64,000 nt of DNA from contig JACPWD010000022.1 in assembly GCA_016197285.1 (NCBI GenBank), positions 182,502 to 246,501 on the forward strand, read 5' to 3'. A program made the position numbers and the translations under genes. Each line of letters starts with the position of its first letter. Position 1 is the first letter of the stretch. Positions 1 to 64,000 of the stretch are shown one piece after another. The notes below the pieces were generated by a model that worked only from the letters and a program-made list of their open reading frames with translations, was not told the origin of the DNA and did not search any database. Origin of the DNA: Deltaproteobacteria bacterium. Its GTDB lineage: Bacteria; Desulfobacterota; Binatia; Bin18.

Positions 1-1175
1 TGCCGCTGGGCATCATGAAAAACCGTCACGATGTTGAGCGGGTCGCGTGCGAAGATTTCGGCTTTGGTCACCACCAGCGCGTCGTCTGCGATCCGCACGC
101 CATCTCGGATCACGCGCTCGCGCAGTTTCCCTAAGAGGCTGTACAAGCGGGGCGTCTCTTTCGCTTGGCAGCGTTCGAGCATGAACTGGGCAAAATTATG
201 GATGATCGTCGCATGCCCGTAATAACACCGCATGAAGCTCGTCACGTCGGGAAACCCATAGGTGAGAGCAAGTTGGTCCTGGTGCTCGAACGTGAGCTGG
301 TCGTTTTCCTCCCCTGCCAGGAGATGCAGTCCGTTGCGCACCTTCCAGACGAAATCGCGGGCTGCTTCGACGGTGGCCAGCAGCGACGCCGAGACTACCC
401 CTTTGGGGATCAGTTCGCGGAGGTCGTGCACCTTATACTTAACCTGGGCGAGCCACCCGGCAGTGTGCAAGTCGCGCAATCCGCCCAGCCCCTCTTTCAG
501 GTCCGGTTCGAGCATGTAGATCGCGCCACCGCATTTCTGGTGGCGCTCCCGGCTTTCTTGCGCCTTGTCCTGAACAAACCGCTCGACGTGCCTGCCGACG
601 ATCTCGCGTTGCATGGCCGTGGCGAACTCTTGCCTCAGCATTTCATCGCCGCAGAGATAGCGATTATCGAGCAGCGCGGTTTTCGCAGTCAGGTCCTGGT
701 TCGCGATGCGCACGCACATGGGGACGTTGCGTACGGCATGCCCGACGTCGAAGCCGGCGTCGATGAGGCTATAATAAATCGTCTCGTAGATCGTCTCGAC
801 GTAAGGCGTAACCTTCCAATGATGCAGCACCAGCAGATCGATATCGGAGTAGAGGTTGAGTTCCCCACGTCCATATCCGCCCAGCGCAAATACCGCGCAC
901 CGTTGCTGCATGAGCGGATGGCGACGGGCATAGAGACGCGTGGCCGCCGCGAATAAGTACGCCACCAGACGGTCAATATACTCCGTGTGGGTGACGACCA
1001 TCGTTGTGCCGCTCGCGCCGGCATCGTGGAGCCGCGCCATTTCTTCCAGTACGCTAGCCCGATAAGTCTTGCTAATATCGCGCAGATTAAGGTTGGGGTT
1101 GGCACCGGACTCTACGTCTTCCGGCGGCAGCGGCGGCAACACGATAGGCTGACGACGGACATCGTCCTCGCTCAT
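1..1175 (-). CDS. glnD: [Protein-PII] uridylyltransferase GlnD, N-terminal part (gene runs off window start)
   Basis: Minus-strand reading from ATG at 1175 gives the nucleotidyltransferase motif ALGGYGRGELNLYSDIDLLVLH typical of GlnD. Not in the ORF track because it has no stop in the window. ATGA overlap with the upstream amidase stop. Confidence 0.7.
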   Translation of the reverse strand, partial: MSEDDVRRQPIVLPPLPPEDVESGANPNLNLRDISKTYRASVLEEMARLHDAGASGTTMVVTHTEYIDRLVAYLFAAATRLYARRHPLMQQRCAVFALGGYGRGELNLYSDIDLLVLHHWKVTPYVETIYETIYYSLIDAGFDVGHAVRNVPMCVRIANQDLTAKTALLDNRYLCGDEMLRQEFATAMQREIVGRHVERFVQDKAQESRERHQKCGGAIYMLEPDLKEGLGGLRDLHTAGWLAQVKYKVHDLRELIPKGVVSASLLATVEAARDFVWKVRNGLHLLAGEENDQLTFEHQDQLALTYGFPDVTSFMRCYYGHATIIHNFAQFMLERCQAKETPRLYSLLGKLRERVIRDGVRIADDALVVTKAEIFARDPLNIVTVFHDAQR

Positions 1176-2479
1176 AGGTTGCTTTCCCTTCGCTCCGAAC
1201 GTAAGAAGCGAAAGAGGCCAAGAAACAAGCCCTCGGCCAGCGCGTCTTGATATTGCGGGTCAGCGAGGAATTTTCCCTCGGCGCGGTGGGTCAGGAAGGC
1301 GGTTTCCACCAACACGCACGGCATATGGGCGCCCACCAACACGTAGAAAGGCCCTTTCTTCACGCCCAGATTGCGCACAGCCGGGTATTTTTCCCGTGCC
1401 CGCGTCACCACAGCAGTTTGCAGATGACGGGCAAGCGCCACGGATTCTTCCGCCTTGCCGTTTTGAATCAGATCGCTCAACACGTAGGATAAGCCGCTTT
1501 TGCCGTCGCTTCTCATATTTCCACGGCGAGATTGCCCACCGTTCTCGAGCGCGGCGAGCCGAATCGTCGCGCGGTCGTTGGTATTATTCAAGTAATAGGT
1601 TTCCACCCCTTGCGTCTCTGCGCTCGTACTGGCGTTGGCATGAATGGAGACGAAGAAGTCGGCCCGCGCCCGATTCGCCCGCGCCACCCGTTTATCCAGT
1701 GGGATGTAGACATCGGACGAACGGGTATACATTACTTTGACCGCGAGTCGCGTCGATAACTTTTTCCCCAACCGCTTGCTAATCGCGAGCACGACGTCTT
1801 TTTCCAACACGCGATCTTCGCTCATGGCTCCAGGATCTTTGCCACCGTGGCCCGGGTCGAGCATGACGATAATCGGGGCTCTCCGGCGCGCGGACTGCAA
1901 TACAGCAGCGGTTTTTCCGCCTCGAGAGCTTTCCTGCTGCGTAGCCAGAGCCTGCCGTGTTCGTATCGGTGCGGGCGACGAGTCCACGACTGGAACTGGA
2001 GGCGCTGGTCGCTTGATTTTCCCTCGGACGTCAAGCACGAGTCGATACGGACCATATAGTTCGAAGGTATTGTATCCCTTGACATTCTCGACCTCGAGGA
2101 TGGCCTGCACGCTGGACGCCGACGATTGTCTCGTCTGGACATGTTTGAGAAACCCATCGTGAACAGCTAACGCGCGCGGCGCTCCCAGACCGGCTTTTGC
2201 CGGAGAGAAATCGACCACTAGACGCGACGGGGAGCCTTTTCGCGTCGCCGGCTCCGTGGAAATTTTGTGGCGGACTTCTTCCGAGAACGTCAGCGTGACG
2301 CGGGTATACTCCTCCGCCGAAACATACTCGACGCTTTGGAGGATCGAAGGAGGAGCAATGTCTTCGGCGCGAGGGAAGGCGCGCGTAGGAAAGACCAGCG
2401 TGCCGAGGGTCGCAAGGAAAAGGGACAACCGAAAACCGAGGGAACTGAAAGAAGAGAGCCGTTTTCGCAAAGCATCCAT
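1172..2479 (-). CDS. N-acetylmuramoyl-L-alanine amidase (AmiC-like, with signal peptide and AMIN-like N-terminal region)
   Basis: 435-aa ORF. N-terminal hydrophobic signal. C-terminal amidase_3-like segment (MLDPGHGG...VSIHANA...ETYYL). Confidence 0.75.
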   Translation of the reverse strand: MDALRKRLSSFSSLGFRLSLFLATLGTLVFPTRAFPRAEDIAPPSILQSVEYVSAEEYTRVTLTFSEEVRHKISTEPATRKGSPSRLVVDFSPAKAGLGAPRALAVHDGFLKHVQTRQSSASSVQAILEVENVKGYNTFELYGPYRLVLDVRGKIKRPAPPVPVVDSSPAPIRTRQALATQQESSRGGKTAAVLQSARRRAPIIVMLDPGHGGKDPGAMSEDRVLEKDVVLAISKRLGKKLSTRLAVKVMYTRSSDVYIPLDKRVARANRARADFFVSIHANASTSAETQGVETYYLNNTNDRATIRLAALENGGQSRRGNMRSDGKSGLSYVLSDLIQNGKAEESVALARHLQTAVVTRAREKYPAVRNLGVKKGPFYVLVGAHMPCVLVETAFLTHRAEGKFLADPQYQDALAEGLFLGLFRFLRSERRESNL

Positions 2480-2587
2480 CTCTCCACTCCTGATAATTCA
2501 AGCCTCACATCGCAGGCGCGCAAAGGCCGCGCTCCCGCTCCTCATCACCCCACCTCTATCAGGTGTCGATTCCCAATACCGCCTCTA

Positions 2588-3859
2588 CTAGGTACCAAAT
2601 TCCCACGAGGCGAGATATTGCTTCTGCTCAGACGTTAGGCGATCGCACTTAATCCCCATACTTGCCAACTTGAGGGTCGCCACTTGCTCTTCGATTTCCT
2701 TCGGGACCAAGTGCACGCAATGTTCGAGTTTTCCGCCGCTTTCCGCCGCCCAGCGCGCAGCCAACGCTTGGGTAGCGAAGCTCATGTCCATCACCGACGC
2801 CGGGTGACCTTCGGCAGCAGCCAAGTTCACCAGGCGCCCTTCTGCGAGAAGGTACACGCGTCGCCCATTCGGCAAAAGATACCCATCTACATTCGGGCGG
2901 CTGTCCTTCTCTACCTGCTTGGCAAGCCCAGTCAGGGCCTTCACATCGATCTCGACATCGAAGTGACCGGAATTGCAGAGAATCGCACCGTCTTTCATCT
3001 GCAGAAAATGCTCTTTGCGGATGACGCTGGTATCGCCCGTCAGTGTAATAAAAATGTCTCCCTCGCGCACGGCGTCGCGCATCGGCATCACGCGGAATCC
3101 GTCCATCGCCGCTTCCAGGGCACGAATCGGGTTGATCTCCGTGACAATGACCTGAGCGCCCATGCCGCGCGCACGCATCGCCACACCCTTCCCGCACCAG
3201 CCGTAGCCGGCAACGACCACCGCCGCGCCGGCCAAGAGAATACTCGTGGCCCGTAAGATCCCATCGATGGTTGACTGCCCGGTGCCGTAGCGATTATCGA
3301 ACAAATACTTCGTGTCCGCGTCATTCACCGCCACTACCGGCAGCTTCAGCACGCCGTTTTTCTCCATCGACCGGAGACGGATGACCCCGGTCGTGGTCTC
3401 TTCCATGCTGGCACAGATCCGCTCCGCTTGTTTCGTGTAGGCAGCATCGGTGTGCAAAAGAGAGACGAGATCGGCACCATCGTCTAACGTCACGACCGGC
3501 TTCTGGTCCAAGACCTGGCGCAGGTGCCGATAGTAAATTTTCTGATCTTCCCCACGGATCGCGAAGGTAGGAATCCCTTCTTTGACCAGAGCGGCAGCCG
3601 TGTCGTCCTGGGTCGAGAGAGGATTCGAGGCGCACAACATCACCTCGGCACCACCCGCCCTAAAGGTGCGCATCAGGTTCGCGGTTTCCGCTGTGACATG
3701 CAGACACGCCGAAAGTTTCATGCCTTTGAGCGGCTGCGTACGCGCAAAAATTTCTTGTACCCGGCGCAGCACCGGCATGTGTTGCTCCGCCCAATCGACC
3801 CGCTTTTTACCGACCGCTGCAAGTTTTAAGTCTTTGACATCGCCACGTTGAGATCCCAT
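2588..3859 (-). CDS. ahcY: S-adenosyl-L-homocysteine hydrolase (adenosylhomocysteinase)
   Basis: Strong AhcY-like sequence (DYKVKD-like start; NAD-binding GYGWCGKG equivalent 'AGYGWCGKGVA'). The track ORF starts at 3937 but would overlap metK. Internal ATG at 3859 has a GAGGA RBS and matches homolog N-termini. Confidence 0.85.
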   Translation of the reverse strand: MGSQRGDVKDLKLAAVGKKRVDWAEQHMPVLRRVQEIFARTQPLKGMKLSACLHVTAETANLMRTFRAGGAEVMLCASNPLSTQDDTAAALVKEGIPTFAIRGEDQKIYYRHLRQVLDQKPVVTLDDGADLVSLLHTDAAYTKQAERICASMEETTTGVIRLRSMEKNGVLKLPVVAVNDADTKYLFDNRYGTGQSTIDGILRATSILLAGAAVVVAGYGWCGKGVAMRARGMGAQVIVTEINPIRALEAAMDGFRVMPMRDAVREGDIFITLTGDTSVIRKEHFLQMKDGAILCNSGHFDVEIDVKALTGLAKQVEKDSRPNVDGYLLPNGRRVYLLAEGRLVNLAAAEGHPASVMDMSFATQALAARWAAESGGKLEHCVHLVPKEIEEQVATLKLASMGIKCDRLTSEQKQYLASWEFGT

Positions 3860-3882
3860 ACGTTCCTCATTCCCTCCTACAC

Positions 3883-5061
3883 TCAGGCCAAGCTCGCCGA
3901 TCGTTTCAGCGTATCGACGCGGTCGGTTCGCTCCCAAGTAAAAAACCCGCCGCGCGCCGGGCGGCCAAAGTGACCATACGAAGCGGTCGCCCGGTAAATA
4001 GGATTTTTCAGTCCTAAGGCTTTAATGATCTCGGCGGGCCGCAAGTCGAAATTCTCGCGCACGATATCCGCCAACTTTTCATCCGGCAGCACCCCGGTGC
4101 CGAAGGTATCGACCAGCACCGACACCGGCTGTGCCATGCCGATCGCATAGGCAACTTGGACTTCACAGCTCCGCGCGAGTTCAGCCGCCACTAAGTTCTT
4201 CGCGATGTAACGCGCCATATACGCAGCAGAACGGTCGACTTTCGAGGGGTCTTTCCCCGAGAACGCCCCCCCGCCGTGACGGCCATACCCACCATAGGTA
4301 TCGACGATGATCTTGCGCCCGGTCAGACCGCAATCCGCGAACGGCCCGCCATGCACGAAACGCCCGGTGGGGTTCACTAAAAAGACCGTCTTGCTGTCGA
4401 GGAATTCCGGCGGCACCACACGTTTAATAATGTCCTCGATCACTGCTTCCTTGATCGTGCCATGCTGCGCGTCGGGGTTGTGCTGCGTCGAGATCAAAAC
4501 CGTATCGGCGCGCGCCGGCCTCCCGTCACGATAATGCACCGTGACCTGCGATTTACTGTCGGGGCGCAGGAACGGCAGTTGCCCGCTCTTGCGCGCCTGC
4601 GTCAACGCTTCCATCAAACGATGGGCGGTATAAATAGGAAAAGGCATGAACTCTTTGGTTTCGTCACACGCGAAACCGAACATCATGCCCTGGTCGCCCG
4701 CGCCTTGCTCTGTATGCAGCCCTTCCCCCTCGGTTACGCCTTGGGAGATGTCGGGCGATTGTAATCCGATCGCGGTCAACACGGCGCAGGTCCCGGCGTC
4801 GAAGCCAAGCTCGGAGCTAGTGTAGCCGATGTCCCGCACCACTTCTCGCGCCAAGTCGGCATAATCGAGCTGCGCGCGTGTGGTAATTTCGCCGGCGATC
4901 ACTACCATCCCAGTTTTCACCAAAGTCTCACAGGCAACGCGGCTGTTTATATCTTGCTGCAGCGCCGCATCCAGCACGGCATCCGAAATCTGATCGCACA
5001 TTTTATCCGGATGCCCTTCGGACACCGATTCCGAAGTAAACAAAAAGTCTTTTGCCGCCAT
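3883..5061 (-). CDS. metK: S-adenosylmethionine synthetase
   Basis: 392 aa; [32 protein letters not shown]... is the canonical MetK N-terminus. Confidence 0.95.
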
Positions 5062-5207
5062 ACAACGAATCTCCTTATGCTCTCACGCTTCTCGCCCGGG
5101 GGGAGAACGGCAGGCGCATCTAATAGAATCCCCCCCGCAGCGTCAAGGGGCAGAACGGCCTCTCTACGACCGAGACAACCCGGCCCCGACGCCTGGAAAA
5201 ATTCCGC

Positions 5208-5495
5208 TCACTCTTCGTAGAAGCGATTTTCGATGACTTGGGTTAAGGCAGCGAGCGCCGCCTGCGCCTCGGCTCCGCTTACCTGGATGTCCAACACGCT
5301 GCCATAGGGAGCGCCCAGGGTCATCAGGTCGAGCATGCTCCGTCCGTTGACCGTCCGCCCCTCCCAGCTCACCTGCACCTCCGCGTTCACCCCGCTCAAC
5401 GCACGCACGAACGTCGCCGCTGCCCGGGCGTGCAGTCCCTGGACATTCAGAAGCGTTAATTGGGCCGACAGAACGTGCCGGTCACTCATATCCAC
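5208..5495 (-). CDS. ptsO: HPr-family phosphocarrier protein (NPr/PtsO-like, in rpoN-ptsN cluster)
   Basis: 95 aa; conserved active-site region GLHARAAATFV; genomic context next to rapZ and ptsN. Confidence 0.7.
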   Translation of the reverse strand: MDMSDRHVLSAQLTLLNVQGLHARAAATFVRALSGVNAEVQVSWEGRTVNGRSMLDLMTLGAPYGSVLDIQVSGAEAQAALAALTQVIENRFYEE

Positions 5496-5504
5496 CTACA
5501 TGTA

Positions 5505-6359
5505 TCAACGATGCACGTCGCGGTGCCGTAACTGAACCTCATACCCCCACCCCTTCACTTGATTCCCCATCTCCTCAGCGATGGCGACCGAGCGATGCCG
5601 TCCCCCCGTGCATCCGATCGCCAGCGTGAGATAACTTTTCCCCTCGCGCAGGTACAGCGGGAGAGTAATCTCCAGCAGGCGGCGCGCGGCAGCGAGAAAT
5701 TGGCGCGTCTCTTCGCGCTGCAAAACGAAGTCCGCCACGGCGGGCTCCATGCCGGTGTGTGCGCGGAGCTGCTCGACAAAGAACGGGTTCGGCAGAAACC
5801 GCACATCGAACATGACGTCGGCATCGGTCGGCACCCCATATTTGAAGCCAAAGGATTCCACCGTCACGATCAAAGAAGCCTGTGGCGATGCCGTGGACAG
5901 CAACTGGCGAAGCTGGTCGCGCAATTCGTGCACGGTCCACGCCGAGGTATCGATGACTTGGTCGGCCAGCTCCCGTAACCAGGTCAAGCGCTCGCGTTCG
6001 GTACGAATGCCGTATTCGACCCCTCCACCACCGGCCAGAGGATGAGGACGACGCGTTTCGCTGAAGCGACGGAGCAACACTTCATCCGCCGCTTCGAAGT
6101 AGAACACTTCCAGGCGCTGGCCACGGCTGCGCAACTCCTTGAGCACCGAGGGATACTCGCCCAGCGAAACACGTTCACGCAGATCGATGCCCAGCGCGAC
6201 GCGCGAGATCGGCTCGGCGCTCTTCTCGCACAATTCCAAAAAGGGCGGAATTAAGGTGACCGGGAGGTTATCGATGCAATAGAATCCCAAGTCTTCCAGC
6301 ACATGCATAGCCGTGCGTCTTCCCGACCCGGCGAGGCCGGTCACTACGATCACGCGCAT
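5505..6359 (-). CDS. rapZ: RNase adapter protein RapZ (P-loop NTPase, YhbJ family)
   Basis: P-loop VTGLAGSGRRT near the N-terminus, FYCIDNLP motif. Track ORF starts at a GTG at 6416 that overlaps ptsN. ATG at 6359 places the P-loop as in RapZ homologs. Confidence 0.8.
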   Translation of the reverse strand: MRVIVVTGLAGSGRRTAMHVLEDLGFYCIDNLPVTLIPPFLELCEKSAEPISRVALGIDLRERVSLGEYPSVLKELRSRGQRLEVFYFEAADEVLLRRFSETRRPHPLAGGGGVEYGIRTERERLTWLRELADQVIDTSAWTVHELRDQLRQLLSTASPQASLIVTVESFGFKYGVPTDADVMFDVRFLPNPFFVEQLRAHTGMEPAVADFVLQREETRQFLAAARRLLEITLPLYLREGKSYLTLAIGCTGGRHRSVAIAEEMGNQVKGWGYEVQLRHRDVHR

Positions 6360-6393
6360 GGGCCGTGCCGGCGAACTCGGCGCCGGCAGCGCC

Positions 6394-6855
6394 TCAGAGT
6401 TTGGCATCTTCTTCACAAATGACTCGATGTAATTCGGCTTGCGTTTGCGCGCTCAGCAATCGCTCGCGAAAGCCTTTGTCTTTCAATAGCCGCGAGACCC
6501 GCGCGAGCGCCTTGAGATGAATCCCCGCCGACTCTTCCGGGGCGACGAGCAGGAAGAAAATTTTCGTCGGCGCGCCGTCAAGGGAATGACATTCGACGCC
6601 CTTGAGGCTGCGCCCAAACGCCGCCACGACGCCCTTCAGACCGGGCAACTTGCCGTGCGGGATGGCGATCCCTTCGCCGATCGCAGTGGTGCCGAGCCGC
6701 TCCCGGTCAAGCAGAACCGAGACCAAGTGCTCCGCCTGAATCCCCGGATGGTGCGCCGCCATGTGCAACGCCAGCTCCCGCAATACCTCGGTCTTCGTTC
6801 CGCTTTGTAACTCCGGAGCGATGAGTTCTTCTTTCAGAATATCGACCATACGCAT
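6394..6855 (-). CDS. ptsN: PTS EIIA-Ntr (nitrogen regulatory IIA)
   Basis: 153 aa; fructose-type IIA fold with GIAIPHGK histidine motif; downstream of rpoN. Confidence 0.85.
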   Translation of the reverse strand: MRMVDILKEELIAPELQSGTKTEVLRELALHMAAHHPGIQAEHLVSVLLDRERLGTTAIGEGIAIPHGKLPGLKGVVAAFGRSLKGVECHSLDGAPTKIFFLLVAPEESAGIHLKALARVSRLLKDKGFRERLLSAQTQAELHRVICEEDAKL

Positions 6856-6877
6856 GGCGAGAGACCTTTCTTGTTCG

Positions 6878-8362
6878 TTATCCGCGCGGGAACGCCAGCC
6901 CGCTCGATGAGGACACGTGCTTCCGCTTCGCTGAAGAAAGAATGTTCATGTTTTCCCTATACTTTGCCACGGTACGGCGCGCAATGGTCACATCTCCGCG
7001 AGACAGGGTCTTGGCGATTTCCTCGTCGCTCAGCGGGTGGGCAGAGTCTTCGCTCTCGATCATCTCGCGGATGCGCTCTTTGACGCTCTCCGCCGACACA
7101 TCCGGTCCGTGCCGTCCTTTCAAACCGGTGGTGAAGAATTTTTTCAGGGGGTAAATACCGCGCGGCGTCGCAATATATTTGCCGGCAATCGCCCGACTCA
7201 CCGTGGACTCATGGACGCCAACCTCTTCGGCCACGTCGCGTAAGACGAGCGGGCGCATGTGAGACACGCCATAGGTCAGAAAATCTTGCTGAAACTTCAC
7301 CAGACTCTGCGCGACGAGCAAGAGCGTCCGCTGACGTTGATGAATACTCTTGATGAGCCACGCGGCGGAGCGCAATTTTTCCTGGACGTACTCTTTGGCC
7401 TCGCCTTCTTCGGCCAACAGGCGACGATAGGAAGCGCTCACCTTCAACCGCGGCAGTCCTTCTTCATTAAGCGTGACGACCCAGTCCTCGCCCACCTTTT
7501 GGACATACACATCCTCGGTCACATAGCGGACGTCGCCTTCGCCAAAATCGCGCCCAGGCTTCGGCTCGAGCGAAGAGATCAATTTGACGGCGTGGGTCAC
7601 TTCTTCGATAGTGACCCCTAAATCTTTGGCAAGGCGGTCGAACCGGCGGATTTCCAACGCCGGCAAATGGTCCCGAATAATGCGTCCGGCGACGGCAAGA
7701 ATCGGGTCGTTCAGGGTAGGATTCTCTAACCCTTGATGACGGAGTTGCAACAGCAGGCACTCCCGCAAGTCGCGCGCACCCACCCCGGACGGATCGCACT
7801 CTTGGATAATCCCCAATACGCGCAAGACCTCTTCGTCGCTCGCGCCGACATTCGCGGCAATCTCTTCGATCGGAGCTTGTAGATAGCCATCGACATCGAG
7901 ATTGCCGATAACCACGGCGGCAATCCGCACCTCTTCTTCCGTCAGAGCGCGGAACCGGAGTTGCCACGCGAGATGTTCCGTCAGGGATTCTGTCCGATTC
8001 GGTTGATTTTCGATGAGATTTTGCCGGTCTTCGTCGGCATCGTCGCTTCCCCACGCCGGGAGCGACGGGGCTCCATCGTTATATGTCTCGAGATAGGAGC
8101 GCCAATCGATGTCTTCAGAAGTGGCAACCTTCTCCGCGGCTTCAGGTGGAGGCGGCTCCTCGCTCATCACCCCGGCCTCGGCAAGAGAGACTTCTTCTTC
8201 TCCCTGTTCGACCGTGAGCACTGGATTCTCCGCCAGCTCTTCGTTGATTAGGGTATCGAGTTCGCCGCGCGGGAGTTGGAGAATCTTGATAGCCTGACGC
8301 AGTTGGGGCGTCATCACTAATCTCTGCGTCAATTTTTGCTGGAGCCTAATATCCAAAGCCAT
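6878..8362 (-). CDS. rpoN: RNA polymerase sigma-54 factor
   Basis: 494 aa; N-terminal Gln/Leu-rich activator-interacting region (LTQRLVMTPQLRQAIKILQLP); C-terminal RpoN box (ARRTVAKYRE). Confidence 0.95.
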   Translation of the reverse strand: MALDIRLQQKLTQRLVMTPQLRQAIKILQLPRGELDTLINEELAENPVLTVEQGEEEVSLAEAGVMSEEPPPPEAAEKVATSEDIDWRSYLETYNDGAPSLPAWGSDDADEDRQNLIENQPNRTESLTEHLAWQLRFRALTEEEVRIAAVVIGNLDVDGYLQAPIEEIAANVGASDEEVLRVLGIIQECDPSGVGARDLRECLLLQLRHQGLENPTLNDPILAVAGRIIRDHLPALEIRRFDRLAKDLGVTIEEVTHAVKLISSLEPKPGRDFGEGDVRYVTEDVYVQKVGEDWVVTLNEEGLPRLKVSASYRRLLAEEGEAKEYVQEKLRSAAWLIKSIHQRQRTLLLVAQSLVKFQQDFLTYGVSHMRPLVLRDVAEEVGVHESTVSRAIAGKYIATPRGIYPLKKFFTTGLKGRHGPDVSAESVKERIREMIESEDSAHPLSDEEIAKTLSRGDVTIARRTVAKYRENMNILSSAKRKHVSSSSGLAFPRG

Positions 8363-8380
8363 CGTCTATCTACTTTCTCA

Positions 8381-9112
8381 TTACAATCGGAACCGTTCGC
8401 CAAGATACACTTGTCTGGCCCGAGCGCTCGCCGTCAGCTCTTGTGGGGTCCCTTCTTCAAACACCTGCCCGTCGTTCAAAATGTACGCCCGATCGCAAAT
8501 GGTCAGGGTCTCACGGACATTATGATCGGTGACCAAAATCCCGATGCCGCGCCCACGTAATTGCAGCATGATTTCTTGAATATCCACCACGGAGAGCGGG
8601 TCGATGCCGGCAAAGGGTTCATCTAACAGCATAAAGAGCGGGTCCATCACCAACGCTCGGGCAATTTCCGTCCGTCGCCGTTCGCCACCGGACAAGGAAT
8701 CCGCCCGATTTTTTGCCAATTGCTCGATCCGTAACTCGCCAAGCAGGCGGTCGGCACGCTCCCGTCGTTCGGCGGCGGAAAGAGGCAAGGTCTCCAAGAT
8801 CGCCAGGAGGTTCTCTTCCACGGTCAGTTTGCGAAACACCGACGCCTCTTGCGGCAGATAGGTCACGCCTTTGCGGGCTCGCTTGTACATCGGCAGCCGG
8901 GTCATGTCCTCGCCATTACAAGAGACCGTCCCTTGGTCGGGCCGAATCAGCCCAACGATGATCGAAAAGGTCGTGGTCTTCCCCGCACCGTTCGGTCCCA
9001 GCAGTCCAACGATTTCTCCTCCTTTGACATTGACGGATACATTGCGCAGCACGGGGCGTTTTCCGTAGGTCTTGCTCAAGCCCTCCCCACGGAGCATTTG
9101 TTCTCCACTCAC
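8381..9112 (-). CDS. lptB: LPS export ABC transporter ATP-binding protein
   Basis: 243 aa; Walker [13 protein letters not shown] signature LSGGERRR, Walker B LLDEP; context lptCAB-rpoN. Confidence 0.9.
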
Positions 9113-9780
9113 GGCTTTTTCGATCCCTTCTTGTCTCCCTCTTGTTGCTCGGGACGGATTTCCATTTCCGCTCGACGATCACCGCCGCCGCCCTCAACGA
9201 TACTGCGTTTCTCGTCGAGGTAGACCGTCACCCGCTCGCCAGACACCCAATTCCCCAGTTCTTGCACACGGGCCTCACCGCTCAAGACGACGACCCGTTG
9301 CGCTTCGTTAAATATGGCTTTTTTCCCCGTGGCTCTCCGATTGCCGGAGATAATATCCACGTGGCCCTCAGCAACGATTTCCTTGAGCCGTTGCTTAGAA
9401 GCGGCAACACCGGGGCTCGCCGGGGTCGGCTCGGCGTTTGCCGATCCTGTGTCGGCGCTGCTGTTGGTCGGCTGCGCGTCTTCGTAGATGACCGTCAACA
9501 GGTCGCTTTTCATGGTAACGTCGCCTTGGATGGCGACGACATCGCCGCGATAGACGATCCGTTTTTTCTCGTACAGGAATTCGAGGTCACGCGAACTGAT
9601 GCGGATCGGCTCGCGCCGCGAGGTCAGGGACAACGAGTCCGCCAAATTCGACTCCGCCGCCTTTTTCTTTCCCTTGCCGCCGTCCGCCGCCTTTTCTTCT
9701 GCCACAGCGGAGTGTCCCCACGCCAGGCAACACCCCATCAGTACGAGGACGCTCATCCATTTCCGGCTGCTCTTCACCAT
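9109..9780 (-). CDS. lptA: LPS transport periplasmic protein LptA (OstA-like)
   Basis: 223 aa; signal peptide, OstA-like beta-jellyroll region; 4-bp overlap with lptB start; immediately after lptC. Confidence 0.75.
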
Positions 9781-10367
9781 TATCCCTCTCGTTTCATCAC
9801 GGTCGTCCGTACATTAGCGGCAAGCGTGAGCCGTTTTGCCGCGACATCCATGGTATAACCTTGCCCCTCGACTTCTATCCCATTGCCAACCACACGCACC
9901 GATCCGGAGGAAGAGATCGTATGCAGCTCGCTGTCGTACACGGCACTCGCTGTCGTAATCACGAAGCCGTTGAGTCGGACTTCGATCTCTCCCGACAACT
10001 CCATGTGTGTCACTTCTTCGTCTCCATCGAGACGGACCCGCCCTTCCTGACACCGCAGAGAAATGACCTCGCCGTCTTTCGGATACAGGCTGACTTCCGG
10101 GCCTTCCACCACAATCTCGCCGTGCTCTTGCGAGTAGCGTGCCTGCCGTGCCGCGATCTCCCAGACTTTCCTGCCATCGCGAATTTTAGCCCGGCGGAAG
10201 TTCTGCATTCGTTGCTCTGCCTCTGGGGCCACATCCTGAGTCAGCCGACGAATCTCCTCGTCATTAGCTTTTTGCGCACGGAGGGAGGACATGACGTAAT
10301 AGCCCACCACCAATAACGAAGCGGTCACGGTCAGCGCGAGGACGAAACGTAATTGCTCTCTACTCAT
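9780..10367 (-). CDS. lptC: LPS export system protein LptC
   Basis: Single N-terminal TM helix (LALTVTASLLVVGYYV) followed by an LptC-like beta-rich domain. Track ORF extends to 10457. ATG at 10367 (MSREQL) gives a typical membrane-anchor start. The alternative start at 10379 is also possible. Confidence 0.65.
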   Translation of the reverse strand: MSREQLRFVLALTVTASLLVVGYYVMSSLRAQKANDEEIRRLTQDVAPEAEQRMQNFRRAKIRDGRKVWEIAARQARYSQEHGEIVVEGPEVSLYPKDGEVISLRCQEGRVRLDGDEEVTHMELSGEIEVRLNGFVITTASAVYDSELHTISSSGSVRVVGNGIEVEGQGYTMDVAAKRLTLAANVRTTVMKREG

Positions 10368-10486
10368 GCGGATTCCCATCGAGTTGTTCAGGATACCACC
10401 CACCCCACCCGGCGCAAAGAGCTTTGGCGAGAAAAGCGCGTCCCAGCCATGCAACAAACGACGACCGAAAAACGCAGGGCTCTGCT

Positions 10487-11326
10487 CTAATGCCCTTTCA
10501 CTAGAGCGTCAAGGGCGCACAAGCGTTGGAGTAGAGCGGCAAGCTGTTCCAGGGGAAAAACGGTGGCGCTGTCGCTGAGCGCGCGAGGGGGATCTTCGTG
10601 CACTTCCATAAACAGGCCATCGACCCCAACCGCGACTGCGGCTCGGGCCAGTGGCGGAATAAATTCCCGTTGCCCGCCGGACATTCCACCTTGGCCGCCG
10701 GGCAACTGTACGCTGTGGGTCGCATCGAAAATCACGGGATATCCGCTCCGTGCCATGATCGGCAGAGACCGGAAGTCGGTCACCAGATTGTTATAGCCGA
10801 AGGCATAGCCGCGCTCGGTCAGGCAGATCCGCCGATTCCCGGTGGAGGCGACCTTTTCGGCGGCATGTTCCATATCCCAGGGCGCTAAGAATTGCCCTTT
10901 CTTAATGTTCACCACCTTGCCACTGTGCCCAGCGGCGAGCAGCAAGTCCGTCTGCCGGCAAAGAAAAGCCGGAATCTGCAAGACGTCCACCGCTTCGGCG
11001 GCGAGCGCAGCCTCTTCCGGCGCATGCACATCGGTGAGGACGGGCACGCCCACTTCGCGTCTGACCTCGGCGAGAATGGCTAGCCCTTCGTGCATTCCTA
11101 ACCCACGAAAGGAAGTGCCGGAAGTCCGGTTGGCCTTGTCGTAGGAGGACTTGTAAATGAACGGCACCCGGAGTCGTTCGGTGAGCTGCCGCAGCGCTTC
11201 GGCATGACGCAGCGCCGAGTCACGGCTTTCGATCACGCAAGGGCCGGCGATCAATACCAAAGGCAAGCCGCCACCACAGCGCACCGCACCGATGGCAATG
11301 GCCTCGGGGGACACTTCGCGCCACAT
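10487..11326 (-). CDS. kdsA: 3-deoxy-8-phosphooctulonate synthase (KDO-8P synthase)
   Basis: 279 aa; strong KdsA-like sequence ([21 protein letters not shown]). Confidence 0.9.
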
Positions 11327-12993
11327 TAGCGTTGCGCCCCACTCGCTTGGCGTAGCATTCCTTCACCGACACCGGCACGCCGTTGCAGCGCAGCTTCGAC
11401 GAAGCCTCTAAATAAAGGATGGCAGTCGAAGGGACGAGATTTGAACTCAGGATGAAATTGCACCCCTACAAACCATGGATGATCCCGCAACTCGACGATC
11501 TCGACCAACTTTCCATCGGGAGACACGCCACTGAAGATCATCCCTTTCGACGCAAATGTGTCCCGATAGGCATTATTGAACTCATAGCGATGACGATGCC
11601 GCTCGGAGATCGTGGACGAGCGATACAGTTCGGCGGCACGACTCCCAGGCGACAACAGGCAGGGATACGCGCCAAGACGCATCGTCCCGCCTTTTTGCAC
11701 GACCCCACGCTGATCGTCCATGAGTGCAATGACAGGATGCGGGGTCTCGGGATCGACCTCGATGGAATTGGCACCGGCCAACCCGCAAACGTTGCGCCCA
11801 AACTCGATCACCGCCATTTGCATACCGAAACAGACGCCGAAAAAAGGAATCCCTTGCTCGCGCGCATAGCGCACGGCGGCAATTTTCCCTTCGGTGCCGC
11901 GCGGCCCGAACCCCATGGGCACGAGCAACCCATCCGCCGTTCGCACGGCTTCCGGCAACACCCCAGTTTCTAAGCGTTCGGAATCGATGTGATCGACCAC
12001 CACGCGGGACTCGTTGGCGAACCCGCCATGCGCTAGCGCTTCGTTGATGCTTTTGTAGGAGTCGATGAGATCCGCGTACTTCCCCACCATGGCGATGCGC
12101 ACGTGGTCCCGAGGATGGCGAAACGTATGGACAATTTTTTCCCACTTGTCCAAATTGGGGGCACCGGTCCAAATGTTCAGCCGTTGGACGATGCGCTCGT
12201 CGAGCCCTTCTTCGTGGAAGACGAGCGGGACTTCATAAATACACTCGACATCTTTGGCGGTAATGACGTCCGCCTCATTCACGTTGCAGAAGAGGGCGAT
12301 CTTCGCCTTTACTTTCGGGTCGAGGTAGCGATCCGTGCGGCAAAGCAACAAGTCGGGCTGAATGCCTAAGCTGGTGAGTTCCTTGACGCTATGCTGCGTG
12401 GGCTTAGTTTTCAACTCGCCAGCGGCGGCAATAAAAGGAACCAGCGTCAAATGCACGTAGAGCACATGCTCCCGTCCCCAATCCCAGCGAAATTGTCGCA
12501 TCGCCTCGATAAACGGCAGACTCTCGATGTCGCCGACGGTACCGCCAACTTCGCAAATCGCCACATCGAATCCGTTCGCGGCAGCCCAAATGCGCTGTTT
12601 AATCTCGTCTGTAATGTGGGGAATCACCTGCACCGTGCCGCCGAGGTAACTCCCCTGCCGCTCCCGCGAAATGACGGCATCGTAGACTTGGCCGGTAGTG
12701 AAGCTGTTCGTGCGGCCCAGCGCCGTGGAGACGTAGCGTTCGTAGTGACCAAGATCCAGGTCGGTCTCCGCTCCGTCCTCGGTGACATAGACCTCGCCGT
12801 GCTGAAACGGATTCATCGTGCCCGGGTCCACATTGATATACGGGTCCATCTTTAGCAACGTGACCTTCAGCCCCCGGCTTTCCAGCAGACCGCCGATCGA
12901 GGCAGCAGCCAGCCCTTTTCCCAGCGAAGACACTACTCCGCCAGTAACAAAAATGAACTTCGTTTTCCGTCCTTCTCTGGCGTTCTCGCTCAT
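11326..12993 (-). CDS. pyrG: CTP synthase
   Basis: 555 aa; N-terminal synthetase domain ([16 protein letters not shown]) and C-terminal glutamine amidotransferase (GVCFGMQ). Confidence 0.95.
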
Positions 12994-13730
12994 AGCATCG
13001 TCTCCTCTGCGCGTTGGAGGTCCTCCGGCGTATCCACCTCAATCGTCGGTCGTTCGGTTTCGCTTACTACAATCTTATAGCCCCACTCCAGGGCGCGCAG
13101 TTGTTCGAGCTGTTCGGTTCGTTCCAACTCCGTGCGCGCTAACTGGGTGAACGTAAAAAGAAAATCACGGCGGTAGACATAGAGACCGATATGCCGATAC
13201 CCCAACGGCATCCGGCCCAGGTCCTCAACACGCTGCGGATCGCGACGGAAAGGAAGCGGGCTGCGCGAAAAGTAGAGGGCAGCTCCGTCCCGATCGGTCA
13301 CCACCTTGACGACATTGGGATTTCGCCATTCTTCCGGTTCCCAAATCGGGGTCTTCACCGTCGCCATCGCGGCGGTGGCGGCCCGGGTCAACGCCGTCAC
13401 AGCATCTTCCACCATCGCTGGAGGAAAAAAAGGCAGGTCGCCCTGCACATTCACGATCACATCAGCCGTGAGAGTGCGCGCCACCTCCGCCAGACGGTCG
13501 GTGCCGGTCGGATGATCCGCGCGCGTCATGGCGACTGTCCCGCCACAGGCACGCACCGCTTGCGCGATCCGCTCGTCATCGGTCGCTACTATCACGGCGG
13601 ATAGCCCCCGGACCAGACAGGTCTGTTCATAGACATGCTGGATCATCGGTTTGCCACGGAGCAGCGCCAGCGGTTTTCCAGGAAAACGAGTGGACCCGTA
13701 GCGCGCGGGAATGAGAGCAACGACTTCCAC
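12990..13730 (-). CDS. kdsB: 3-deoxy-manno-octulosonate cytidylyltransferase (CMP-KDO synthetase)
   Basis: 246 aa; [19 protein letters not shown]-terminus typical of KdsB; overlaps pyrG start. Confidence 0.9.
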
Positions 13731-14015
13731 GCTCGAAAAAATCCTTTACTGTTGTGAATGGGGATTCGGGCTACGGAACTCGACTATAGGGCAGAAGCCT
13801 GGCAAGGTCAAATTCGCGCAGAAAGCCGCGAAAAATCAGGGGGATAAAACAGGCTCTGATCAGGTGGCACCTTTGTGGGTCCTTGCCTCAACCGTGCTCG
13901 ACAGAAATTTTGACCGTGCCGAGTTTGGGTGGAGACGCTAAATGAAGAAGATGTTGCCGTTGGGGTGAAAAGAGAGCGGCAGGTATACTTCGCGAGTCAT
14001 ACCCTGCGCTTTTTC

Positions 14016-14105
14016 TGTCATTCTGAACGAAGCAGAGCGCAGTGAAGAATCTTTTTGCTGAGCCACGAGTGGAGCGAGATTCCTCGCTCCGTTCGGAATG
14101 ACAAC
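14016..14105. repeat. MITE/REP-like imperfect palindromic repeat, family 1 copy A
   Basis: TGTCATTCTGAACG...GAAGAATC ... GAGATTCCTCG...CGGAATGACA. It is one of six dispersed copies and sits in the kdsB upstream region at the island boundary. Confidence 0.7.
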
Positions 14106-14136
14106 ATCGGGCGATAATGGTTATGCGGATAGGCCC

Positions 14137-14532
14137 TTAGTACCGCCTAGAGATCCGTTCGCCTCCATGTTGTTTCATCTCGAACTGGTCTTCAAATAGG
14201 TGGGTAACGCCCTTCCAAGCTTGGTGTCTCTCTTCCCTTTTAAGGAATTTTTTCAAAGCCCGTAACCTTGTTGCAGGCTTGACTCCAAACTTAATCATGC
14301 CTTGGTGAGTACAAAACGGAATATAGTTCTCAGTAAATCTCTTATCGCTTGTTATCAAGATTGCCCCAGCGTCAGTAGACTTCTGAATCACGGTTGGGTC
14401 TTCAGCGTCCTGCCTTAGCCCAGCATCACGAAAGGAAACCACTTTGATCTTTCTCAGAGTGGAAAGATATTCTGAGATCTCGGCTGATAGGCAAGCATCC
14501 ACCAAGAAAGTCAGTTTCCTTTTGGAACTCAT
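14137..14532 (-). CDS. DUF5615-family (PIN-like, Mut7-C related) putative toxin
   Basis: 131 aa; LTFLVDACLS...ISEYL N-terminus resembles DUF5615 proteins that pair with DUF433; low-GC region; 3 nt from the DUF433 ORF. Confidence 0.5.
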   Translation of the reverse strand: MSSKRKLTFLVDACLSAEISEYLSTLRKIKVVSFRDAGLRQDAEDPTVIQKSTDAGAILITSDKRFTENYIPFCTHQGMIKFGVKPATRLRALKKFLKREERHQAWKGVTHLFEDQFEMKQHGGERISRRY

Positions 14533-14535
14533 GCC

Positions 14536-14811
14536 TTATCTTTCCATGACATACCCGGCAAACTGAAGCGCCGCGTGTAATCCTTCTTGGCCAATCGCTG
14601 GAAAGGATTTCAGTATCTTCTTATGCGAGTACCCTGCTTCGACTAACTCAAGAATGGCATAGACAGGAACTCTTGTCTCGGCGACGCAGGGTGCTCCTCC
14701 ATAGATTTTCCTGTTCATAACGATTTTATTATCGACCTTCTCTGCTGCTTGACGAAAAGATTCCTCTATGGAGTCACGAAAATGATCCGCAGAGGACATG
14801 TCAGCATCCAT
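14536..14811 (-). CDS. DUF433-domain protein (putative antitoxin partner). The ORF may extend to 14967.
   Basis: C-terminal IYGGAPCVAETRVPVYAILELVEAGYSHKKILKSFP matches the DUF433 core. Domain-sized protein starts at ATG 14811. Track ORF (143 aa) starts at 14967. Confidence 0.55.
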   Translation of the reverse strand: MDADMSSADHFRDSIEESFRQAAEKVDNKIVMNRKIYGGAPCVAETRVPVYAILELVEAGYSHKKILKSFPAIGQEGLHAALQFAGYVMER

Positions 14812-14963
14812 GCTAGATGCAGGCCATTCTAAGTTAGTGCGCAACGAGCACAAGGACGTTAAGTCTCTGATGATGGAGAATTTCTCCCCGGAGCGCCTAA
14901 CGGGTCGCCTTGCTGATAAGAAGAATCTCTCTTGTTCTGTACTTTTTCGCTTCTGTGCCGCAA

Positions 14964-15671
14964 TCATTTTCTTCTCCTTATCGGTCTTACTGTAGAAAGT
15001 GCAACTTCACTAAGGACAACGACATCATCCTCAACAGTCATCAGTTTCTGCGCGGTAGTCTTTGCTTGTCTATTTAGCCGAACAAAAATTGACTTTCTCA
15101 ATACCCGCTGTTCGGCAAAGCTTACGCCTACTTTATTTTCTTGAAGATTGAGGAAGGTTCCCTCTGCCTGAGCGCCTTCAAAAATTTCGTTCTCTGTGGT
15201 GTTCAATGTCCCAGATAAAAGCAAGGGGAGAGAGAACGCCGAACGATAAGAGTTCCTTGGAAATGCGAAAAATGCCATCTCTTTTAGCTCAATGCTTGCG
15301 TCTGGAGAGATGAATTTATGCAGCCATTGAAATATATCTTCCGCAAATGGCGGCTGTTCCCTGTCCGATTTGATCGCCGTCGTTGGCTCAAGGGCAACAT
15401 GGAAATGCAGCTTGGCCGCTTTGGTTAATTTTTCACGATCCCAGTGAATCCCGACACGTGCTCGATAATCGACTTTTTCACTGGACCGACCACAGGATAC
15501 GGCAAGCGGTTGATTTTTCTTGAACGCTTTTACCAGGTCTTCAAAAGGGAGAACTTCGAGAAATAGATCCTGTAGAAAGTCTTTCTTAGCGATCACTATG
15601 TTCGCTTCAAAGCCTCCACAGTGATGGGACTTGAGTTTTAATGCCTCGCGTTCTTTCCGGGGTGTAGTCAT
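14964..15671 (-). CDS. Hypothetical protein, 235 aa, no recognisable domain; in low-GC island
   Basis: Clean ORF with balanced amino-acid composition, unlike GC-rich antisense ORFs. AT-richer than flanks. Adjacent to the DUF433/DUF5615 pair. Confidence 0.5.
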   Translation of the reverse strand: MTTPRKEREALKLKSHHCGGFEANIVIAKKDFLQDLFLEVLPFEDLVKAFKKNQPLAVSCGRSSEKVDYRARVGIHWDREKLTKAAKLHFHVALEPTTAIKSDREQPPFAEDIFQWLHKFISPDASIELKEMAFFAFPRNSYRSAFSLPLLLSGTLNTTENEIFEGAQAEGTFLNLQENKVGVSFAEQRVLRKSIFVRLNRQAKTTAQKLMTVEDDVVVLSEVALSTVRPIRRRK

Positions 15672-15849
15672 GAAAATTCATCCAGGGAACTAATATGGCA
15701 CGAACGACGCCAACTAAACAACCTTCATCACCGCTCGAAATCAAAATATAAAGGCAGGGTTAGCGGTGTTTCCCCTCGCCGTTGTCGCTTCTCTTCTATA
15801 AGGATTTAGGAGACCTATCGTTCCCCAATTCGGCGGCTTCGTCCATGGC

Positions 15850-16269
15850 TCACACCTCCACCGGGGTCGGCTCGCCCTCCCCCCACACGCGGGCGAGGGT
15901 GGCCTGTATCTTCTTCTCGAAGCGGGCGATCAGTTCACGGTTGGCGGCGACCAACGCTTGCTCCGCTTCAATCTCCTCGACGATTTCCTCGATGAGGCGC
16001 TTGGGGTTCGGCACGGTCTTTTGGTAGCCAGTGATGGAGGTAGGCGTCGGAAACGCCGTGATGACGTAAGGGTTGCCGCGTTCGAGATCCCAGAAGTAAT
16101 GCAGGTTGCCGTTGGAGAGGATGACGAAGCGGCAGTTCTGGGACTTGGCGTATCTACGCACCTGCTCCTTGCCGACGAGCGGGCTTCTGTCTTCGGCTTT
16201 GGCTTCGAGGACGATGAACGGGAAGCCTTTTTCATTGCGGCTTCCTTCTCGGGCATTCCGATTCCTGTC
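15850..16269 (-). pseudogene. Remnant of a type I restriction enzyme R-subunit N-terminal (HsdR_N-like) domain protein
   Basis: Stop-to-stop frame encodes ...GFPFIVLEAKAEDRSPLVGKEQVRRYAKSQNCRFVILSNGNLHYFWDLERGNPYVI, the HsdR_N restriction-enzyme core motif. No start codon precedes the domain. The only start is a GTG in mid-domain. Confidence 0.5.
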
Positions 16270-16303
16270 TCAGCGGCGTTGATCAAAAGGAGAGAGCTAC
16301 TGC

Positions 16304-17173
16304 TCAAGCTGTACTCGGTTGCGCTTCGGCAGGACGGCACTGCACCTGGAGGGCGACCTGCAATGAACTGAAGACACCGGCACCACGAAAGCTCCCCGTA
16401 ACAGGCGCGGCCAAGCGCGGAATTCTCCCAGCAGCGATCACGACATGCTGATCGGCAACTGTGAGCCCACTGGTCGGATCGTACCCGCGCCAGCCGCCGC
16501 CAGGGAGATAGACTTCCGCCCAGGCATGCATGCTCGCGGCGAATACGCTTTTTCCTCCCGTGTACCCGCTGACGAACCGCGCGGCGAGCCCGACAACACG
16601 ACACGATTCGATAAACAGGACGGCAAGGTCGCGGCACGCACCACGCTTTTGCGCCAGCGTCGCCGCTGCCGACTGCGGGTCCCCGTGTTCACGCGTGACA
16701 TAGGTCGTCCGCTCATGAATGCGAGTGTTCAATTGCGCCAGAAACGCCAAGGGTTCCTGTTTCACGTCCGCGGCAATGGAGCGGGCAAATTGATAAAGAG
16801 AGGCATCGTGCTCGCTCACGATGCGATACGACTCCAGGGTCGGACGGATCTCGGTCGCATAGGACACCGGAAGCATCGCTGCGGCGGGGTCGGTAATAAT
16901 GAAGTCGAATGGATTGTCGCGCACGGTCTCTACCGTGAGACGACTCGCGATCTGCAAACGTCGCGTCGCGTCGGCAAACCACACCGACACCACATCGTTC
17001 CCCTCGGCATCTCTTCCCTCCGCCATTCCGGCAGGAAGCGGGTCGATGTTCAGCGCGATCTGTCGAATGCGCTGCGTGCCATCGCTCCGCGGTCGCAAGC
17101 GCAGTTCGTGGGGATTGAGCGCGACAAGGCCACTATAGTTATAAGTCATCGTATGGGAAATCTCGAAAATCAT
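16304..17173 (-). CDS. Transglutaminase-like protein with bacterial transglutaminase N-terminal domain
   Basis: 289 aa; Cys-protease-like core GACRDLAVLFIESCRVVGLAARFVSGY; last gene of the ATP-grasp/alpha-E/Anbu operon. Confidence 0.8.
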   Translation of the reverse strand: MIFEISHTMTYNYSGLVALNPHELRLRPRSDGTQRIRQIALNIDPLPAGMAEGRDAEGNDVVSVWFADATRRLQIASRLTVETVRDNPFDFIITDPAAAMLPVSYATEIRPTLESYRIVSEHDASLYQFARSIAADVKQEPLAFLAQLNTRIHERTTYVTREHGDPQSAAATLAQKRGACRDLAVLFIESCRVVGLAARFVSGYTGGKSVFAASMHAWAEVYLPGGGWRGYDPTSGLTVADQHVVIAAGRIPRLAAPVTGSFRGAGVFSSLQVALQVQCRPAEAQPSTA

Positions 17174-17197
17174 GCGTCCTGTCCGCCGTCTTCCGGC

Positions 17198-17947
17198 TTA
17201 CACCAACACCACGCCGTTGCGCGTATCGAGTCCAGTAAAGACGCGCTCCAGGCTGGTAGCCGGGAGTTCGTGTACGGAACGTCGGAGTTGTTCTTGCCAC
17301 ACTGTGGACATCTCCAGCAGATCGTTCTTCTCGTAGCGATGTTCGACCAGCCGGTGGGAATCTTTGACGTACAAAATGACATCGATGGGGAAATCGACAT
17401 CCGCCGCGCTAATCCGGGTCGAATCGAAGGCCAGGCAACCGACTTTGAGCGCAAACCGCATCGAGTCGTGATGCTGCAGCGTGCGATCGAGAATGGGTTT
17501 GCCATAACCCGAGGCGCCGATGATGTGGTACGGCGTGCCTTGGCCGATTTCCACCCAATTGCCCTGAGGATAGATGAGATAGAGCTTGTGACTGCGATCA
17601 TTGGCGAACTGCCCACCAATGAGGGTATGGATATTGAAATGCAATCCGCCCTCTTCCAACGCTTCTTTATCCTCCTTAGCGACGCGACGGAGTTGCCCGG
17701 CAAACGCATTCACGGCTTTGAAAAGCCGGTCGAACTCCTGACCTTCATCGGCCATGCGTTCCTCGAAGTACGTTAGTGTCTTGTCCCGCAGGGAGCGCAG
17801 GCCGGAGGTCATTACGAACATGGTCTGCCCCTCGTTCGTATAGGTGCTGACTTTGCGCGCGGAGATACATTCGCTGCCGGACAGCACCCGCGTGTCGGCA
17901 ATCCCCACTAGCCCATCTTGTAAATTGATGCCCAGACAAAAAGTCAC
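17198..17947 (-). CDS. Anbu (ancestral beta-subunit) proteasome-like peptidase
   Basis: Proteasome beta-subunit-like fold. A GTG at 17947 gives the N-terminus M-TFCLGINLQDGLVGIADTRV, placing a Thr directly after the initiator as in Anbu. Track ORF starts 9 nt upstream at another GTG. Confidence 0.7.
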   Translation of the reverse strand: MTFCLGINLQDGLVGIADTRVLSGSECISARKVSTYTNEGQTMFVMTSGLRSLRDKTLTYFEERMADEGQEFDRLFKAVNAFAGQLRRVAKEDKEALEEGGLHFNIHTLIGGQFANDRSHKLYLIYPQGNWVEIGQGTPYHIIGASGYGKPILDRTLQHHDSMRFALKVGCLAFDSTRISAADVDFPIDVILYVKDSHRLVEHRYEKNDLLEMSTVWQEQLRRSVHELPATSLERVFTGLDTRNGVVLV

Positions 17948-18013
17948 CAGTTCCACTCCTTCGGTAAGTACCCCACATTATCGATGCTCTAGTACTTCGT
18001 CCATGAACAGATG

Positions 18014-18118
18014 AGGGATTGTCATTCCGAGCCGGAACGCAGTGCAGGCGAGGAATCTCGTGTCGATACTGCCAGCGTGAGATTTCTCGTCGCTCCGCTC
18101 CTCGAAATGACATCCCTC
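18014..18118. repeat. MITE/REP-like repeat family 1 copy B
   Basis: GTCATTCCGAGCCGGAACGCAGTGCAGGCGAGGAATCTCG ... GAGATTTCTCGTCGC...CGAAATGACA; sits in the alpha-E/Anbu intergenic gap; generates spurious ORF 17745..18113. Confidence 0.7.
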
Positions 18119-18142
18119 GAAATTCCCCGGACAGACTACTAG

Positions 18143-19144
18143 CTATCCGCCACTAACAGACATTTGGCTGCTTTTGCCCAACGTAACGGCTCCACCGATC
18201 GGCTGCAAGGTAAAGAACGTTGTAAAGATGTGTTCCCCGACGGTATTGAGTTTGGTTTGCAAGGCGTCCACGAATTCGTGCAACCCCTCGCCGATCACGT
18301 CTTCCACCCGCGCGTAGGCTAATTCCGCGCGCAACTGGCCAAGATGTTGCTCGGCGGAATTACAGAAGGCCCCGACCGGCGAGCCGGCAATAGCGTGGAG
18401 GGATTCGTCGGCTTTGATCAGACAATAGTGAGAAGAGCGGGGGAATTCCCGATCGAGGAGCAGGAAATCCACGATATTATCGGGCGTGAGGTGGTGATGG
18501 CGTTTGCGGTACATCTCGAAGGCACTGGCCGAGCGCAGCACCGCCGCCCATTGGATGTCGTCGAACGGCGTGCCCACATCGTCTGGCGAAGGCAGCAGAA
18601 TGAAGTATTTCACGTCCAGGATACGCGAGGTTTTGTCGGCACGCTCCAATAACCGACCCAACCGACAGAAGTGCCACCCCTCGCCATGCGACATGGTGGC
18701 GTTGGCGAGCCCTTCAAAGAGATGGCTGGCCATTTTGACTTCGCGAAAGAACTCGTAGGGCGCGTCCGCAACCCGTTCGCTCGCCCCAGGATCGGTGACC
18801 ATGAGGTAAAAGGTATTCACCTGCTCCCACATCTCCGACGAGATGATTTCTCGCACCGAACGGGCACTTTCGCGCGCGGCCCGCAGGCACGAAACGATGG
18901 CGTTGGGATTCTCTTTATCGAAGGTCAGGAACTGCACCACGTTTTCGCGCGTGGCGATGCCATGGCGTTCGGCAAAGAGGTCCTCATCGCCGGAAGTCAC
19001 CACCAGCGGATGCCATTGTTCGGTGGCGTCGGCCGGCAGGTCCAGCAGCAATTGCAAATTGACATCGACGAACCGCGCCACATTCTCCGCACGCTCGATA
19101 TAACGACTCATCCAGTACAGACTGTCAGCCACTCGGGAAAGCAT
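18143..19144 (-). CDS. Alpha-E domain protein (DUF403)
   Basis: 333 aa; N-terminus MLSRVADSLYWMSRYIERAEN is the alpha-E signature; follows the circularly permuted ATP-grasp gene. Confidence 0.8.
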   Translation of the reverse strand: MLSRVADSLYWMSRYIERAENVARFVDVNLQLLLDLPADATEQWHPLVVTSGDEDLFAERHGIATRENVVQFLTFDKENPNAIVSCLRAARESARSVREIISSEMWEQVNTFYLMVTDPGASERVADAPYEFFREVKMASHLFEGLANATMSHGEGWHFCRLGRLLERADKTSRILDVKYFILLPSPDDVGTPFDDIQWAAVLRSASAFEMYRKRHHHLTPDNIVDFLLLDREFPRSSHYCLIKADESLHAIAGSPVGAFCNSAEQHLGQLRAELAYARVEDVIGEGLHEFVDALQTKLNTVGEHIFTTFFTLQPIGGAVTLGKSSQMSVSGG

Positions 19145-19156
19145 CGATTCCGCCCC

Positions 19157-20593
19157 CTACTCGAACAGCACCCACGTATCTTTACTGCCACCACCCTGGG
19201 ACGAGTTCACCACCAGGGACCCTTTCTTCAAGGCCACCCGCGTGAGCCCGCCCGGCAAGACAAAAATATCTTCTCCATAGAGCACGTACGGGCGGAGATC
19301 GACATGCCGCCCCTCGAAATGATCGCCAATAATCACCGGTACGCGCGAAAGCGAGAGGGTCGGTTGAGCGATGTAATTGCGAGGATTGGCCTTAATCAAC
19401 CGCGCGAATTGCTCGCGCTGCATCGACGAAGAATGTGGACCGACGAGCATCCCATACCCACCGGACTCATTGGCGGCTTTGACGACCAGCTTGTCCAGAT
19501 TGTCGAGCACGTAGACTTGCTCTTTCTCGTCCGCGCACACATAGGTAGGCACGTTGGGAATCGCACACTCTTCCCCCAGATAATACTTCACGATCTTGGG
19601 CACATAGGCATACACCACCTTATCGTCGGCGATGCCGGTGCCGGGGGCATTAGCGAGCGCGACGCGACCGGCTTTGTACACCTCCAACAAGCCGGGAACA
19701 CCCAGCGTGGAATCCGGGCGAAAGACGAGGGGATCGAGAAAATCGTCATCAATGCGACGATAGAGCACATCGACCCGCTGCAATCCCTTGGTCGTGTGCA
19801 TTTGGAGCAGCCCATCGGCAACAAGCAGGTCGCGCCCCTCCACCAACTCCACTCCCATTTGTTGCGCCAGAAACGAGTGCTCGAAGTAGGCAGAGTTGTA
19901 AATCCCCGGCGTCAGCACGGCCACGGTCGGGGTCTGAGTGTAATCCGGCGCGAGATACTGCAACATCCCCAGCAAATGGCTGGGGTAATCGTCCACCGGT
20001 CGTACGCGCAATTCGCCGAACACCTGGGGAAAGGTCCGCTTCATAATCTGGCGGTTTTCCAGCACATAGGACACGCCGGAGGGACAGCGCAGGTTATCCT
20101 CCAGGACGTACACCTGCCCGTCACCGTCGCGCACCAGATCGGTGCCGGTAATGTGGCACCAGATGCCGCGTGGGGGCGTGAGCCCGATGCATGCGGCACG
20201 GAACGAACGCGCGGAGGCGATAATCTCTTCGGGAACGACCTTATCTTTGAGGATTTTCTGCTGGTGGTAAATGTCGTCGATGAACAGGTTGAGCGCGACC
20301 ACGCGCTGTTTCAAGCCGCGTTCGAGCCGCTCCCATTCCGCCGACTCGACGATGCGCGGAATGATATCGAACGGAAAGATCCGTTCCGTGCCCGCGCTGT
20401 CGCCGTAGACGTTGAAGGTGATCCCCATGTGCAGGAGCGCCCGCTCCGCTGCCTGTTGGCGCTGATGCAGTTCGCCGTCGGAGAGCGAATCGATGCGCTC
20501 TTGCAGCAGGACCGCTCCAGGGCGAGGACGGCCATCGGGTTGGAACATTTCGTCGGAAAACCCCTCGGTATTGTAGCCGTGAAAGGTGATCAT
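19157..20593 (-). CDS. Circularly permuted ATP-grasp protein (type 2; DUF404/DUF407)
   Basis: Sequence typical of cpATP-grasp amidoligases paired with alpha-E. Track ORF starts at 20674. ATG at 20593 (MITFHGYN...) has GGAG upstream. Confidence 0.8.
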
Positions 20594-20869
20594 GGTCCGG
20601 GTGCTCCGCGTCTCTAAACATCGAACGTGGGCTAAAGCAGCATGTAGCGTGCCAGAGAGATGCCGATTCGGCAACCGAAGCGAAACGGCGGGAACGGTTC
20701 AAGTTCGCTAGATTCTGTAGGAGAGAAGTCAGTCCTGCCTGGACTTCTGGTCGCAGTGGTGCTCAGGTTTTAGGCAGCCGTGCCGCATTCATATGCGACG
20801 GCGCCACCTCCGCCAACGCCGCCGTCGGCAGCAAAAGAGGTAGGCTAGGTCATGACCCAGACTCTGAGA

Positions 20870-21370
20870 CTACCCGCCCAATGCTTTACCGAAAGCTTGC
20901 ATGAAGGCTTTTTCTAAGGTCCGGTTCGAGGGCAACGAGCGTTTCGTCATCGCTCCGGCAGCGAGGTCCTCCGCCGTCCAGGCGCGAATTTCGGCAGTCG
21001 CGCCGATACGCACCCGGTCCGGCTTATCGCCAAGGCTCACAACATAACGATACTCCGCACCGACCCAAGAAACCGCGCGGTCGGCTTCCGACAGCGTCGC
21101 CACGTCGGCGAGGGTGTTCACGTCGAGCGCAACGAACGTAGTCGTCACCTGCCCCTGCTCGAACGACGCTTGTTCCGCCGTCAACCCGCGTGCAGCCACT
21201 GCCCGCAACACCGCCTCCCACAGATCCCGACGCATGTTGTCATCCGGTGTCTCTACTGTTGCACGTTCCCCTAGCGGCAGAGCAACCAGGTCAGCCGCCA
21301 GGGCGCGCTGAAGCAGGCCCTGGGGGAAAAATGCCAGCATCAGATACAGAGCGAGACGTCGTACGAACAT
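20870..21370 (-). CDS. Hypothetical secreted protein
   Basis: Signal-peptide-like MFVRRLALYLMLAFFPQGLLQRALA from internal ATG 21370. Track start 21430. No recognisable domain. Confidence 0.45.
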   Translation of the reverse strand: MFVRRLALYLMLAFFPQGLLQRALAADLVALPLGERATVETPDDNMRRDLWEAVLRAVAARGLTAEQASFEQGQVTTTFVALDVNTLADVATLSEADRAVSWVGAEYRYVVSLGDKPDRVRIGATAEIRAWTAEDLAAGAMTKRSLPSNRTLEKAFMQAFGKALGG

Positions 21371-21469
21371 GAGATTGTCGGTTGTGGCGGGAAGATGGCG
21401 GCCCGAGGGCGAGGACGCTCCCGGGCGCACCGTGCGAGGACACGCCCGGCCTTGTAGGTGTGGAGATGA

Positions 21470-21928
21470 TTATTGATCCTGTATCTGTGTCGCCGTCGTA
21501 GGGGTCTTCTGATTGAAGTTATCGTAACATTGCAAGACCAAGGCATAGGACGTACTACCGCCGAATGCGTTCCCCACCGTGGCGTACCCCTGCATCGCGC
21601 CGATCGCGGGATCGCGAAACAAACTGGTCCAGTCAACAGCACCAAGCCCACCACCCAACACGAACGCCGCTACGGATTTCCCTTTGGTGGGTCCAGGGGC
21701 GAGCCCGGTGAGGGTGAGGGTAACGTAGTCGGCATCGGCATCGTTGTCGCGAATCTCTCCGTAGATGGAGCGCGTCGGACCGGTACACTTGACCTTATAG
21801 ACATCGAGACAAGCCAGATGCTCACAACCAACGCTCCCGAAAAAATCCACCGCCCACACGGAGGCCACGTTTCCGCTCACGAGTGTCAACGCCATTCCCC
21901 AAGCCGCCAGCAATTTCTTCATGGACAT
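21470..21928 (-). CDS. Hypothetical small secreted Cys-containing protein
   Basis: 152 aa; N-terminal signal peptide MSMKKLLAAWGMALTLVSGNVASVWA; mature part Gly/Thr-rich with 5 Cys; no homology recognised. Confidence 0.5.
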   Translation of the reverse strand: MSMKKLLAAWGMALTLVSGNVASVWAVDFFGSVGCEHLACLDVYKVKCTGPTRSIYGEIRDNDADADYVTLTLTGLAPGPTKGKSVAAFVLGGGLGAVDWTSLFRDPAIGAMQGYATVGNAFGGSTSYALVLQCYDNFNQKTPTTATQIQDQ

Positions 21929-22254
21929 ATTTTTTCCTTTCTTGATTGATGACGAGGGCGAAGCAAGTACAAAGGATTCGGATGAGGTGGCGCACGGGCA
22001 GTAGGTACCATAGAGCAGGCTCCTTGCCCCCTACTTACTCATAGTGCACTCTCAAGTCTACACTCAGTCGATTTGTCAACTATAAAGTGACCATCGACCT
22101 CGGCATAACGCCCAAGCCCATCGCGAGCCAGCAAGACGCGCCCTTTCACATTCACCAGAACCGCAAGCGGGCGGCAGCCCCGTGCGGAACAATCGAATGG
22201 AGACGGGGCAGGCTTCTCCTTCTCTGCTGGGATTCAGCGTTGCCTCATCCCAGC

Positions 22255-23857
22255 CTACGGCCCTGCCACAAGGTCGCGAGCAAGTACAGTGCGTTTTCCC
22301 CCCCGCCTCCTAGCGGGTGACACTTTTAGACGACCACTCTGAAGGGACACAAGACGCTCCGCCACTCCCGCGAGCGCCTCTAGATCATCGCGGTTGTACT
22401 CAAGAAGGTCCATTTTGAGTACGACACGCCTGTTTTTGTCACGGGAGAGTCGGTACTCCTGGTACAAGGATAGGGCGACAAGGCCATCTTGTATGCGGCT
22501 TACTTTCGATATAGCGAAGTAACTTGCCACTTGGCCAAGCTTATAGCGATTTTCACTTCCGTGCGACCCGGGGGCGCGGGCGTCCCGCCCGCAGGAAAAG
22601 CGACCGAGACGGTCGCGCTCCCAGGAAAAAAGGTCGCATCCATTCGCAAACCGCTATAAGTTGAGGGATCGGGAACCGTACCGCGTTCCTAACATATTGA
22701 AACAGATCTAAATGTTTAGAGGTAACTGCATCCAACTCGTGACCGAGCTTTAGGCGTTGCGCTGCGTTTCGCAATTGAGGCATGTCCGCACCATTGCCAC
22801 TCCAAGTCACAACAGGTAGCGAGGGATTCGCCATCGAAATCTCGGCTAGGCGCTTGAGATTTCGTTTCTCCTGAATTGACGTCTCTGCCCACAGCGCGAA
22901 GTATTCGCGGCCATTCGGTCTCACCAAACAGATCCCAACGAGCCAAATAAGCCCGCTGGGGACGTACTCAAGGTCTAGGGCCAGAAATCCGCCATCCAAC
23001 CGGAGAGGATTCCCGAACAGCACCGGGGACGAGGCAGAATAGCTCGCGGCATGGTGTTTCCAGTGGTCAACTTGAGCGGGCGAGACAAAACATTTTCGAT
23101 CACGGAGCTTCTCGACAAGAGAGGAAGACTCGACCGAGAGAAGTTCATCATAATCGCTAATACCGATATCTTCGAAATGCCGCGCGTAGACTCGCCCCAT
23201 CCCCCAGAGCCGCGTAAGGTCTTTCTTCGCACGCGTGGCGCGGTCGATTTCCTCGCGCATAATCCCACTACAAACGGTGCATCCACAAATACGCGGCGTG
23301 ACGCCGAGATCGCGCGCCTTCCGGATGTCTTGTAACAAGTCGAGTACTTGGTCGAGGCGGTGCGATGGGATCTCAACCTCCACTTGTTCGTCAACTCCAT
23401 CACGACGCAAGAGAAGGTAACCGCGTGGAGGAACCTTTCTTTTCCTGAGGGGTTCGAGGAGCATCCAGTAAAATGCCAACTCCAATTCGTCAGAGCGCTG
23501 GACGGCTTTGTGAGATTTTATCTCTATCGGGATCAACGCGCCTTGAGCCGTGTCTATCGCGTCGGGCTTCCCGTAGATCTGAAGCTTCGCATTCTCGAAA
23601 AGTGGAACGCCGAAGAGGCGGATTGACTCTTCAGCGAATACCCTGGGAAGGTCATTGGGTTCAATTGAGAGAGGAATTGCTTTTGCCTCTACGACGCTAT
23701 GGAATTCGACGCCTTCTTGGATCAAACGGATCTGCATTTCAGTGACCGTCTCCTCAAATGCTATGAGGCCGCGATCAAGCAGATAGAATGCGTACGGGCA
23801 GCGCAGATATCTCGTTAGGTCGGTTTTGCTAACCCAGATTGGGGGGCGGGTCGGCAT
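22255..23857 (-). pseudogene. TM0106-family RecB-like nuclease (Cas4-like PD-(D/E)XK + HhH + RNase H-like), disrupted by frameshift/insert
   Basis: ORF 22553..23857 has a Cas4-like nuclease with CGCTVCSG cysteine cluster, HhH (ISDYDELL) and an RNase H-like segment. The conserved C-terminal IPxLW...YNxxDxxAL motif continues in another frame, ORF 22255..22530 (IQDGLVALSLYQEYRL...LLEYNRDDLEAL). The junction 22553..22640 contains two GC hairpins. Confidence 0.55.
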
Positions 23858-24166
23858 TTGCTGCTCCCTTCACAATCCTTAATTCTAGCCACAGATCGAC
23901 ACACCATTTTCTCCCGATATCACAGCGTTCACCACACAAAGCGTTCCGGCGGAAACCCAATATGCCTTACGCAGTAAGAAGTCAACAAGCAAAACTTCGT
24001 GATGATGCCTGCGTAGCGCTCCTCCTTGGTCATCGCGCCGAGCACCCCTCGCCACCCTCAGCATGAATGCCACCGTCCGCCGCCGACTGGACGACTCCCT
24101 GACCGAACGACCGAAAGACTCGCTCTCCCCCTTTCGTTTGCAGCCCTCACCTTCTAGTCTGTAGGC

Positions 24167-25960
24167 ATGTACGGATTTCACGGTCGCCTGCTCCAGGTCG
24201 ATCTCACCACCGGCTCTTACGCTTGGCGAGATGTGGCTGACGCTCGGCTACGCCAGGTGCTCGGCGGGATCGGTCTCGGGACGCAGTTGCTCTACGAGTA
24301 CGCGCCCACTCGGGTCGAGCCATTTGCCCCGGAGAATCCGCTGATTTTCACCAGCGCTCCGCTGGTCGGTTCGGGTCTGACCACGACCGCGAAATTCGCC
24401 GTCGTCACCGCCTCGCCGCTCACCGGGTTTATCGCCGATTCGCTCTCGTCAAGTTTCTTCGCTTTGGAACTCAAACGCATCGGTATCGATGCCCTCGTCA
24501 TCACCGGCACGGCGTCCACACCGGTCTTTTTGCGGGTGACGGACGACTCGGTTGAGATACGCGACGCTTCTCACCTCTGGGGCAAAAGCCCGCACGAGAC
24601 TGAAGCCGCTATTCGCCAGGAACTGCAAGAAAGAGAGGCGCGCGTCGCGGCAATTGGCGTCGCTGGGGAACGGCTGGTGCGTTACGCCACCATCAGCAAC
24701 GAAGGTCGCCACGCCGGACGTGGCGGCGTCGGTGCGGTGATGGGGGCCAAACGGCTGAAAGCCATCGCCTTGCGTGGACGCGCACGAGTGCGCGTCGCCA
24801 ATCCAGCCCGCGTCGAAACTATCGCCGATGCCCTCCGCCACAAAAGCCTCGGCTCGCTAACCGCCAAATACCGTGAAATCGGCACGGTCGCGAATCTGGC
24901 GGTGTTCAACCGCTTGGGAGTCCTCCCTACCCACAATTTTCAACAAGCGACGTTCGCACACGCCGACGCGCTGAGTGGCGAGAGTCTGCTGACGAATTCG
25001 TTCAGTCGCGTGCAAGGTTGCGCGTCGTGTACGATCCGCTGCGAACGCCTCTTCAAAGCACTCAACGGCGAAGAACAGCGCCTCGAATACGAGACCTTGT
25101 TCGCGTTAGGGCCGCTGTGTGGCATCGACAACCCCGATGCGGTCCTCCAAGCGGCACAGCGTTGTGACCACTATGGGCTCGATACTATCAGCACCGGCGG
25201 CACCATCGCCTGGGCAATGGACTGCGCAGAAAAGGGCTTGCTGCCGGCGGCGCAACGTCTGGGGCTGCGGTTTGGCAATGCCGAAGCGCTGTTAGCAACA
25301 ATCGATGCTATCGCTACCAGGAGCGGCATGGGCGCGCTTTTCGCCGAAGGATCAAGGCGCGCGGCGGCAATGGTTGGCAAAGAGGCCGAGTATCTGGCCG
25401 TGCATGTCAAAGGGATGGAATTACCCGGCTACGAACCGCGCGGACTCCAAACCATGGCCCTCGGTCTCGCCGTCAGCCCACGCGGTGCCTGCCACAACCG
25501 CTCGGGTGCGTATGAAGCCGACTTCTCTGGGCAGGTAGATCGACTGCAATCCGATCCGCAGCGTGGTGCGCTCGTGGCTGCGTCGGAAGATTTTTCCGCA
25601 GTGCTGGATTCGCTGATCGTCTGTAAGTTCCTCCGCAAATGTTTTACCGACTTCTATCCGGAAGCAGCGGACCTCCTCGCAGGCGTGACCGGCTGGGACT
25701 TCTCGCCTACCGAGCTGCAGCGAGTTGGAGAGCGCATTAACACGCTGAAAAAGCTGTTTAACGTACGCCAGGGATGGCAACCTGAAGATGACAATCTCCC
25801 GCTCCGGCTCTTGCAAGAACCGCTGGCTACCGGCGTGGGCCAAGGAACCCTTTTGACTTCTGTGGAATTGCACGAAATGATTCGGGGGTATTATCGAGTT
25901 CGCGGCTGGGATGAACAAGGGTTCGTTCCGGAAGAGAAATTGCAAGAATTAGGTTTGTAG
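24167..25960 (+). CDS. Aldehyde:ferredoxin oxidoreductase (tungsten-containing AOR family)
   Basis: 597 aa; AOR N-terminal domain and Fe-S/pterin-binding motifs (CxxC...C...TGG-rich segment); ATG at 24167. Confidence 0.85.
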   Translation: MYGFHGRLLQVDLTTGSYAWRDVADARLRQVLGGIGLGTQLLYEYAPTRVEPFAPENPLIFTSAPLVGSGLTTTAKFAVVTASPLTGFIADSLSSSFFALELKRIGIDALVITGTASTPVFLRVTDDSVEIRDASHLWGKSPHETEAAIRQELQEREARVAAIGVAGERLVRYATISNEGRHAGRGGVGAVMGAKRLKAIALRGRARVRVANPARVETIADALRHKSLGSLTAKYREIGTVANLAVFNRLGVLPTHNFQQATFAHADALSGESLLTNSFSRVQGCASCTIRCERLFKALNGEEQRLEYETLFALGPLCGIDNPDAVLQAAQRCDHYGLDTISTGGTIAWAMDCAEKGLLPAAQRLGLRFGNAEALLATIDAIATRSGMGALFAEGSRRAAAMVGKEAEYLAVHVKGMELPGYEPRGLQTMALGLAVSPRGACHNRSGAYEADFSGQVDRLQSDPQRGALVAASEDFSAVLDSLIVCKFLRKCFTDFYPEAADLLAGVTGWDFSPTELQRVGERINTLKKLFNVRQGWQPEDDNLPLRLLQEPLATGVGQGTLLTSVELHEMIRGYYRVRGWDEQGFVPEEKLQELGL

Positions 25961-25974
25961 AGGAAGACGCGCAT

Positions 25975-28842
<2,868 letters not shown>

Positions 28843-28872
28843 GCGCCTATCCGGATAACCACTATCGCCCGA

Positions 28873-28970
28873 TTGTCATTCTGAGCGCAGCGAAGAATCT
28901 TGCTTTCACCGCCGAAGAAAGATGTTTCGCGGAGTTTATCCTGAGCGTAGTCGAAGGGCTCAACATGACA
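28873..28970. repeat. MITE/REP-like repeat family 1 copy C, flanked by TATCCGGATA palindromic direct repeats
   Basis: TGTCATTCTGAGCGCAGCGAAGAATC ... GCGGAGTTTATCCTGAGCGTAGTCGAAGGG; CCTATCCGGATAAC at ~28848 and GTTATCCGGATAGG at ~28981. Confidence 0.7.
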
Positions 28971-29285
28971 CGTTGCTCACCGTTATCCGGATAGGCACTG
29001 AGTACAAGGCACCCTAAATGACAATTCTCAGTTGGATGTTTTTCATAGGGTCGATTCTGGTTTTATCGCTGGGCCTCTCCATCTACTACCAAGACAAGAA
29101 AGACGCCCGGCACCGCAAAAAATGATCGCTCTCCTGTCATTAGGCACCCGGAAAACAGCAAACCAAGCTCTCAGCTCTCAAGATGGAGAAAATCCATGTC
29201 CCAGCTCATCGAACCAGGGTCCCTGCCCATGAGGAAAAGAACACCGAATCGTTCTTCACTTTCAACTTTTCACTTCTTCCTACCT

Positions 29286-30647
29286 TCACCAAATCTTCCC
29301 CGGGTTCAGAATCCCTTTCGGATCGAACACCTGCTTGATCCCCTTCATCAGCTCCAGCGCCGGGCCATGTTCTTGCTGCACGTACTTGCGGCTGCCAAGG
29401 CCAATGCCGTGCTCCCCCGAAGCCGTACCGCCGACGGATAAGACGAAGGCGACGATTTCATCTTTCGCCTGATTGGCTGCGGCCCAGCGCGGGGTGTCCG
29501 CCGGATCTTCGCGCAACAGCGCGTGCAAAATACCGATGCCAGCATGACCAAAGGTATGCAGAAGAACACCATGCCGCTCAGCGATGGCATAGCTCTGTTC
29601 GACTACTTCCGGCAACCGAGAGATAGGAAACCCCATGTCGGTACGAATCGTCTTCGCCTGCGGCTTGAACGCTTGGATCGCTCGTGTGGTGAAATGGCGG
29701 ACCTCCCAAGGGTTACGCCCGTTGGGCAACGAAATTAGTCTTCCGGTTTGCTCTTCGCACAGCGCCACGGCAGTGGCAAACACGGCATCTACTGCTGGCT
29801 CTGTCCCATGCACTTCCACGAAAAGCGAGGGTTGTTCGAGCAGACCGAACCCTTGAAAGCGGTTGAGCGCCGCAATTGACCGGCGGTCCAGGAACTCGAC
29901 CGCCGCCAGATCGACCCCATACTGCATCATCTCAGCAATCGCCGTCACCGCCAACTTTTCGTTAGGAAAGGCGAACGCGCCCTGTTTTTTGGCCTGCGGC
30001 AAGCCAATGAGGGACAAGGTCAGCTCCGTGGCAATGGCCAACGTTCCTTCGGACCCGACCAGCAACCCGAGCAAATGATACCCGGATGAGGTTTTGCGGC
30101 TCCGGGTACCAAGGTGCAGTGTGTCACCCGTTCCTGTCACCACGGTCGCGGCTTTCACATGATCGCGCGTGCCGCCGTATTTCACCGAGTAAATGCCGCT
30201 AGCGTTGTTCGCCGCCATGCCGCCAATCGTGGCGACATCCGAACTCCCACCCGGTGACGGCGGAAAGAAGAGTCCATAGGGCTTCAACTGCTCGTTGAGC
30301 TGGTTGTAGACCATGCCAGGTTGGACGGTCACTTGCAGGTCTTCCGCGTGCACGGTCACAATCCGGTTCATCAGCGACAGGTCCAGGACAATACCGCCGT
30401 GCACGGGAATCGGGTTGCCTTCCAAGCTGGACCCGGCGCCGCGCGCCGTGACTGGAATCTCACGCTCGTAGGCGTAACGCACGACTCGGCTCACTTCGTC
30501 AGTCGTCAGCGGCCACGCCACCACGTCCGGCAGCGCCGCCGGGCACGACGACTCGTCATGAGAAGCAATTTCGAGATCGGCAGGTTTGACCGAGACGCGA
30601 TCCGGTAAGAGAAGAGCGGCAAGATCGACGGCAAGAGGCATACCCAC
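29286..30647 (-). CDS. FAD-linked oxidase (GlcD / D-lactate dehydrogenase family)
   Basis: 453 aa; FAD-binding PCMH domain (RGAGSSLEGN) and C-terminal oxidase domain ending ...VFDPKGILNPGKIW. Confidence 0.85.
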   Translation of the reverse strand: MGMPLAVDLAALLLPDRVSVKPADLEIASHDESSCPAALPDVVAWPLTTDEVSRVVRYAYEREIPVTARGAGSSLEGNPIPVHGGIVLDLSLMNRIVTVHAEDLQVTVQPGMVYNQLNEQLKPYGLFFPPSPGGSSDVATIGGMAANNASGIYSVKYGGTRDHVKAATVVTGTGDTLHLGTRSRKTSSGYHLLGLLVGSEGTLAIATELTLSLIGLPQAKKQGAFAFPNEKLAVTAIAEMMQYGVDLAAVEFLDRRSIAALNRFQGFGLLEQPSLFVEVHGTEPAVDAVFATAVALCEEQTGRLISLPNGRNPWEVRHFTTRAIQAFKPQAKTIRTDMGFPISRLPEVVEQSYAIAERHGVLLHTFGHAGIGILHALLREDPADTPRWAAANQAKDEIVAFVLSVGGTASGEHGIGLGSRKYVQQEHGPALELMKGIKQVFDPKGILNPGKIW

Positions 30648-30721
30648 TCCGTCAAGAACCCAGAAGCCAGGAGCCAGAATCTAGAAGAAAAATATTCTGA
30701 CTTCTGACTTCTGAATTCCAC

Positions 30722-32557
30722 TTATTGTGTATTATCCTTCTTCTTCGGCCGCAGATGCTGTTGCAAGACTCTCTTGCGCATGCGGATCGACTGCGGCGTC
30801 ACCTCGACCAGCTCGTCGTCGGAGATCCACTCCAAGGCGTCCTCAAGACCCATCTCGCGGTGCGGCGTCAAGCGCACGGCTTCATCGTGCCCGGAGGCGC
30901 GCATGTTCGTGAGCTTCTTTTCGCGGCAGGCGTTTACATCGAGATCTCGGTCGCGCGAATACTCGCCGACCACCATGCCTTCGTAGACCGGAGTTCCAGA
31001 GGGCGTGAATAAAACCCCGCGCTCTTGCAGGTGAAACAGGGCATAGGGCACGGTAGGACCTTCGCGGTCCGAGACCAGCGCGCCGTTCGTGCGGCTTTGA
31101 ATCGGCCCCTGCCACGGCGCATAGCCATTGAACAACGAGTTCATAATCCCCGTCCCGCGCGTATCGGTAAGGAAATGCGAGCGAAAACCGATCAACCCGC
31201 GCGAGGGAATCGAGAATTCTAAGCGGACACGGCCAGACCCCAGGTGATCCATCTTCGTCATGATGCCTTTACGAACCGCCAGCAGTTGCGACACCACGCC
31301 GATGTACTCCTCGGGCACGTCGATCAGCAGCAGCTCCATGGGTTCGTGCGGTTTGCCCTCGACATCTTTGGTGATAACGACCGGCTTCGAGACTTGCATT
31401 TCATAGCCCTCACGTCGCATGGTCTCGATGAGGATCGCGAGCTGCAACTCGCCGCGGCCCATGACACGAAACGAGTCGGGCGACTCGGTTTCCTCGACGC
31501 GGAGGCTGACATTCTTCCGCAATTCCGCCCAGAGCCGCTCGCGTATCCTGCGGGACGTGACGAATTGCCCTTCTCGCCCGGACCAGGGACTGGTGTTGAC
31601 GCCGAAAATCATGGCGATGGTCGGCTCGTCCACACGAAGGGCGGGCAGCGGCATGGGGGTTTCCTTGTCGGAAATCGTCTCGCCGATTTGGATCTCTTCG
31701 ATCCCAGCGACGGCCACCACATCGCCGGCCTGCGCGGACTCGATCTCCATACGTTTGAGTCCTTGCCAACTGTAAAGCTGGGTAATTTTACACGGGGTTT
31801 GTGATCCATCGAGGCGACAGACGGTGTAAAAGCTCGTGGCCCGTAGCTCGCCGCTGACAATCCGCCCGATCGCCAGACGCCCCACATAATCGTTGTAATC
31901 GAGGTTATTCACCTGAAACTGAACAACGGCAGTCGGGTCGCTCAGCGGCCCCGGCAACGCCGAGATAATCAGATCGAAGAGCGGACGCAGATCTTCGGAT
32001 TCATCATCGAGTGTCCGTTTGGCAATCCCGGCGCGGGCGTTGGTATACACGACCGGAAACTCGATTTGCTCATCGCTGGCACCCAGGTCGATAAAGAGAG
32101 CGTACACTTCGTCCAGCACTTCGCCGATACGCGCATCTGGACGGTCGATCTTGTTGATGCACACAATCGGCGACAAACCGGCTTCGAGCGCTTTCTTGAG
32201 CACGAAGCGCGTCTGCGGCAGCGGCCCTTCGGACGCATCCACCAGCAGCATGACGCCATCCACCATGGCCAAGGAGCGTTCCACCTCGCCGCCGAAGTCC
32301 GCATGACCAGGGGTATCCACGAAATTGATCTTGACCCCATGGTACGAAATCGCCGCATTCTTCGCCAAGATGGTGATGCCACGCTCGCGCTCCAGCTCGA
32401 ACGAGTCCATGATGCGGTCAACGACCTGCTCTTTTACGCGGAACGTACCGCTTTGGCGCAGCAGCGCATCAATCAGTGTAGTTTTGCCGTGATCGACATG
32501 GGCGATGATAGCGACATTACGGATGTCGCTTCGCCGGGACGTATTCGCCTGTGACAT
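30722..32557 (-). CDS. typA: Translational GTPase TypA/BipA
   Basis: G domain [22 protein letters not shown]. Track ORF begins at a TTG at 32632. ATG 32557 ([20 protein letters not shown]) is preceded by GGAGG with a 4-nt spacer. Confidence 0.9.
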
Positions 32558-32760
32558 GATCCTCCCGAGAAAATAAAAGAGGGCCGGAAAAGGTTCGGCC
32601 CTCTGGATAGACAATGGGAGCATTGTGCCCAATCCCTAGCGCGAAGTCGAGCGAGAATGCCGCATTTTTTACGAAAAGGCAGAGCGAGCTGGAAATTTGT
32701 CGGTGCGTTCACGAGCCGGGGAGCGTGGCCAGCTTCGCTTGAACATGGTACAGAAGCGGC

Positions 32761-33327
32761 ATGGACAAAAAAGCCTACGATATCCTTCTGTTCAGTTACT
32801 ACCGCGAGGCCGAACTCCGCGGGGCGGATCTCATTTTGCGGTTGATCAATCGCGCCGAGAATCTGTCGCTGCAAGAAAAACTGACCAAACACCTCGCCGA
32901 CGAAACCAATCATGCCTGGCTGTGGACGGATCGCATTCGTGCCCTGGGAGGCGTCCCCGCGCGCATTGCCGACGGCTATCATCGCCATTTACGCCGCAAA
33001 ACCGGGTTGCCTTCACACCTGCTCGACCTGCTGGCGCTGACCTGCGTGGTCGAAGAGCGCGCCCAGAAACGCTACGATGAGCATGCCTCGCGCCCGGATG
33101 TCGATGCCGATACCCTGGCCGTATTGAAGCAGATGCGCGCCGACGAAGAAGATCATTTAGCCTGGGTCAAAGAAAAGCTCGCAGAGTTGGAGCAAACGGA
33201 AGGCAAGGACAAAGTCGCGGCCACTATCGAGCGTTTCCGGCAATTGGAAGAAGCCGCGTTTGCGGAAATGCGCGTCGATGAACAACAGGCGTTAAACGAC
33301 ATCGCGGCCAATGCGGCAGCAGAGTAA
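32761..33327 (+). CDS. Ferritin-like domain protein
   Basis: 188 aa; paired E...H metal-binding helices (ADETNHAW, ADEEDHLAW) typical of the ferritin-like/rubrerythrin superfamily. Confidence 0.55.
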   Translation: MDKKAYDILLFSYYREAELRGADLILRLINRAENLSLQEKLTKHLADETNHAWLWTDRIRALGGVPARIADGYHRHLRRKTGLPSHLLDLLALTCVVEERAQKRYDEHASRPDVDADTLAVLKQMRADEEDHLAWVKEKLAELEQTEGKDKVAATIERFRQLEEAAFAEMRVDEQQALNDIAANAAAE

Positions 33328-33353
33328 GACGCGATAGCAAAGGAGTGCAGCTC

Positions 33354-34166
33354 ATGGAAACCTTACGCTTCGACCGCACTGGCCATGTCGGCTGGCTGTG
33401 GTTGAACCGCCCCCAGAAACTCAATGCCATGACCGCCCAGATGTGGGACGAGCTGCGCGAGCTAGGACAAACCTTGCGCGACGATCCCGACCTGCGAGCC
33501 TTGGTGGTCATTGGCGAAGGACGCTCGTTTTCCACCGGCATCGACACCTCGCAGTTTGGTGGCGACCTGCTCGGCAGTAGCAGTCAGCCCTCAAAAGTCG
33601 GGGCGGCGGACGATCCCGTGGTCACGGCGATCCTGCGCACGCAGGAAGCCTTCACGTGGCTGGAAGAAACCCCGTATCCCACCATTGCCGCTGTGCGTGG
33701 ACATGCTTTGGGTGCGGGTATGCAACTGGCGCTCGCCTGCGACATGCGCGTGGTCGCCCGCAGTGCGCAATTCGGTTTGCTGGAACATCGCTACGGTTTG
33801 GTGCCGGATCTCGGTGGCACGCAACGCCTTCCGCGTTTGGTTGGTGCTGGCAAAGCGAAGGAACTGATCTTTACGGCGAAAATTATTGACGCCGAGGAAG
33901 CGCAACGTCTGGGCATGATCGAACAACTCGTCGAGGACGAAGCACTGGAATCGGCTGCCACGACTCTAGCGGAAACCATCGCTGCCCAACCGCCGCTGGC
34001 CGTCCGTTATGCCAAACGCGCGATTAACGCCGCGCTCGACACCCCGATCCGACAGGGCCTACGCCTGGAAGCCGAAGGCCAAGCCGTCTGTCTGCGTTCG
34101 GAGGATTTCAAGGCAGCGATTCGCGCGTATAAAGAACGACAGGTGCCGCAATACAAAGGGCGGTAA
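33354..34166 (+). CDS. Enoyl-CoA hydratase/isomerase family protein (crotonase)
   Basis: Crotonase fold (ALVVIGEGRSFSTGIDT...AAVRGHALGAGMQLALACDMRV). ATG 33354 has AAGGAG 8 nt upstream. Track ORF starts at a GTG at 33345. Confidence 0.85.
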   Translation: METLRFDRTGHVGWLWLNRPQKLNAMTAQMWDELRELGQTLRDDPDLRALVVIGEGRSFSTGIDTSQFGGDLLGSSSQPSKVGAADDPVVTAILRTQEAFTWLEETPYPTIAAVRGHALGAGMQLALACDMRVVARSAQFGLLEHRYGLVPDLGGTQRLPRLVGAGKAKELIFTAKIIDAEEAQRLGMIEQLVEDEALESAATTLAETIAAQPPLAVRYAKRAINAALDTPIRQGLRLEAEGQAVCLRSEDFKAAIRAYKERQVPQYKGR

Positions 34167-34191
34167 CACAACACCAAGGAGGCTTACCATG

Positions 34192-35013
34192 GCGGATCAA
34201 GGCTACGCACGCCCGGAAATGCTCGTCACCACCGACTGGCTGGCAGCGCATCTTCAGGACGGAAACATTCGTATCGTCGATTGCGACAACCGCGACGCCT
34301 ATCGTCGCGCCCACATTCCGGGCGCGGTAACGTTTCGCGGTCATCAGTATCTCAAAGAAAAAGAAGGTGCCGTCCACATCATGGGTCCCGAGCAATTCGC
34401 CGAGGCCATGGGGGCGATGGGCATCGGCGACGACACGCTAGTGATTGCGTACGACAGTTTCAGCGGTCTCTATGCGACGCGCTTCTGGTGGGCGCTCAAT
34501 TACTACGGCCATACCCAGGTCAAAGTCGTGAATGGCGGGTGGGACAAATGGCTGGCGGAAGGACGCCAGGTCGTTATGGCGGAGCCGCGCCCACCGAAAG
34601 CGACCTTCACCGCACGGGTGCACGAGGAACTCATCGCCCGCTGGGATTATGTGAAAGATTCCATCACCACGCCTGGCCGAGTCCTACTCGATGTCCGTTC
34701 CGACGGCGAATGGACCGGCGAGAACGCGCGCGGCACCAAACGTGGCGGACGCATTCCCAGCGCCGTCCATCTGGAGTGGCTCAACTACGTCGATAGCAAA
34801 ACCAAAGAGTTCAAACCCGCCGCCGAGCTGCGGGCGATGTTCGAGGCGATAGGGGTCAAGCCAGAGAGCGAAGTCGTCACTTATTGACAAGGCGGCATCC
34901 GTGCGGCGCACGGATTATTCACGCTCCGCCTGCTCGGCTTCGACCGCGTCCGCAACTACGACGCCTCCTGGGGAGAATGGGGCAACCGCGAAGACTTACC
35001 GTTGGAGAAGTAA
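34192..35013 (+). CDS. Rhodanese-domain sulfurtransferase with in-frame UGA at the catalytic position (putative selenocysteine-containing rhodanese)
   Basis: Two rhodanese domains. GGAGG RBS before ATG 34192. The ORF stops at TGA 34885-34887 exactly where the active-site Cys belongs ([12 protein letters not shown]). The same frame continues 42 codons with the rhodanese C-terminal signature [17 protein letters not shown] to TAA 35011-35013. Confidence 0.7.
34888..34930 (+). promoter_or_regulatory. Candidate bacterial SECIS stem-loop downstream of the rhodanese UGA
   Basis: Perfect 7-bp stem ATCCGTG/CACGGAT with 5-nt loop CGGCG begins 10 nt after the UGA; flanking GGCGGC/CCGCC could extend the helix. 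Confidence 0.5.
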
Positions 35014-35075
35014 CCACTCCGTCGAGGCGAACAGCACTTCGTCTCGACGGCTCAGGACCAAAAGGAATGAGGGTT

Positions 35076-35267
35076 ATGGCACGAAGAACCGTCACCGCCC
35101 GGGTTGAAGAAAAACAATTGCAACAAGCGCGTCGATATCTGAAAACTCGAACTCCGTCCGAGACGATGAAAGCAGCGCTGGACTTTGTGACGGAAAAGGC
35201 CGCGCATGAACGGGTGGTGCGGAGATATAGCGGAGTAGGCCAACCCGATGCCTTCCAAGACAGTTGA
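35076..35267 (+). CDS. vapB: VapB-like antitoxin (type II TA)
   Basis: 63 aa, MARRTVTARVEEKQLQQARRYLKTRTPSETMKAALDFV...; overlaps the PIN toxin start by 20 nt; AAAGGA upstream. Confidence 0.65.
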   Translation: MARRTVTARVEEKQLQQARRYLKTRTPSETMKAALDFVTEKAAHERVVRRYSGVGQPDAFQDS

Positions 35268-35670
35268 GTTCGCTGTCCTCGACACTTCGGTGTACATTGA
35301 GAACTTCCGCACCGGGCGTTTCACCCAGCGCATTATGGAAAGTTCGTTCCTCTTTCGCGGAGTCTCCGTTGTGGTTCATGAACTGCTCAGAGGGGCGAGG
35401 AGACCAGAAGAACGGGACTTCGCCCTTGAACTGGCAACAAATCTGCGGATGTACACACCAACAGAACGCATCTGGTTGGATAGCGGAACCATCGTTGCCC
35501 ATCTAGCAGCAGCAAAGGGGTATGAACGACGGAAGATTCAAGAAATTTCTTTTGATGTGTTAATCGCTTTAACAGCTCGCTCTATTGGAGCAACAGTGAT
35601 TACCACCAACCGGCAAGATTTCGAGGATATTCAGCGCTATCGTCAGTTTCATTTCCTTTGCTGGGAGTAA
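35248..35670 (+). CDS. vapC: PIN-domain toxin VapC
   Basis: 140 aa; N-terminal AVLDTSVYIE with conserved Asp, PIN fold acidic residues downstream. Confidence 0.75.
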   Translation: MPSKTVEFAVLDTSVYIENFRTGRFTQRIMESSFLFRGVSVVVHELLRGARRPEERDFALELATNLRMYTPTERIWLDSGTIVAHLAAAKGYERRKIQEISFDVLIALTARSIGATVITTNRQDFEDIQRYRQFHFLCWE

Positions 35671-35689
35671 GTGCGTCTCATAAACCTTA

Positions 35690-35770
35690 CGCTTTCCTCC
35701 TTTTCATCTCTTCCCTTTTCCCCCCTTCGCCTTTTCCCCTTTTCGCCCGTATTCATCCTTCCCGCCAACC
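35690..35770. repeat. CT-rich low-complexity repeat (related copy at ~45055..45200)
   Basis: TTTTCATCTCTTCCCTTTTCCCCCCTTCGCCTTTTCCCCTTTTCGCCCGTATTCATCCTTCC shares the CTTTTCGCCC and TTCATCCTTC blocks with the 45055..45200 tract. Confidence 0.5.
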
Positions 35771-35854
35771 CTTTACACCGTCTCGGGTTTTCCGGTACCA
35801 TCGCGGCTTGGAATCACGCATGGCCAATCCCCTCCAAACCCGCAACTACAAAGC

Positions 35855-37831
35855 TTGATCGCAGGTGCCGCTGCCATTAGCGCCGGGGTGATCGCACCTT
35901 GCTATTTGCAGCCGGAGTGGATGGCTGCCGCTGGCGCGGCGAGTGCTGTTGGCGGCATCGGCGGCAATCTCGTGTCGCAGTTTCTCGCCCGGTTCTTTAG
36001 CCGCCAGGAAACTGACCCCCGACGCCCGGACCTCAACCACGACCTGCTCAAGCTGGTCAGCAACGCCGTGGTGCGTGAGGTCGCCGCCTGCGAACGGGAA
36101 GAAGGACCGACCCTGTCTTCGGCGGAGCACGCCTGTCTGCTGGTGTTCGGAGACAACGTCGGCGCGGCCTTCGAACAACTCGCGCACAGCGGCCAGTTCC
36201 CTAACCTCGCCCCGCTGGACGTGAAAGACGTGAAACAGTTACTCGCAGACTCGGCCCGTAGCGAATCGTTGCCGCGGGTGGGCACAGTGGACGAGTGGCG
36301 GCAAATCGTGAGCCAGCTCAACCTGGACAGTAAGGCTGGACTCGAAGGTTCAACCGAGACCTTACTTGCGCAGCGCCTGCATGCGCGGTTGTGGGACGCC
36401 ATCCACAGCGAGTTGAAGCAAGACTTTGCTGGCGAAGGCCGCGCCTACGCCGCTTTGCACCTGAGCTTCATGGGCGAGGTGCTGGCCACGCTGAACACGT
36501 TGGTGCGACTGCCGCACGAACAAACCCAGCTTACGCAAGAATTGCTGAACGAATTACAGGCGCACAAAACCCGCGCAGCCGACCCGAAAGTCCACGACCT
36601 GCTGACCTTACTGACGCAAGATGAAGCCCAGCGCGCCGCAGAATTTCGTCAGCGATTCGATCATCTTGATACCCAATGGGGGCTCGCGCTCGAAAAACTG
36701 ACGAAGATTGAGGTCACGGTCACACAGATCGACACCAAGCTTGACAACCTTGCTGACATACTGTTCTCTCGCCTGTCGGAGAAAGACCAAGAGATCGGCG
36801 CACTCAAAGCCCAACTCCAAGCCACCTTGCAGCGCGCCGCGCAAGCCCAAGGCAAAGGCGACACCGCCGCTGGCAATGCTTTGGAGCAAATCCGCAAAGA
36901 CGGCGACCCGAAAAAGTTGGGCGAGTTCTTGGATCGGCAATTAGACGTAGAACAGCCTCGGCTAGCGGAACAACAGACCAACGTGATCCAGCTTTTACGC
37001 GAACGCGCGGCGGTGGCCTACGTCACCGGTGAGATCGCTCGCGCCGAGCAGTGCCTGCAACAGATTCTTTCCTTGCTGCCCGAGGACCTCGACGCTATTA
37101 ACCGGCTCGGCCAGGTCTACAAACTGCACGGCGACCTCGACGCGGCAGAGCGTCAGTACCGCCGGGTGCTCGATCTGGCACCAAGACATGCAAGAACCAT
37201 CGGCAACTTAGGACTAATTGCCGAGACTCGGGGACAGCTCAACGAGGCCAAGCACCTACACAAAGAAGCGTTGGTGATCGACCAGCAACTTGGGAACTTA
37301 GAAGGCCAAGCCAGGCATTTGGGCAACCTGGGGCTCATTGCCCGAACCCGGGGGCAGCTCGACGAGGCTGAACGCTTGCACCGCGAATCCTTAGCCATCT
37401 TCCAGCAGTTGGGTCACTTAGAGTACCAAGCCAATCAGTTAGGCAACCTGGGGCTCATTGCCCGAACCCGGGGGCAGCTCGACGAGGCTGAACGCTTGCA
37501 CCGCGAGGCCTTAGCCATCGACCAGCAACTTAGGAACTTAGAGGGCCAAGCCAGTGACTTGGGCAACCTGGGAGCGATTGCCTTGACCCGAGGGCAGTTG
37601 GACGAGGCCGAGATCTTGCACCGCGAGGCCTTGGCCATCAACCAACAGTTGGGCCGCTTAAAGGGCCAAGCTAATCAGTTGGGCAACCTGGGGATCATTG
37701 CCAAGCAACGAGGCAATGGCGCGGAGGCGCAGCGGTCATGGACCGAAGCGCGGGATTTGTTTGCACAGGTGGGGATGAAGCCACAACTGGAGCAAGTGCA
37801 GGGGTGGTTGGATGGATTGCCGGGGGAGTGA
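35855..37831 (+). CDS. TPR-repeat protein with ~350-aa N-terminal domain of unknown function
   Basis: 658 aa; C-terminal half has 40-aa TPR-like units (GNLGLIAxTRGQLDEAExLHREALxIxQQLGxLEGQA). Track start is a TTG at 35855. First ATG at 35921. Confidence 0.7.
   Translation: MIAGAAAISAGVIAPCYLQPEWMAAAGAASAVGGIGGNLVSQFLARFFSRQETDPRRPDLNHDLLKLVSNAVVREVAACEREEGPTLSSAEHACLLVFGDNVGAAFEQLAHSGQFPNLAPLDVKDVKQLLADSARSESLPRVGTVDEWRQIVSQLNLDSKAGLEGSTETLLAQRLHARLWDAIHSELKQDFAGEGRAYAALHLSFMGEVLATLNTLVRLPHEQTQLTQELLNELQAHKTRAADPKVHDLLTLLTQDEAQRAAEFRQRFDHLDTQWGLALEKLTKIEVTVTQIDTKLDNLADILFSRLSEKDQEIGALKAQLQATLQRAAQAQGKGDTAAGNALEQIRKDGDPKKLGEFLDRQLDVEQPRLAEQQTNVIQLLRERAAVAYVTGEIARAEQCLQQILSLLPEDLDAINRLGQVYKLHGDLDAAERQYRRVLDLAPRHARTIGNLGLIAETRGQLNEAKHLHKEALVIDQQLGNLEGQARHLGNLGLIARTRGQLDEAERLHRESLAIFQQLGHLEYQANQLGNLGLIARTRGQLDEAERLHREALAIDQQLRNLEGQASDLGNLGAIALTRGQLDEAEILHREALAINQQLGRLKGQANQLGNLGIIAKQRGNGAEAQRSWTEARDLFAQVGMKPQLEQVQGWLDGLPGE
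37198..37720 (+). repeat. Tandem 120-bp repeats (4-5 units) inside the TPR gene
   Basis: Near-identical 120-nt units beginning ~37198, 37318, 37438, 37558, 37678 (e.g. GGCAACCTGGGGCTCATTGCCCGAACCCGGGGGCAGCTCGACGAGGCTGAACGCTTGCACCGCGA twice verbatim). Confidence 0.8.
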
Positions 37832-38362
37832 AGACTCAGGAAGAAAAGGCAAAAATGAGGACGAAAAGAGCAGATCCCATTTGTCGTCCCCCGAGCGGCG
37901 CATCGCGCCTGCATGATGGTAGCCGTGGGTTTCAACCCACGGCGGAGGGAATCCCACAAAGGCAGAGGCAATACGAGATTCCTCACCGTCACTTCGTTCT
38001 GGTTCGGAATGACAACCCCTACAGGCAAACTGACAGACAGTGGGTTTCAACCCACGGCGCATGGATACCACAAGACATCTGCCGCTACATCGTCCGGCCT
38101 TGAAAGACCGGCCTACCGTCGTGCGCCTCGCTGCGGCGCTGGCCAGCCCGCTGCGCGGAAGATCGTAGCCCACGACGTGAGTCGTGGGGAACATGAGGGA
38201 AGGGCAACGGGGAACAGGCAACAGCGAAAAGGATTGACAAAAAGAGCAGGCCCCGTTCGTCATTCCGCCAGCGGCGTGTCGCGCCGGAAACTGCAACGGC
38301 TGTCATCGGCTAGCGCCGGTAATGTGGCGCGCCCCCGCCCATGGTGGCGCACCACGTTTCAC
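37832..38362. repeat. Repeat-fragment-rich noncoding region (two CCGTGGGTTTCAACCCACGG hairpins plus a partial family-1 arm)
   Basis: GTGGGTTTCAACCCACGGCG occurs at ~37924 and ~38039. Partial family-1 arm GAGATTCCTCACCGTCACTTCGTTCTGGTTCGGAATGACAAC lies at 37975..38016. No convincing ORF. Confidence 0.6.
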
Positions 38363-39232
38363 TCAAGACGCAATGCGATCGCTGTGACCGACTAACTCGG
38401 AGGCTGGATCGCCCGACACGCGGGTGTGCTTCATGACCCGTGCTTCGCGATAGTCGAACGGGCGGGCACGGTGCAACACACAGCGGTTGTCCCACACCAC
38501 GACATCACCAGGCTGCCAGGCATGGCTGTACGTTCGCGGTGCCTGACACGCGAACGTGACGAGACTGTCAAGGAGCCTTTCTGACTCCTCAGGCGCAAGA
38601 CCGGGAATGCCATAGGCATGACGACCGATGAAGAGCGACTTGCGTCCCGTCACTGGATGCACCTTCACCAAGGGGCGCAGCGGCGGCTCGCCGGTGTGAA
38701 AGCCGTAACTCGATCCGCGCTCGGCCTTGTGGCCGATGCGGCCCTGCGAATAGTACAGTGAGTGATAGGCTGAGAGCGTAGCGATATGGGCTTTGGTCAC
38801 CTCGTCGAGCGCATCGTAGGCGGCGCGCATGTCTGCCCACTCGGTCTGTCCGCCAGCCGAGGGAACAACGCGCGCCGATAAGACAGAGGCCTTCGCCGCC
38901 AAGGGCATGTAGGAGCTGTCGGTATGCCAGCCCTCGTTGCCACGCATGAGCTGCATGCCGACCTCGTCGTCGTTCATCACTGTGCCGTCTGGGCGCTGAT
39001 TACTGATCGGCACGATCTCACGGTCAGCCACCAGATGTTCGATAGCGCCGAAGCGGCGACCGAAGCCGATCTGCGCGGCCTCGTTGAGATGCTGGCCGGG
39101 AAAGATCAGCACAGCATGGGTATGGAAGGCACGTTCGATATCGGTCCAGACCGCGTCATTGAGTTTGGCGAGGTCGACACCAGTGACGATGGCGCCGAGA
39201 GTGGCTCCAGTCGGAGTAATCGTAAGTGTCAT
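38363..39232 (-). CDS. TauD/TfdA-family Fe(II)/2-oxoglutarate-dependent dioxygenase
   Basis: HTD...H facial-triad pattern (WHTDSSY..., ...HRA). ATG 39232 (MTLTITPTG) is preceded by GGAGGG. Track ORF starts at 39280. Confidence 0.8.
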   Translation of the reverse strand: MTLTITPTGATLGAIVTGVDLAKLNDAVWTDIERAFHTHAVLIFPGQHLNEAAQIGFGRRFGAIEHLVADREIVPISNQRPDGTVMNDDEVGMQLMRGNEGWHTDSSYMPLAAKASVLSARVVPSAGGQTEWADMRAAYDALDEVTKAHIATLSAYHSLYYSQGRIGHKAERGSSYGFHTGEPPLRPLVKVHPVTGRKSLFIGRHAYGIPGLAPEESERLLDSLVTFACQAPRTYSHAWQPGDVVVWDNRCVLHRARPFDYREARVMKHTRVSGDPASELVGHSDRIAS

Positions 39233-39266
39233 GAGTCTCCCTCCTGCGTATATCGCGCAACGCCGA

Positions 39267-40286
39267 TCAGTATCCTTCACCTGTTAAATGGTAGATAACG
39301 ACGCACCGAACCTCAATGCTCCAGCGGGCTGGCGCAGTGGGCGGGGTAGACGCATCGTCGAAGGAACTATGAAAACTAAAAGTGCACGGCGCGTGTGGGT
39401 CGTCACTATCAGGCCGCTGCCCCTTGGACTGCGCAAGGGGGCCAGCCGAATCCCATTGCTTAATGAGGACGGCCTCGTCGCGCGTCATCGCCGGGTAGTA
39501 GTACCACGCGTGTCGCGGGTCCGGTTTGGAAAAATAGTTCTCGCCCACACGGTCGGCATAGTGTAACTCAAACACGCTGAGGTCTGGCGGAGTTACCGTT
39601 TGTGCATCACACAGGGCCAGGGCATGGGTCGCGACCGGCTCCTCCGCAATATTGCGCCACACGTTAATGATGGCGAAGCGACCGTGCGCACTGATCGCCT
39701 GCTCGACCTCCGCCGGGTCGAGCAAAGACGCTCCCGGGGCGATGGCCGAACGCAGCGTATCATTCCCACGCGGCTCTTGTGCCAGGAGTTGCAAACGCTC
39801 AGGGGCGCTGGTGAGAGTGTAATCTCCATGCGCTATACGCGCCGGGCCTTGCACTTCCTGTCCGCCGCGAATGCGTTGCTTGCTGCGTTTCCCGTCCGTA
39901 GACCGGACGTTGTGGTCAAACGCAACCACTGTTGCGGCCCCAGTAACCTCGTGAACCAACTGCTCACATTCGCGGTAGTACTGTTGAATAACGTCTTGGT
40001 GGTCGAGAAAGTCGAGGTCCGGATGCGCCACAGGACGAAAACACAGCTCAAACCCGTTTTTCTCGACCGTGCGACGTTGGTCCCCTTCGAGCAGTCGGGC
40101 GTTACGGACTGTGAGCTGACGCTCGTCGTAGACGACCCCTTCCAGTTCGGAGTCGCTCCCGTCAGCGTTCCGCCGCAGGAGCATCTTGCCGTTTCGATAT
40201 AAGGAACTGGCCACCGAGGAAGCGAGATAATTCAGCCGGCCCACACTAGCTTCACGGTCGGTCGCCTGTGCTGTGGATTGCGTCAT
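39267..40286 (-). CDS. Hypothetical protein, possibly CmcJ/NvfI-like non-heme iron hydroxylase family
   Basis: 339 aa; contains HGD...(H) pattern and general resemblance to CmcJ-like proteins. Assignment is tentative. Confidence 0.4.
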   Translation of the reverse strand: MTQSTAQATDREASVGRLNYLASSVASSLYRNGKMLLRRNADGSDSELEGVVYDERQLTVRNARLLEGDQRRTVEKNGFELCFRPVAHPDLDFLDHQDVIQQYYRECEQLVHEVTGAATVVAFDHNVRSTDGKRSKQRIRGGQEVQGPARIAHGDYTLTSAPERLQLLAQEPRGNDTLRSAIAPGASLLDPAEVEQAISAHGRFAIINVWRNIAEEPVATHALALCDAQTVTPPDLSVFELHYADRVGENYFSKPDPRHAWYYYPAMTRDEAVLIKQWDSAGPLAQSKGQRPDSDDPHAPCTFSFHSSFDDASTPPTAPARWSIEVRCVVIYHLTGEGY

Positions 40287-40367
40287 GTGTGCCTCCTTGT
40301 GTCTAAGTAGAACCGCAAAAAGATTTATGCTCAGCCTTTTTCATCCCAGAGGGACGGTTGATGGCAG

Positions 40368-40387
40368 CCGGGGGTTTTAACCCCCGG
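40368..40387. repeat. Short hairpin repeat CCGGGGGTTTTAACCCCCGG (same family as 37924/38039 hairpins)
   Basis: 7-bp stem and 6-nt loop; shares the CCG(N)GGGTTT(Y)AACCC(N)CGG form with the two hairpins downstream of the TPR gene. Confidence 0.5.
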
Positions 40388-40398
40388 TAGGAAGGCTC

Positions 40399-41268
40399 TT
40401 AGACATGTAACCGATACCCGTCGCCATCGCGCACAAGCTTTCCCGCAGTGGGACCGGCAAAATGCGTCCCAATAATCAGCGTAGGCGTATCCGCATATTC
40501 CGCGAAGACCCGGCGACGGGTAGCGATGGCGGCATTGTTGTCCTCGTCCGCGGAAATGGACAAGGCGGGATCATGAAATTGGATCGGGTGGTGCATGAAA
40601 TCGCCGGTAATCAAGGCTTTCTCGCCTTTGGATTCAATCAGGACCGAGCAGTGACCGGGAGTATGCCCTGGGGTCGGCACGAGGCGGACACCATCACAAA
40701 CTTGTGCCGGTCCTTCCACCGGTTTCGCCAGGCCAGCGTCAAACACCGGCTGGACCGAGTCCGCGAAGGTGCGGCGTTGCATTTGCATGAACGCGTCTTT
40801 GTGGTTTTCGGCAATGGTGCCGTAGAGGGCGACGTCCTTTTTGTCCATCAGATAGGAAGCCTTCGGGAACGTAGGAACCCACTTGCCATCGACCAGTCGT
40901 GTATTCCACCCCACATGATCGAGATGTAAGTGCGTACACAGCACGTAATGAATGCTTTCTGGGGGATAGCCCGCCGCGCTCATGTCTTCCAAGAACGAGG
41001 TGGAGAGGTTGCTCATGATGGAAAAGGGCTCGCGATCGCGCCCATTGCCAATGCAGGTGTCGACGACCAGCTTCGCGCCAGGCGTAGCAACCACCAGGGA
41101 ATGAATGCTCACGCTGAGTTTCCCTTCCGGCGTTACGAAGTGGGGGAATAACCACGGAACTTTTCTGACCACCGCCGGCGTCGCGGCAGGGATCAAGTCG
41201 AATTCCGGGTAGAGAATTTCCGTGATTTTAGTAATCGTTGCGTCGCCGACTTTCCATCTCAGATTCAT
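40399..41268 (-). CDS. MBL-fold metallo-hydrolase
   Basis: HLHLDHVG zinc-binding motif and downstream His/Asp ligands. Start taken at ATG 41268 (MNLRWKVG). Track start 41295. Confidence 0.8.
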   Translation of the reverse strand: MNLRWKVGDATITKITEILYPEFDLIPAATPAVVRKVPWLFPHFVTPEGKLSVSIHSLVVATPGAKLVVDTCIGNGRDREPFSIMSNLSTSFLEDMSAAGYPPESIHYVLCTHLHLDHVGWNTRLVDGKWVPTFPKASYLMDKKDVALYGTIAENHKDAFMQMQRRTFADSVQPVFDAGLAKPVEGPAQVCDGVRLVPTPGHTPGHCSVLIESKGEKALITGDFMHHPIQFHDPALSISADEDNNAAIATRRRVFAEYADTPTLIIGTHFAGPTAGKLVRDGDGYRLHV

Positions 41269-41312
41269 CTGTGCCTCCTCCTTTTTGCGTGACATGCGTT
41301 ACCATATGAGAG

Positions 41313-42641
41313 TCATTTGAAACCCAGCGAGGCCAGCGGGCTACGATCCACGACGGGCGCACGCTTGGTCCCGGCATGCAATGCGACCGAGCCGGGCGTG
41401 CGCTCAAACGGGTCCGGCAGATCGAGCGCGCGCGCGTGCTCCTTAAGTGCCGGCATCACCTCTTCCGCGAATAAGCGCATGCTGGTGCGTCGCTCGTCAT
41501 CACTATGCGGCCCCTGGAGGCTCAGGATGATGAAGATGCCGACGCGCAGCGTGCTCATGATTCCCTTGATTTTGGGGATGACGGTCTGAGGGGTGCCGAC
41601 GATCACCTGCATGTTTTGCTGACCGCGCATCAACGCCGCCTGCAGCTTGCGCCGGACTTCGGTGTAATCGATCTCAGCAGCAGCGCCCTGCATCTGCTCC
41701 CTTATCTTCTCGCCGCTGATCCCGAGCCACGCACTGGTCTGGGTCTTCGCCAAGGTGCGAATGGCGGTTTTCGAGTTGTAGCCCGGCGGCATCATGAATT
41801 CCGCCGCCGAGAACGCGTTCTGCCCACCGCCATAGACGAACCCCGCAGCGGCTTGCTGGGCTTTTTCCTCGGTCTCTCCCAAGGCCGTTGCAACCATATA
41901 GCCGAAATTCTCCGGCCCGGCTTGATAGCCATGCTTGGCTGCTTCGTCCGCGTAGAAGTCCCACAGATCGCATGTGGGCACCAGCGGTGTGCCGAGCCCG
42001 ATATAGGGATAGCGATGCGCGGCGCACCACTCGACAGTCTCGGGGCTAAGCGTCCCAGGAATCCACATAGGCGGATGGGGTTTTTGGTAGGGCAGCGCCC
42101 ACGGATTGACGTGGCGATAATGAAAATGCTTTCCCTCGTAGCGCCACGGTCCGGGGCGCGTCCAGGCCTGGATGATAAAGTCGTGCGCTTCGTTGAACAG
42201 CTCGCGATTGTACGCGGGATTGGCATTATTGAAGAACTGCTCGCTGCCCGCGCCGCGCACCCAGCCGGTGACCAGTCGGCCACGCGAGATCAAATCGATC
42301 TCGGCCAGCTCTTCGGCTAGCCGCAGCGGATGCTTGTTGACCGGCAGCGGATTGCCAATGAGTACCAGACGGGCACGCTTAGTGCGATAAGCCAGAATGG
42401 CCGCCTCGACGTTCATCACCGACCCCATGCAGATCGGGTTGCCGTGATGCTCATTCAGGGCAAGGACATCGAAGCCGAGGTCCTCAGCGTAGCAATATTC
42501 ATCGAGGTAGTAGTGGTAGTCAGCGGCCGCCTTGTCGCGATCGAAATGCTCGTTCGAGACGGCGAAGAACGCGCGGTTTTTCAAAATAAGCTCTTCCGGT
42601 AGCCCGCGATACGGCCGTTCGGTAAAATATCCTACTTGCAT
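41313..42641 (-). CDS. LLM-class flavin-dependent oxidoreductase (luciferase-like monooxygenase)
   Basis: 442 aa; TIM-barrel luciferase-like sequence features. Confidence 0.75.
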   Translation of the reverse strand: MQVGYFTERPYRGLPEELILKNRAFFAVSNEHFDRDKAAADYHYYLDEYCYAEDLGFDVLALNEHHGNPICMGSVMNVEAAILAYRTKRARLVLIGNPLPVNKHPLRLAEELAEIDLISRGRLVTGWVRGAGSEQFFNNANPAYNRELFNEAHDFIIQAWTRPGPWRYEGKHFHYRHVNPWALPYQKPHPPMWIPGTLSPETVEWCAAHRYPYIGLGTPLVPTCDLWDFYADEAAKHGYQAGPENFGYMVATALGETEEKAQQAAAGFVYGGGQNAFSAAEFMMPPGYNSKTAIRTLAKTQTSAWLGISGEKIREQMQGAAAEIDYTEVRRKLQAALMRGQQNMQVIVGTPQTVIPKIKGIMSTLRVGIFIILSLQGPHSDDERRTSMRLFAEEVMPALKEHARALDLPDPFERTPGSVALHAGTKRAPVVDRSPLASLGFK

Positions 42642-42682
42642 CTGGTGGTCCCTCGATTGATGGTGTTCAGCTCGGAGACAAG

Positions 42683-42922
42683 CTAGGGGGAATTCTGACC
42701 GAACTCTGCGGTCAAGCTATTGAGTTCCGCCTGCAGCTTATCAAGCTCCTCTTCCAACTGCCCTTGCAGCGCCCCGTAGGCACTTGGGTGCAGTGTTTCA
42801 CTGCGAGTCAGCAGGTCGTCCAGTTCCTTTTGTTTTCGTTCGAGCTCAACGCGGAGCAGCTCAACCTGGCGGTGAGCTACTGCGTTGTCTCCGCCCACTT
42901 CACGTTCTAGCCTCGCTCCCAT
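42683..42922 (-). CDS. Hypothetical small coiled-coil protein
   Basis: 79 aa from ATG 42922; heptad-rich (LLRVELERKQKELDDLL...LEEELDKLQAELNSL); no homology recognised. Confidence 0.35.
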   Translation of the reverse strand: MGARLEREVGGDNAVAHRQVELLRVELERKQKELDDLLTRSETLHPSAYGALQGQLEEELDKLQAELNSLTAEFGQNSP

Positions 42923-43020
42923 GTTGCTTGTCCTTTCCTGGCGAGCAATCCAGCTGCCAGTACGGTGCATGTTCCCGAGGAAAGGTCCTGCCGGTCTCTT
43001 TCGTCACGCCACCCTCAAGC

Positions 43021-44880
43021 TTACTTTGCCGGGCCAAAACAGTACGGCTGGAGGGTGTCCTGTGCGGCGAGACGGAACTTGTGCCAGCGGCCACCGCCGT
43101 AATAGGCAAGGCTTCCGGGCTCGGCGTCTCCATGCCCGTTGTAATACGACAGACAGTCGCGCAGTGAGGCACTCATGATGTCTACCTGGCGGCAGTGCTG
43201 GGCGTACTCCTCTTGCGGCTGGCGATGCAGGTCGACGATGGTCTCGCCTCGGTCACGCAGGGTTGACAACATCCACACAAGGTAGTCGCCATGCGCGTCG
43301 ATGGCGTCAGTGAAGTTGAAACTACCACCGCCGCCCTGAGGGCCAGTGACGACGAAGAGGTTCGGGAAGTCTTTCACGTGGAGACCGAGAAAGGTCTTGG
43401 TGCCCTCGGCAGCCCACGTCTCTGCGATGGTGCGGCCGTCGCGGCCTCTCGTCTTCTCGAATAAGCCGCTTGCCATCCATTGGAACCCCGTCGCATAGAT
43501 CAACACATCGAGGGGATACTCAACCCCATCGTGCACGACCCCCTTTGCGTTGATCTGGCTCACGCCCATCGGTGCCGTGTCCACCAAATGGACATGCGGC
43601 TTGTTGAACGCCGGCAGAAATTCGTCGTGGAACGTGGGCCGCTTGCACCCGTATGGGTAATACGGCTTCAGGGCCGCAGCGATCTTGGGATCTTTAACGA
43701 TAGTGTCAACCCGCGCCCGGATCTGCTCCATGATCCGGAAACTCGTGTTCAGTTGCTTCTGTATCAGCTCCTCAGGCGCTAGTCGGGTTTCGTGCTGCTT
43801 GCGCTCTCGGAAATCAGCGACCTTGCCAGCGAGGTAGTCGTCGTTGGCCTGGATCGCGGTGCGGCCCTCGGAGATCCGGGCGAATCGCACCCGGCGGGCT
43901 CGCGCCCAGCCTGGCTCATGGGACCACTGGTCGATCTCCTCCGGCGTCGTTTCGCGCTGGTCACGGATATCAATCGTCGACGGTGTGCGCTGGAACACAT
44001 GCAGTTGGCCGGCGATCTTCGCCAGCTCCGGAATGACTTGCACCGCCGTCGCCCCGGTGCCAATGATGCCGACTCGCTTCCCTTCCAAGGCGATATTGTA
44101 CTTCCAGCGCGAGGTGTGAAACGACTCGCCCTGAAACGTCTCCATGCCCTCAATACGGGCCAGCTTCGGTGTGGTGAGAATCCCATTCGCGTAGACCAGG
44201 TACCGCGCCCGCATGGCGTCGCCACGGTTCGTGTACACGGTCCAACGGCCAGCCGCTTCATCCCACATGGTCTTCTCGACCGTGGTGTGAAACAGACAGT
44301 GGTCGTAGAAGCTAAATTTTTGGGCCATCTTCTGGCAATACTCGAAGATCTCAAACCCCGACGCAAATTTCATCGTCGGGAAATAGCCCATCTCCTCCAG
44401 TAAAGGGAAATAACTGTACGACTCCACGTCACAGGCAATCCCTGGATATCGGTTCCAGTACCAGGTCCCGCCGACATCGCCGCCCTTCTCACAGAACCGT
44501 ACGTCGGTGAATCCCGCTTGGCTCAGCTTGTGCCACAACAACAGACCTCCGAAACCGCCGCCCACCACAAGGATTTCGCATTCGTCGGTCAGGGCGTCGC
44601 GAGGGACTGGGGCCGCAGAGTACACGTCCTCAAGGTATTTGCTAAACTCGCCCTCCATCGCCATGTAGTCCGCAGCCCCCCGACGAGCCTCCTTGTTAGC
44701 GAGATACTTCGCCTGCTCCTCGGCGTTAAACACCGCGCCCGGCGGCGGCGGCGGCAGCGTCTTGAGCGACTCCTCCTGGGTGACTGAGTAGCCTCTCCCT
44801 ACCACATCATCCATCGTACTGGCGGCACGGGTGTTGAAGATCTTTCGTCCGGTATCGGGGTCAATTCTAATCGACATCAT
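43021..44880 (-). CDS. Baeyer-Villiger monooxygenase (FAD/NADPH-dependent flavin monooxygenase)
   Basis: 619 aa; FAD motif VVGGGFGGL, BVMO fingerprint GGTWYWNRYPG, second dinucleotide motif GIIGTGATAVQ. Confidence 0.85.
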   Translation of the reverse strand: MMSIRIDPDTGRKIFNTRAASTMDDVVGRGYSVTQEESLKTLPPPPPGAVFNAEEQAKYLANKEARRGAADYMAMEGEFSKYLEDVYSAAPVPRDALTDECEILVVGGGFGGLLLWHKLSQAGFTDVRFCEKGGDVGGTWYWNRYPGIACDVESYSYFPLLEEMGYFPTMKFASGFEIFEYCQKMAQKFSFYDHCLFHTTVEKTMWDEAAGRWTVYTNRGDAMRARYLVYANGILTTPKLARIEGMETFQGESFHTSRWKYNIALEGKRVGIIGTGATAVQVIPELAKIAGQLHVFQRTPSTIDIRDQRETTPEEIDQWSHEPGWARARRVRFARISEGRTAIQANDDYLAGKVADFRERKQHETRLAPEELIQKQLNTSFRIMEQIRARVDTIVKDPKIAAALKPYYPYGCKRPTFHDEFLPAFNKPHVHLVDTAPMGVSQINAKGVVHDGVEYPLDVLIYATGFQWMASGLFEKTRGRDGRTIAETWAAEGTKTFLGLHVKDFPNLFVVTGPQGGGGSFNFTDAIDAHGDYLVWMLSTLRDRGETIVDLHRQPQEEYAQHCRQVDIMSASLRDCLSYYNGHGDAEPGSLAYYGGGRWHKFRLAAQDTLQPYCFGPAK

Positions 44881-45054
44881 CTGCTCTCCTTTATTCGCAT
44901 ACCTCTCTAGTGCAAGTTCCCTGAGTCATTCGTCCCGGGAAACCTCCGAGACTCTACCCTACCGTGTGCCAAATATCTAGGTCGTAATGAACCGTACCAA
45001 GTATTGAGATTGGCAAATGATTGAAGGGGCGCTGGTGCCGCTCATCACATCCCT

Positions 45055-45200
45055 CTCCTCCTGTCCTTCTCCCCAATGGGGAGAAGGGAACGAAAAATGG
45101 GAGGGTTCGCTGCGCCGCCCCTACCTGGCCTTTTCGCTCCTTCGCCATTTCCCCTTTTCGCCCTTCTTTCATCCTTCATCCTTCATCCTTCCGCATTCAC
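45055..45200. repeat. CT-rich low-complexity repeat with TTCATCC(T) triplet
   Basis: ...CCCCTTTTCGCCCTTCTTTCATCCTTCATCCTTCATCCTTCCGC...; related to 35690..35770. Confidence 0.5.
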
Positions 45201-46381
45201 GCCTCTTTCGTCACCACCAACCCGCTGCCGCGTAGCATGGGCGAACCGTCAATGGCGCAAACGGCGGCGGCACCGGAGATCTGCCGCTGCTCGGCGCGTC
45301 CGGTGACTTGAAAGACGGCTTCGGCGATGTGGCCCATGCCGTGCAACCGGCCTTCGCTGAGACTGCCGCCGAAGGTATTGACTGGCAACTCGCCTTCCAA
45401 GGCGATGCGCCCATCTTGAATGAAACTCCACGCTTCGCCTGCTCCGCAAAATCCGGCGGCTTCCAGCCAGTATAAGGTGGATGGGCTGAATCCGTCGTAG
45501 AGCTGCGCCGCGTCCATATCGCGCGGCCCGAGCCCAGACGACGCCCACAATTTTGTCGCCAACGATTGTCCACAGGCAATGTAATCGTCGAGCGCATAGT
45601 GAAACAGCGTGCGACGGCGGCTGGTGTTTTGCCCATAGCCGGCGATGTACGCCGGCGGGTTGCGTAAGTCGCGCGCGCGCGCCGCAGTAGTCAGCACCAA
45701 CGCGACGCAGCCCTCCACCGGAATGTCACAGTCGAAGAGACACAAGGGCTCAGCAATCCAGCGCGAGGCCAGATAATCGTCGTGGGTCATCGGCGTGGTG
45801 TAAAAGAACGCGCGAGGATTCAGGTTGGCATTGCGCCGACTATTGGTAACAAAGGTCGCGAGATGTTCACGTGTCGCGCCGTATTTATGCATGTAGCGCT
45901 GCCACTGCATGGCGTGCCACTGAAAAATGCTGGTAGCACCGTAAGGCGCGACAAATTGCGCCTCGCCCGACGCCCGAGTGCTAGACCACGCGCCGTAGCG
46001 CCCACGCGGTTGGTGCAACGCTCGCCACACCAAGACGTAGTCGCAGGCACCAGCGAGCAGTGCATGCACGGCTTCGATCACCGGGCTGGCAATCATGCCG
46101 GCCTCGATTTGCGCGTACCAGCGGATGTCGGACGCTAGCGGCAACTGGTTCAGGATGTACATGACACTGACGATGTCCTCGCCATCGCGATTCCCCGCCC
46201 CCAAAGCTGGCAGCTCTGGGTAGGTTGTCAGTCCGTCGATTTGTTCCGGTGCCACACCGGCATCGGCCATGGCCGCCTGACAGGCATCAATAGCCAATAA
46301 CCCCAGCGGCTTTTGCGAATGGCGCGTCAACTGCGAGTAGCCTACGCCGACGATTGCGGTTTTACCTTTACCTGACCACAT
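45197..46381 (-). CDS. Thiolase-like protein (SCP-x/Ltp-type, partner of DUF35)
   Basis: Thiolase fold. ATG 46381 (MWSGKGKTAIVGVGYSQ) is 29 nt after the DUF35 gene. Track ORF starts at 46738 and runs through the DUF35 gene region in another frame. Confidence 0.75.
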   Translation of the reverse strand: MWSGKGKTAIVGVGYSQLTRHSQKPLGLLAIDACQAAMADAGVAPEQIDGLTTYPELPALGAGNRDGEDIVSVMYILNQLPLASDIRWYAQIEAGMIASPVIEAVHALLAGACDYVLVWRALHQPRGRYGAWSSTRASGEAQFVAPYGATSIFQWHAMQWQRYMHKYGATREHLATFVTNSRRNANLNPRAFFYTTPMTHDDYLASRWIAEPLCLFDCDIPVEGCVALVLTTAARARDLRNPPAYIAGYGQNTSRRRTLFHYALDDYIACGQSLATKLWASSGLGPRDMDAAQLYDGFSPSTLYWLEAAGFCGAGEAWSFIQDGRIALEGELPVNTFGGSLSEGRLHGMGHIAEAVFQVTGRAEQRQISGAAAVCAIDGSPMLRGSGLVVTKEA

Positions 46382-46410
46382 GATGTTCTTGCCCTTTACG
46401 TTCGAGGAAG

Positions 46411-46833
46411 TTATTCGGCAATGACCCGAAACATTGGCAACGAAATCTCCTCGTTTACGTCCTCGAAATACACTTCCACTCGCCCGCCAATCTTGACCTG
46501 CTCGCGCTCCGAGCCTGGGAGATTGGCCACCATGAACAAGCGCGGCTGCTCGTCCAGTTCCACCAGCAGATTCACATACGGCACCTGCTGCTCGAATCCA
46601 GCGATGTTTTGTTGGAACATGACCGAGAAGGTATAGACCGTGCCCTTTCCGCTCACCGGCACGAAAGCGAGGGTCTGGGATTGGCAGGCGTCGCACACCG
46701 TGCGCGGCGGGTGATTGAAGTAGCCGCAGGCGCTGCACTGCTGGACAACAAGCCGGTGTTGTCGTGCGGCATCCCAGAACGGACGGGTGAGTTCGTCGGC
46801 TGCCGGAAGAGGTCGTTGTTGCTGTTCCGCCAT
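46411..46833 (-). CDS. DUF35 OB-fold/zinc-ribbon protein (thiolase-associated)
   Basis: 140 aa; rubredoxin-like zinc ribbon CSACGYFNHPPRTVCDAC followed by OB fold; canonical pairing with the thiolase-like gene. Confidence 0.75.
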   Translation of the reverse strand: MAEQQQRPLPAADELTRPFWDAARQHRLVVQQCSACGYFNHPPRTVCDACQSQTLAFVPVSGKGTVYTFSVMFQQNIAGFEQQVPYVNLLVELDEQPRLFMVANLPGSEREQVKIGGRVEVYFEDVNEEISLPMFRVIAE

Positions 46834-47110
46834 AAGGTCCTCCGCTATTGTCGTAATCCCGCTTGCTTCAGTAACGGCAGTTCATGCCGAAGATCCCGAG
46901 TTTCATCTTCTGCTCGTTAAAGACCGGTACGTGTTTGCGGCGATACTCCATCAACTCGGTTGCATTCATAGGCGTCTTTCCTCTATTGTCATCCCCGGTT
47001 CCGGCACGGACGCGCCGAGGGTCCAGTATGCACAGGCTTGATATCTACATCTGTACGAAAAGCAAGTGTACGGTCAAGCAATCTGACAAGAACTCCGAGG
47101 AGAATGATCC

Positions 47111-47503
47111 ATGAACCAAATCTACGGCCTCGGCATCGCCGGGTTGTCCGTCATCATTGCCGCAGTTACTTCGGGAATACGGCTCAAACCCTACCTGGAT
47201 GCCGGTGTGGAACGCACGCCCATGACCTTCGCGGCATATCCTGCCCTCATTGCGATCGCCATCACCGTGCCGGTCGTGTTTGCTATCCGCTGGCTTACCA
47301 GGAAGAAAAACATCGCCATCGGTCCGGTGACCTTTTCCGGGAATCTTCCCTTCATCACCCTAGGTTGCCTACTCTACGCCGCAATCGCCGTCCTATTTTT
47401 TCCTTACCAAGCAGCGCCTCCCCCGCCGGCGAAAGATGCAATACATACGCGGCTGACCGACACAGACACGAGCGAGAAAGGGCTGACATGGAAGAGCACC
47501 TGA
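47111..47503 (+). CDS. Hypothetical small membrane protein
   Basis: 130 aa with 3-4 predicted TM helices. Confidence 0.45.
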   Translation: MNQIYGLGIAGLSVIIAAVTSGIRLKPYLDAGVERTPMTFAAYPALIAIAITVPVVFAIRWLTRKKNIAIGPVTFSGNLPFITLGCLLYAAIAVLFFPYQAAPPPPAKDAIHTRLTDTDTSEKGLTWKST

Positions 47504-47883
47504 GCGTCGATTCGTTTTCCGCATTGTTGGGATTGCAGGTGGAAGAAGCCCGAGTGGACTTTTGCCGCCTGCGGATGCCGTTCCGACCGGACCTGCGCAC
47601 GACTGCCGAGGTCGTGCATGGGGGCGCTATTGCCTCGCTGATCGATACGGCGGCGGTCGTAGCCGTGTGGTCCAATGTCGATGCCGATACCACCCGGGGA
47701 GCTACCGCGAGTCTGACAGTCAATTACTTAGCGGCGTCAGGGCGGGAGGACTTAATCGCCAACGCGCAGGTCATTCGTCGCGGTAGAAGCGTCGTCTTCG
47801 TGGATGTCGATGTCTTCGCCCTCCGAGGCGAGCGCATCGCCAAGGGTGTGGTCACCTACAAACTCGGACGCGGCGGGAAATAA
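47488..47883 (+). CDS. PaaI-family hotdog-fold thioesterase
   Basis: HGGAIASLIDTA motif. ATG 47488 has AAAGGG 6 nt upstream. The track gives a longer overlapping ORF from 47038. Confidence 0.75.
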   Translation: MEEHLSVDSFSALLGLQVEEARVDFCRLRMPFRPDLRTTAEVVHGGAIASLIDTAAVVAVWSNVDADTTRGATASLTVNYLAASGREDLIANAQVIRRGRSVVFVDVDVFALRGERIAKGVVTYKLGRGGK

Positions 47884-47889
47884 GCCCGA

Positions 47890-49101
47890 CTATGTCGTCT
47901 TTCGCCGCCGCAAATGAAACGCGGCGCGTCCGGCATGGAGCATGAAGGTAAGCGCCGCCCACGCCAGCACGAGTTGGAAAGCCGGAAGCGAGGTACCGGT
48001 CAGAAATCCCACAAGTAGAACGACGAGATACATGCCACGACGCCCGCCAAGAAAACACAGCCGCCGATCGAAAGCCGACATCTCATCCAGAGGTTTGCCT
48101 GTGGTACGGGTGAACCACGCTCCCAGTAACTGATCGACCAGAGTACAAGCGATCACAGCCATGCCGATGCCCCACGCCGTAGGGTGGTGCGTCTGCGCCA
48201 GCCGTTCGGCAAGTGCGAGATACCATAGATTTTCGGAGAACAGTTTCGTCGCGAATTCTTGCCGCGTGAGCGGTGCGGCCATAAGTTTGAGGCGAGCGAG
48301 CTTGCCCTCGACTCCATCCAGAAGAATCGTCATCCACGAGAAGAGCACCGCCAGCACGAACCAGCCTTGGTAAAAGAGCGAGGCTCCGGCCAACGCAAAA
48401 GCCAGAGAAAGGAGCGCTACTTGGCTCGGCGTCACTGCCGTCGTGCATAAGGCAGTGACAATCCGATTCTCTACGGCTGGATGGACATACTTCTCCAACA
48501 CATCTGCCGGACGTTGCGACACTCGATCGAGCAACAGCCGCCAGCCGCGCTGAAGATCTTCGTCCGAGGTCATTTTCTCGCAGTACGGCGGCGCACTCCC
48601 ATGATTCTCGGTGTCGTGCCCGGACACTGCCAAGAGCGAGACGCGCTGCGCTTTATGAAAGACTTCGTTACCCATGGAGAGGTGACGCGGAGCAAGCATG
48701 CCCACGCGCCACGGCGGCGGAAAGACCCCATTGCCCAAGATCATGAACGCGGGAGGAGGCTGCCTAGACATCGTGGCCAAGACCCGACGATCGACGAGCA
48801 GGTTGGCATCGAGGAGCAAAAACGGCTTGTCGAGTTCTTGATGGAGCGCAGGGAGGATAGTCAACGGGTCCGCTGTCCCGATTTCCAACGGGCTGTGAAT
48901 TACCTCCATATCCAGCGCTCTCGGCACGGTAAACAACGGCATAGGATCGCCGGGCGGATGCAGCACCCACGCTTTTTCTACGCCAACTTGACTCAAGAGG
49001 CGGAGGTTCCGCTCCAGCAAGGTCATACCACCCAACCAGCGCCACTCTTGCCCGGGAATCTTGAAAAGAACGGCTTGCATGAGGAGCCAGGAAAGCCGCA
49101 A
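47890..49101 (-). CDS. Fusion protein: N-terminal sugar/alcohol-phosphate nucleotidyltransferase-like domain + C-terminal CDP-alcohol phosphatidyltransferase-like membrane domain (IPCT/DIPPS-like architecture)
   Basis: The N-terminal ~220 aa resemble MobA-like NTP transferases. The C-terminal ~180 aa are polytopic membrane with a DG...AR-like motif (LLDGVEGKLARL). Confidence 0.5.
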   Translation of the reverse strand: MRLSWLLMQAVLFKIPGQEWRWLGGMTLLERNLRLLSQVGVEKAWVLHPPGDPMPLFTVPRALDMEVIHSPLEIGTADPLTILPALHQELDKPFLLLDANLLVDRRVLATMSRQPPPAFMILGNGVFPPPWRVGMLAPRHLSMGNEVFHKAQRVSLLAVSGHDTENHGSAPPYCEKMTSDEDLQRGWRLLLDRVSQRPADVLEKYVHPAVENRIVTALCTTAVTPSQVALLSLAFALAGASLFYQGWFVLAVLFSWMTILLDGVEGKLARLKLMAAPLTRQEFATKLFSENLWYLALAERLAQTHHPTAWGIGMAVIACTLVDQLLGAWFTRTTGKPLDEMSAFDRRLCFLGGRRGMYLVVLLVGFLTGTSLPAFQLVLAWAALTFMLHAGRAAFHLRRRKTT

Positions 49102-49104
49102 CGC

Positions 49105-50247
49105 TTAATACCCTTGCAACTGTGCCCAGCGTTGGCGATGCCACGAGGCATCCCCGAAGGTCATCTCTGCGGCGCGGGCACGTTTGAGGTAAAAGCCGGC
49201 ATCGTGCTCGTCGGTCATGCCAATGCCACCGTGCATTTGTACGCCTTCGTTGGCTGCCAGGACGTAAGCATCGGAGCAGCGAGCTTTAGCGAGACAGACC
49301 AGTTGGGTAAAGTCTGCCGTGCCAGCATCCACCGCGCGCGCCGCTGCCATCACCGTGGACCGCGCCAGTTCGATTTCCATGAACAACTTGGCGGCACGAT
49401 GCTTCAACGCTTGGAAGGTGCCGATGATGGTACCGAATTGCACCCGCGTTTTCAGATATTCCAGCGTCATCTCGAAAATCTGACTCATGCCGCCGAGCAT
49501 TTCGGCACAGAGTCCTACTGTGGCGCGATCCACCACATGAGAGAGCATGGGATATCCGCCGTCCACCGTGCCGACAACCTGCGCCTGACTCACCTTCACC
49601 CCGTTCAGGCCGACTAACGCAGCAGCACGGTCATCCACGCGATGCTGAAGAGTTACACTCACCCCCGGGGTATCGCGCGAGACGAGAAACAGTGTGATAC
49701 CGTTGGGGTCGTTCGCTTCTCCCGCCGTGCGCGCGGACACGAGGAAAGCCTCCACAGCGCCGCCGTCCAACACCTGAATCTTCTCGCCGGATAACACCCA
49801 GCTCTCGCCTTGTCGTTCCGCTTTCGTTGCCACCCGCTGCAGATCGTAACGACTCCGCGCTTCTTGATAGGCCACCGTGAGAATCCGCTCACCCGCAGCC
49901 AAGCCGGGCAGCGAGGCTTCCTTCTGTGCGGCGCTCCCCGCGTGTGCGAGCAACTGCCCGGCGAGCAACACAGTAGAAAGAAACGGCTCTGGAGCCAGTG
50001 TACGGCCCAGCGCTTCCAGCACGACGACGAAATCCGCCATGCCCATTCCTGCTCCGCCATATTCTTCGGGAACCAAAATACCCACCCATCCCAGCTCCGC
50101 CATCTGCTTCCACAGATCGGGAGAAAATCCCACAGGGTCACCGGCGTCGCGTAAAGCGCGCAGACGGCTCAGCGGCGAGTGCTGACGCACGAAGTCGTGA
50201 GCGGTTTTGCTTAACAGTTCTTGATCTTCGGTAAGGACGAGTTCCAC
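49105..50247 (-). CDS. Acyl-CoA dehydrogenase
   Basis: 380 aa; classic ACAD N-terminus (LTEDQELL), catalytic C-terminal domain; GTG start with GGAGA RBS. Confidence 0.85.
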   Translation of the reverse strand: MELVLTEDQELLSKTAHDFVRQHSPLSRLRALRDAGDPVGFSPDLWKQMAELGWVGILVPEEYGGAGMGMADFVVVLEALGRTLAPEPFLSTVLLAGQLLAHAGSAAQKEASLPGLAAGERILTVAYQEARSRYDLQRVATKAERQGESWVLSGEKIQVLDGGAVEAFLVSARTAGEANDPNGITLFLVSRDTPGVSVTLQHRVDDRAAALVGLNGVKVSQAQVVGTVDGGYPMLSHVVDRATVGLCAEMLGGMSQIFEMTLEYLKTRVQFGTIIGTFQALKHRAAKLFMEIELARSTVMAAARAVDAGTADFTQLVCLAKARCSDAYVLAANEGVQMHGGIGMTDEHDAGFYLKRARAAEMTFGDASWHRQRWAQLQGY

Positions 50248-50259
50248 GGTGAGTCTCCT

Positions 50260-51447
50260 CTAGTCCGGCAGCCCCAGCACCCGCTTGGCAATGATATTGA
50301 GCTGAATCTCGCTGGTGCCGCCTTCGATGCTGTTGCCACGTGAGCGCAGCCAATCGCGGGTCAGCGTCAGTTCGCGTTCGGTAAAGCCGGCACCTTCCCA
50401 GCCCAGCGCCTGCGGACCGGTAATCGCCAGCAACAGTTCCTGACGACGCTGGTTCAGTTCTGTCCCGTAAATCTTGAACATCGAGCTTTCCGGACCAGGC
50501 GGGCGACCTGCCTTGGCGGCATCGCGGGAACGATCCGCCGTCAGTTTGAACGCGAGGTTATCCATCTCATACTGCACGATGCGTTGGCGCAGCCCATCGT
50601 CGGCAAGGCGTTCGCCGTCGAACTCGACGTAGTCGCGCGCCCAGTCGCGCATGGTGCGCTTTTTCCCTCCACCGCCAAACGCGGCGGCAATCATCGTGCG
50701 CTCGTGGTTCAACAGGGCTTTGGCCACGGTCCACCCGTCATTCACCCGGCTGATCACATTCTTGGCCGGCACGAGCACATCGGTCAGGAAGGTTTCGCAA
50801 AAAGGCGAAGAGCCGCTGATGAGCTTAATCGGCTTGGCCTCCACTCCCGGGGTCGTCATGTCCAGCAAGATAAAAGTGATGCCTTCCTGCTTTTTGGCTT
50901 GCGGGTCGGTGCGGACCAGCATGAACATCCAGTCGGAGTAGTTCGCGTAGGAGGTCCAGACCTTCTGACCGTTGATGACGTAATGATCGCCGTGCAGCAC
51001 GGCTTTGGTCTGAAGAGAAGCCAGGTCGCTGCCCGAGCCGGGCTCGGAATACCCCTGACACCAGCGAATCTCGCCGCAGACAATCTTGGGGATATGCTCG
51101 CGTTTCTGCTCTTCCGTGCCATATTGCAGGAGCACAGGGCCGATCATGGTCAGCCCGAACCCGGAGAGCGGCTCGGGCAAGCGCAGGGCCGCCATCTCTT
51201 CTCGAAGGATCTTCGCTTCGGCTTTCGACAACCCGCCGCCGCTATATTGCGCGGGCCATTCCGGCGCTGTCCAGCCACGCGCGGCCATGACCTCCATCCA
51301 GCGTTTCATGTTGGGATTCGGGTAGGTCGCTCTGCGCCCGCCCCAGTTGCCCTCGCCGATAGCAAGAGTGAGCCCTCTCACCCCGACTGGAGCATTGTCC
51401 GACAACCACTGACGAGTTTCCGCGCGAAATTGTCCGAGATCGACCAT
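50260..51447 (-). CDS. Acyl-CoA dehydrogenase family protein
   Basis: ACAD fold. ATG 51447 is preceded by GGAGG with an 8-nt spacer. Track start 51531. Confidence 0.8.
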   Translation of the reverse strand: MVDLGQFRAETRQWLSDNAPVGVRGLTLAIGEGNWGGRRATYPNPNMKRWMEVMAARGWTAPEWPAQYSGGGLSKAEAKILREEMAALRLPEPLSGFGLTMIGPVLLQYGTEEQKREHIPKIVCGEIRWCQGYSEPGSGSDLASLQTKAVLHGDHYVINGQKVWTSYANYSDWMFMLVRTDPQAKKQEGITFILLDMTTPGVEAKPIKLISGSSPFCETFLTDVLVPAKNVISRVNDGWTVAKALLNHERTMIAAAFGGGGKKRTMRDWARDYVEFDGERLADDGLRQRIVQYEMDNLAFKLTADRSRDAAKAGRPPGPESSMFKIYGTELNQRRQELLLAITGPQALGWEGAGFTERELTLTRDWLRSRGNSIEGGTSEIQLNIIAKRVLGLPD

Positions 51448-51586
51448 GGTGGAGCCCTCCTGTGGCGGGCCAAGGTGTACCGCCGCTTTCTTTCCTAACG
51501 AAGCTGTCTCGATCTTGCTAGGGTCCCTCAAAAAAAAGGGCAGCCTCGCCGGGCTGCCCTTGCTCGAACAACTGACAATTGCGGTG

Positions 51587-52726
51587 CTACTTCGCCACCA
51601 CTTGCCCCAGGGTCACAGGGACCGGAGCATCGACACTGGCGATGACTTTATGGGGATTGAAAACCGGAAGAATGTATTTCCCCATGCGTTGAATGGAACG
51701 CATGATGTTGGCGTGCGGAATGCGTCCGGCTTGTTTGAAACAGATCACTTGGCTGAGGCCGGAGCGATGAAAGTTTTCCAGCTTGCGCATCACTTCGTCG
51801 GGATTTCCCACGGCCACCATGTGATGCTCTTTGAGCTGGGCATCGGTCGCATCTTTCGGGTCGGCCTCCATGGCGAATACATTACGCAGATACTCGTAGG
51901 AGTACAGTTTATTCTTCACCATGAGCGGCTCGAACAGCTTGGCGACGTTGTGCAGGAACCAACGGGCACCGTCCAGACCGATCGCCTCTTCTTCTTTGTT
52001 TTCCGCCACGTGCACGATGGCCACACCGGCGAAATTCTCGTTGATGACTTTGGGAATCACATCGGTCCGGTGCGTGCACGCTTGCCGATACGTGGCCATG
52101 GCTTGTTGCACCTGTTCCCAATTGAAGTTGAAACTCAGCACGCCGAGCCCACGGTTGCCGGCCATTTCATAGCTATCCGGAGCCACGCACGCCATCCACA
52201 TGGGAGGATGCGGCTTTTGGATCGGCTTGGGCACCACACGGCGCGGCGGCACTTTCATCAGCTTGCCGTCGTATTCGAGGATGTCTTCCGTCCACGCTTT
52301 GACGATAATTTCCAGCGCTTCGCGCACTTCGTCGCGGGTGCGGTCGTAGTTCACGCCGAAGCCGTCGAGTTCCTGCGCGGTGGTCGAGCGCCCGGTCCCG
52401 ATATCGACGCGCCCGTTGCTCATGATGTCGAGCACAGCGGCCTGCTCGGCGATTTTGATGGGATGGTTGAAATTGAAGGGCAACAGCCGCACGCCGTGGG
52501 CGATACGGATATTCTTGGTGCGCTGGGTCACCGCGCCATAGAACACCTCCGGCGCCGGGCTATGGGAATATTCTTCCAGGAAGTGGTGCTCGACCTCCCA
52601 GACATAGTCGAAACCGAGTCGATCCGCGAGTTCGATTTGCGCCAGCGCTTCCCAGTAGATGTTATATTCGCTCAGCGCGTGCCAGGGGCGCGGGGTTTCC
52701 ATTTCATACAGTAGACCAAATTTCAT
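51587..52726 (-). CDS. LLM-class flavin-dependent oxidoreductase
   Basis: 379 aa luciferase-like TIM-barrel sequence (MKFGLLYEME...). Confidence 0.8.
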   Translation of the reverse strand: MKFGLLYEMETPRPWHALSEYNIYWEALAQIELADRLGFDYVWEVEHHFLEEYSHSPAPEVFYGAVTQRTKNIRIAHGVRLLPFNFNHPIKIAEQAAVLDIMSNGRVDIGTGRSTTAQELDGFGVNYDRTRDEVREALEIIVKAWTEDILEYDGKLMKVPPRRVVPKPIQKPHPPMWMACVAPDSYEMAGNRGLGVLSFNFNWEQVQQAMATYRQACTHRTDVIPKVINENFAGVAIVHVAENKEEEAIGLDGARWFLHNVAKLFEPLMVKNKLYSYEYLRNVFAMEADPKDATDAQLKEHHMVAVGNPDEVMRKLENFHRSGLSQVICFKQAGRIPHANIMRSIQRMGKYILPVFNPHKVIASVDAPVPVTLGQVVAK

Positions 52727-52782
52727 GAGATGCTCCTTCTTGCTACTCAGCCATGGGAGTTTTGAGGGATAGGCAAAAGAAG

Positions 52783-52869
52783 GTCATTCCCGCGAAAGCG
52801 GGAATCCAGGCAATATAATCACAAGCTTCTGCTGTACATTTCTGGATGCCCGCCTGCGCGGGCATGACG
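52783..52869. repeat. MITE-like element, family 2 (GTCATTCCCGCGAAAGCGGGAATCCAG ... CTGGATGCCCGCCTGCGCGGGCATGAC)
   Basis: Two hairpin-forming arms that are imperfect inverse complements flank a ~35-bp AT-rich core. Sits in the intergenic gap between two LLM genes. Confidence 0.65.
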
Positions 52870-52902
52870 GTAAACTCTGCCTCACGATTCAATTGAATGA
52901 GG

Positions 52903-54024
52903 TTACGCCGCCTTGGCGGGCGCGGGCATCGTCAACGGGGCCGGGGTTTCGAGCAGTGGTGTGGTCTTCCACTTCCTGAGTTCCGGCATTACGTGTTTCA
53001 CGAAGCAGCGCATGCTGCCTTCGGCTTCCTCGAACGGCATCCCGGCGTAGCTGAAGTTGCACATGAGGCCGTTCATGTCGATGGTGTCTTTCATGAACTG
53101 CAGCTTCTCTAGCACCTGGTCCGGCGTGCCCCACGGCATCAGCTTGGCGAAGTCAGCCGCCGCGCCGTCCATGCCGTGTTTCGCGATGAACTTGCCGACG
53201 TTGCTGTAAAACTCGTAGCTCTTGTGCGTGCCGAATTTCTCGGAGGTCATTTCGTAGTGGTTCATCGCCGTGTGATAGTAGGCGGTGATCCACTTCATGG
53301 CTCGTTCTTCCGCGCGGTCTTTATTTTCGTCGACGTAGAAGAATCCACCACTCAACGGTTGAGGCGGCTCGGTGCCGTTCACTTCGCGCCAGACTTTATG
53401 GTAGACCGCGAAGTCCTGCTTCACCGCATCCCACGGCTTCTGGGGAATCACCAGCACGCCGACTCCGAGTTTCGCCATGATCGGCATGGATTCCGGCGAC
53501 ACGGCTGCCGCGTAAGCGCGACCTTTGAAGGAGCGGGCTGGGAACGGACGAATCTGGCGGCGCGGTTGGTTGGTGACCAAGCCACCTTCCATATACCCGG
53601 TCTCCAGCGCTTTCAGAATCAGTTCGGCATATTCGACGAAGCGGCCGCGCCCCTCGTTCTGGTCGAGGCGGAAACCTTCGTACTCGATCCGCGCCAAACC
53701 GCGCCCGATCCCGAGAATGAAACGACCGTTGGAAAGATGATCGAGCAGCGAAATCTGCTCGGCCACACGGACGGGATCGTGCCACGGGAGGACGACGACC
53801 ATCGAGCCGAGTTTCACGCGGCTGGTCTTGCCCGCCATATACGACAAGAATTGCAGAACATCCGGACACATCGTGTAGTCGTCAAAATGGTGCTCGATCG
53901 ACCACACCGAATCGAACCCAAGCGGCTCGGCGAGTTCGGCGAGCCGGACTTCGTTGCGATACACCTCTGCGTCCGAGAGGGCATTGCCGGGGTTCTGAAA
54001 AGCTGCACCGTAACCAATATGCAT
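52903..54024 (-). CDS. LLM-class flavin-dependent oxidoreductase
   Basis: 373 aa luciferase-like sequence; third LLM paralog in 13 kb. Confidence 0.8.
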   Translation of the reverse strand: MHIGYGAAFQNPGNALSDAEVYRNEVRLAELAEPLGFDSVWSIEHHFDDYTMCPDVLQFLSYMAGKTSRVKLGSMVVVLPWHDPVRVAEQISLLDHLSNGRFILGIGRGLARIEYEGFRLDQNEGRGRFVEYAELILKALETGYMEGGLVTNQPRRQIRPFPARSFKGRAYAAAVSPESMPIMAKLGVGVLVIPQKPWDAVKQDFAVYHKVWREVNGTEPPQPLSGGFFYVDENKDRAEERAMKWITAYYHTAMNHYEMTSEKFGTHKSYEFYSNVGKFIAKHGMDGAAADFAKLMPWGTPDQVLEKLQFMKDTIDMNGLMCNFSYAGMPFEEAEGSMRCFVKHVMPELRKWKTTPLLETPAPLTMPAPAKAA

Positions 54025-54263
54025 GAGGACCTCCTTCGTGGGGCAAAAATGAGTGTTCTATATAGCGGACGAGACGTGCGGGGACAATCCTGAACGCTCA
54101 GGCGGGGCCGGTCTTCGGTTCTAGCTGTTCTTCAGCGAGCAAAGTGCGTTTCAAGTTCCAGGTTTTAAGAAGGCTGACATTCGCCGTCACGGGCTGCTAC
54201 AAGAATGCTGCTTTTCAGTTCGTACAGAATCCCAACCGAGCAGCGGCCATATGCACCGCTCAG

Positions 54264-54494
54264 TTAGGCGGAGAGGGCAAGGGCTTTAGCCACCCCGTCC
54301 GGCAATTCGACAGTGACAAAATACTTCGTGGGGTACAAATAGTCTTCGCCTGACTCATCAATGACACGGAGGTAGCCGTCTTGAGCCGCTGTCTGGTCCG
54401 GCAATACTTGATAGACTTTGCGGATCTCAAGATCGTCGCAGCCTGTGTTTTGTATACAAAGGACAAATTCTGCTTGGGGTTTTCTTCGCTTCAT
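54264..54494 (-). CDS. Hypothetical small protein (76 aa)
   Basis: Balanced composition and lower local GC. The ATG at 54494 has a weak RBS. Track ORF starts at a GTG at 54515. No homology recognised. Confidence 0.35.
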   Translation of the reverse strand: MKRRKPQAEFVLCIQNTGCDDLEIRKVYQVLPDQTAAQDGYLRVIDESGEDYLYPTKYFVTVELPDGVAKALALSA

Positions 54495-54533
54495 ACCTTC
54501 TAAACCAACCGTCACGAGATTGGCACACCAGAG

Positions 54534-54620
54534 TTGTCACCCTGAACCCTTCGACTTCGCTCAGGATAAACTCCGTGAAGGGTCTCGCCGTGAGATTCTT
54601 CGCTGCGCTCAGAATGACAG
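54534..54620. repeat. MITE/REP-like repeat family 1 copy D (inverse orientation of copy C)
   Basis: CCCTTCGACTTCGCTCAGGATAAACTCCG ... GAGATTCTTCGCTGCGCTCAGAATGACA is the reverse complement arrangement of copy C. Confidence 0.7.
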
Positions 54621-54807
54621 GGCCGGGTGGTCGCGTCGTAAAGTGTACGAATGTCATGCCTTCCAGTTTAGTCCAGGAATTGCCTAATCTCTGTTGGAGT
54701 TCACTTCCATTCGTTGCCACGTGAGTCTGAAGTGCCAGCGGGAGATGACGGTGGGACGGTAGGGCGGACACTGCCGCCCTACCATTCACTATGACTTTCT
54801 ACGCTTA

Positions 54808-56532
54808 TCAGCAGCGCAGCAGCCGCCCCGGCAGCGAGCCGGTGGCTTGACCGTTCTCGAACGTCACTTGGCCGTTGACCATGATCCACCGGTAGCCTTC
54901 CGCGCCTTGTACGCGCCGCCAGTTGTTGGGCGGGACGTCGTAAAGCACTTCCATCGGCTTGACGGCAAGTTTCGCCAGATCGTACACGAGCAGGTCCGCC
55001 GCCAGTCCTTCCTTGACCGCGCCGCGATCTCTGAACCCCGCCACCCAGGCCGGCAAGTAACTCAGATGATAGTGCGCCTGCTCCAGGGTAATCATGCCGG
55101 TGTCGCGCACCATCCACGTCAGGAGATCGGTGACATACGCCCCCAAGGTCTGAAACTTGGTGTGGGCACCGCCGTCGGAGAAACCGGCGACCGTGCGATG
55201 GCTCAACAGCTCTTTGCAATACTCCGGGCTCTGGTTGCGGACAGGCGTTAGCCATTCCGTCTTCCAGTTGTCGGCAGCGGAGATGTCGATCAGTACGTCA
55301 ACGACGTGCTTATTCTCTTCCTTGGCGATGTCGCGGATCGTCCGATCGCGGTACTGCTTGCGCAAGTCGGCGTTCTCGATCTTGCGGCAAACGAAATCGG
55401 CAATGTCACCCAAGGCTTTCGGTTGTTTGCTGCGGTCGTACTCTTCCCGCATCGACTGCCGTAGTTTGGGGTTGACCAACTTCGCCTTGCGTTCTTCCGC
55501 CGTGCCCAAGGTCGCCTCGCGCCATGCATCGACATTATCGAAGAGGTTCCACTGCTCTTCGAGAGAGAAGCGGAAATCGAGACGCATGGTCAAGCCGTGC
55601 GCCACTAACGGAACCCCGCGTTTGTTGCATTCGTCCACGACATTCAGCATGGTGCGAAAGACTTGTGGCCTTTCATCTGTCACCAACACGGCGTTGAACA
55701 ACGTGGGCCGACTACTGAGTTCCGCAAGCCGTCCGGCGAAACCCATGTCGCGGCGCGGACCTTCGGTGCCTTCGTCCAATGCGCCGGAGACCTGGGCGAA
55801 TTGAATCGTGCCACGGTCATAGTCCGCAAGCATCTTGGCCATGTTGAGATAGAACTCGTCTCCCATCAAGTCCGACACCATGAGGGTGCCGTCATAGTCG
55901 CGTTGCACCGACGCGCCATAGCCAGTGAGGCGTTGCGCGGCCCAGCCGCCGGCACCGCACGCCATGGCTTCGTGCATAACGCGGATAATCTCCGCCATTT
56001 CCTTGTCGTTGGGTTGGCGGGCCTTCGCCTCGTTCCACCCGCCCATGACGTAACTCACCAACGGCGTGACGGGAACAAGCTGGATCATGTTGATCGCTTT
56101 GGGCATGCGATCCATGTGGTCCATCCACTGTGGAAAGGTTTCCCAATCGAACGGCATGGTCGCCTTCATCGCTTCGAAGGGAATCGCTTCGTTGCGTTCC
56201 ATGGACAACATGGAACGGTCGGCGTCTTTATGACGCACGGGCGCAAAGCCAAAGCCGCAATTGCCGTTCGTCACCGAAGTCACGCCATGCCAACTACCGA
56301 TCGTGCAGTGTGGGTCCCAGTGGATCGGCGCGTCGTAATGCGCGTGCAAGTCCACCGCCCCGGGCGCAACAACCAACCCCGAAGCATCGAGCACTTGCGT
56401 GGCATCGTTGCTTTTCAAATGACCGATCTTGGTGATGACGCCGTTTTTGATGCCGACATCGGCGCGGTAGGGCGGCACCAACGTTCCATCGACAATCGTT
56501 CCCCCTTTGATAAGGGTATCGAAGTCTGCCAT
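54808..56532 (-). CDS. N-acyl-D-amino-acid deacylase (D-aminoacylase) family amidohydrolase
   Basis: 574 aa; metal-dependent amidohydrolase motifs (VDLHAHYD, GNCGFGFAPV); GGAGG RBS. Confidence 0.8.
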   Translation of the reverse strand: MADFDTLIKGGTIVDGTLVPPYRADVGIKNGVITKIGHLKSNDATQVLDASGLVVAPGAVDLHAHYDAPIHWDPHCTIGSWHGVTSVTNGNCGFGFAPVRHKDADRSMLSMERNEAIPFEAMKATMPFDWETFPQWMDHMDRMPKAINMIQLVPVTPLVSYVMGGWNEAKARQPNDKEMAEIIRVMHEAMACGAGGWAAQRLTGYGASVQRDYDGTLMVSDLMGDEFYLNMAKMLADYDRGTIQFAQVSGALDEGTEGPRRDMGFAGRLAELSSRPTLFNAVLVTDERPQVFRTMLNVVDECNKRGVPLVAHGLTMRLDFRFSLEEQWNLFDNVDAWREATLGTAEERKAKLVNPKLRQSMREEYDRSKQPKALGDIADFVCRKIENADLRKQYRDRTIRDIAKEENKHVVDVLIDISAADNWKTEWLTPVRNQSPEYCKELLSHRTVAGFSDGGAHTKFQTLGAYVTDLLTWMVRDTGMITLEQAHYHLSYLPAWVAGFRDRGAVKEGLAADLLVYDLAKLAVKPMEVLYDVPPNNWRRVQGAEGYRWIMVNGQVTFENGQATGSLPGRLLRC

Positions 56533-56545
56533 AGCATCCTCCTTT

Positions 56546-56568
56546 GCTGATAGCTGTCAGCTATCAGC
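56546..56568. promoter_or_regulatory. 23-bp perfect palindrome GCTGATAGCTGTCAGCTATCAGC; candidate operator
   Basis: Perfect inverted repeat about a central T, 4 nt upstream of the GGAGG SD of the D-aminoacylase gene. Flanked by further GCTNTCA heptads to ~56585. Confidence 0.55.
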
Positions 56569-56677
56569 GATCAGCTTTCAGTCAGAAAGCCGGGATTTGG
56601 TAAGGCTGTTTGGATGAGGTAGGAAGACAAGGGGCTTTAATCTCCTTGTCCGAACCTGGTCCTCGATCCTCTTGTTG

Positions 56678-58426
56678 TTACGCAGCTACATCGTAACTTC
56701 GCAACATCTTGCCCGGCAACGCGCCGGTGCACTTGCCGTCCTCGAAGGTGATCTGACCATTCACTATGAGGTAGTTATAGCCATCCGCCTTCTGTACCCG
56801 CCGCCAGTCGCCATCGGGCAGATCCTGGATCGTCTCCATCGGCCGCACCGCCAGCTTCTCCAACTCGTAGACCACGATGTCCGCCGGCATGCCTTCCCGG
56901 AGCCAGCCGCGGTCACGGATGCCAATGGCCCAACCCAGCATCGCCGAAAGCCGCCAGTGCGCTTCTTCCAGGGTCATAATTTGCTTATCGCGCACCCAGT
57001 GGGCGAGGAAGTGAGTGGGATAACGGCCCAGGGTCAGGAACTTGGTGTGGGCTCCGCCATCCGAGGCGCCGATCAGACACAGCGGGTGCTTGATGATCGT
57101 GGTCAGGGCTTCCTCGTCATTGTTGATGAAGCCCTGCATGGCGAACTCGGCTTTCAAGTCCTCTTCTACCGACAGGTCCAGCATGACGTCGATCGGATGC
57201 TTCCCCTGCTCTTTGGCAATCTCGCCAATCGTCCGGCCTTTCAGGGACTTGTTCTTGGCCAGATGCACGTCATCGACAAACGTCTCGTCCCATCTGAACA
57301 TCCGCACTTGGCCCTGTTCGCCATCCGGGCTGGTTCCCGGCATCAGCGTCGGCGCTTTTTCCATGTCGCGCTTCAGGGCTGGGCGCCGGGCTGGGTCCGC
57401 TAGCTTGGCCTTGCGCTCGGCCAGCGTGCCGACCGTGGCTTCGTTCCACGCCGGCAGTTGGTCGAACAGCCCGATGGTTTCCATGGTAAACTCAAACTCG
57501 ATCGGCATGCAGATATTGACCGCCAGTACTGGCGCTTCACGATAGGCCTTCTCCGTCCACGCCAGTTGCTCACGCCAAGTGTTGGGAGAGGTGGGATCAT
57601 AAATGACCGCGTTCCAATTCACCGGACGCCCACTGGTCTTGGCTAGTTCCAACAAGAAGTCCATTCCCAGACCCTGCAGGGCGTGACCCATGGTCCACTC
57701 GATCGAGCCGCGGTTAAACTCCCGCATCACTGACGCCATTTCCAGGAACTCTTCGCGCGGCGCCACATGGGTCGGCAGATAGCCGCCGTCATAGTCACGG
57801 TTGGCCATGCTGAAGCTGGCGGAAAAGCCAAACCCGCCCGCCTGTAAGCCTTCCCGCAGAATGTGCTTGATCTCCGCCACTTGCTCCGGCTTGGTTTTGT
57901 ACTTCGGGTCCCGCGCCGCATCGTTGCCTAGCACCCAGGCGCGTAACGGGGAGTACGGCACCAGCGAAGCCGCGTTCACGCCCAGCTCGCCACGGTCCAG
58001 GCTGGTGAGAAATTCGGGAAACGTCTCCCAATCCCAACGCATCCCGGCCTGCATGCAGGAGAGCGGGATGGACTCGGTGCGCTCCATGCGCCGCATGGCC
58101 CGCTCGCGGTCCTCCGGGCGCACCGGGGCAAAGCCGAAGCCGCAGTTGCCGATGGCCACCGTCGTCACTCCGTGCCAGCCTGACAAGGTGGCATACGGGT
58201 CCCATTTGGTCCCGCCACTGAGGGCGGCGTCATAGTGAGTGTGAATGTCCATGAACCCAGGCGCCACGATACGGCCGGTGGCGTCGATGACGCGCGTAGC
58301 ACTCCCCTGAACATTCCCCATGGCCACGATTTTTCCGCCACGGATGCCAATGTTCCCTCGATATGCCGGCATCCGCAGGCCATCGATGATCGTGCCGTTT
58401 TTAATTAAGAGATCGTACTCAGCCAT
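56678..58426 (-). CDS. D-aminoacylase family amidohydrolase (paralog of 54808..56532)
   Basis: Conserved MDIHTHYD, GNCGFGFAPV. ATG 58426 (MAEYDLLIKNGT) is preceded by GGAGG. Track start 58501. Confidence 0.8.
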   Translation of the reverse strand: MAEYDLLIKNGTIIDGLRMPAYRGNIGIRGGKIVAMGNVQGSATRVIDATGRIVAPGFMDIHTHYDAALSGGTKWDPYATLSGWHGVTTVAIGNCGFGFAPVRPEDRERAMRRMERTESIPLSCMQAGMRWDWETFPEFLTSLDRGELGVNAASLVPYSPLRAWVLGNDAARDPKYKTKPEQVAEIKHILREGLQAGGFGFSASFSMANRDYDGGYLPTHVAPREEFLEMASVMREFNRGSIEWTMGHALQGLGMDFLLELAKTSGRPVNWNAVIYDPTSPNTWREQLAWTEKAYREAPVLAVNICMPIEFEFTMETIGLFDQLPAWNEATVGTLAERKAKLADPARRPALKRDMEKAPTLMPGTSPDGEQGQVRMFRWDETFVDDVHLAKNKSLKGRTIGEIAKEQGKHPIDVMLDLSVEEDLKAEFAMQGFINNDEEALTTIIKHPLCLIGASDGGAHTKFLTLGRYPTHFLAHWVRDKQIMTLEEAHWRLSAMLGWAIGIRDRGWLREGMPADIVVYELEKLAVRPMETIQDLPDGDWRRVQKADGYNYLIVNGQITFEDGKCTGALPGKMLRSYDVAA

Positions 58427-58496
58427 GAGAACCCTCCTTATCGCTCTGACGAGCGGGTTAGTGATTACGACAACCTGTTCCCAGGTCCAACCGGAA

Positions 58497-58605
58497 GCCA
58501 TCAGCCGTCAGCGATCAGCACTCAGCCAGGCAAAGGACAAAGGTCTGGTCCGACGCCCGAACTTTCTGGTTTGGCTGAAAGCTGATGGCTAATAGCTGAC
58601 AGCTT
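58497..58605. promoter_or_regulatory. Two clusters of 7-bp-period TCAGC/GCTGA repeats upstream of the second D-aminoacylase
   Basis: CATCAGC CGTCAGC GATCAGC ACTCAGC (58497..58527) and GCTGAAA GCTGATG GCTAATA GCTGACA GCTT (58574..58605). The second cluster is an imperfect version of the 56546 palindrome. Confidence 0.45.
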
Positions 58606-58786
58606 GTTCTCGTCCCGCCCTCCAACCGATCCCCATCGGCCATTCCCTTCGGCGGGACGTTTCTTGACCTCTACCACACGGCCATCCCATTTGACAGAGA
58701 GACGGCGAAATTTCTTGTTACCCGCGCGGGCAGTGCCGGGAACGACTACTTTACAATCTGGTCCCCCTTGGCCAGAATGCAAAGCT

Positions 58787-59113
58787 ATGGCGAAAAAACG
58801 AACGGCTAGTGGAAAGGGGGCCGCTCTTCTTGAGGAACTCAAAGCAGTGGCGAAGCAACTGGGCATTCGCGTGCGTGAAGAAAAACTCCTCAGAGAAGTG
58901 GGCTATCGGGTGCGGGGTGGTGGATGCCGGGTACATGATCAAAACATGGTGTTCCTGGATCGCGATCAACCGCCATCGGAACGTATCGAAATTCTTCTTG
59001 ACGAACTCGGGCAACATCCCGTGGATACAACGCAACTGTCCCCGGCGGCGCGCCGCCTGCTGAGCGGAGGAACACGTGAGCAACCGCCTGGAAATCTTCC
59101 GGCAGTGGATTAA
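58787..59113 (+). CDS. Hypothetical protein (108 aa) upstream of and overlapping fur
   Basis: ATG 58787 in frame with track ORF 58604..59113. Overlaps the fur start by 38 nt. No homology recognised. Confidence 0.35.
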   Translation: MAKKRTASGKGAALLEELKAVAKQLGIRVREEKLLREVGYRVRGGGCRVHDQNMVFLDRDQPPSERIEILLDELGQHPVDTTQLSPAARRLLSGGTREQPPGNLPAVD

Positions 59114-59531
59114 AGAACAGGGCTTGAAGGCGACCTCGCAACGCGAGGATATCGCGCAAGTCTTTCTGGCCGCGAATCGCCACATCAGCGTGGAGGAGCT
59201 GTACAGCGAGGTGCGGCATGTGAATCCCCGCGTCGGTTATGCCACGGTGTACCGCACGATGAAGCTGTTGATCGAATGCGGACTCGCGGTGGAACGTCAC
59301 TTCGCCGATGGACAGGCGCGGTTCGAGAAGGTCGAGGAGGAGCGCCACCATGACCACATCATCTGCGAGCGCTGCGGTCGCATCATCGAGTTTGTCGATC
59401 CGCAGATCGAGCAAATGCAAGCCAAGGTGGCGCGGCAATACGGGTTCCTGGCCACTGACCACAAGATGGAAATCTACGGCATCTGTCAGGAATGCCGCGA
59501 GGGACGAGAGTCTCGTCAAACGGCCAGTTGA
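59076..59531 (+). CDS. fur: Fur-family transcriptional regulator
   Basis: 151 aa; DNA-binding helix region plus HHDHIICERCGRIIEF metal-site motif and C-terminal CxxC; GTG start with GGAGG RBS. Confidence 0.85.
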   Translation: MSNRLEIFRQWIKEQGLKATSQREDIAQVFLAANRHISVEELYSEVRHVNPRVGYATVYRTMKLLIECGLAVERHFADGQARFEKVEEERHHDHIICERCGRIIEFVDPQIEQMQAKVARQYGFLATDHKMEIYGICQECREGRESRQTAS

Positions 59532-60292
59532 AACAGGGCTTCTGTATTCCTCTTAGTCGCTTCGACAACCTCTGCCAGACCGAGCCCTCGGACCTCGGCG
59601 ATGGCTTGCGCCACCTGCGCGACATACGCAGGCTCGTTCCGTTTCCCGCGATACGGGACCGGGGCAAGCAAAGGACAGTCGGTTTCGACTAAAAGGCAAT
59701 CCAGCGGCACGACTTTCGCCACGGCGCGTAAGGCATGAGCGCTTTTGAAGGTGACGATGCCGCTGAAGGAAAGATACAGCCCAAGCGCGAGCAGTTCACG
59801 AGCTTCGTCCGCGCTGCCGGTGAAGCAGTGCATAACGCCGCGCACCCTCCCGCCACCCTCTTCACGCAACGTGGCCGCTGCTTCCGTGTAAGCGTCGCGC
59901 ACATGCATCGACAGCGGCAGCTCCAGCTCGCACGCCAGCCGGATGAACCGGCGAAAATGCGCACGTTGGTCTTCTCTGGGTGAGTTATCGTAGTAGAAGT
60001 CGAGCCCGGTTTCGCCCAGGCCAACGACCTTGGGATGCTGGGCGAGTTGGCGCAACTGCGCGTAGGTCTCCTCGGTAATGGTCTTGGCATCGTGAGGATG
60101 CACGCCAACGACGGCAAAAATAGACGGATGAGCTTGAGCCAAAGCCACAGCTTTTTCGTTATGGGAAAAATCGCCGTTGGCACCGATGACGATGAAGCGT
60201 CCCACGCCGGCGGCATGAGCACGCGCGAGGACTGCCTCCAGGTCTTCGTCGAAGAGGCGGTCAGTCAGATGACAGTGCGAATCGATGAGCAT
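59516..60292 (-). CDS. tatD: TatD-family hydrolase (DNase)
   Basis: MLIDSHCHL N-terminus from ATG 60292, conserved His/Glu/Asp metal ligands. Track start is a GTG at 60298. Confidence 0.85.
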   Translation of the reverse strand: MLIDSHCHLTDRLFDEDLEAVLARAHAAGVGRFIVIGANGDFSHNEKAVALAQAHPSIFAVVGVHPHDAKTITEETYAQLRQLAQHPKVVGLGETGLDFYYDNSPREDQRAHFRRFIRLACELELPLSMHVRDAYTEAAATLREEGGGRVRGVMHCFTGSADEARELLALGLYLSFSGIVTFKSAHALRAVAKVVPLDCLLVETDCPLLAPVPYRGKRNEPAYVAQVAQAIAEVRGLGLAEVVEATKRNTEALFQLAV

Positions 60293-60328
60293 AGGCACCC
60301 TACTACTTCGTCCACCGGAATAAGAAGG

Positions 60329-60446
60329 GTGTCATTCCGAGCCGAAATGCCATGGAGGCGAGGAATCTCGTGTTGTCTCTGCCAGCTTGAGATTCCTCGT
60401 CGCGGAGTTTACCCCGAGCGAAGTCGAGGGGCCTTTCGCAATGACA
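60329..60446. repeat. MITE/REP-like repeat family 1 copy E
   Basis: GTCATTCCGAGCCGAAATGCCATGGAGGCGAGGAATCTCGTG ... GAGATTCCTCGTCGCGGAGTTTACCCCGAGCGAAGTCGAGGGG ... CAATGACAG; between tatD and metG. Confidence 0.7.
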
Positions 60447-60472
60447 GCCTTCAGGATCACCCAGGCGGATAA

Positions 60473-61999
60473 TTACGTCAGTCGCGGGAACAGCGGTTGC
60501 GGTTTCTGGACGAGATGCCCTGGTGCGAAAGCCTTGCCCCAAGGCAGGTCATACGCGCGTTTGAGTTCGGCTGGAAACGCTAGGGAGGCGAAAATTTTCT
60601 CACAGGTGTCCGGCAAGAACGGCGTCAGCAGTTGGGCGGAGACGCGCAGGGCTTCCAGCAAGTTATGGAGAATAGCGCCGACGCGGGGCAGCGAGGCCGG
60701 ATCTTTCGCCAAGGTGAAGGGCGCGGTCTCGGTAATGTACTTGTTCGCTTGATCCGTGGCGCGGAACACCGCCTCTAGCGCCCGACTGAGCGACAGATTG
60801 GCCACGTGCTGTGCGACCTCGGTCGCGGCTTGAGCGAAGGCCGCCGCCAGCCGTTGGTCGATCTCCGGCGCGGGATCGTTTAGCGGTTGAACCACGCCGT
60901 TGAAGTACCGATCCTGCATCGCCAGCGACCGGCTCACCAGATTACCGATATTATTGGCCAACTCGGCGTTGTAGTGGGCATGAAGACTGTCCTCGCGGAA
61001 ATCTGCGTCTTGGCCGAAGACACTCTCGCGCAAGAGGAAATAACGAAACGCATCGAGCCCAATTTTAGCTTTCATGTCCAAGGGCGAAATCACATTGCCC
61101 AGGCTTTTGGACATCTTCTGCCCTTCCACTGTCCAGAAGCCGTGCACGTTCAAATGCCGATACAATGGCACCCCCATCGCCATCAGCATGGTCGGCCAGA
61201 ACACGCCGTGCGGCTTGAGAATGTCTTTTCCGATAAAGTGTTCAGCCTCGGGCCAGAATCGCTCGAACACGTCCTCGCCTTTGTATTTCAAGGCGCTGAT
61301 GTAATTCAGCAGCGCATCGAACCAAACATAAGTGACGTAGCGGGAATCGAAGGGCATCTCGATGCCCCAGGTCAGGCGCGTCTTGGGACGGGAAATCGAC
61401 AGGTCGCCGATCGGCTCGCGCAGCATGGCCACGACTTCATTCCGAAAACCCTCCGGGCGGATGAAGTCGGGATGAGCTTCAAGATGCCGAATCAAGCGCT
61501 CCTGATACTTGCTCATGCGAAAGAAGTAGGTTTCTTCTTCGATCTGTTTCGGTTCGGTCAGATGGTCGGGACATTTGCCGTCGCGGAGTTCTTTGGTCGT
61601 GTAAAAGCGCTCGCAGCCGAAGCAGTACAAGCCCTGATAGCCGCCAAAGTAGATGTCGTCAGTGTCGTACAAACGTGCGAGCACTTCCTGGACATAACGG
61701 ATGTGGTGCTCATCCGTGGTGCGGATGAAGTGATCGTAGGTAATGTCGCATTCATCCCACGCGGCACGAAACGAGGCGCTGACTTGGTCCGTCAATGCTT
61801 TAGGCGACAGCCCGGCAGCGGCGGCGGCTTTTTCGATCTTGTCGCCGTGCTCGTCGGTGCCGGTGAGAAAAAACGTGTCCCAACCGCGCGCCCGATAGTA
61901 GCGGGCCAAGGTGTCGGTAATCAGCATGGTGTAGGCGCTGCCCAGATGCGGGTCGCCGTTCACGTAGTAGATAGGGGTGGTGATATAAATCCGTGGCAT
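60473..61999 (-). CDS. metG: Methionine--tRNA ligase (short form)
   Basis: HIGH-like PHLGSAYT, zinc knuckle CFGCERF...CPDH, KMSKS. ATG 61999 (MPRIYITTPIYYVNG) has a GAGGA RBS. Track ORF over-extends to 62500 through repeat copy F. Confidence 0.9.
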   Translation of the reverse strand: MPRIYITTPIYYVNGDPHLGSAYTMLITDTLARYYRARGWDTFFLTGTDEHGDKIEKAAAAAGLSPKALTDQVSASFRAAWDECDITYDHFIRTTDEHHIRYVQEVLARLYDTDDIYFGGYQGLYCFGCERFYTTKELRDGKCPDHLTEPKQIEEETYFFRMSKYQERLIRHLEAHPDFIRPEGFRNEVVAMLREPIGDLSISRPKTRLTWGIEMPFDSRYVTYVWFDALLNYISALKYKGEDVFERFWPEAEHFIGKDILKPHGVFWPTMLMAMGVPLYRHLNVHGFWTVEGQKMSKSLGNVISPLDMKAKIGLDAFRYFLLRESVFGQDADFREDSLHAHYNAELANNIGNLVSRSLAMQDRYFNGVVQPLNDPAPEIDQRLAAAFAQAATEVAQHVANLSLSRALEAVFRATDQANKYITETAPFTLAKDPASLPRVGAILHNLLEALRVSAQLLTPFLPDTCEKIFASLAFPAELKRAYDLPWGKAFAPGHLVQKPQPLFPRLT

Positions 62000-62080
62000 A
62001 TGTCCTCGAAGAGGTCTCAAACAGTTTACGGGAGTTGAACCTTGCACTAACAAATCAGGGGGCCACGGACGAAGAGGGGT

Positions 62081-62176
62081 TGTCATTCCGAGCCGCAATG
62101 CAATGGAGGCGAGGAATCTCGTGCTGGTCCTGCTCTCGTGAGATTCTTCGTCGCTGCGCTCCTCAGAATGACATTC
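62081..62176. repeat. MITE/REP-like repeat family 1 copy F
   Basis: TGTCATTCCGAGCCGCAATGCAATGGAGGCGAGGAATCTCGTG ... GAGATTCTTCGTCGCTGCGCTCCTCAGAATGACA; between metG and holB. Confidence 0.7.
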
Positions 62177-62237
62177 CTCAGCCTCACAAGCATCATATGG
62201 ACAAACTACTAGTCGCCCGTGGCACTCGCTCCTTCCC

Positions 62238-63260
62238 TTACTCCCGAGCAAGTTGTAACAGCAGGTCCTCGACCGCGAGTTGCCGGTTGGCATTGCGACC
62301 GAGGGCTTGGATCGTATCATAGACGAGGGTGAGTTGTCGTAGTGCTCCCTCGACACCCAGTGCGGCGGCACGCTGAGACATGACGGCGGCGTTTTCCTGG
62401 TGACGCACGATCCCCTCCTGCCCCAACACGGCGCACCGCAGGACTTCTTCGTACCAGGACAACGCGAGTTCCAGGCGATTGCCGGTCGGGCGTTCCTCAC
62501 CAGCTTCTGTCTGAGCTTTGGACTTCTTCACACGGTCGGCAATCAACCATTCCGCAAACCGTGACAGATCGGAGAATGACGCACCGGGCAGCTTGTGCAG
62601 TTCTTCCTCGACGTATTTGCGCTCTTCGGTGAACAATTCCGGATCGAGTGTCAAAGCGCGTCCCAAACTGCCACGACTGTGAAGCGCCAGGACGTGGGCA
62701 GTGGCGGCATCTTTGCCGTAATCCTGGAGCAACTGTGCTTCGACCACCTCGGAAGAAAGCGGGGAAAACCGCACTTGTTGGCAGCGGGACAATAAGGGGC
62801 GAGACAGGGTCGCGGCATTGACCGTGAGCAGAATCAACAACGCATCCCCTGGCGGCTCCTCCATCAGTTTGAGCAGAGCGCTCTGCGCCTGGGCCGTAAG
62901 CAGATGGGCATCGTCAAGCACGGCGACCTTCTTTCCGCCCGAGATAGGTTTCAAACTCAGCATCCGTTGCAGATGACGCACTTGATCGATGACAACGGAT
63001 TGTTTGCCGGCCTCGGGCGCCACTAGCACAATGTCGGGATGCGTTCCCGCCGCGACCGAGGCACACGCAGCGCAGGCACCGCACCCTTCCTGGGGTCGTT
63101 CCCGGCACAACATCGCTTGGGTTAACGCCATCGCGGTGGTTTTCTTCCCGACGCCCGTCGGACCGATAAAGAGATAAGCGTGCGCCAGGCGATCGCTCGC
63201 CAGCGCTTTGCGCAGCGTCGCGAGTGCTTGGTCTTGGCCGTGAATAGTGTCGAACAGCAT
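62238..63260 (-). CDS. holB: DNA polymerase III subunit delta'
   Basis: 340 aa; AAA+ clamp-loader fold with GPTGVGKKT, zinc module CGACAACAS, SRC motif (LLSRCQQV). Confidence 0.85.
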   Translation of the reverse strand: MLFDTIHGQDQALATLRKALASDRLAHAYLFIGPTGVGKKTTAMALTQAMLCRERPQEGCGACAACASVAAGTHPDIVLVAPEAGKQSVVIDQVRHLQRMLSLKPISGGKKVAVLDDAHLLTAQAQSALLKLMEEPPGDALLILLTVNAATLSRPLLSRCQQVRFSPLSSEVVEAQLLQDYGKDAATAHVLALHSRGSLGRALTLDPELFTEERKYVEEELHKLPGASFSDLSRFAEWLIADRVKKSKAQTEAGEERPTGNRLELALSWYEEVLRCAVLGQEGIVRHQENAAVMSQRAAALGVEGALRQLTLVYDTIQALGRNANRQLAVEDLLLQLARE

Positions 63261-63269
63261 GGGTGCGTA

Positions 63270-63923
63270 TTACGTAGTGCGTGGTCCGTGGTCCGCCAAT
63301 CGCGTTAAGACGAGGGCGAGGATCTCCTGGCTGATCTCTTCCAGTGGGCGCAGCGAATCGATCACTCGGACGCGGCTCGGTTCCGTGTGAGCAACTGATA
63401 AAAACCCCTGTCGTACCCGTTCGTGGAAGGCGGCGGATTCCGCCTCGAAGTGGTCCACGGTCTCAGTCGTTCCTCGGCGTTTGCCCGCGCGCCGCAGTCC
63501 TTCTTCAACCGAAAGATCCAAAAGAAAAGTGAGATCCGGTTTATAGCCTCCACAAGCGAAGTCATTCAAGCGCAGCAACAGATCATGCTCAATGCCACGG
63601 CCATGGCCTTGGTAGGCAAGGGTAGAATCCGCGAAACGGTCGGAGATCACCACTTTCCCAGCCCGCAGTCCCGACGCGACCACTTCTTCGACATGCTGAG
63701 CGCGATCCGCTAGCATCAGCAGCAGTTCCGCACTTTTGGCGAGAGGGGCATCTGTCGAGTGCAGCAAGATTTGCCGCAACGTCTGCCCCGTTGCCGTGCC
63801 CCCCGGCTCGCGCGTGGCGACGACGTCGTAACCACGTTCCAGCAGGGACTGCGCCAGCGCGGCCACATGCGTACTTTTTCCGCAGCCTTCGATTCCCTCG
63901 AAAGTAATGAAGAATCCAGTCAT
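63270..63923 (-). CDS. tmk: Thymidylate kinase
   Basis: 217 aa; P-loop FITFEGIEGCGKST, LID region; upstream of holB as in many bacteria. Confidence 0.9.
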   Translation of the reverse strand: MTGFFITFEGIEGCGKSTHVAALAQSLLERGYDVVATREPGGTATGQTLRQILLHSTDAPLAKSAELLLMLADRAQHVEEVVASGLRAGKVVISDRFADSTLAYQGHGRGIEHDLLLRLNDFACGGYKPDLTFLLDLSVEEGLRRAGKRRGTTETVDHFEAESAAFHERVRQGFLSVAHTEPSRVRVIDSLRPLEEISQEILALVLTRLADHGPRTT

Positions 63924-64000
63924 GGGTCGCCTATCTTACCGAGGTCTACGCACGACGGAAAGGGAGAAGCTGCCGCCTCTTGTCCTCTTCCCAGGGACGG

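Follow-up and report, generated by a model that had tools for sequence, protein, structure and literature searches.

Insertion sequences of the bacterial IS630 family transpose in cut-and-paste fashion, inserting into a TA dinucleotide that is duplicated in the process, and their transposase binds the terminal inverted repeats via an N-terminal HTH domain (PMC2170065). ISY100 follows this plan, with a length of 947 bp, 24-bp inverted repeats, a 282-aa transposase and a duplicated TA (PMC2170065). The short RUP element of S. pneumoniae was attributed to IS630-Spn1 on the grounds that its ends match those of an IS630-family insertion sequence, and RUP insertions into the transposase genes of insertion sequences are also on record (PMC2229807). 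The Correia/NEMIS elements of Neisseria occur both within and between genes (PMC2229807). REP sequences are grouped into super-families that are defined by GTAG or CGTC terminal tags next to an 8-9-bp stem (PMC3733652), and Di Nocera et al. described long TATAGGA... palindromes of Anabaena variabilis that have REP dimers within them (PMC3733652, section 7).

The locus described here lies in a window of 64,000 nucleotides (64 kb), by which we mean the whole stretch of DNA that was analysed. On the minus strand of the window, at 23857..22255, a gene of the TM0106 family, encoding a predicted two-domain nuclease, Cas4-like and RNase H-like, is split into two reading frames. Its neighbourhood is that of an ordinary chromosome, with genes for aldehyde:ferredoxin oxidoreductase, formate dehydrogenase alpha, GlcD, TypA and MetG. 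We found that the split is an exact transposon insertion, a real gene knockout rather than a sequencing frameshift and an event of an ordinary kind. The inserted DNA is very probably a non-autonomous MITE of the IS630/Tc1-mariner type that entered the TA of a CTTAAG site in an otherwise intact nuclease gene.

An exact insertion in a TM0106-family nuclease gene

The features of the interrupted gene and of the element within it are as follows.

22657..23857, minus strand: 5' part of the nuclease gene, from the ATG (23857-23855) to one base into codon 401; its product holds the Cas4-like PD-(D/E)XK domain, a helical linker and the first two-thirds of the RNase H-like (PolB-exonuclease-like) domain
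22657..22658, minus strand: left copy of the target TA; removing 115 nt restores the frame
22544..22656, minus strand: MITE, 113 nt, TAGCGGTTTGCG...AAAATCGCTA
22632..22656, minus strand: left terminal inverted repeat TAGCGGTTTGCGAATGGATGCGACC, which with the flanking TA fits the consensus TATAGCGgTTTgCAnnTGngTGCGaCC
22568..22625, minus strand: GC-rich palindromic core, CCTGGGAGCGCG..CGCGCCCCCGG, REP-dimer-like
22544..22568, minus strand: right terminal inverted repeat GGTCGCACGGAAGTGAAAATCGCTA
22553..22555, minus strand: premature TGA within the MITE
22542..22543, minus strand: right copy of the target TA
22255..22541, minus strand: 3' part of the gene, now orphaned, with codons 401-495 and the TAG stop (22257-22255); its product holds the RNase H-like domain's final three helices, with the invariant Y449-N-R-D-D453 motif

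As encoded, the first frame (23857..22553, minus strand) specifies a protein of 434 aa, made up of 400 native residues and 34 encoded by the MITE, which NCBI annotates as a 'ribonuclease H-like domain-containing protein' from a 'Deltaproteobacteria bacterium' MAG. In profile searches this protein matched positions 3-411 of TIGR03491 at 73.9 bits, under the 97.45-bit cutoff, and it also matched Cas4, PDDEXK_1 and positions 13-99 of RNase_H_2. The second frame, which has no stop between about 22655 and the TAG, covered positions 400-459 of TIGR03491 and positions 102-164 of RNase_H_2. Excising 22544..22658 (115 nt) yielded one ORF of 1488 nt and 495 aa, whose product reads ...RFPIPQLKLGQVASYFAISKVSRIQDGL... 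across the junction. The restored protein matched TIGR03491 in a single stretch, from position 3 to 459 of 462, at 101.7 bits, which is above the cutoff. Its match to RNase_H_2 was likewise a single stretch and reached 58.1 bits, compared with 23.2 and 27.4 bits for the separate pieces. The initial annotation had placed the gene in the TM0106 family, with a Cas4-like PD-(D/E)XK domain, a Cys cluster and an RNase H-like domain in the 434-aa frame and the family C-terminus intact in the other frame, and these results bear it out on each of these points.

The limits of the insertion were defined by comparison with orthologues, as the initial annotation had proposed. Thirteen full-length orthologues (45-73% identity, 470-543 aa) aligned to the restored protein without a gap at the junction, where the restored sequence RFPIPQLKLGQVASYF faces RFPIPQLGLGQVASYF in the orthologue P0003; the stretch across the junction reads RFPIPQLGLGQVASYFAISKVSRIYDGL in P0003 and RLPIPQLKLGHVARYF in P0012. 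On the gene strand the DNA reads ...CCT CAA CT-TA-[TAGCGG...113 nt...CGCTA]-TA-AG CTT GGC... Only the removal of 115 nt, with one TA kept, restored both the frame and the conserved ...PIPQLKLGQVASYF... sequence. Removal of 117 nt, by which both TAs are lost, left the wrong frame, indicating that one of the two is the gene's own TA and that its partner arose by target-site duplication. The element entered at codons 400/401, in the TA of a CTTAAG site, and the frame changes because 115 equals 3x38+1. The case is a clean filled-site example that demonstrates TA duplication. An empty-site allele, sought as the exact 30-mer GATCCCTCAACTTAAGCTTGGCCAAGTGGC, was not found in metagenome_contigs; it is possible that the population at this site is heterogeneous.

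These limits revise those first proposed. About 90 bp at 22553..22640 had been taken as foreign DNA, and the C-terminal homology had been read from GTG 22530; the extra DNA in fact amounts to 115 nt, namely 22544..22656 and one duplicated TA, and homology resumes at 22541, right after the second TA. The suspicion that the junction resembles a small inserted element was well founded, since a complete 113-nt MITE with inverted repeats lies there, although its limits and its terminal inverted repeats had been missed. A simple frameshift, the cause named in the initial annotation, was ruled out: the frames cannot be joined by a change of 1-2 nt and require the loss of 115 nt.

An assembly error had been offered as the alternative. 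The window does come from a metagenome-assembled genome, and repeats of this MITE family often break assemblies; the organism could then have an intact gene, with the extra DNA or the frame change arising in assembly from, for example, a mis-join through a repeat. We consider a sequencing or assembly artefact of this sort very unlikely. Both flanks are parts of the same gene and rejoin seamlessly, to the base, at a single TA, and a mis-join would not make a complete element of canonical IS630-type MITE structure that has an inverted repeat at either end and a target duplication of 2 bp. An artefact by homopolymer indel is excluded, as 115 nt must be removed.

The element, its repeat family and an IS630-type partner

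The terminal inverted repeats of the element are imperfect, with arms of about 25-29 nt (29 when the TA and flank are included) and 72% complementarity, and the arm pair 22540-22568 / 22632-22660 is the top-ranked inverted repeat of the 64-kb window. The core between them (58 nt) is laid out as CCTGGGAGCGCG, hairpin A, a spacer, hairpin B and CGCGCCCCCGG. Both hairpins, A at 22600-22616 and B at 22576-22592, are perfect and 17 nt long, and they correspond to the two tight GC hairpins already recognized at the junction in the initial annotation. Taken alone they are within chance, with as many matches at up to 3 mismatches in 4 of 100 shuffles for the first and 34 of 100 for the second. The stretch 22530-22680 folds into a single long hairpin, imperfectly paired and closed on the outside by CTTATAGCGGTTT.../...AAAATCGCTATAAG; the junction RNA fold has an energy of -68.2 kcal/mol (z = -3.7), and none of 200 shuffles folded as well. 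With the TTTT that follows it on the gene strand, hairpin A received a terminator-like score. When 21900-24200 was scanned against Rfam by E-value for known structured RNAs or ribozymes, only sub-threshold noise came back (P36 at 20.4 bits with a gathering threshold of 36, truncated RNase P at 19.3 bits with one of 60), and a scan of 18 related loci at the gathering thresholds gave no match. The MITE is without coding capacity, being 113 nt long (<300) and having a stop codon in the entering reading frame. Within the 64-kb window we detected neither a second copy of the element (blastn-short and hairpin searches) nor an IS630 transposase (tblastn).

Two other repeats were seen in the window. 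Directly downstream of the formate dehydrogenase alpha gene, at 28842-28999, 18-nt inverted repeats AGCGCCTATCCGGATAAC / GTTATCCGGATAGGCACT, 94% complementary, enclose 122 nt, and this may be another small MITE-like element. A 22-nt palindrome, GCCGTGGGTTTCAACCCACGGC, has two intergenic copies, at 37922-37943 and 38040-38061, which lie 118 nt apart and have a REP-like look.

We scanned a species-representative genome collection with the end pattern TATAGCGRTTTKCN7TGCGACC, which fits both arms of the window element, and found at least 120 genome loci. By our own estimate, about 4 would be expected by chance (18 fixed and 2 two-fold positions, 596 Gb, both strands). Among the matches listed, nearly all came from Acidobacteriota MAGs (Blastocatellia, Pyrinomonadaceae), often with many per genome, and 39 of 126 repeat arms ran off contig ends, a typical signature of repeats that break assemblies. 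When the arms in these listed matches were paired, 49 distinct complete elements emerged, 64-236 nt in length, in which the ends are common and the interiors diverse and mostly palindromic. Both window arms conform to the consensus end of the family given above, and a TA followed 56 of the 60 partner arms that had been located without requiring one. Nearest to the window copy, among the matches listed, are L025, L080, L085 and L115, with 84% identity over the first 43 nt; they share with it ..TTCCTGGGAGCGCG.. and, on the right-hand side, ..GCCCGCGCYCCC.. The interior of the window copy agrees only partly with other family members. A 1226-nt 'element' at L003 was rejected as an insertion sequence, being two MITE ends around a Crp/Fnr-like gene. 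Nothing on the repeat ends was found in the searchable literature, from which the MITE family is absent; it is previously undescribed and is defined here together with a compact autonomous IS630-type partner.

The family is abundant in soil Acidobacteriota and is present as well in the genome studied here, whose host is probably Binatia-like and not an Acidobacteriota, to judge by protein similarity: its TypA (window 30722-32632) is closest, among named matches, to those of Candidatus Binatia and 'Deltaproteobacteria bacterium' MAGs, at up to 87% identity. This distribution suggests a cross-phylum spread of the IS630-type family, a picture that the restriction to the matches listed may have biased.

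The partner was reached through L098, where a decayed IS630-type gene is enclosed by the same ends at a distance of 1003 nt. L098 itself was rejected as the intact partner because it is a degenerate insertion sequence, and a search with its gene product led to intact relatives of 312-313 aa. These belong to 999-nt units (the TA at each end included) bounded by TATAGCGGTTTGCAGGTGCGTGCGGCC ... GGCCGCACGCACTTGAAAACCGCTATA, which were located as follows.

L241-L244: 999-nt insertion sequence, transposase P0121
L245: 999-nt insertion sequence, transposase P0126
L246/L247: 999-nt insertion sequence, transposase P0122

The unit stands at three different left or right flanks and is always adjoined by TA. 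Against NF033545, 'IS630 family transposase' (cutoff 100), P0121 (313 aa) reached 184.6 bits, and its match to DDE_3 had E = 1.6e-31. Because the ends of the window element are common to these transposase-bearing units, we assigned it to the IS630 family as a MITE. We propose, from what is known of the family, that an IS630-family DDE transposase would be supplied in trans from an insertion sequence of about 1 kb with the same ends. It would bind the 25-27-nt terminal inverted repeats and excise the element, which would then be pasted into a TA, with duplication of that TA. As a separate observation, L244 has the right flank of L241/L242 and a different left flank around the same copy of the insertion sequence, and this mixture points to a chimera assembled at the repeat or to recombination between copies.

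The GC-rich core brings in another candidate for the mobile unit, namely a REP/REPIN-like pair of GC-rich hairpins moved by a RAYT-type tyrosine transposase, instead of an IS630-type MITE. When metagenomes were searched with the core pattern CTGGGAGCGCGN{20,50}CCCGCGCYCCC, the core was found standing alone in at least 120 loci, most of them symmetric dimers, and TATAGCG ends were near it in only 2 of the 120 matches listed. The stand-alone cores at L127 (1758-1813) and L131 (1450-1505) are almost identical to the window core. The flanks of about 8 of 108 cores had inverted repeats above the 99th percentile of the shuffled control, suggesting that the module is mostly alone, and intragenic REP insertions are on record (PMC3733652). 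Nevertheless, we regard movement as a REP unit as highly improbable here. What the gene carries in excess of its orthologues has its exact limits at the IS630-type inverted repeats and the TA duplication rather than at the core, and the core units (CTGGGAGCGCG-hairpin) are without the terminal GTAG or CGTC tags of the REP super-families (criteria of PMC3733652). Neither the core sequence nor its peptide translations were found in the searchable literature, and Rfam has no entry for the module.

With the element taken as an IS630-type MITE, the core becomes part of its cargo, and this cargo is not confined to one family. The core (CTGGGAGCGCG..CGCGCTCCCAG) was also found between at least four other, unrelated types of inverted-repeat ends (loci L121-L240), including the following.

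Ends GTGTTCACA.. : L121/L122/L154
Ends TTAAGGAATGAG.. : L125/L167/L180
Ends AGCGTTCAC.. : L140/L175/L178
Ends GAGTTTCTACATT.. : L129/L174

One tentative interpretation, which we hold to be possible rather than probable, is that the core is an independently successful module that is carried within several unrelated MITE families or enters their centres again and again, with IS630-type MITEs as its vehicles across phyla (Acidobacteriota, Binatia). A REP-dimer-like cargo common to other MITE families offers a modest lead on how such palindromes spread.

Fate of the interrupted gene

The restored protein was modelled with AlphaFold (mean pLDDT 85.4, pTM 0.67). In Foldseek searches against the PDB, its N-terminal domain matched Cas4 (8d3l_J, E = 1e-6), MGME1, SSO0001 and RecE, and its C-terminal domain matched archaeal family-B DNA polymerases in their 3'-5' exonuclease domain (6wya, 4flu, 1qht). 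Cys20, Cys191, Cys193 and Cys196, the four Cys ligands of the Cas4-like domain, are invariant across the 14 aligned sequences. No solved structure for the nuclease family was detectable by sequence search, and no tested function for any TM0106/TIGR03491 family member was found in the searchable literature.

The insertion falls after residue 400 and removes helices 402-408, 420-432 and 436-467, with the invariant Y449-N-R-D-D453. The 434-aa product retains the Cas4-like Fe-S nuclease domain; its RNase H-like/DEDD-type domain is incomplete, and the Y449-x3-D453 helix is out of frame. The exonuclease half of the truncated protein is most likely dead, because the last three PolB-exonuclease-like helices, including the invariant Y-x3-D motif, are missing. 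In the proposed sequence of events, the 115 added bases would shift the frame and bring in the TGA stop, so that only the 434-aa protein would be made, and the terminator-like hairpin inside the element may cut transcription of the 3' remnant further.

The orphaned 3' part contains no stop and no frameshift and keeps every invariant column of the alignment. Its similarity to orthologues equals or exceeds that of the 5' part (0.74 vs 0.74 for P0002; 0.80 vs 0.71 for P0003). Because the orphaned part shows no decay, the insertion looks recent, as far as sequence comparison can tell; continuing selection on the 3' part is possible and would be compatible with the absent decay as well. Recent inactivation, one of the two outcomes considered in the initial annotation, is a plausible one, the C-terminal part being as orthologue-like as the N-terminal part.

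The undecayed 3' part would also fit an interruption that is tolerated or bypassed, by ribosome hopping, by RNA-level removal of the hairpin or by the making of two separate polypeptides. The very stable hairpin of the element brings the gene halves together, and identical CTT codons, as read from the sequence, stand just before and after the insert as candidate take-off and landing sites. We find such a bypass hardly credible, however, since promoter-like sites were absent from 22100-24200, no Shine-Dalgarno sequence was seen before GTG 22530, a recent insertion is the simpler account of the absent decay, and close relatives also have truncated copies of the gene, which suggests that it is dispensable. 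The gap in the classic T4 gene 60 bypass is 50 nt, and we know of no translational bypass of the length required here.

Several homologues of the nuclease have irregularities of their own. The closest relative, P0030 (L248 3001-3927, 83% identity), breaks off at residue 305, where unrelated DNA takes over; P0084 (L249 1501-2661, 63% identity) is cut off at residue 312; and P0031, P0058 and P0102 have early ends and junk tails. It seems that the gene has been repeatedly lost or disrupted in this lineage, or that its metagenome assemblies are error-prone. In P0109, P0110, P0115 and P0118, the linker and RNase H-like domain are kept (from about query residue 176-208) and another N-terminal region replaces the Cas4-like domain, with a PF08939 domain in P0110, P0115 and P0118. 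The swapped N-terminal regions point to domain shuffling in the nuclease family.

For annotation, the 434-aa NCBI protein is best regarded as the stump of a transposon-disrupted gene, and its entry should carry a pseudogene flag together with a mobile-element feature. The entry should not be treated as a family variant or as a sequencing error.

Comparison with described families and elements

The restored protein fits the TM0106 family model (TIGR03491, with the YprB-like RNase_H_2) end to end and combines the Cas4-like and PolB-exonuclease-like domains. The window gene differs from the family in being interrupted, and its product as encoded falls under the family cutoff.

The core of the element is like the REP dimers, or REPINs, in consisting of two inverted GC-rich hairpin units with a short spacer and in being very abundant. 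The REP dimers of Anabaena variabilis come closer still in architecture, with the core central in a longer palindrome that has TATAG ends. The outer palindrome differs here in being the end pair of an IS630-family insertion sequence. The arrangement of a REP dimer within a palindrome is less novel for the published precedent in Anabaena variabilis.

Correia/NEMIS elements and the window element share a length of 100-155 nt, inverted repeats of about 24-26 nt, TA duplication and a transcript that forms a long hairpin (PMC2229807). The interiors differ, and for the window element an autonomous IS630-type partner has been identified here. The Correia terminus TATAGTGGATT resembles TATAGCGGTTT of the window element; the likeness may be coincidental.

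The autonomous partner has the architecture of ISY100, with 995 nt plus TA, one 313-aa transposase with HTH and DDE_3 domains, imperfect 27-nt inverted repeats and TA flanks. In contrast, the window element is without a transposase and would be movable only with one acting in trans.

RUP is the closest described analogue. Both elements are about 107-113 nt long and non-coding, with ends that match IS630 and insertion at TA, and the window MITE is assigned to IS630 on the same kind of evidence as that by which RUP was attributed to IS630-Spn1. Their sequences are unrelated and the host phylum is different; the inverted repeats are about 27 nt long here vs 9 nt in RUP, and the interior here is a REP-dimer-like palindrome. 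Finally, the window copy is intragenic and disruptive, whereas the 108 counted RUP copies are intergenic (PMC2229807).

Follow-up and report, generated by a model that had tools for sequence, protein, structure and literature searches.

The window analyzed here, i.e. the entire 64,000-nucleotide stretch of DNA from a member of the Ca. Binatia, contains on its forward strand a gene for a rhodanese that extends from an ATG at 34189 to a TAA ending at 35013 and is interrupted by an in-frame TGA at 34885..34887. Direct reading of the sequence reveals a Shine-Dalgarno-like AAGGAGG (34176..34182, forward strand) 6 nt upstream of the start codon; a preliminary description of this DNA had begun the gene at 34192, skipping the ATG at 34189-34191, and it is this ATG that the AAGGAGG precedes. 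The part of the coding sequence before the TGA (34189..34884, forward strand; codons 1-232) encodes an N-terminal non-catalytic rhodanese domain and most of a C-terminal catalytic one. The TGA itself is the proposed selenocysteine (Sec) codon for residue 233, the predicted catalytic nucleophile of the loop U-Q-G-G-I-R-A. The second part (34888..35013, forward strand; codons 234-274 and the TAA at 35011-35013) encodes the end of the catalytic domain and would need recoding of the UGA to be translated. The earlier remark that the frame remains open past the TGA is confirmed, the length being 41 codons up to the TAA at 35011-35013 rather than the 42 residues then given. Directly past the stop codon an inverted repeat, CCGTCGAG...CTCGACGG (35019..35050, forward strand), can be read, which is not followed by a T-run; it possibly represents a transcript 3'-end or a stabilising hairpin and lies outside the recoding signal.

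The Pfam profile PF00581 matches two stretches of the part before the TGA (E=7.7e-36, 123 bits). Together with end-to-end alignment to the solved structures 1UAR, 3HZU and 1E0C, this defines two rhodanese domains, the catalytic one being C-terminal. The alignments to Azotobacter vinelandii RhdA (1E0C) and the T. thermophilus protein (1UAR) are full-length, with E=2.2e-37 and 2.8e-48 respectively, and in the M. tuberculosis SseA structure (3HZU), likewise a Cys-containing tandem rhodanese, the catalytic residue occupies the same position. The residues that align with the TGA are the catalytic cysteines in 1UAR and 3HZU and, in RhdA, Cys230, in keeping with the preliminary description, which had placed the TGA at the active-site cysteine. 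The nucleophile stands first in an active-site loop of six residues (C-X5, then a small residue), which reads U233-Q-G-G-I-R-A here and C230-Q-T-H-H-R-S in RhdA; the two share Gln at +1 and Arg at +5, and differ in that Sec is predicted in place of Cys. The loop Q-G-G-I-R-A-A-H is peculiar to the present clade, whereas most close relatives in the PDB have C-R-I-G-E-R-S-S-H. As the protein scores below the cut-off of the NCBIfam 3-MST equivalog NF008557 (147.5 bits vs 250) and its loop is not of the CG[ST]GVT type, we do not file it as a 3-MST.

The same TGA was recovered in 43 other independent genome loci, which were selected solely by N-terminal peptide patterns, are 45-91% identical to the present gene and belong to Ca. 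Binatia and to Dehalococcoidia/Chloroflexota/SAR202. More distant homologs have TGC or TGT at this position, a Sec/Cys pairing that bears out the alignment suggested earlier. At the TGA of the window 25 Cys-bearing ORFs align, and there are 41 such sites with at least 20 each. The 41 downstream codons show a pN/pS of 0.23-0.24 as against 0.38 upstream, with pS about 0.6-0.7, and the peptide that they encode is kept in all Sec and Cys forms. This pattern of substitution indicates that the codons after the TGA are translated and under purifying selection. The preliminary description had reckoned with the case that all homologs end at this point and lack a C-terminal extension; comparison of the homolog loci shows otherwise.

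Public collections contain about 60 clusters of homologous proteins that stop exactly here, a recurrence that speaks for the Sec reading; they are annotated at 230-235 aa under names such as 'sulfurtransferase', 'rhodanese-like' or 'hypothetical', and an identical 232-aa product is found on an independent Logan contig (L001). The gene is mis-annotated as truncated, with all public records encountered ending one residue short of the nucleophile.

Within the coding sequence a predicted bacterial SECIS apical hairpin, AUCCGUGC-GGC-GCACGGAU, occupies 34897..34915 of the forward strand and overlaps the catalytic-loop codons I237-R-A-A-H-G242; its assignment is based on folding, invariance among the Sec forms and agreement with the bSECIS model. 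The invariant core ATCCGTGCGGCGCACGG (34897-34913) includes the two stem arms (34899-34904 and 34908-34913) and the GGC loop (34905-34907), and in the window sequence two additional A-U pairs (34897/34915 and 34898/34914) lengthen the stem from 6 to 8 bp. The 7-bp stem with a 5-nt loop of the preliminary description is present and can alternatively be drawn as 8 bp with a 3-nt loop; the distance of 10 nt given there also holds, the first nucleotide of the hairpin being the 10th after the UGA. The bSECIS model calls for an apical loop of 3-9 nt, an upper stem of 4-16 bp, a G within the first two loop positions, a UGA-to-loop distance of 16-37 nt and a minimum free energy of -7.5 kcal/mol or lower (PMC13188914). 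In agreement with all four of its criteria the hairpin has a 3-nt GGC loop, a stem of 6 bp (8 bp in the window), a spacing of 17 nt and an energy of -11.0 kcal/mol. The consensus fold has -9.33 kcal/mol and keeps the apical hairpin only. Taken singly, the sequence is moderately unusual (z-score of -1.7 for a 66-nt fold), and when all 1723 TGA trinucleotides of the window are considered, a hairpin satisfying the bSECIS criteria follows 4.5% of them, and one that reaches the same stability (-11 kcal/mol) follows 1.6%. The decisive support for the hairpin is hence comparative rather than single-sequence.

The 17-nt core is identical in 44/44 Sec forms, synonymous sites included, whereas it is altered in 8 of the 10 Cys forms that encode the same peptide: it is changed in L038, L039 and L043, carries one change each in L085, L086, L089 and L090 and two in L087, and is intact in L088 and L091, the two youngest Cys forms. 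Furthermore, in an alignment of 41 genes, six of 104 conserved degenerate codon columns have zero entropy, and these are precisely the TGA and codons 237-241; the mean codon entropy of the remaining columns is 1.34 bits. Among the metagenome matches listed, 58 of the 59 copies of the 17-mer in a rhodanese context have a TGA 12 nt upstream. The reading of the hairpin as a SECIS at the expected position, proposed from the single sequence, is therefore strengthened, inasmuch as the fold agrees with the bSECIS model and its nucleotides are held constant in the UGA-containing genes alone. No covariation was found in the hairpin among the 44 Sec forms, since it never varies. A lower SECIS stem formed between the Gly-Gly codons and the F-T-L codons further downstream was considered and rejected: 78.9% of its cells are paired, and no measure exceeded the shuffle controls. 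Rfam gave no match over the window at gathering thresholds and, around the site at E<=10, chance-level matches only with no SECIS family among them.

Sec-containing rhodaneses of the SseA/COG2897 type have already been reported, and the present gene adds to them; three sequences were described in 2005 (PMC1088965) and eight of the cd01449 type in 2008 (PMC2398784), so the preliminary description was right in calling the family known but rare. Like the published Sec SseA/COG2897 proteins (cd01449, TST repeat 2), the present one is a tandem rhodanese with Sec predicted in place of the catalytic Cys in its C-terminal domain, within a U-x-x-G motif; both have a small G-containing apical loop after the UGA, and both are known from sequence alone. 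The motif U-Q-G-G, replaced by a U-Q-A-G loop in some Chloroflexota members, fits form 4 of the Sec-rhodaneses, which is defined by UxxG in a PF00581 domain (PMC13188914). By COG/CDD assignment and motif the gene probably belongs to the published subfamily (MCY3690685.1, MQG53192.1, AACY01016424). In exact-sequence look-ups, ten Sec-form products matched accessions other than these three. The published examples are a marine handful (3 and 8+1), in contrast to the present gene from the soil/freshwater lineage Ca. Binatia. A further rhodanese-domain family with Sec members is NF041203 (rhodanese_LYCAU, 'rhodanese-related (seleno)protein', form 3), which differs in that its members have one domain (about 126 aa) and a CxU motif; membership in it was rejected, since the match reached 25.5 bits where 115 are required and covered residues 103-124 only. 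The hairpin resembles bSECIS elements, of which E. coli fdhF is the prototype, in lying in the coding sequence right after the UGA, with a 3-nt loop beginning G-G and a 6-bp stem, and it is within bSECIS limits at 17 nt from UGA to loop and -9.3 to -11 kcal/mol. From one gene to another, bSECIS elements as a rule do not resemble each other in sequence (PMC13188914). The present element is unlike them in two respects: being made of catalytic-loop codons, it has the same 17 nt in two phyla, and no lower stem or bulge is supported.

We searched for the Sec machinery by tblastn with E. coli SelA, SelB and SelD probes of approximate sequence, whose matches serve as leads only. Neither selA, selB and selD nor a tRNA-Sec was found within the 64-kb window, and the flanks of all Sec-form loci were devoid of selA/selB/selD and, with one exception, of tRNA-Sec. 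The SelA probe was functional, as it found a match in L067. Matches that proved to be other proteins were a TypA/BipA in the window, an EF-Tu in L039 and a CysN/CysC in L009. The exception is L082, a 5.5-Mb contig with Binatia-type synteny. It carries a Sec-form ortholog with 72% identity and, 1.17 kb upstream of that gene and on its strand, a tRNA-Sec gene, which Rfam RF01852 matches with 73.8 bits (gathering score 47) and to which ARAGORN assigns the anticodon UCA. A cultured host was considered for the 5.5-Mb contig with P0067 and dropped, the contig being a metagenome assembly. A scan that took in all TGAs flanked by open frame over about 1.3 Mb (the window and 80 loci) uncovered no second selenoprotein gene; the remaining TGA/Cys alignments were shadow-frame artefacts, leaving the rhodanese site as the only credible one. 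TGA serves as the regular stop codon of 8 of the 18 other Pfam-supported genes of the window. In their number of selenoproteins, MAGs of the Dehalococcoidia rank with the richest bacteria (PMC13326102). Our literature search found nothing linking Binatia with Sec use and, for SAR202/Chloroflexota in the same context, BSepDB only.

Based on these observations we propose that the gene very probably encodes a 274-residue tandem rhodanese of the thiosulfate/3-mercaptopyruvate sulfurtransferase type (SseA, COG2897), with Sec standing in for the catalytic Cys. The selenocysteine interpretation of the preliminary description is thereby supported, every one of its checkable predictions having held. 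By the known bacterial mechanism, when a ribosome arrives at the UGA at 34885-34887 the apical hairpin 11 nt further on would leave the mRNA channel; SelB with Sec-tRNA(Sec) would then bind the hairpin and, competing with RF2, place Sec in the A site, after which 41 more codons would be translated up to the TAA. The hairpin is composed of the catalytic-loop codons I-R-A-A-H-G, such that every synonymous third position either is the conserved loop G or pairs with a first or second codon position fixed by the protein. Compensatory changes are therefore impossible without altering the enzyme, which accounts for the finding that the 17 nt stay constant and do not covary. From rhodanese chemistry, the selenolate would be expected to take up sulfane sulfur, possibly selenium, forming a Se-S (or Se-Se) intermediate for transfer to an acceptor. 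SelB dependence, selenium incorporation and the substrate are what we infer for this gene.

Several other readings of the TGA can be weighed against these data. A pseudogene, or a sequencing or assembly error turning TGC or TGT into TGA in one genome, would require a single base change, and there are indeed Cys forms that share more than 90% identity with Sec forms; nevertheless, the TGA recurs in the 43 independent assemblies and at least 58 further metagenome contigs, the identical protein is present on the Logan contig, and apart from the TGA the gene shows no lesion and evolves under purifying selection, its downstream frame constrained. This effectively refutes such an origin, which the preliminary description had also discounted, and leaves it a practically negligible probability. 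We assign an equally negligible one to genome-wide reassignment of UGA (codes 4 or 25), whereby the TGA would be an ordinary sense codon. Nothing besides the in-frame TGA itself speaks for this, and it is refuted by the use of TGA as a stop in 8/18 Pfam-supported window genes; moreover, the rhodanese site is the sole credible in-frame TGA in the scan of about 1.3 Mb and aligns with Cys rather than with Trp or Gly. The UGA could instead be a genuine stop, yielding a 232-residue product that lacks the catalytic residue, with the downstream conservation reflecting an RNA element or a separate peptide. Gene callers and GenBank do annotate 232-234 aa, and other genes of the window use TGA as their regular stop. 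Yet the 41 downstream codons are coding-like in the same frame (pN/pS 0.23), with synonymous change free outside the hairpin; they supply the last portion of the rhodanese fold seen in 1UAR and 1E0C, and the only in-frame start codon among them is a TTG at 35002. A rhodanese cut before its nucleophile would be inactive, and still the cut point is kept across two phyla, making a genuine stop very unlikely.

Recoding of the UGA by a residue other than Sec has a slight probability. Cys or Trp might be inserted by near-cognate decoding, or Cys via the Sec machinery at low selenium. The finished protein would in that event be a conventional rhodanese carrying Cys (or another residue), and recoding would serve to adjust its amount. 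The downstream frame would be translated in this case too, and the sequence does not fix the inserted residue; selA/selB/selD were not found near any of the loci examined, and switches from Sec to Cys are frequent and evidently tolerated. Against it, the downstream element fits a SelB-type bSECIS in loop sequence and spacing (PMC13188914), the UGA lies exactly at the Cys position, the hallmark of a Sec/Cys pair, a tRNA-Sec gene is found beside an ortholog, and half of the clade resides in the selenoprotein-rich Dehalococcoidia (PMC13326102).

If the gene is a Sec-rhodanese, the corrected annotation gives Ca. Binatia a selenoprotein, in a lineage that is uncultured and without reported selenium biology. 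The gene is common in soil, freshwater and marine metagenomes, with at least 58 Sec-form copies in a 17-mer scan. The basic picture of bacterial Sec decoding is unchanged. The family nonetheless offers a clean natural experiment on SECIS evolution, in which the same peptide is encoded by nucleotides that are frozen with the UGA and drift stepwise after the change from TGA to TGC. Natural Sec/Cys pairs with more than 90% identity would serve as matched enzymes for testing the benefit of Sec to a sulfurtransferase, and a short SECIS (6-bp stem, 3-nt loop) that tolerates very different hosts could aid the design of recombinant selenoproteins. A wider scenario, which we consider unlikely to hold in all its parts jointly, would have Ca. 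Binatia as a Sec-decoding lineage with this widespread rhodanese as possibly its principal selenoprotein. The 17-nt SECIS would be a dual-coding lock derived from catalytic-loop codons, identical in two phyla and more than 100 gene variants, and a ready-made minimal SECIS for distant SelB proteins. The enzyme would function in selenium rather than sulfur trafficking, e.g. as a perselenide/selenosulfide carrier feeding selenophosphate synthesis.

With respect to gene-neighborhoods, no conserved neighbors common to the Binatia and Chloroflexota clades were detected. Among the Binatia, genes for an ICMT-like methyltransferase, an inositol-monophosphatase family protein, a deoxyhypusine-synthase-like protein and a cytidylyltransferase recur; these are non-diagnostic and missing from the 64-kb window. 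The selC gene adjoins the Sec-rhodanese gene in one genome and cysDN/cysC, for the activation of sulfate and potentially selenate, adjoin it in others, both of which are hints at selenium trafficking. In the window a formate dehydrogenase alpha gene (25975-28842) had been described as adjacent and of the Cys form. The latter part of this stands, as the gene has no in-frame interruption; the former does not, the gene being nearby rather than strictly adjacent because 5.3 kb and five genes separate it, upstream, from the rhodanese gene. Its product contains ...HCTRLCHASSVAAL... and has the same ligand Cys-His as 7VW6, a tungsten formate dehydrogenase of the Cys type.

The rhodanese gene of the window is a well-supported, genuine selenoprotein gene that is systematically mis-annotated as truncated. 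It begins with an ATG at 34189-34191 on the forward strand, six nucleotides after an AAGGAGG motif; the preliminary description had started it at 34192 and left this codon out. After 232 codons the frame reaches an in-frame TGA (34885-34887), beyond which the same frame runs for 41 codons to a TAA at 35011-35013. With cysteine placed at the TGA, the 274-residue product is matched in two stretches by the Pfam Rhodanese model PF00581 (E=7.7e-36) and aligns end to end with the solved tandem rhodaneses 1UAR of T. thermophilus (E=2.8e-48), 3HZU (M. tuberculosis SseA) and 1E0C (A. vinelandii RhdA). The TGA aligns to residue 230 of 1E0C, which bears out its earlier assignment to the active-site cysteine; the RhdA loop reads C-Q-T-H-H-R-S and that of the window protein U-Q-G-G-I-R-A. 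The product is not a member of the NCBIfam rhodanese_LYCAU selenoprotein family (25.5 versus 115 bits) and falls below the cut-off of the 3-MST equivalog (147.5 versus 250 bits). An 8-bp inverted repeat with a 16-nt loop (CCGTCGAG/CTCGACGG, 35019-35050) lies 6 nt past the rhodanese stop, with no T-run after it.

The family itself is already described but little studied. In the Sargasso Sea selenoproteome three sequences with a predicted SECIS appear as 'Rhodanese-related sulfurtransferase, COG2897' (PMC1088965), the GOS paper assigns 8 Sec sequences to cd01449, where Cys homologs number 3,367, and 1 sequence to COG2897 (PMC2398784), and reviews include entries for COG2897 (SseA) and 'form 4, UxxG' (PMC9312934, PMC13188914). 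Matched by description, the published COG2897/form 4 protein shares its architecture, Sec position and U-Q-G-G motif with the window gene. What is new is the host lineage, in which the family was not noted before, an invariant dual-coding SECIS, and its graded decay after Sec-to-Cys switches.

Protein searches recovered about 60 distinct clusters, 66-88% identical and annotated at 230-235 residues, which therefore end at the TGA position, as well as relatives of 271-282 residues. We scanned one genome per species with peptide patterns drawn only from the N-terminal 232 residues and obtained 80 loci. The comparison with Sec and Cys homologs called for in the preliminary description favored recoding: 43 of the 80 loci (45-91% identical) have TGA right after the matched part and then stay open in a conserved frame for about 41 codons, whereas all more distant homologs have TGC or TGT at the site. 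The hosts of these 43 loci are Ca. Binatia or MAGs labelled delta-/Proteobacteria, together with Dehalococcoidia/Chloroflexota/SAR202. Four MAGs (L003, L004, L007, L024), among whose record titles are 'Candidatus Methylomirabilota', 'uncultured Enterobacteriaceae' and 'Klebsiella pneumoniae', carry near-identical Binatia-type loci; such titles probably reflect taxonomic mislabelling or mis-binned contigs. For 41 full-length Sec forms, pairwise Nei-Gojobori proportions gave a pN/pS of 0.38 upstream of the UGA versus 0.23-0.24 downstream, with pS of about 0.6-0.7, which implies that the tail is translated in the rhodanese frame and strongly constrained. The only in-frame start codon in the post-TGA tail is a TTG three codons ahead of the stop. 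Furthermore, TGA terminates 8 of the 18 Pfam-supported genes of the window, so that the genetic code is not reassigned.

The TGA is followed by a hairpin, AUCCGUGC-GGC-GCACGGAU (34897-34915, forward strand), and 17 nucleotides of it, ATCCGTGCGGCGCACGG, are identical in 44 of 44 Sec forms, even as the flanking codons (CAR GGN GGN before, and those after) vary freely. Among 104 amino-acid-conserved degenerate columns, codon entropy is zero only at the TGA and codons 237-241 (ATC CGT GCG GCG CAC), versus a mean of 1.34 bits in the remainder. In the stem the third position of the Ile codon pairs with the second of Gly242, that of Arg with the second of His, that of His with the second of Arg, and that of the second Ala with the second of the first Ala, whose own third position supplies the loop G. 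All synonymous sites of the hairpin are thus tied to protein-fixed sites, making compensatory change impossible, and this layout explains the invariance of the 17-mer. Ten Cys-form genes encoding the same I-R-A-A-H/Y peptide provide a natural control: distant ones (L038, L039, L043) use other codons and have a broken hairpin, close ones with TGC (L085, L086, L087, L089, L090) depart from the block at one or two positions, and the youngest (L088, L091), which share clusters of at least 90% identity with Sec forms, retain it intact. The 17-mer is changed in 0 of 44 Sec versus 8 of 10 Cys forms, these being related lineages and not independent samples. The nucleotide constraint is present only when the UGA is. 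A metagenome scan with the bare 17-mer returned at least 120 stretches. Among the matches listed, at least 58 lie in rhodanese genes that have TGA 12 nt before the 17-mer and encode 55 different peptides downstream of it, one lies in a TGC rhodanese, and the others are chance matches in unrelated sequence that lack a TGA at this distance.

The bacterial SECIS model of a 2026 review specifies a loop of 3-9 nt with G in its first two positions (N1-G-[G|U]-N-N2), an upper stem of 4-16 bp, 16-37 nt from UGA to loop and an MFE of -7.5 kcal/mol or lower (PMC13188914). The rhodanese hairpin, with a GGC loop closed by C-G, a 6-bp stem (8 bp in the window), a UGA-loop spacing of 17 nt and an energy of -11.0 kcal/mol (consensus -9.33), agrees with it throughout. 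The RNAalifold consensus is exactly the 6-bp stem and 3-nt loop; a candidate lower stem was no better than controls. Taken alone the window hairpin is only moderately unusual: perfect-stem hairpins fitting this model follow 4.5% of the 1723 TGA trinucleotides in the window (1.6% at -11 kcal/mol or better), and its z-score in a 66-nt fold is -1.7. The weight of the case for recoding lies with the comparative evidence.

In a rough neighbor-joining tree Cys forms are basal in the C/U-Q-[GA]-G-I-R-A-A-H clade, and at least seven others are nested at the tips of two Sec clades, Chloroflexota and Binatia; parsimony requires at least nine Sec/Cys switches. The SECIS relics kept by the TGC forms point to Sec-to-Cys as the usual direction. 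In the seven close Cys forms the codon is always TGC and never TGT. TGA and TGC versions share protein clusters of at least 90% identity in both clades (L088-L091 versus L025, L002, L005), a near-species-level Sec/Cys polymorphism.

No tRNA, Rfam match or SelA/SelB/SelD match was found within the 64-kb window, its only SelB-like match being TypA/BipA (30722-32632). The searched Sec-form flanks likewise lack tRNA-Sec and SelA/SelB/SelD, save for a tRNA-SeC in the loci L082 and L083, detected by running ARAGORN locally over all fetched DNA, confirmed with the ARAGORN tool and scoring 73.8 bits against Rfam RF01852 (gathering score 47). In L082, a 5.5-Mb Binatia-clade contig, it lies at 8740-8835 between a MaoC-like and a SPOR-domain gene, 1.17 kb upstream of a same-strand Sec-form ortholog with TGA, 17-mer and open tail; selC thus adjoins the Sec-rhodanese in one genome. 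This ortholog is 72-77% identical to Binatia-clade proteins, and its downstream neighbor 55-59% identical to the same-position gene of named Ca. Binatia loci. Within 3 kb downstream on L082 (12788-20702) is a BREX-type defence cluster (BrxL, PglZ, BrxC and HEPN/nucleotidyltransferase genes). In two Desulfobacterota-type MAGs a tRNA-SeC (L054 13921-14018; L067 15544-15641) and, in L067, a selA homolog (1864-3137) occur within 10 kb of a distant rhodanese of a different subfamily, which uses Cys and has a long C-terminal extension. For the other half of the Sec-form clade, BSepDB places two Dehalococcoidia MAGs in its top ten of selenoprotein-rich bacteria by gene content (PMC13326102).

Gene context offers no firm clue to function, and rhodanese chemistry suggests that the substrate would be sulfur or selenium. 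In the window the gene is preceded by ferritin-like and enoyl-CoA hydratase genes and followed by a small ORF, a PIN-domain gene and a TPR protein. The small ORF (66 aa, 35067-35267, no Pfam hit) directly follows the rhodanese and overlaps the PIN-domain ORF (35248-35670), the two looking like a VapBC-type toxin-antitoxin pair; as related Binatia loci instead have a 265-291-aa ORF and then an ICMT/PEMT-like methyltransferase, the pair looks like a local insertion. In some Binatia-clade loci (L009 5470-8201, and L011) the Sec-rhodanese has cysD and a fused cysN/cysC (sulfate adenylyltransferase/APS kinase) 2-4 kb upstream, an arrangement not seen in the window, and an inositol-monophosphatase-family (CysQ-like?) gene lies downstream in 12 loci. 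These neighbors raise the possibility of a link to sulfate or selenate activation. Further downstream in the window (38363-39280 and 41313-54024), genes for a dioxygenase of the TauD/TfdA family and for four luciferase-like (flavin-dependent) monooxygenases are scattered among acyl-CoA dehydrogenases, a thiolase-like gene and a thioesterase; this gene set is compatible with oxidation of organosulfonates or of alkanes/fatty acids, with no established link to the rhodanese.

The formate dehydrogenase alpha gene (25975-28842; TIGR01591, 823 bits) is indeed the Cys form, as first described: it is uninterrupted and reads ...HCTRLCHASSVAAL... as in the Cys-type tungsten enzyme 7VW6. Its 955-aa, NuoG-fused product is closest to the tungsten formate dehydrogenase of 7VW6/7E5Z. 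Immediately upstream on the same strand is an aldehyde:ferredoxin oxidoreductase gene (AFOR_N/AFOR_C, 24167-25960); neither gene has an in-frame TGA and both are Cys-type, and their families are typically tungsten-dependent.
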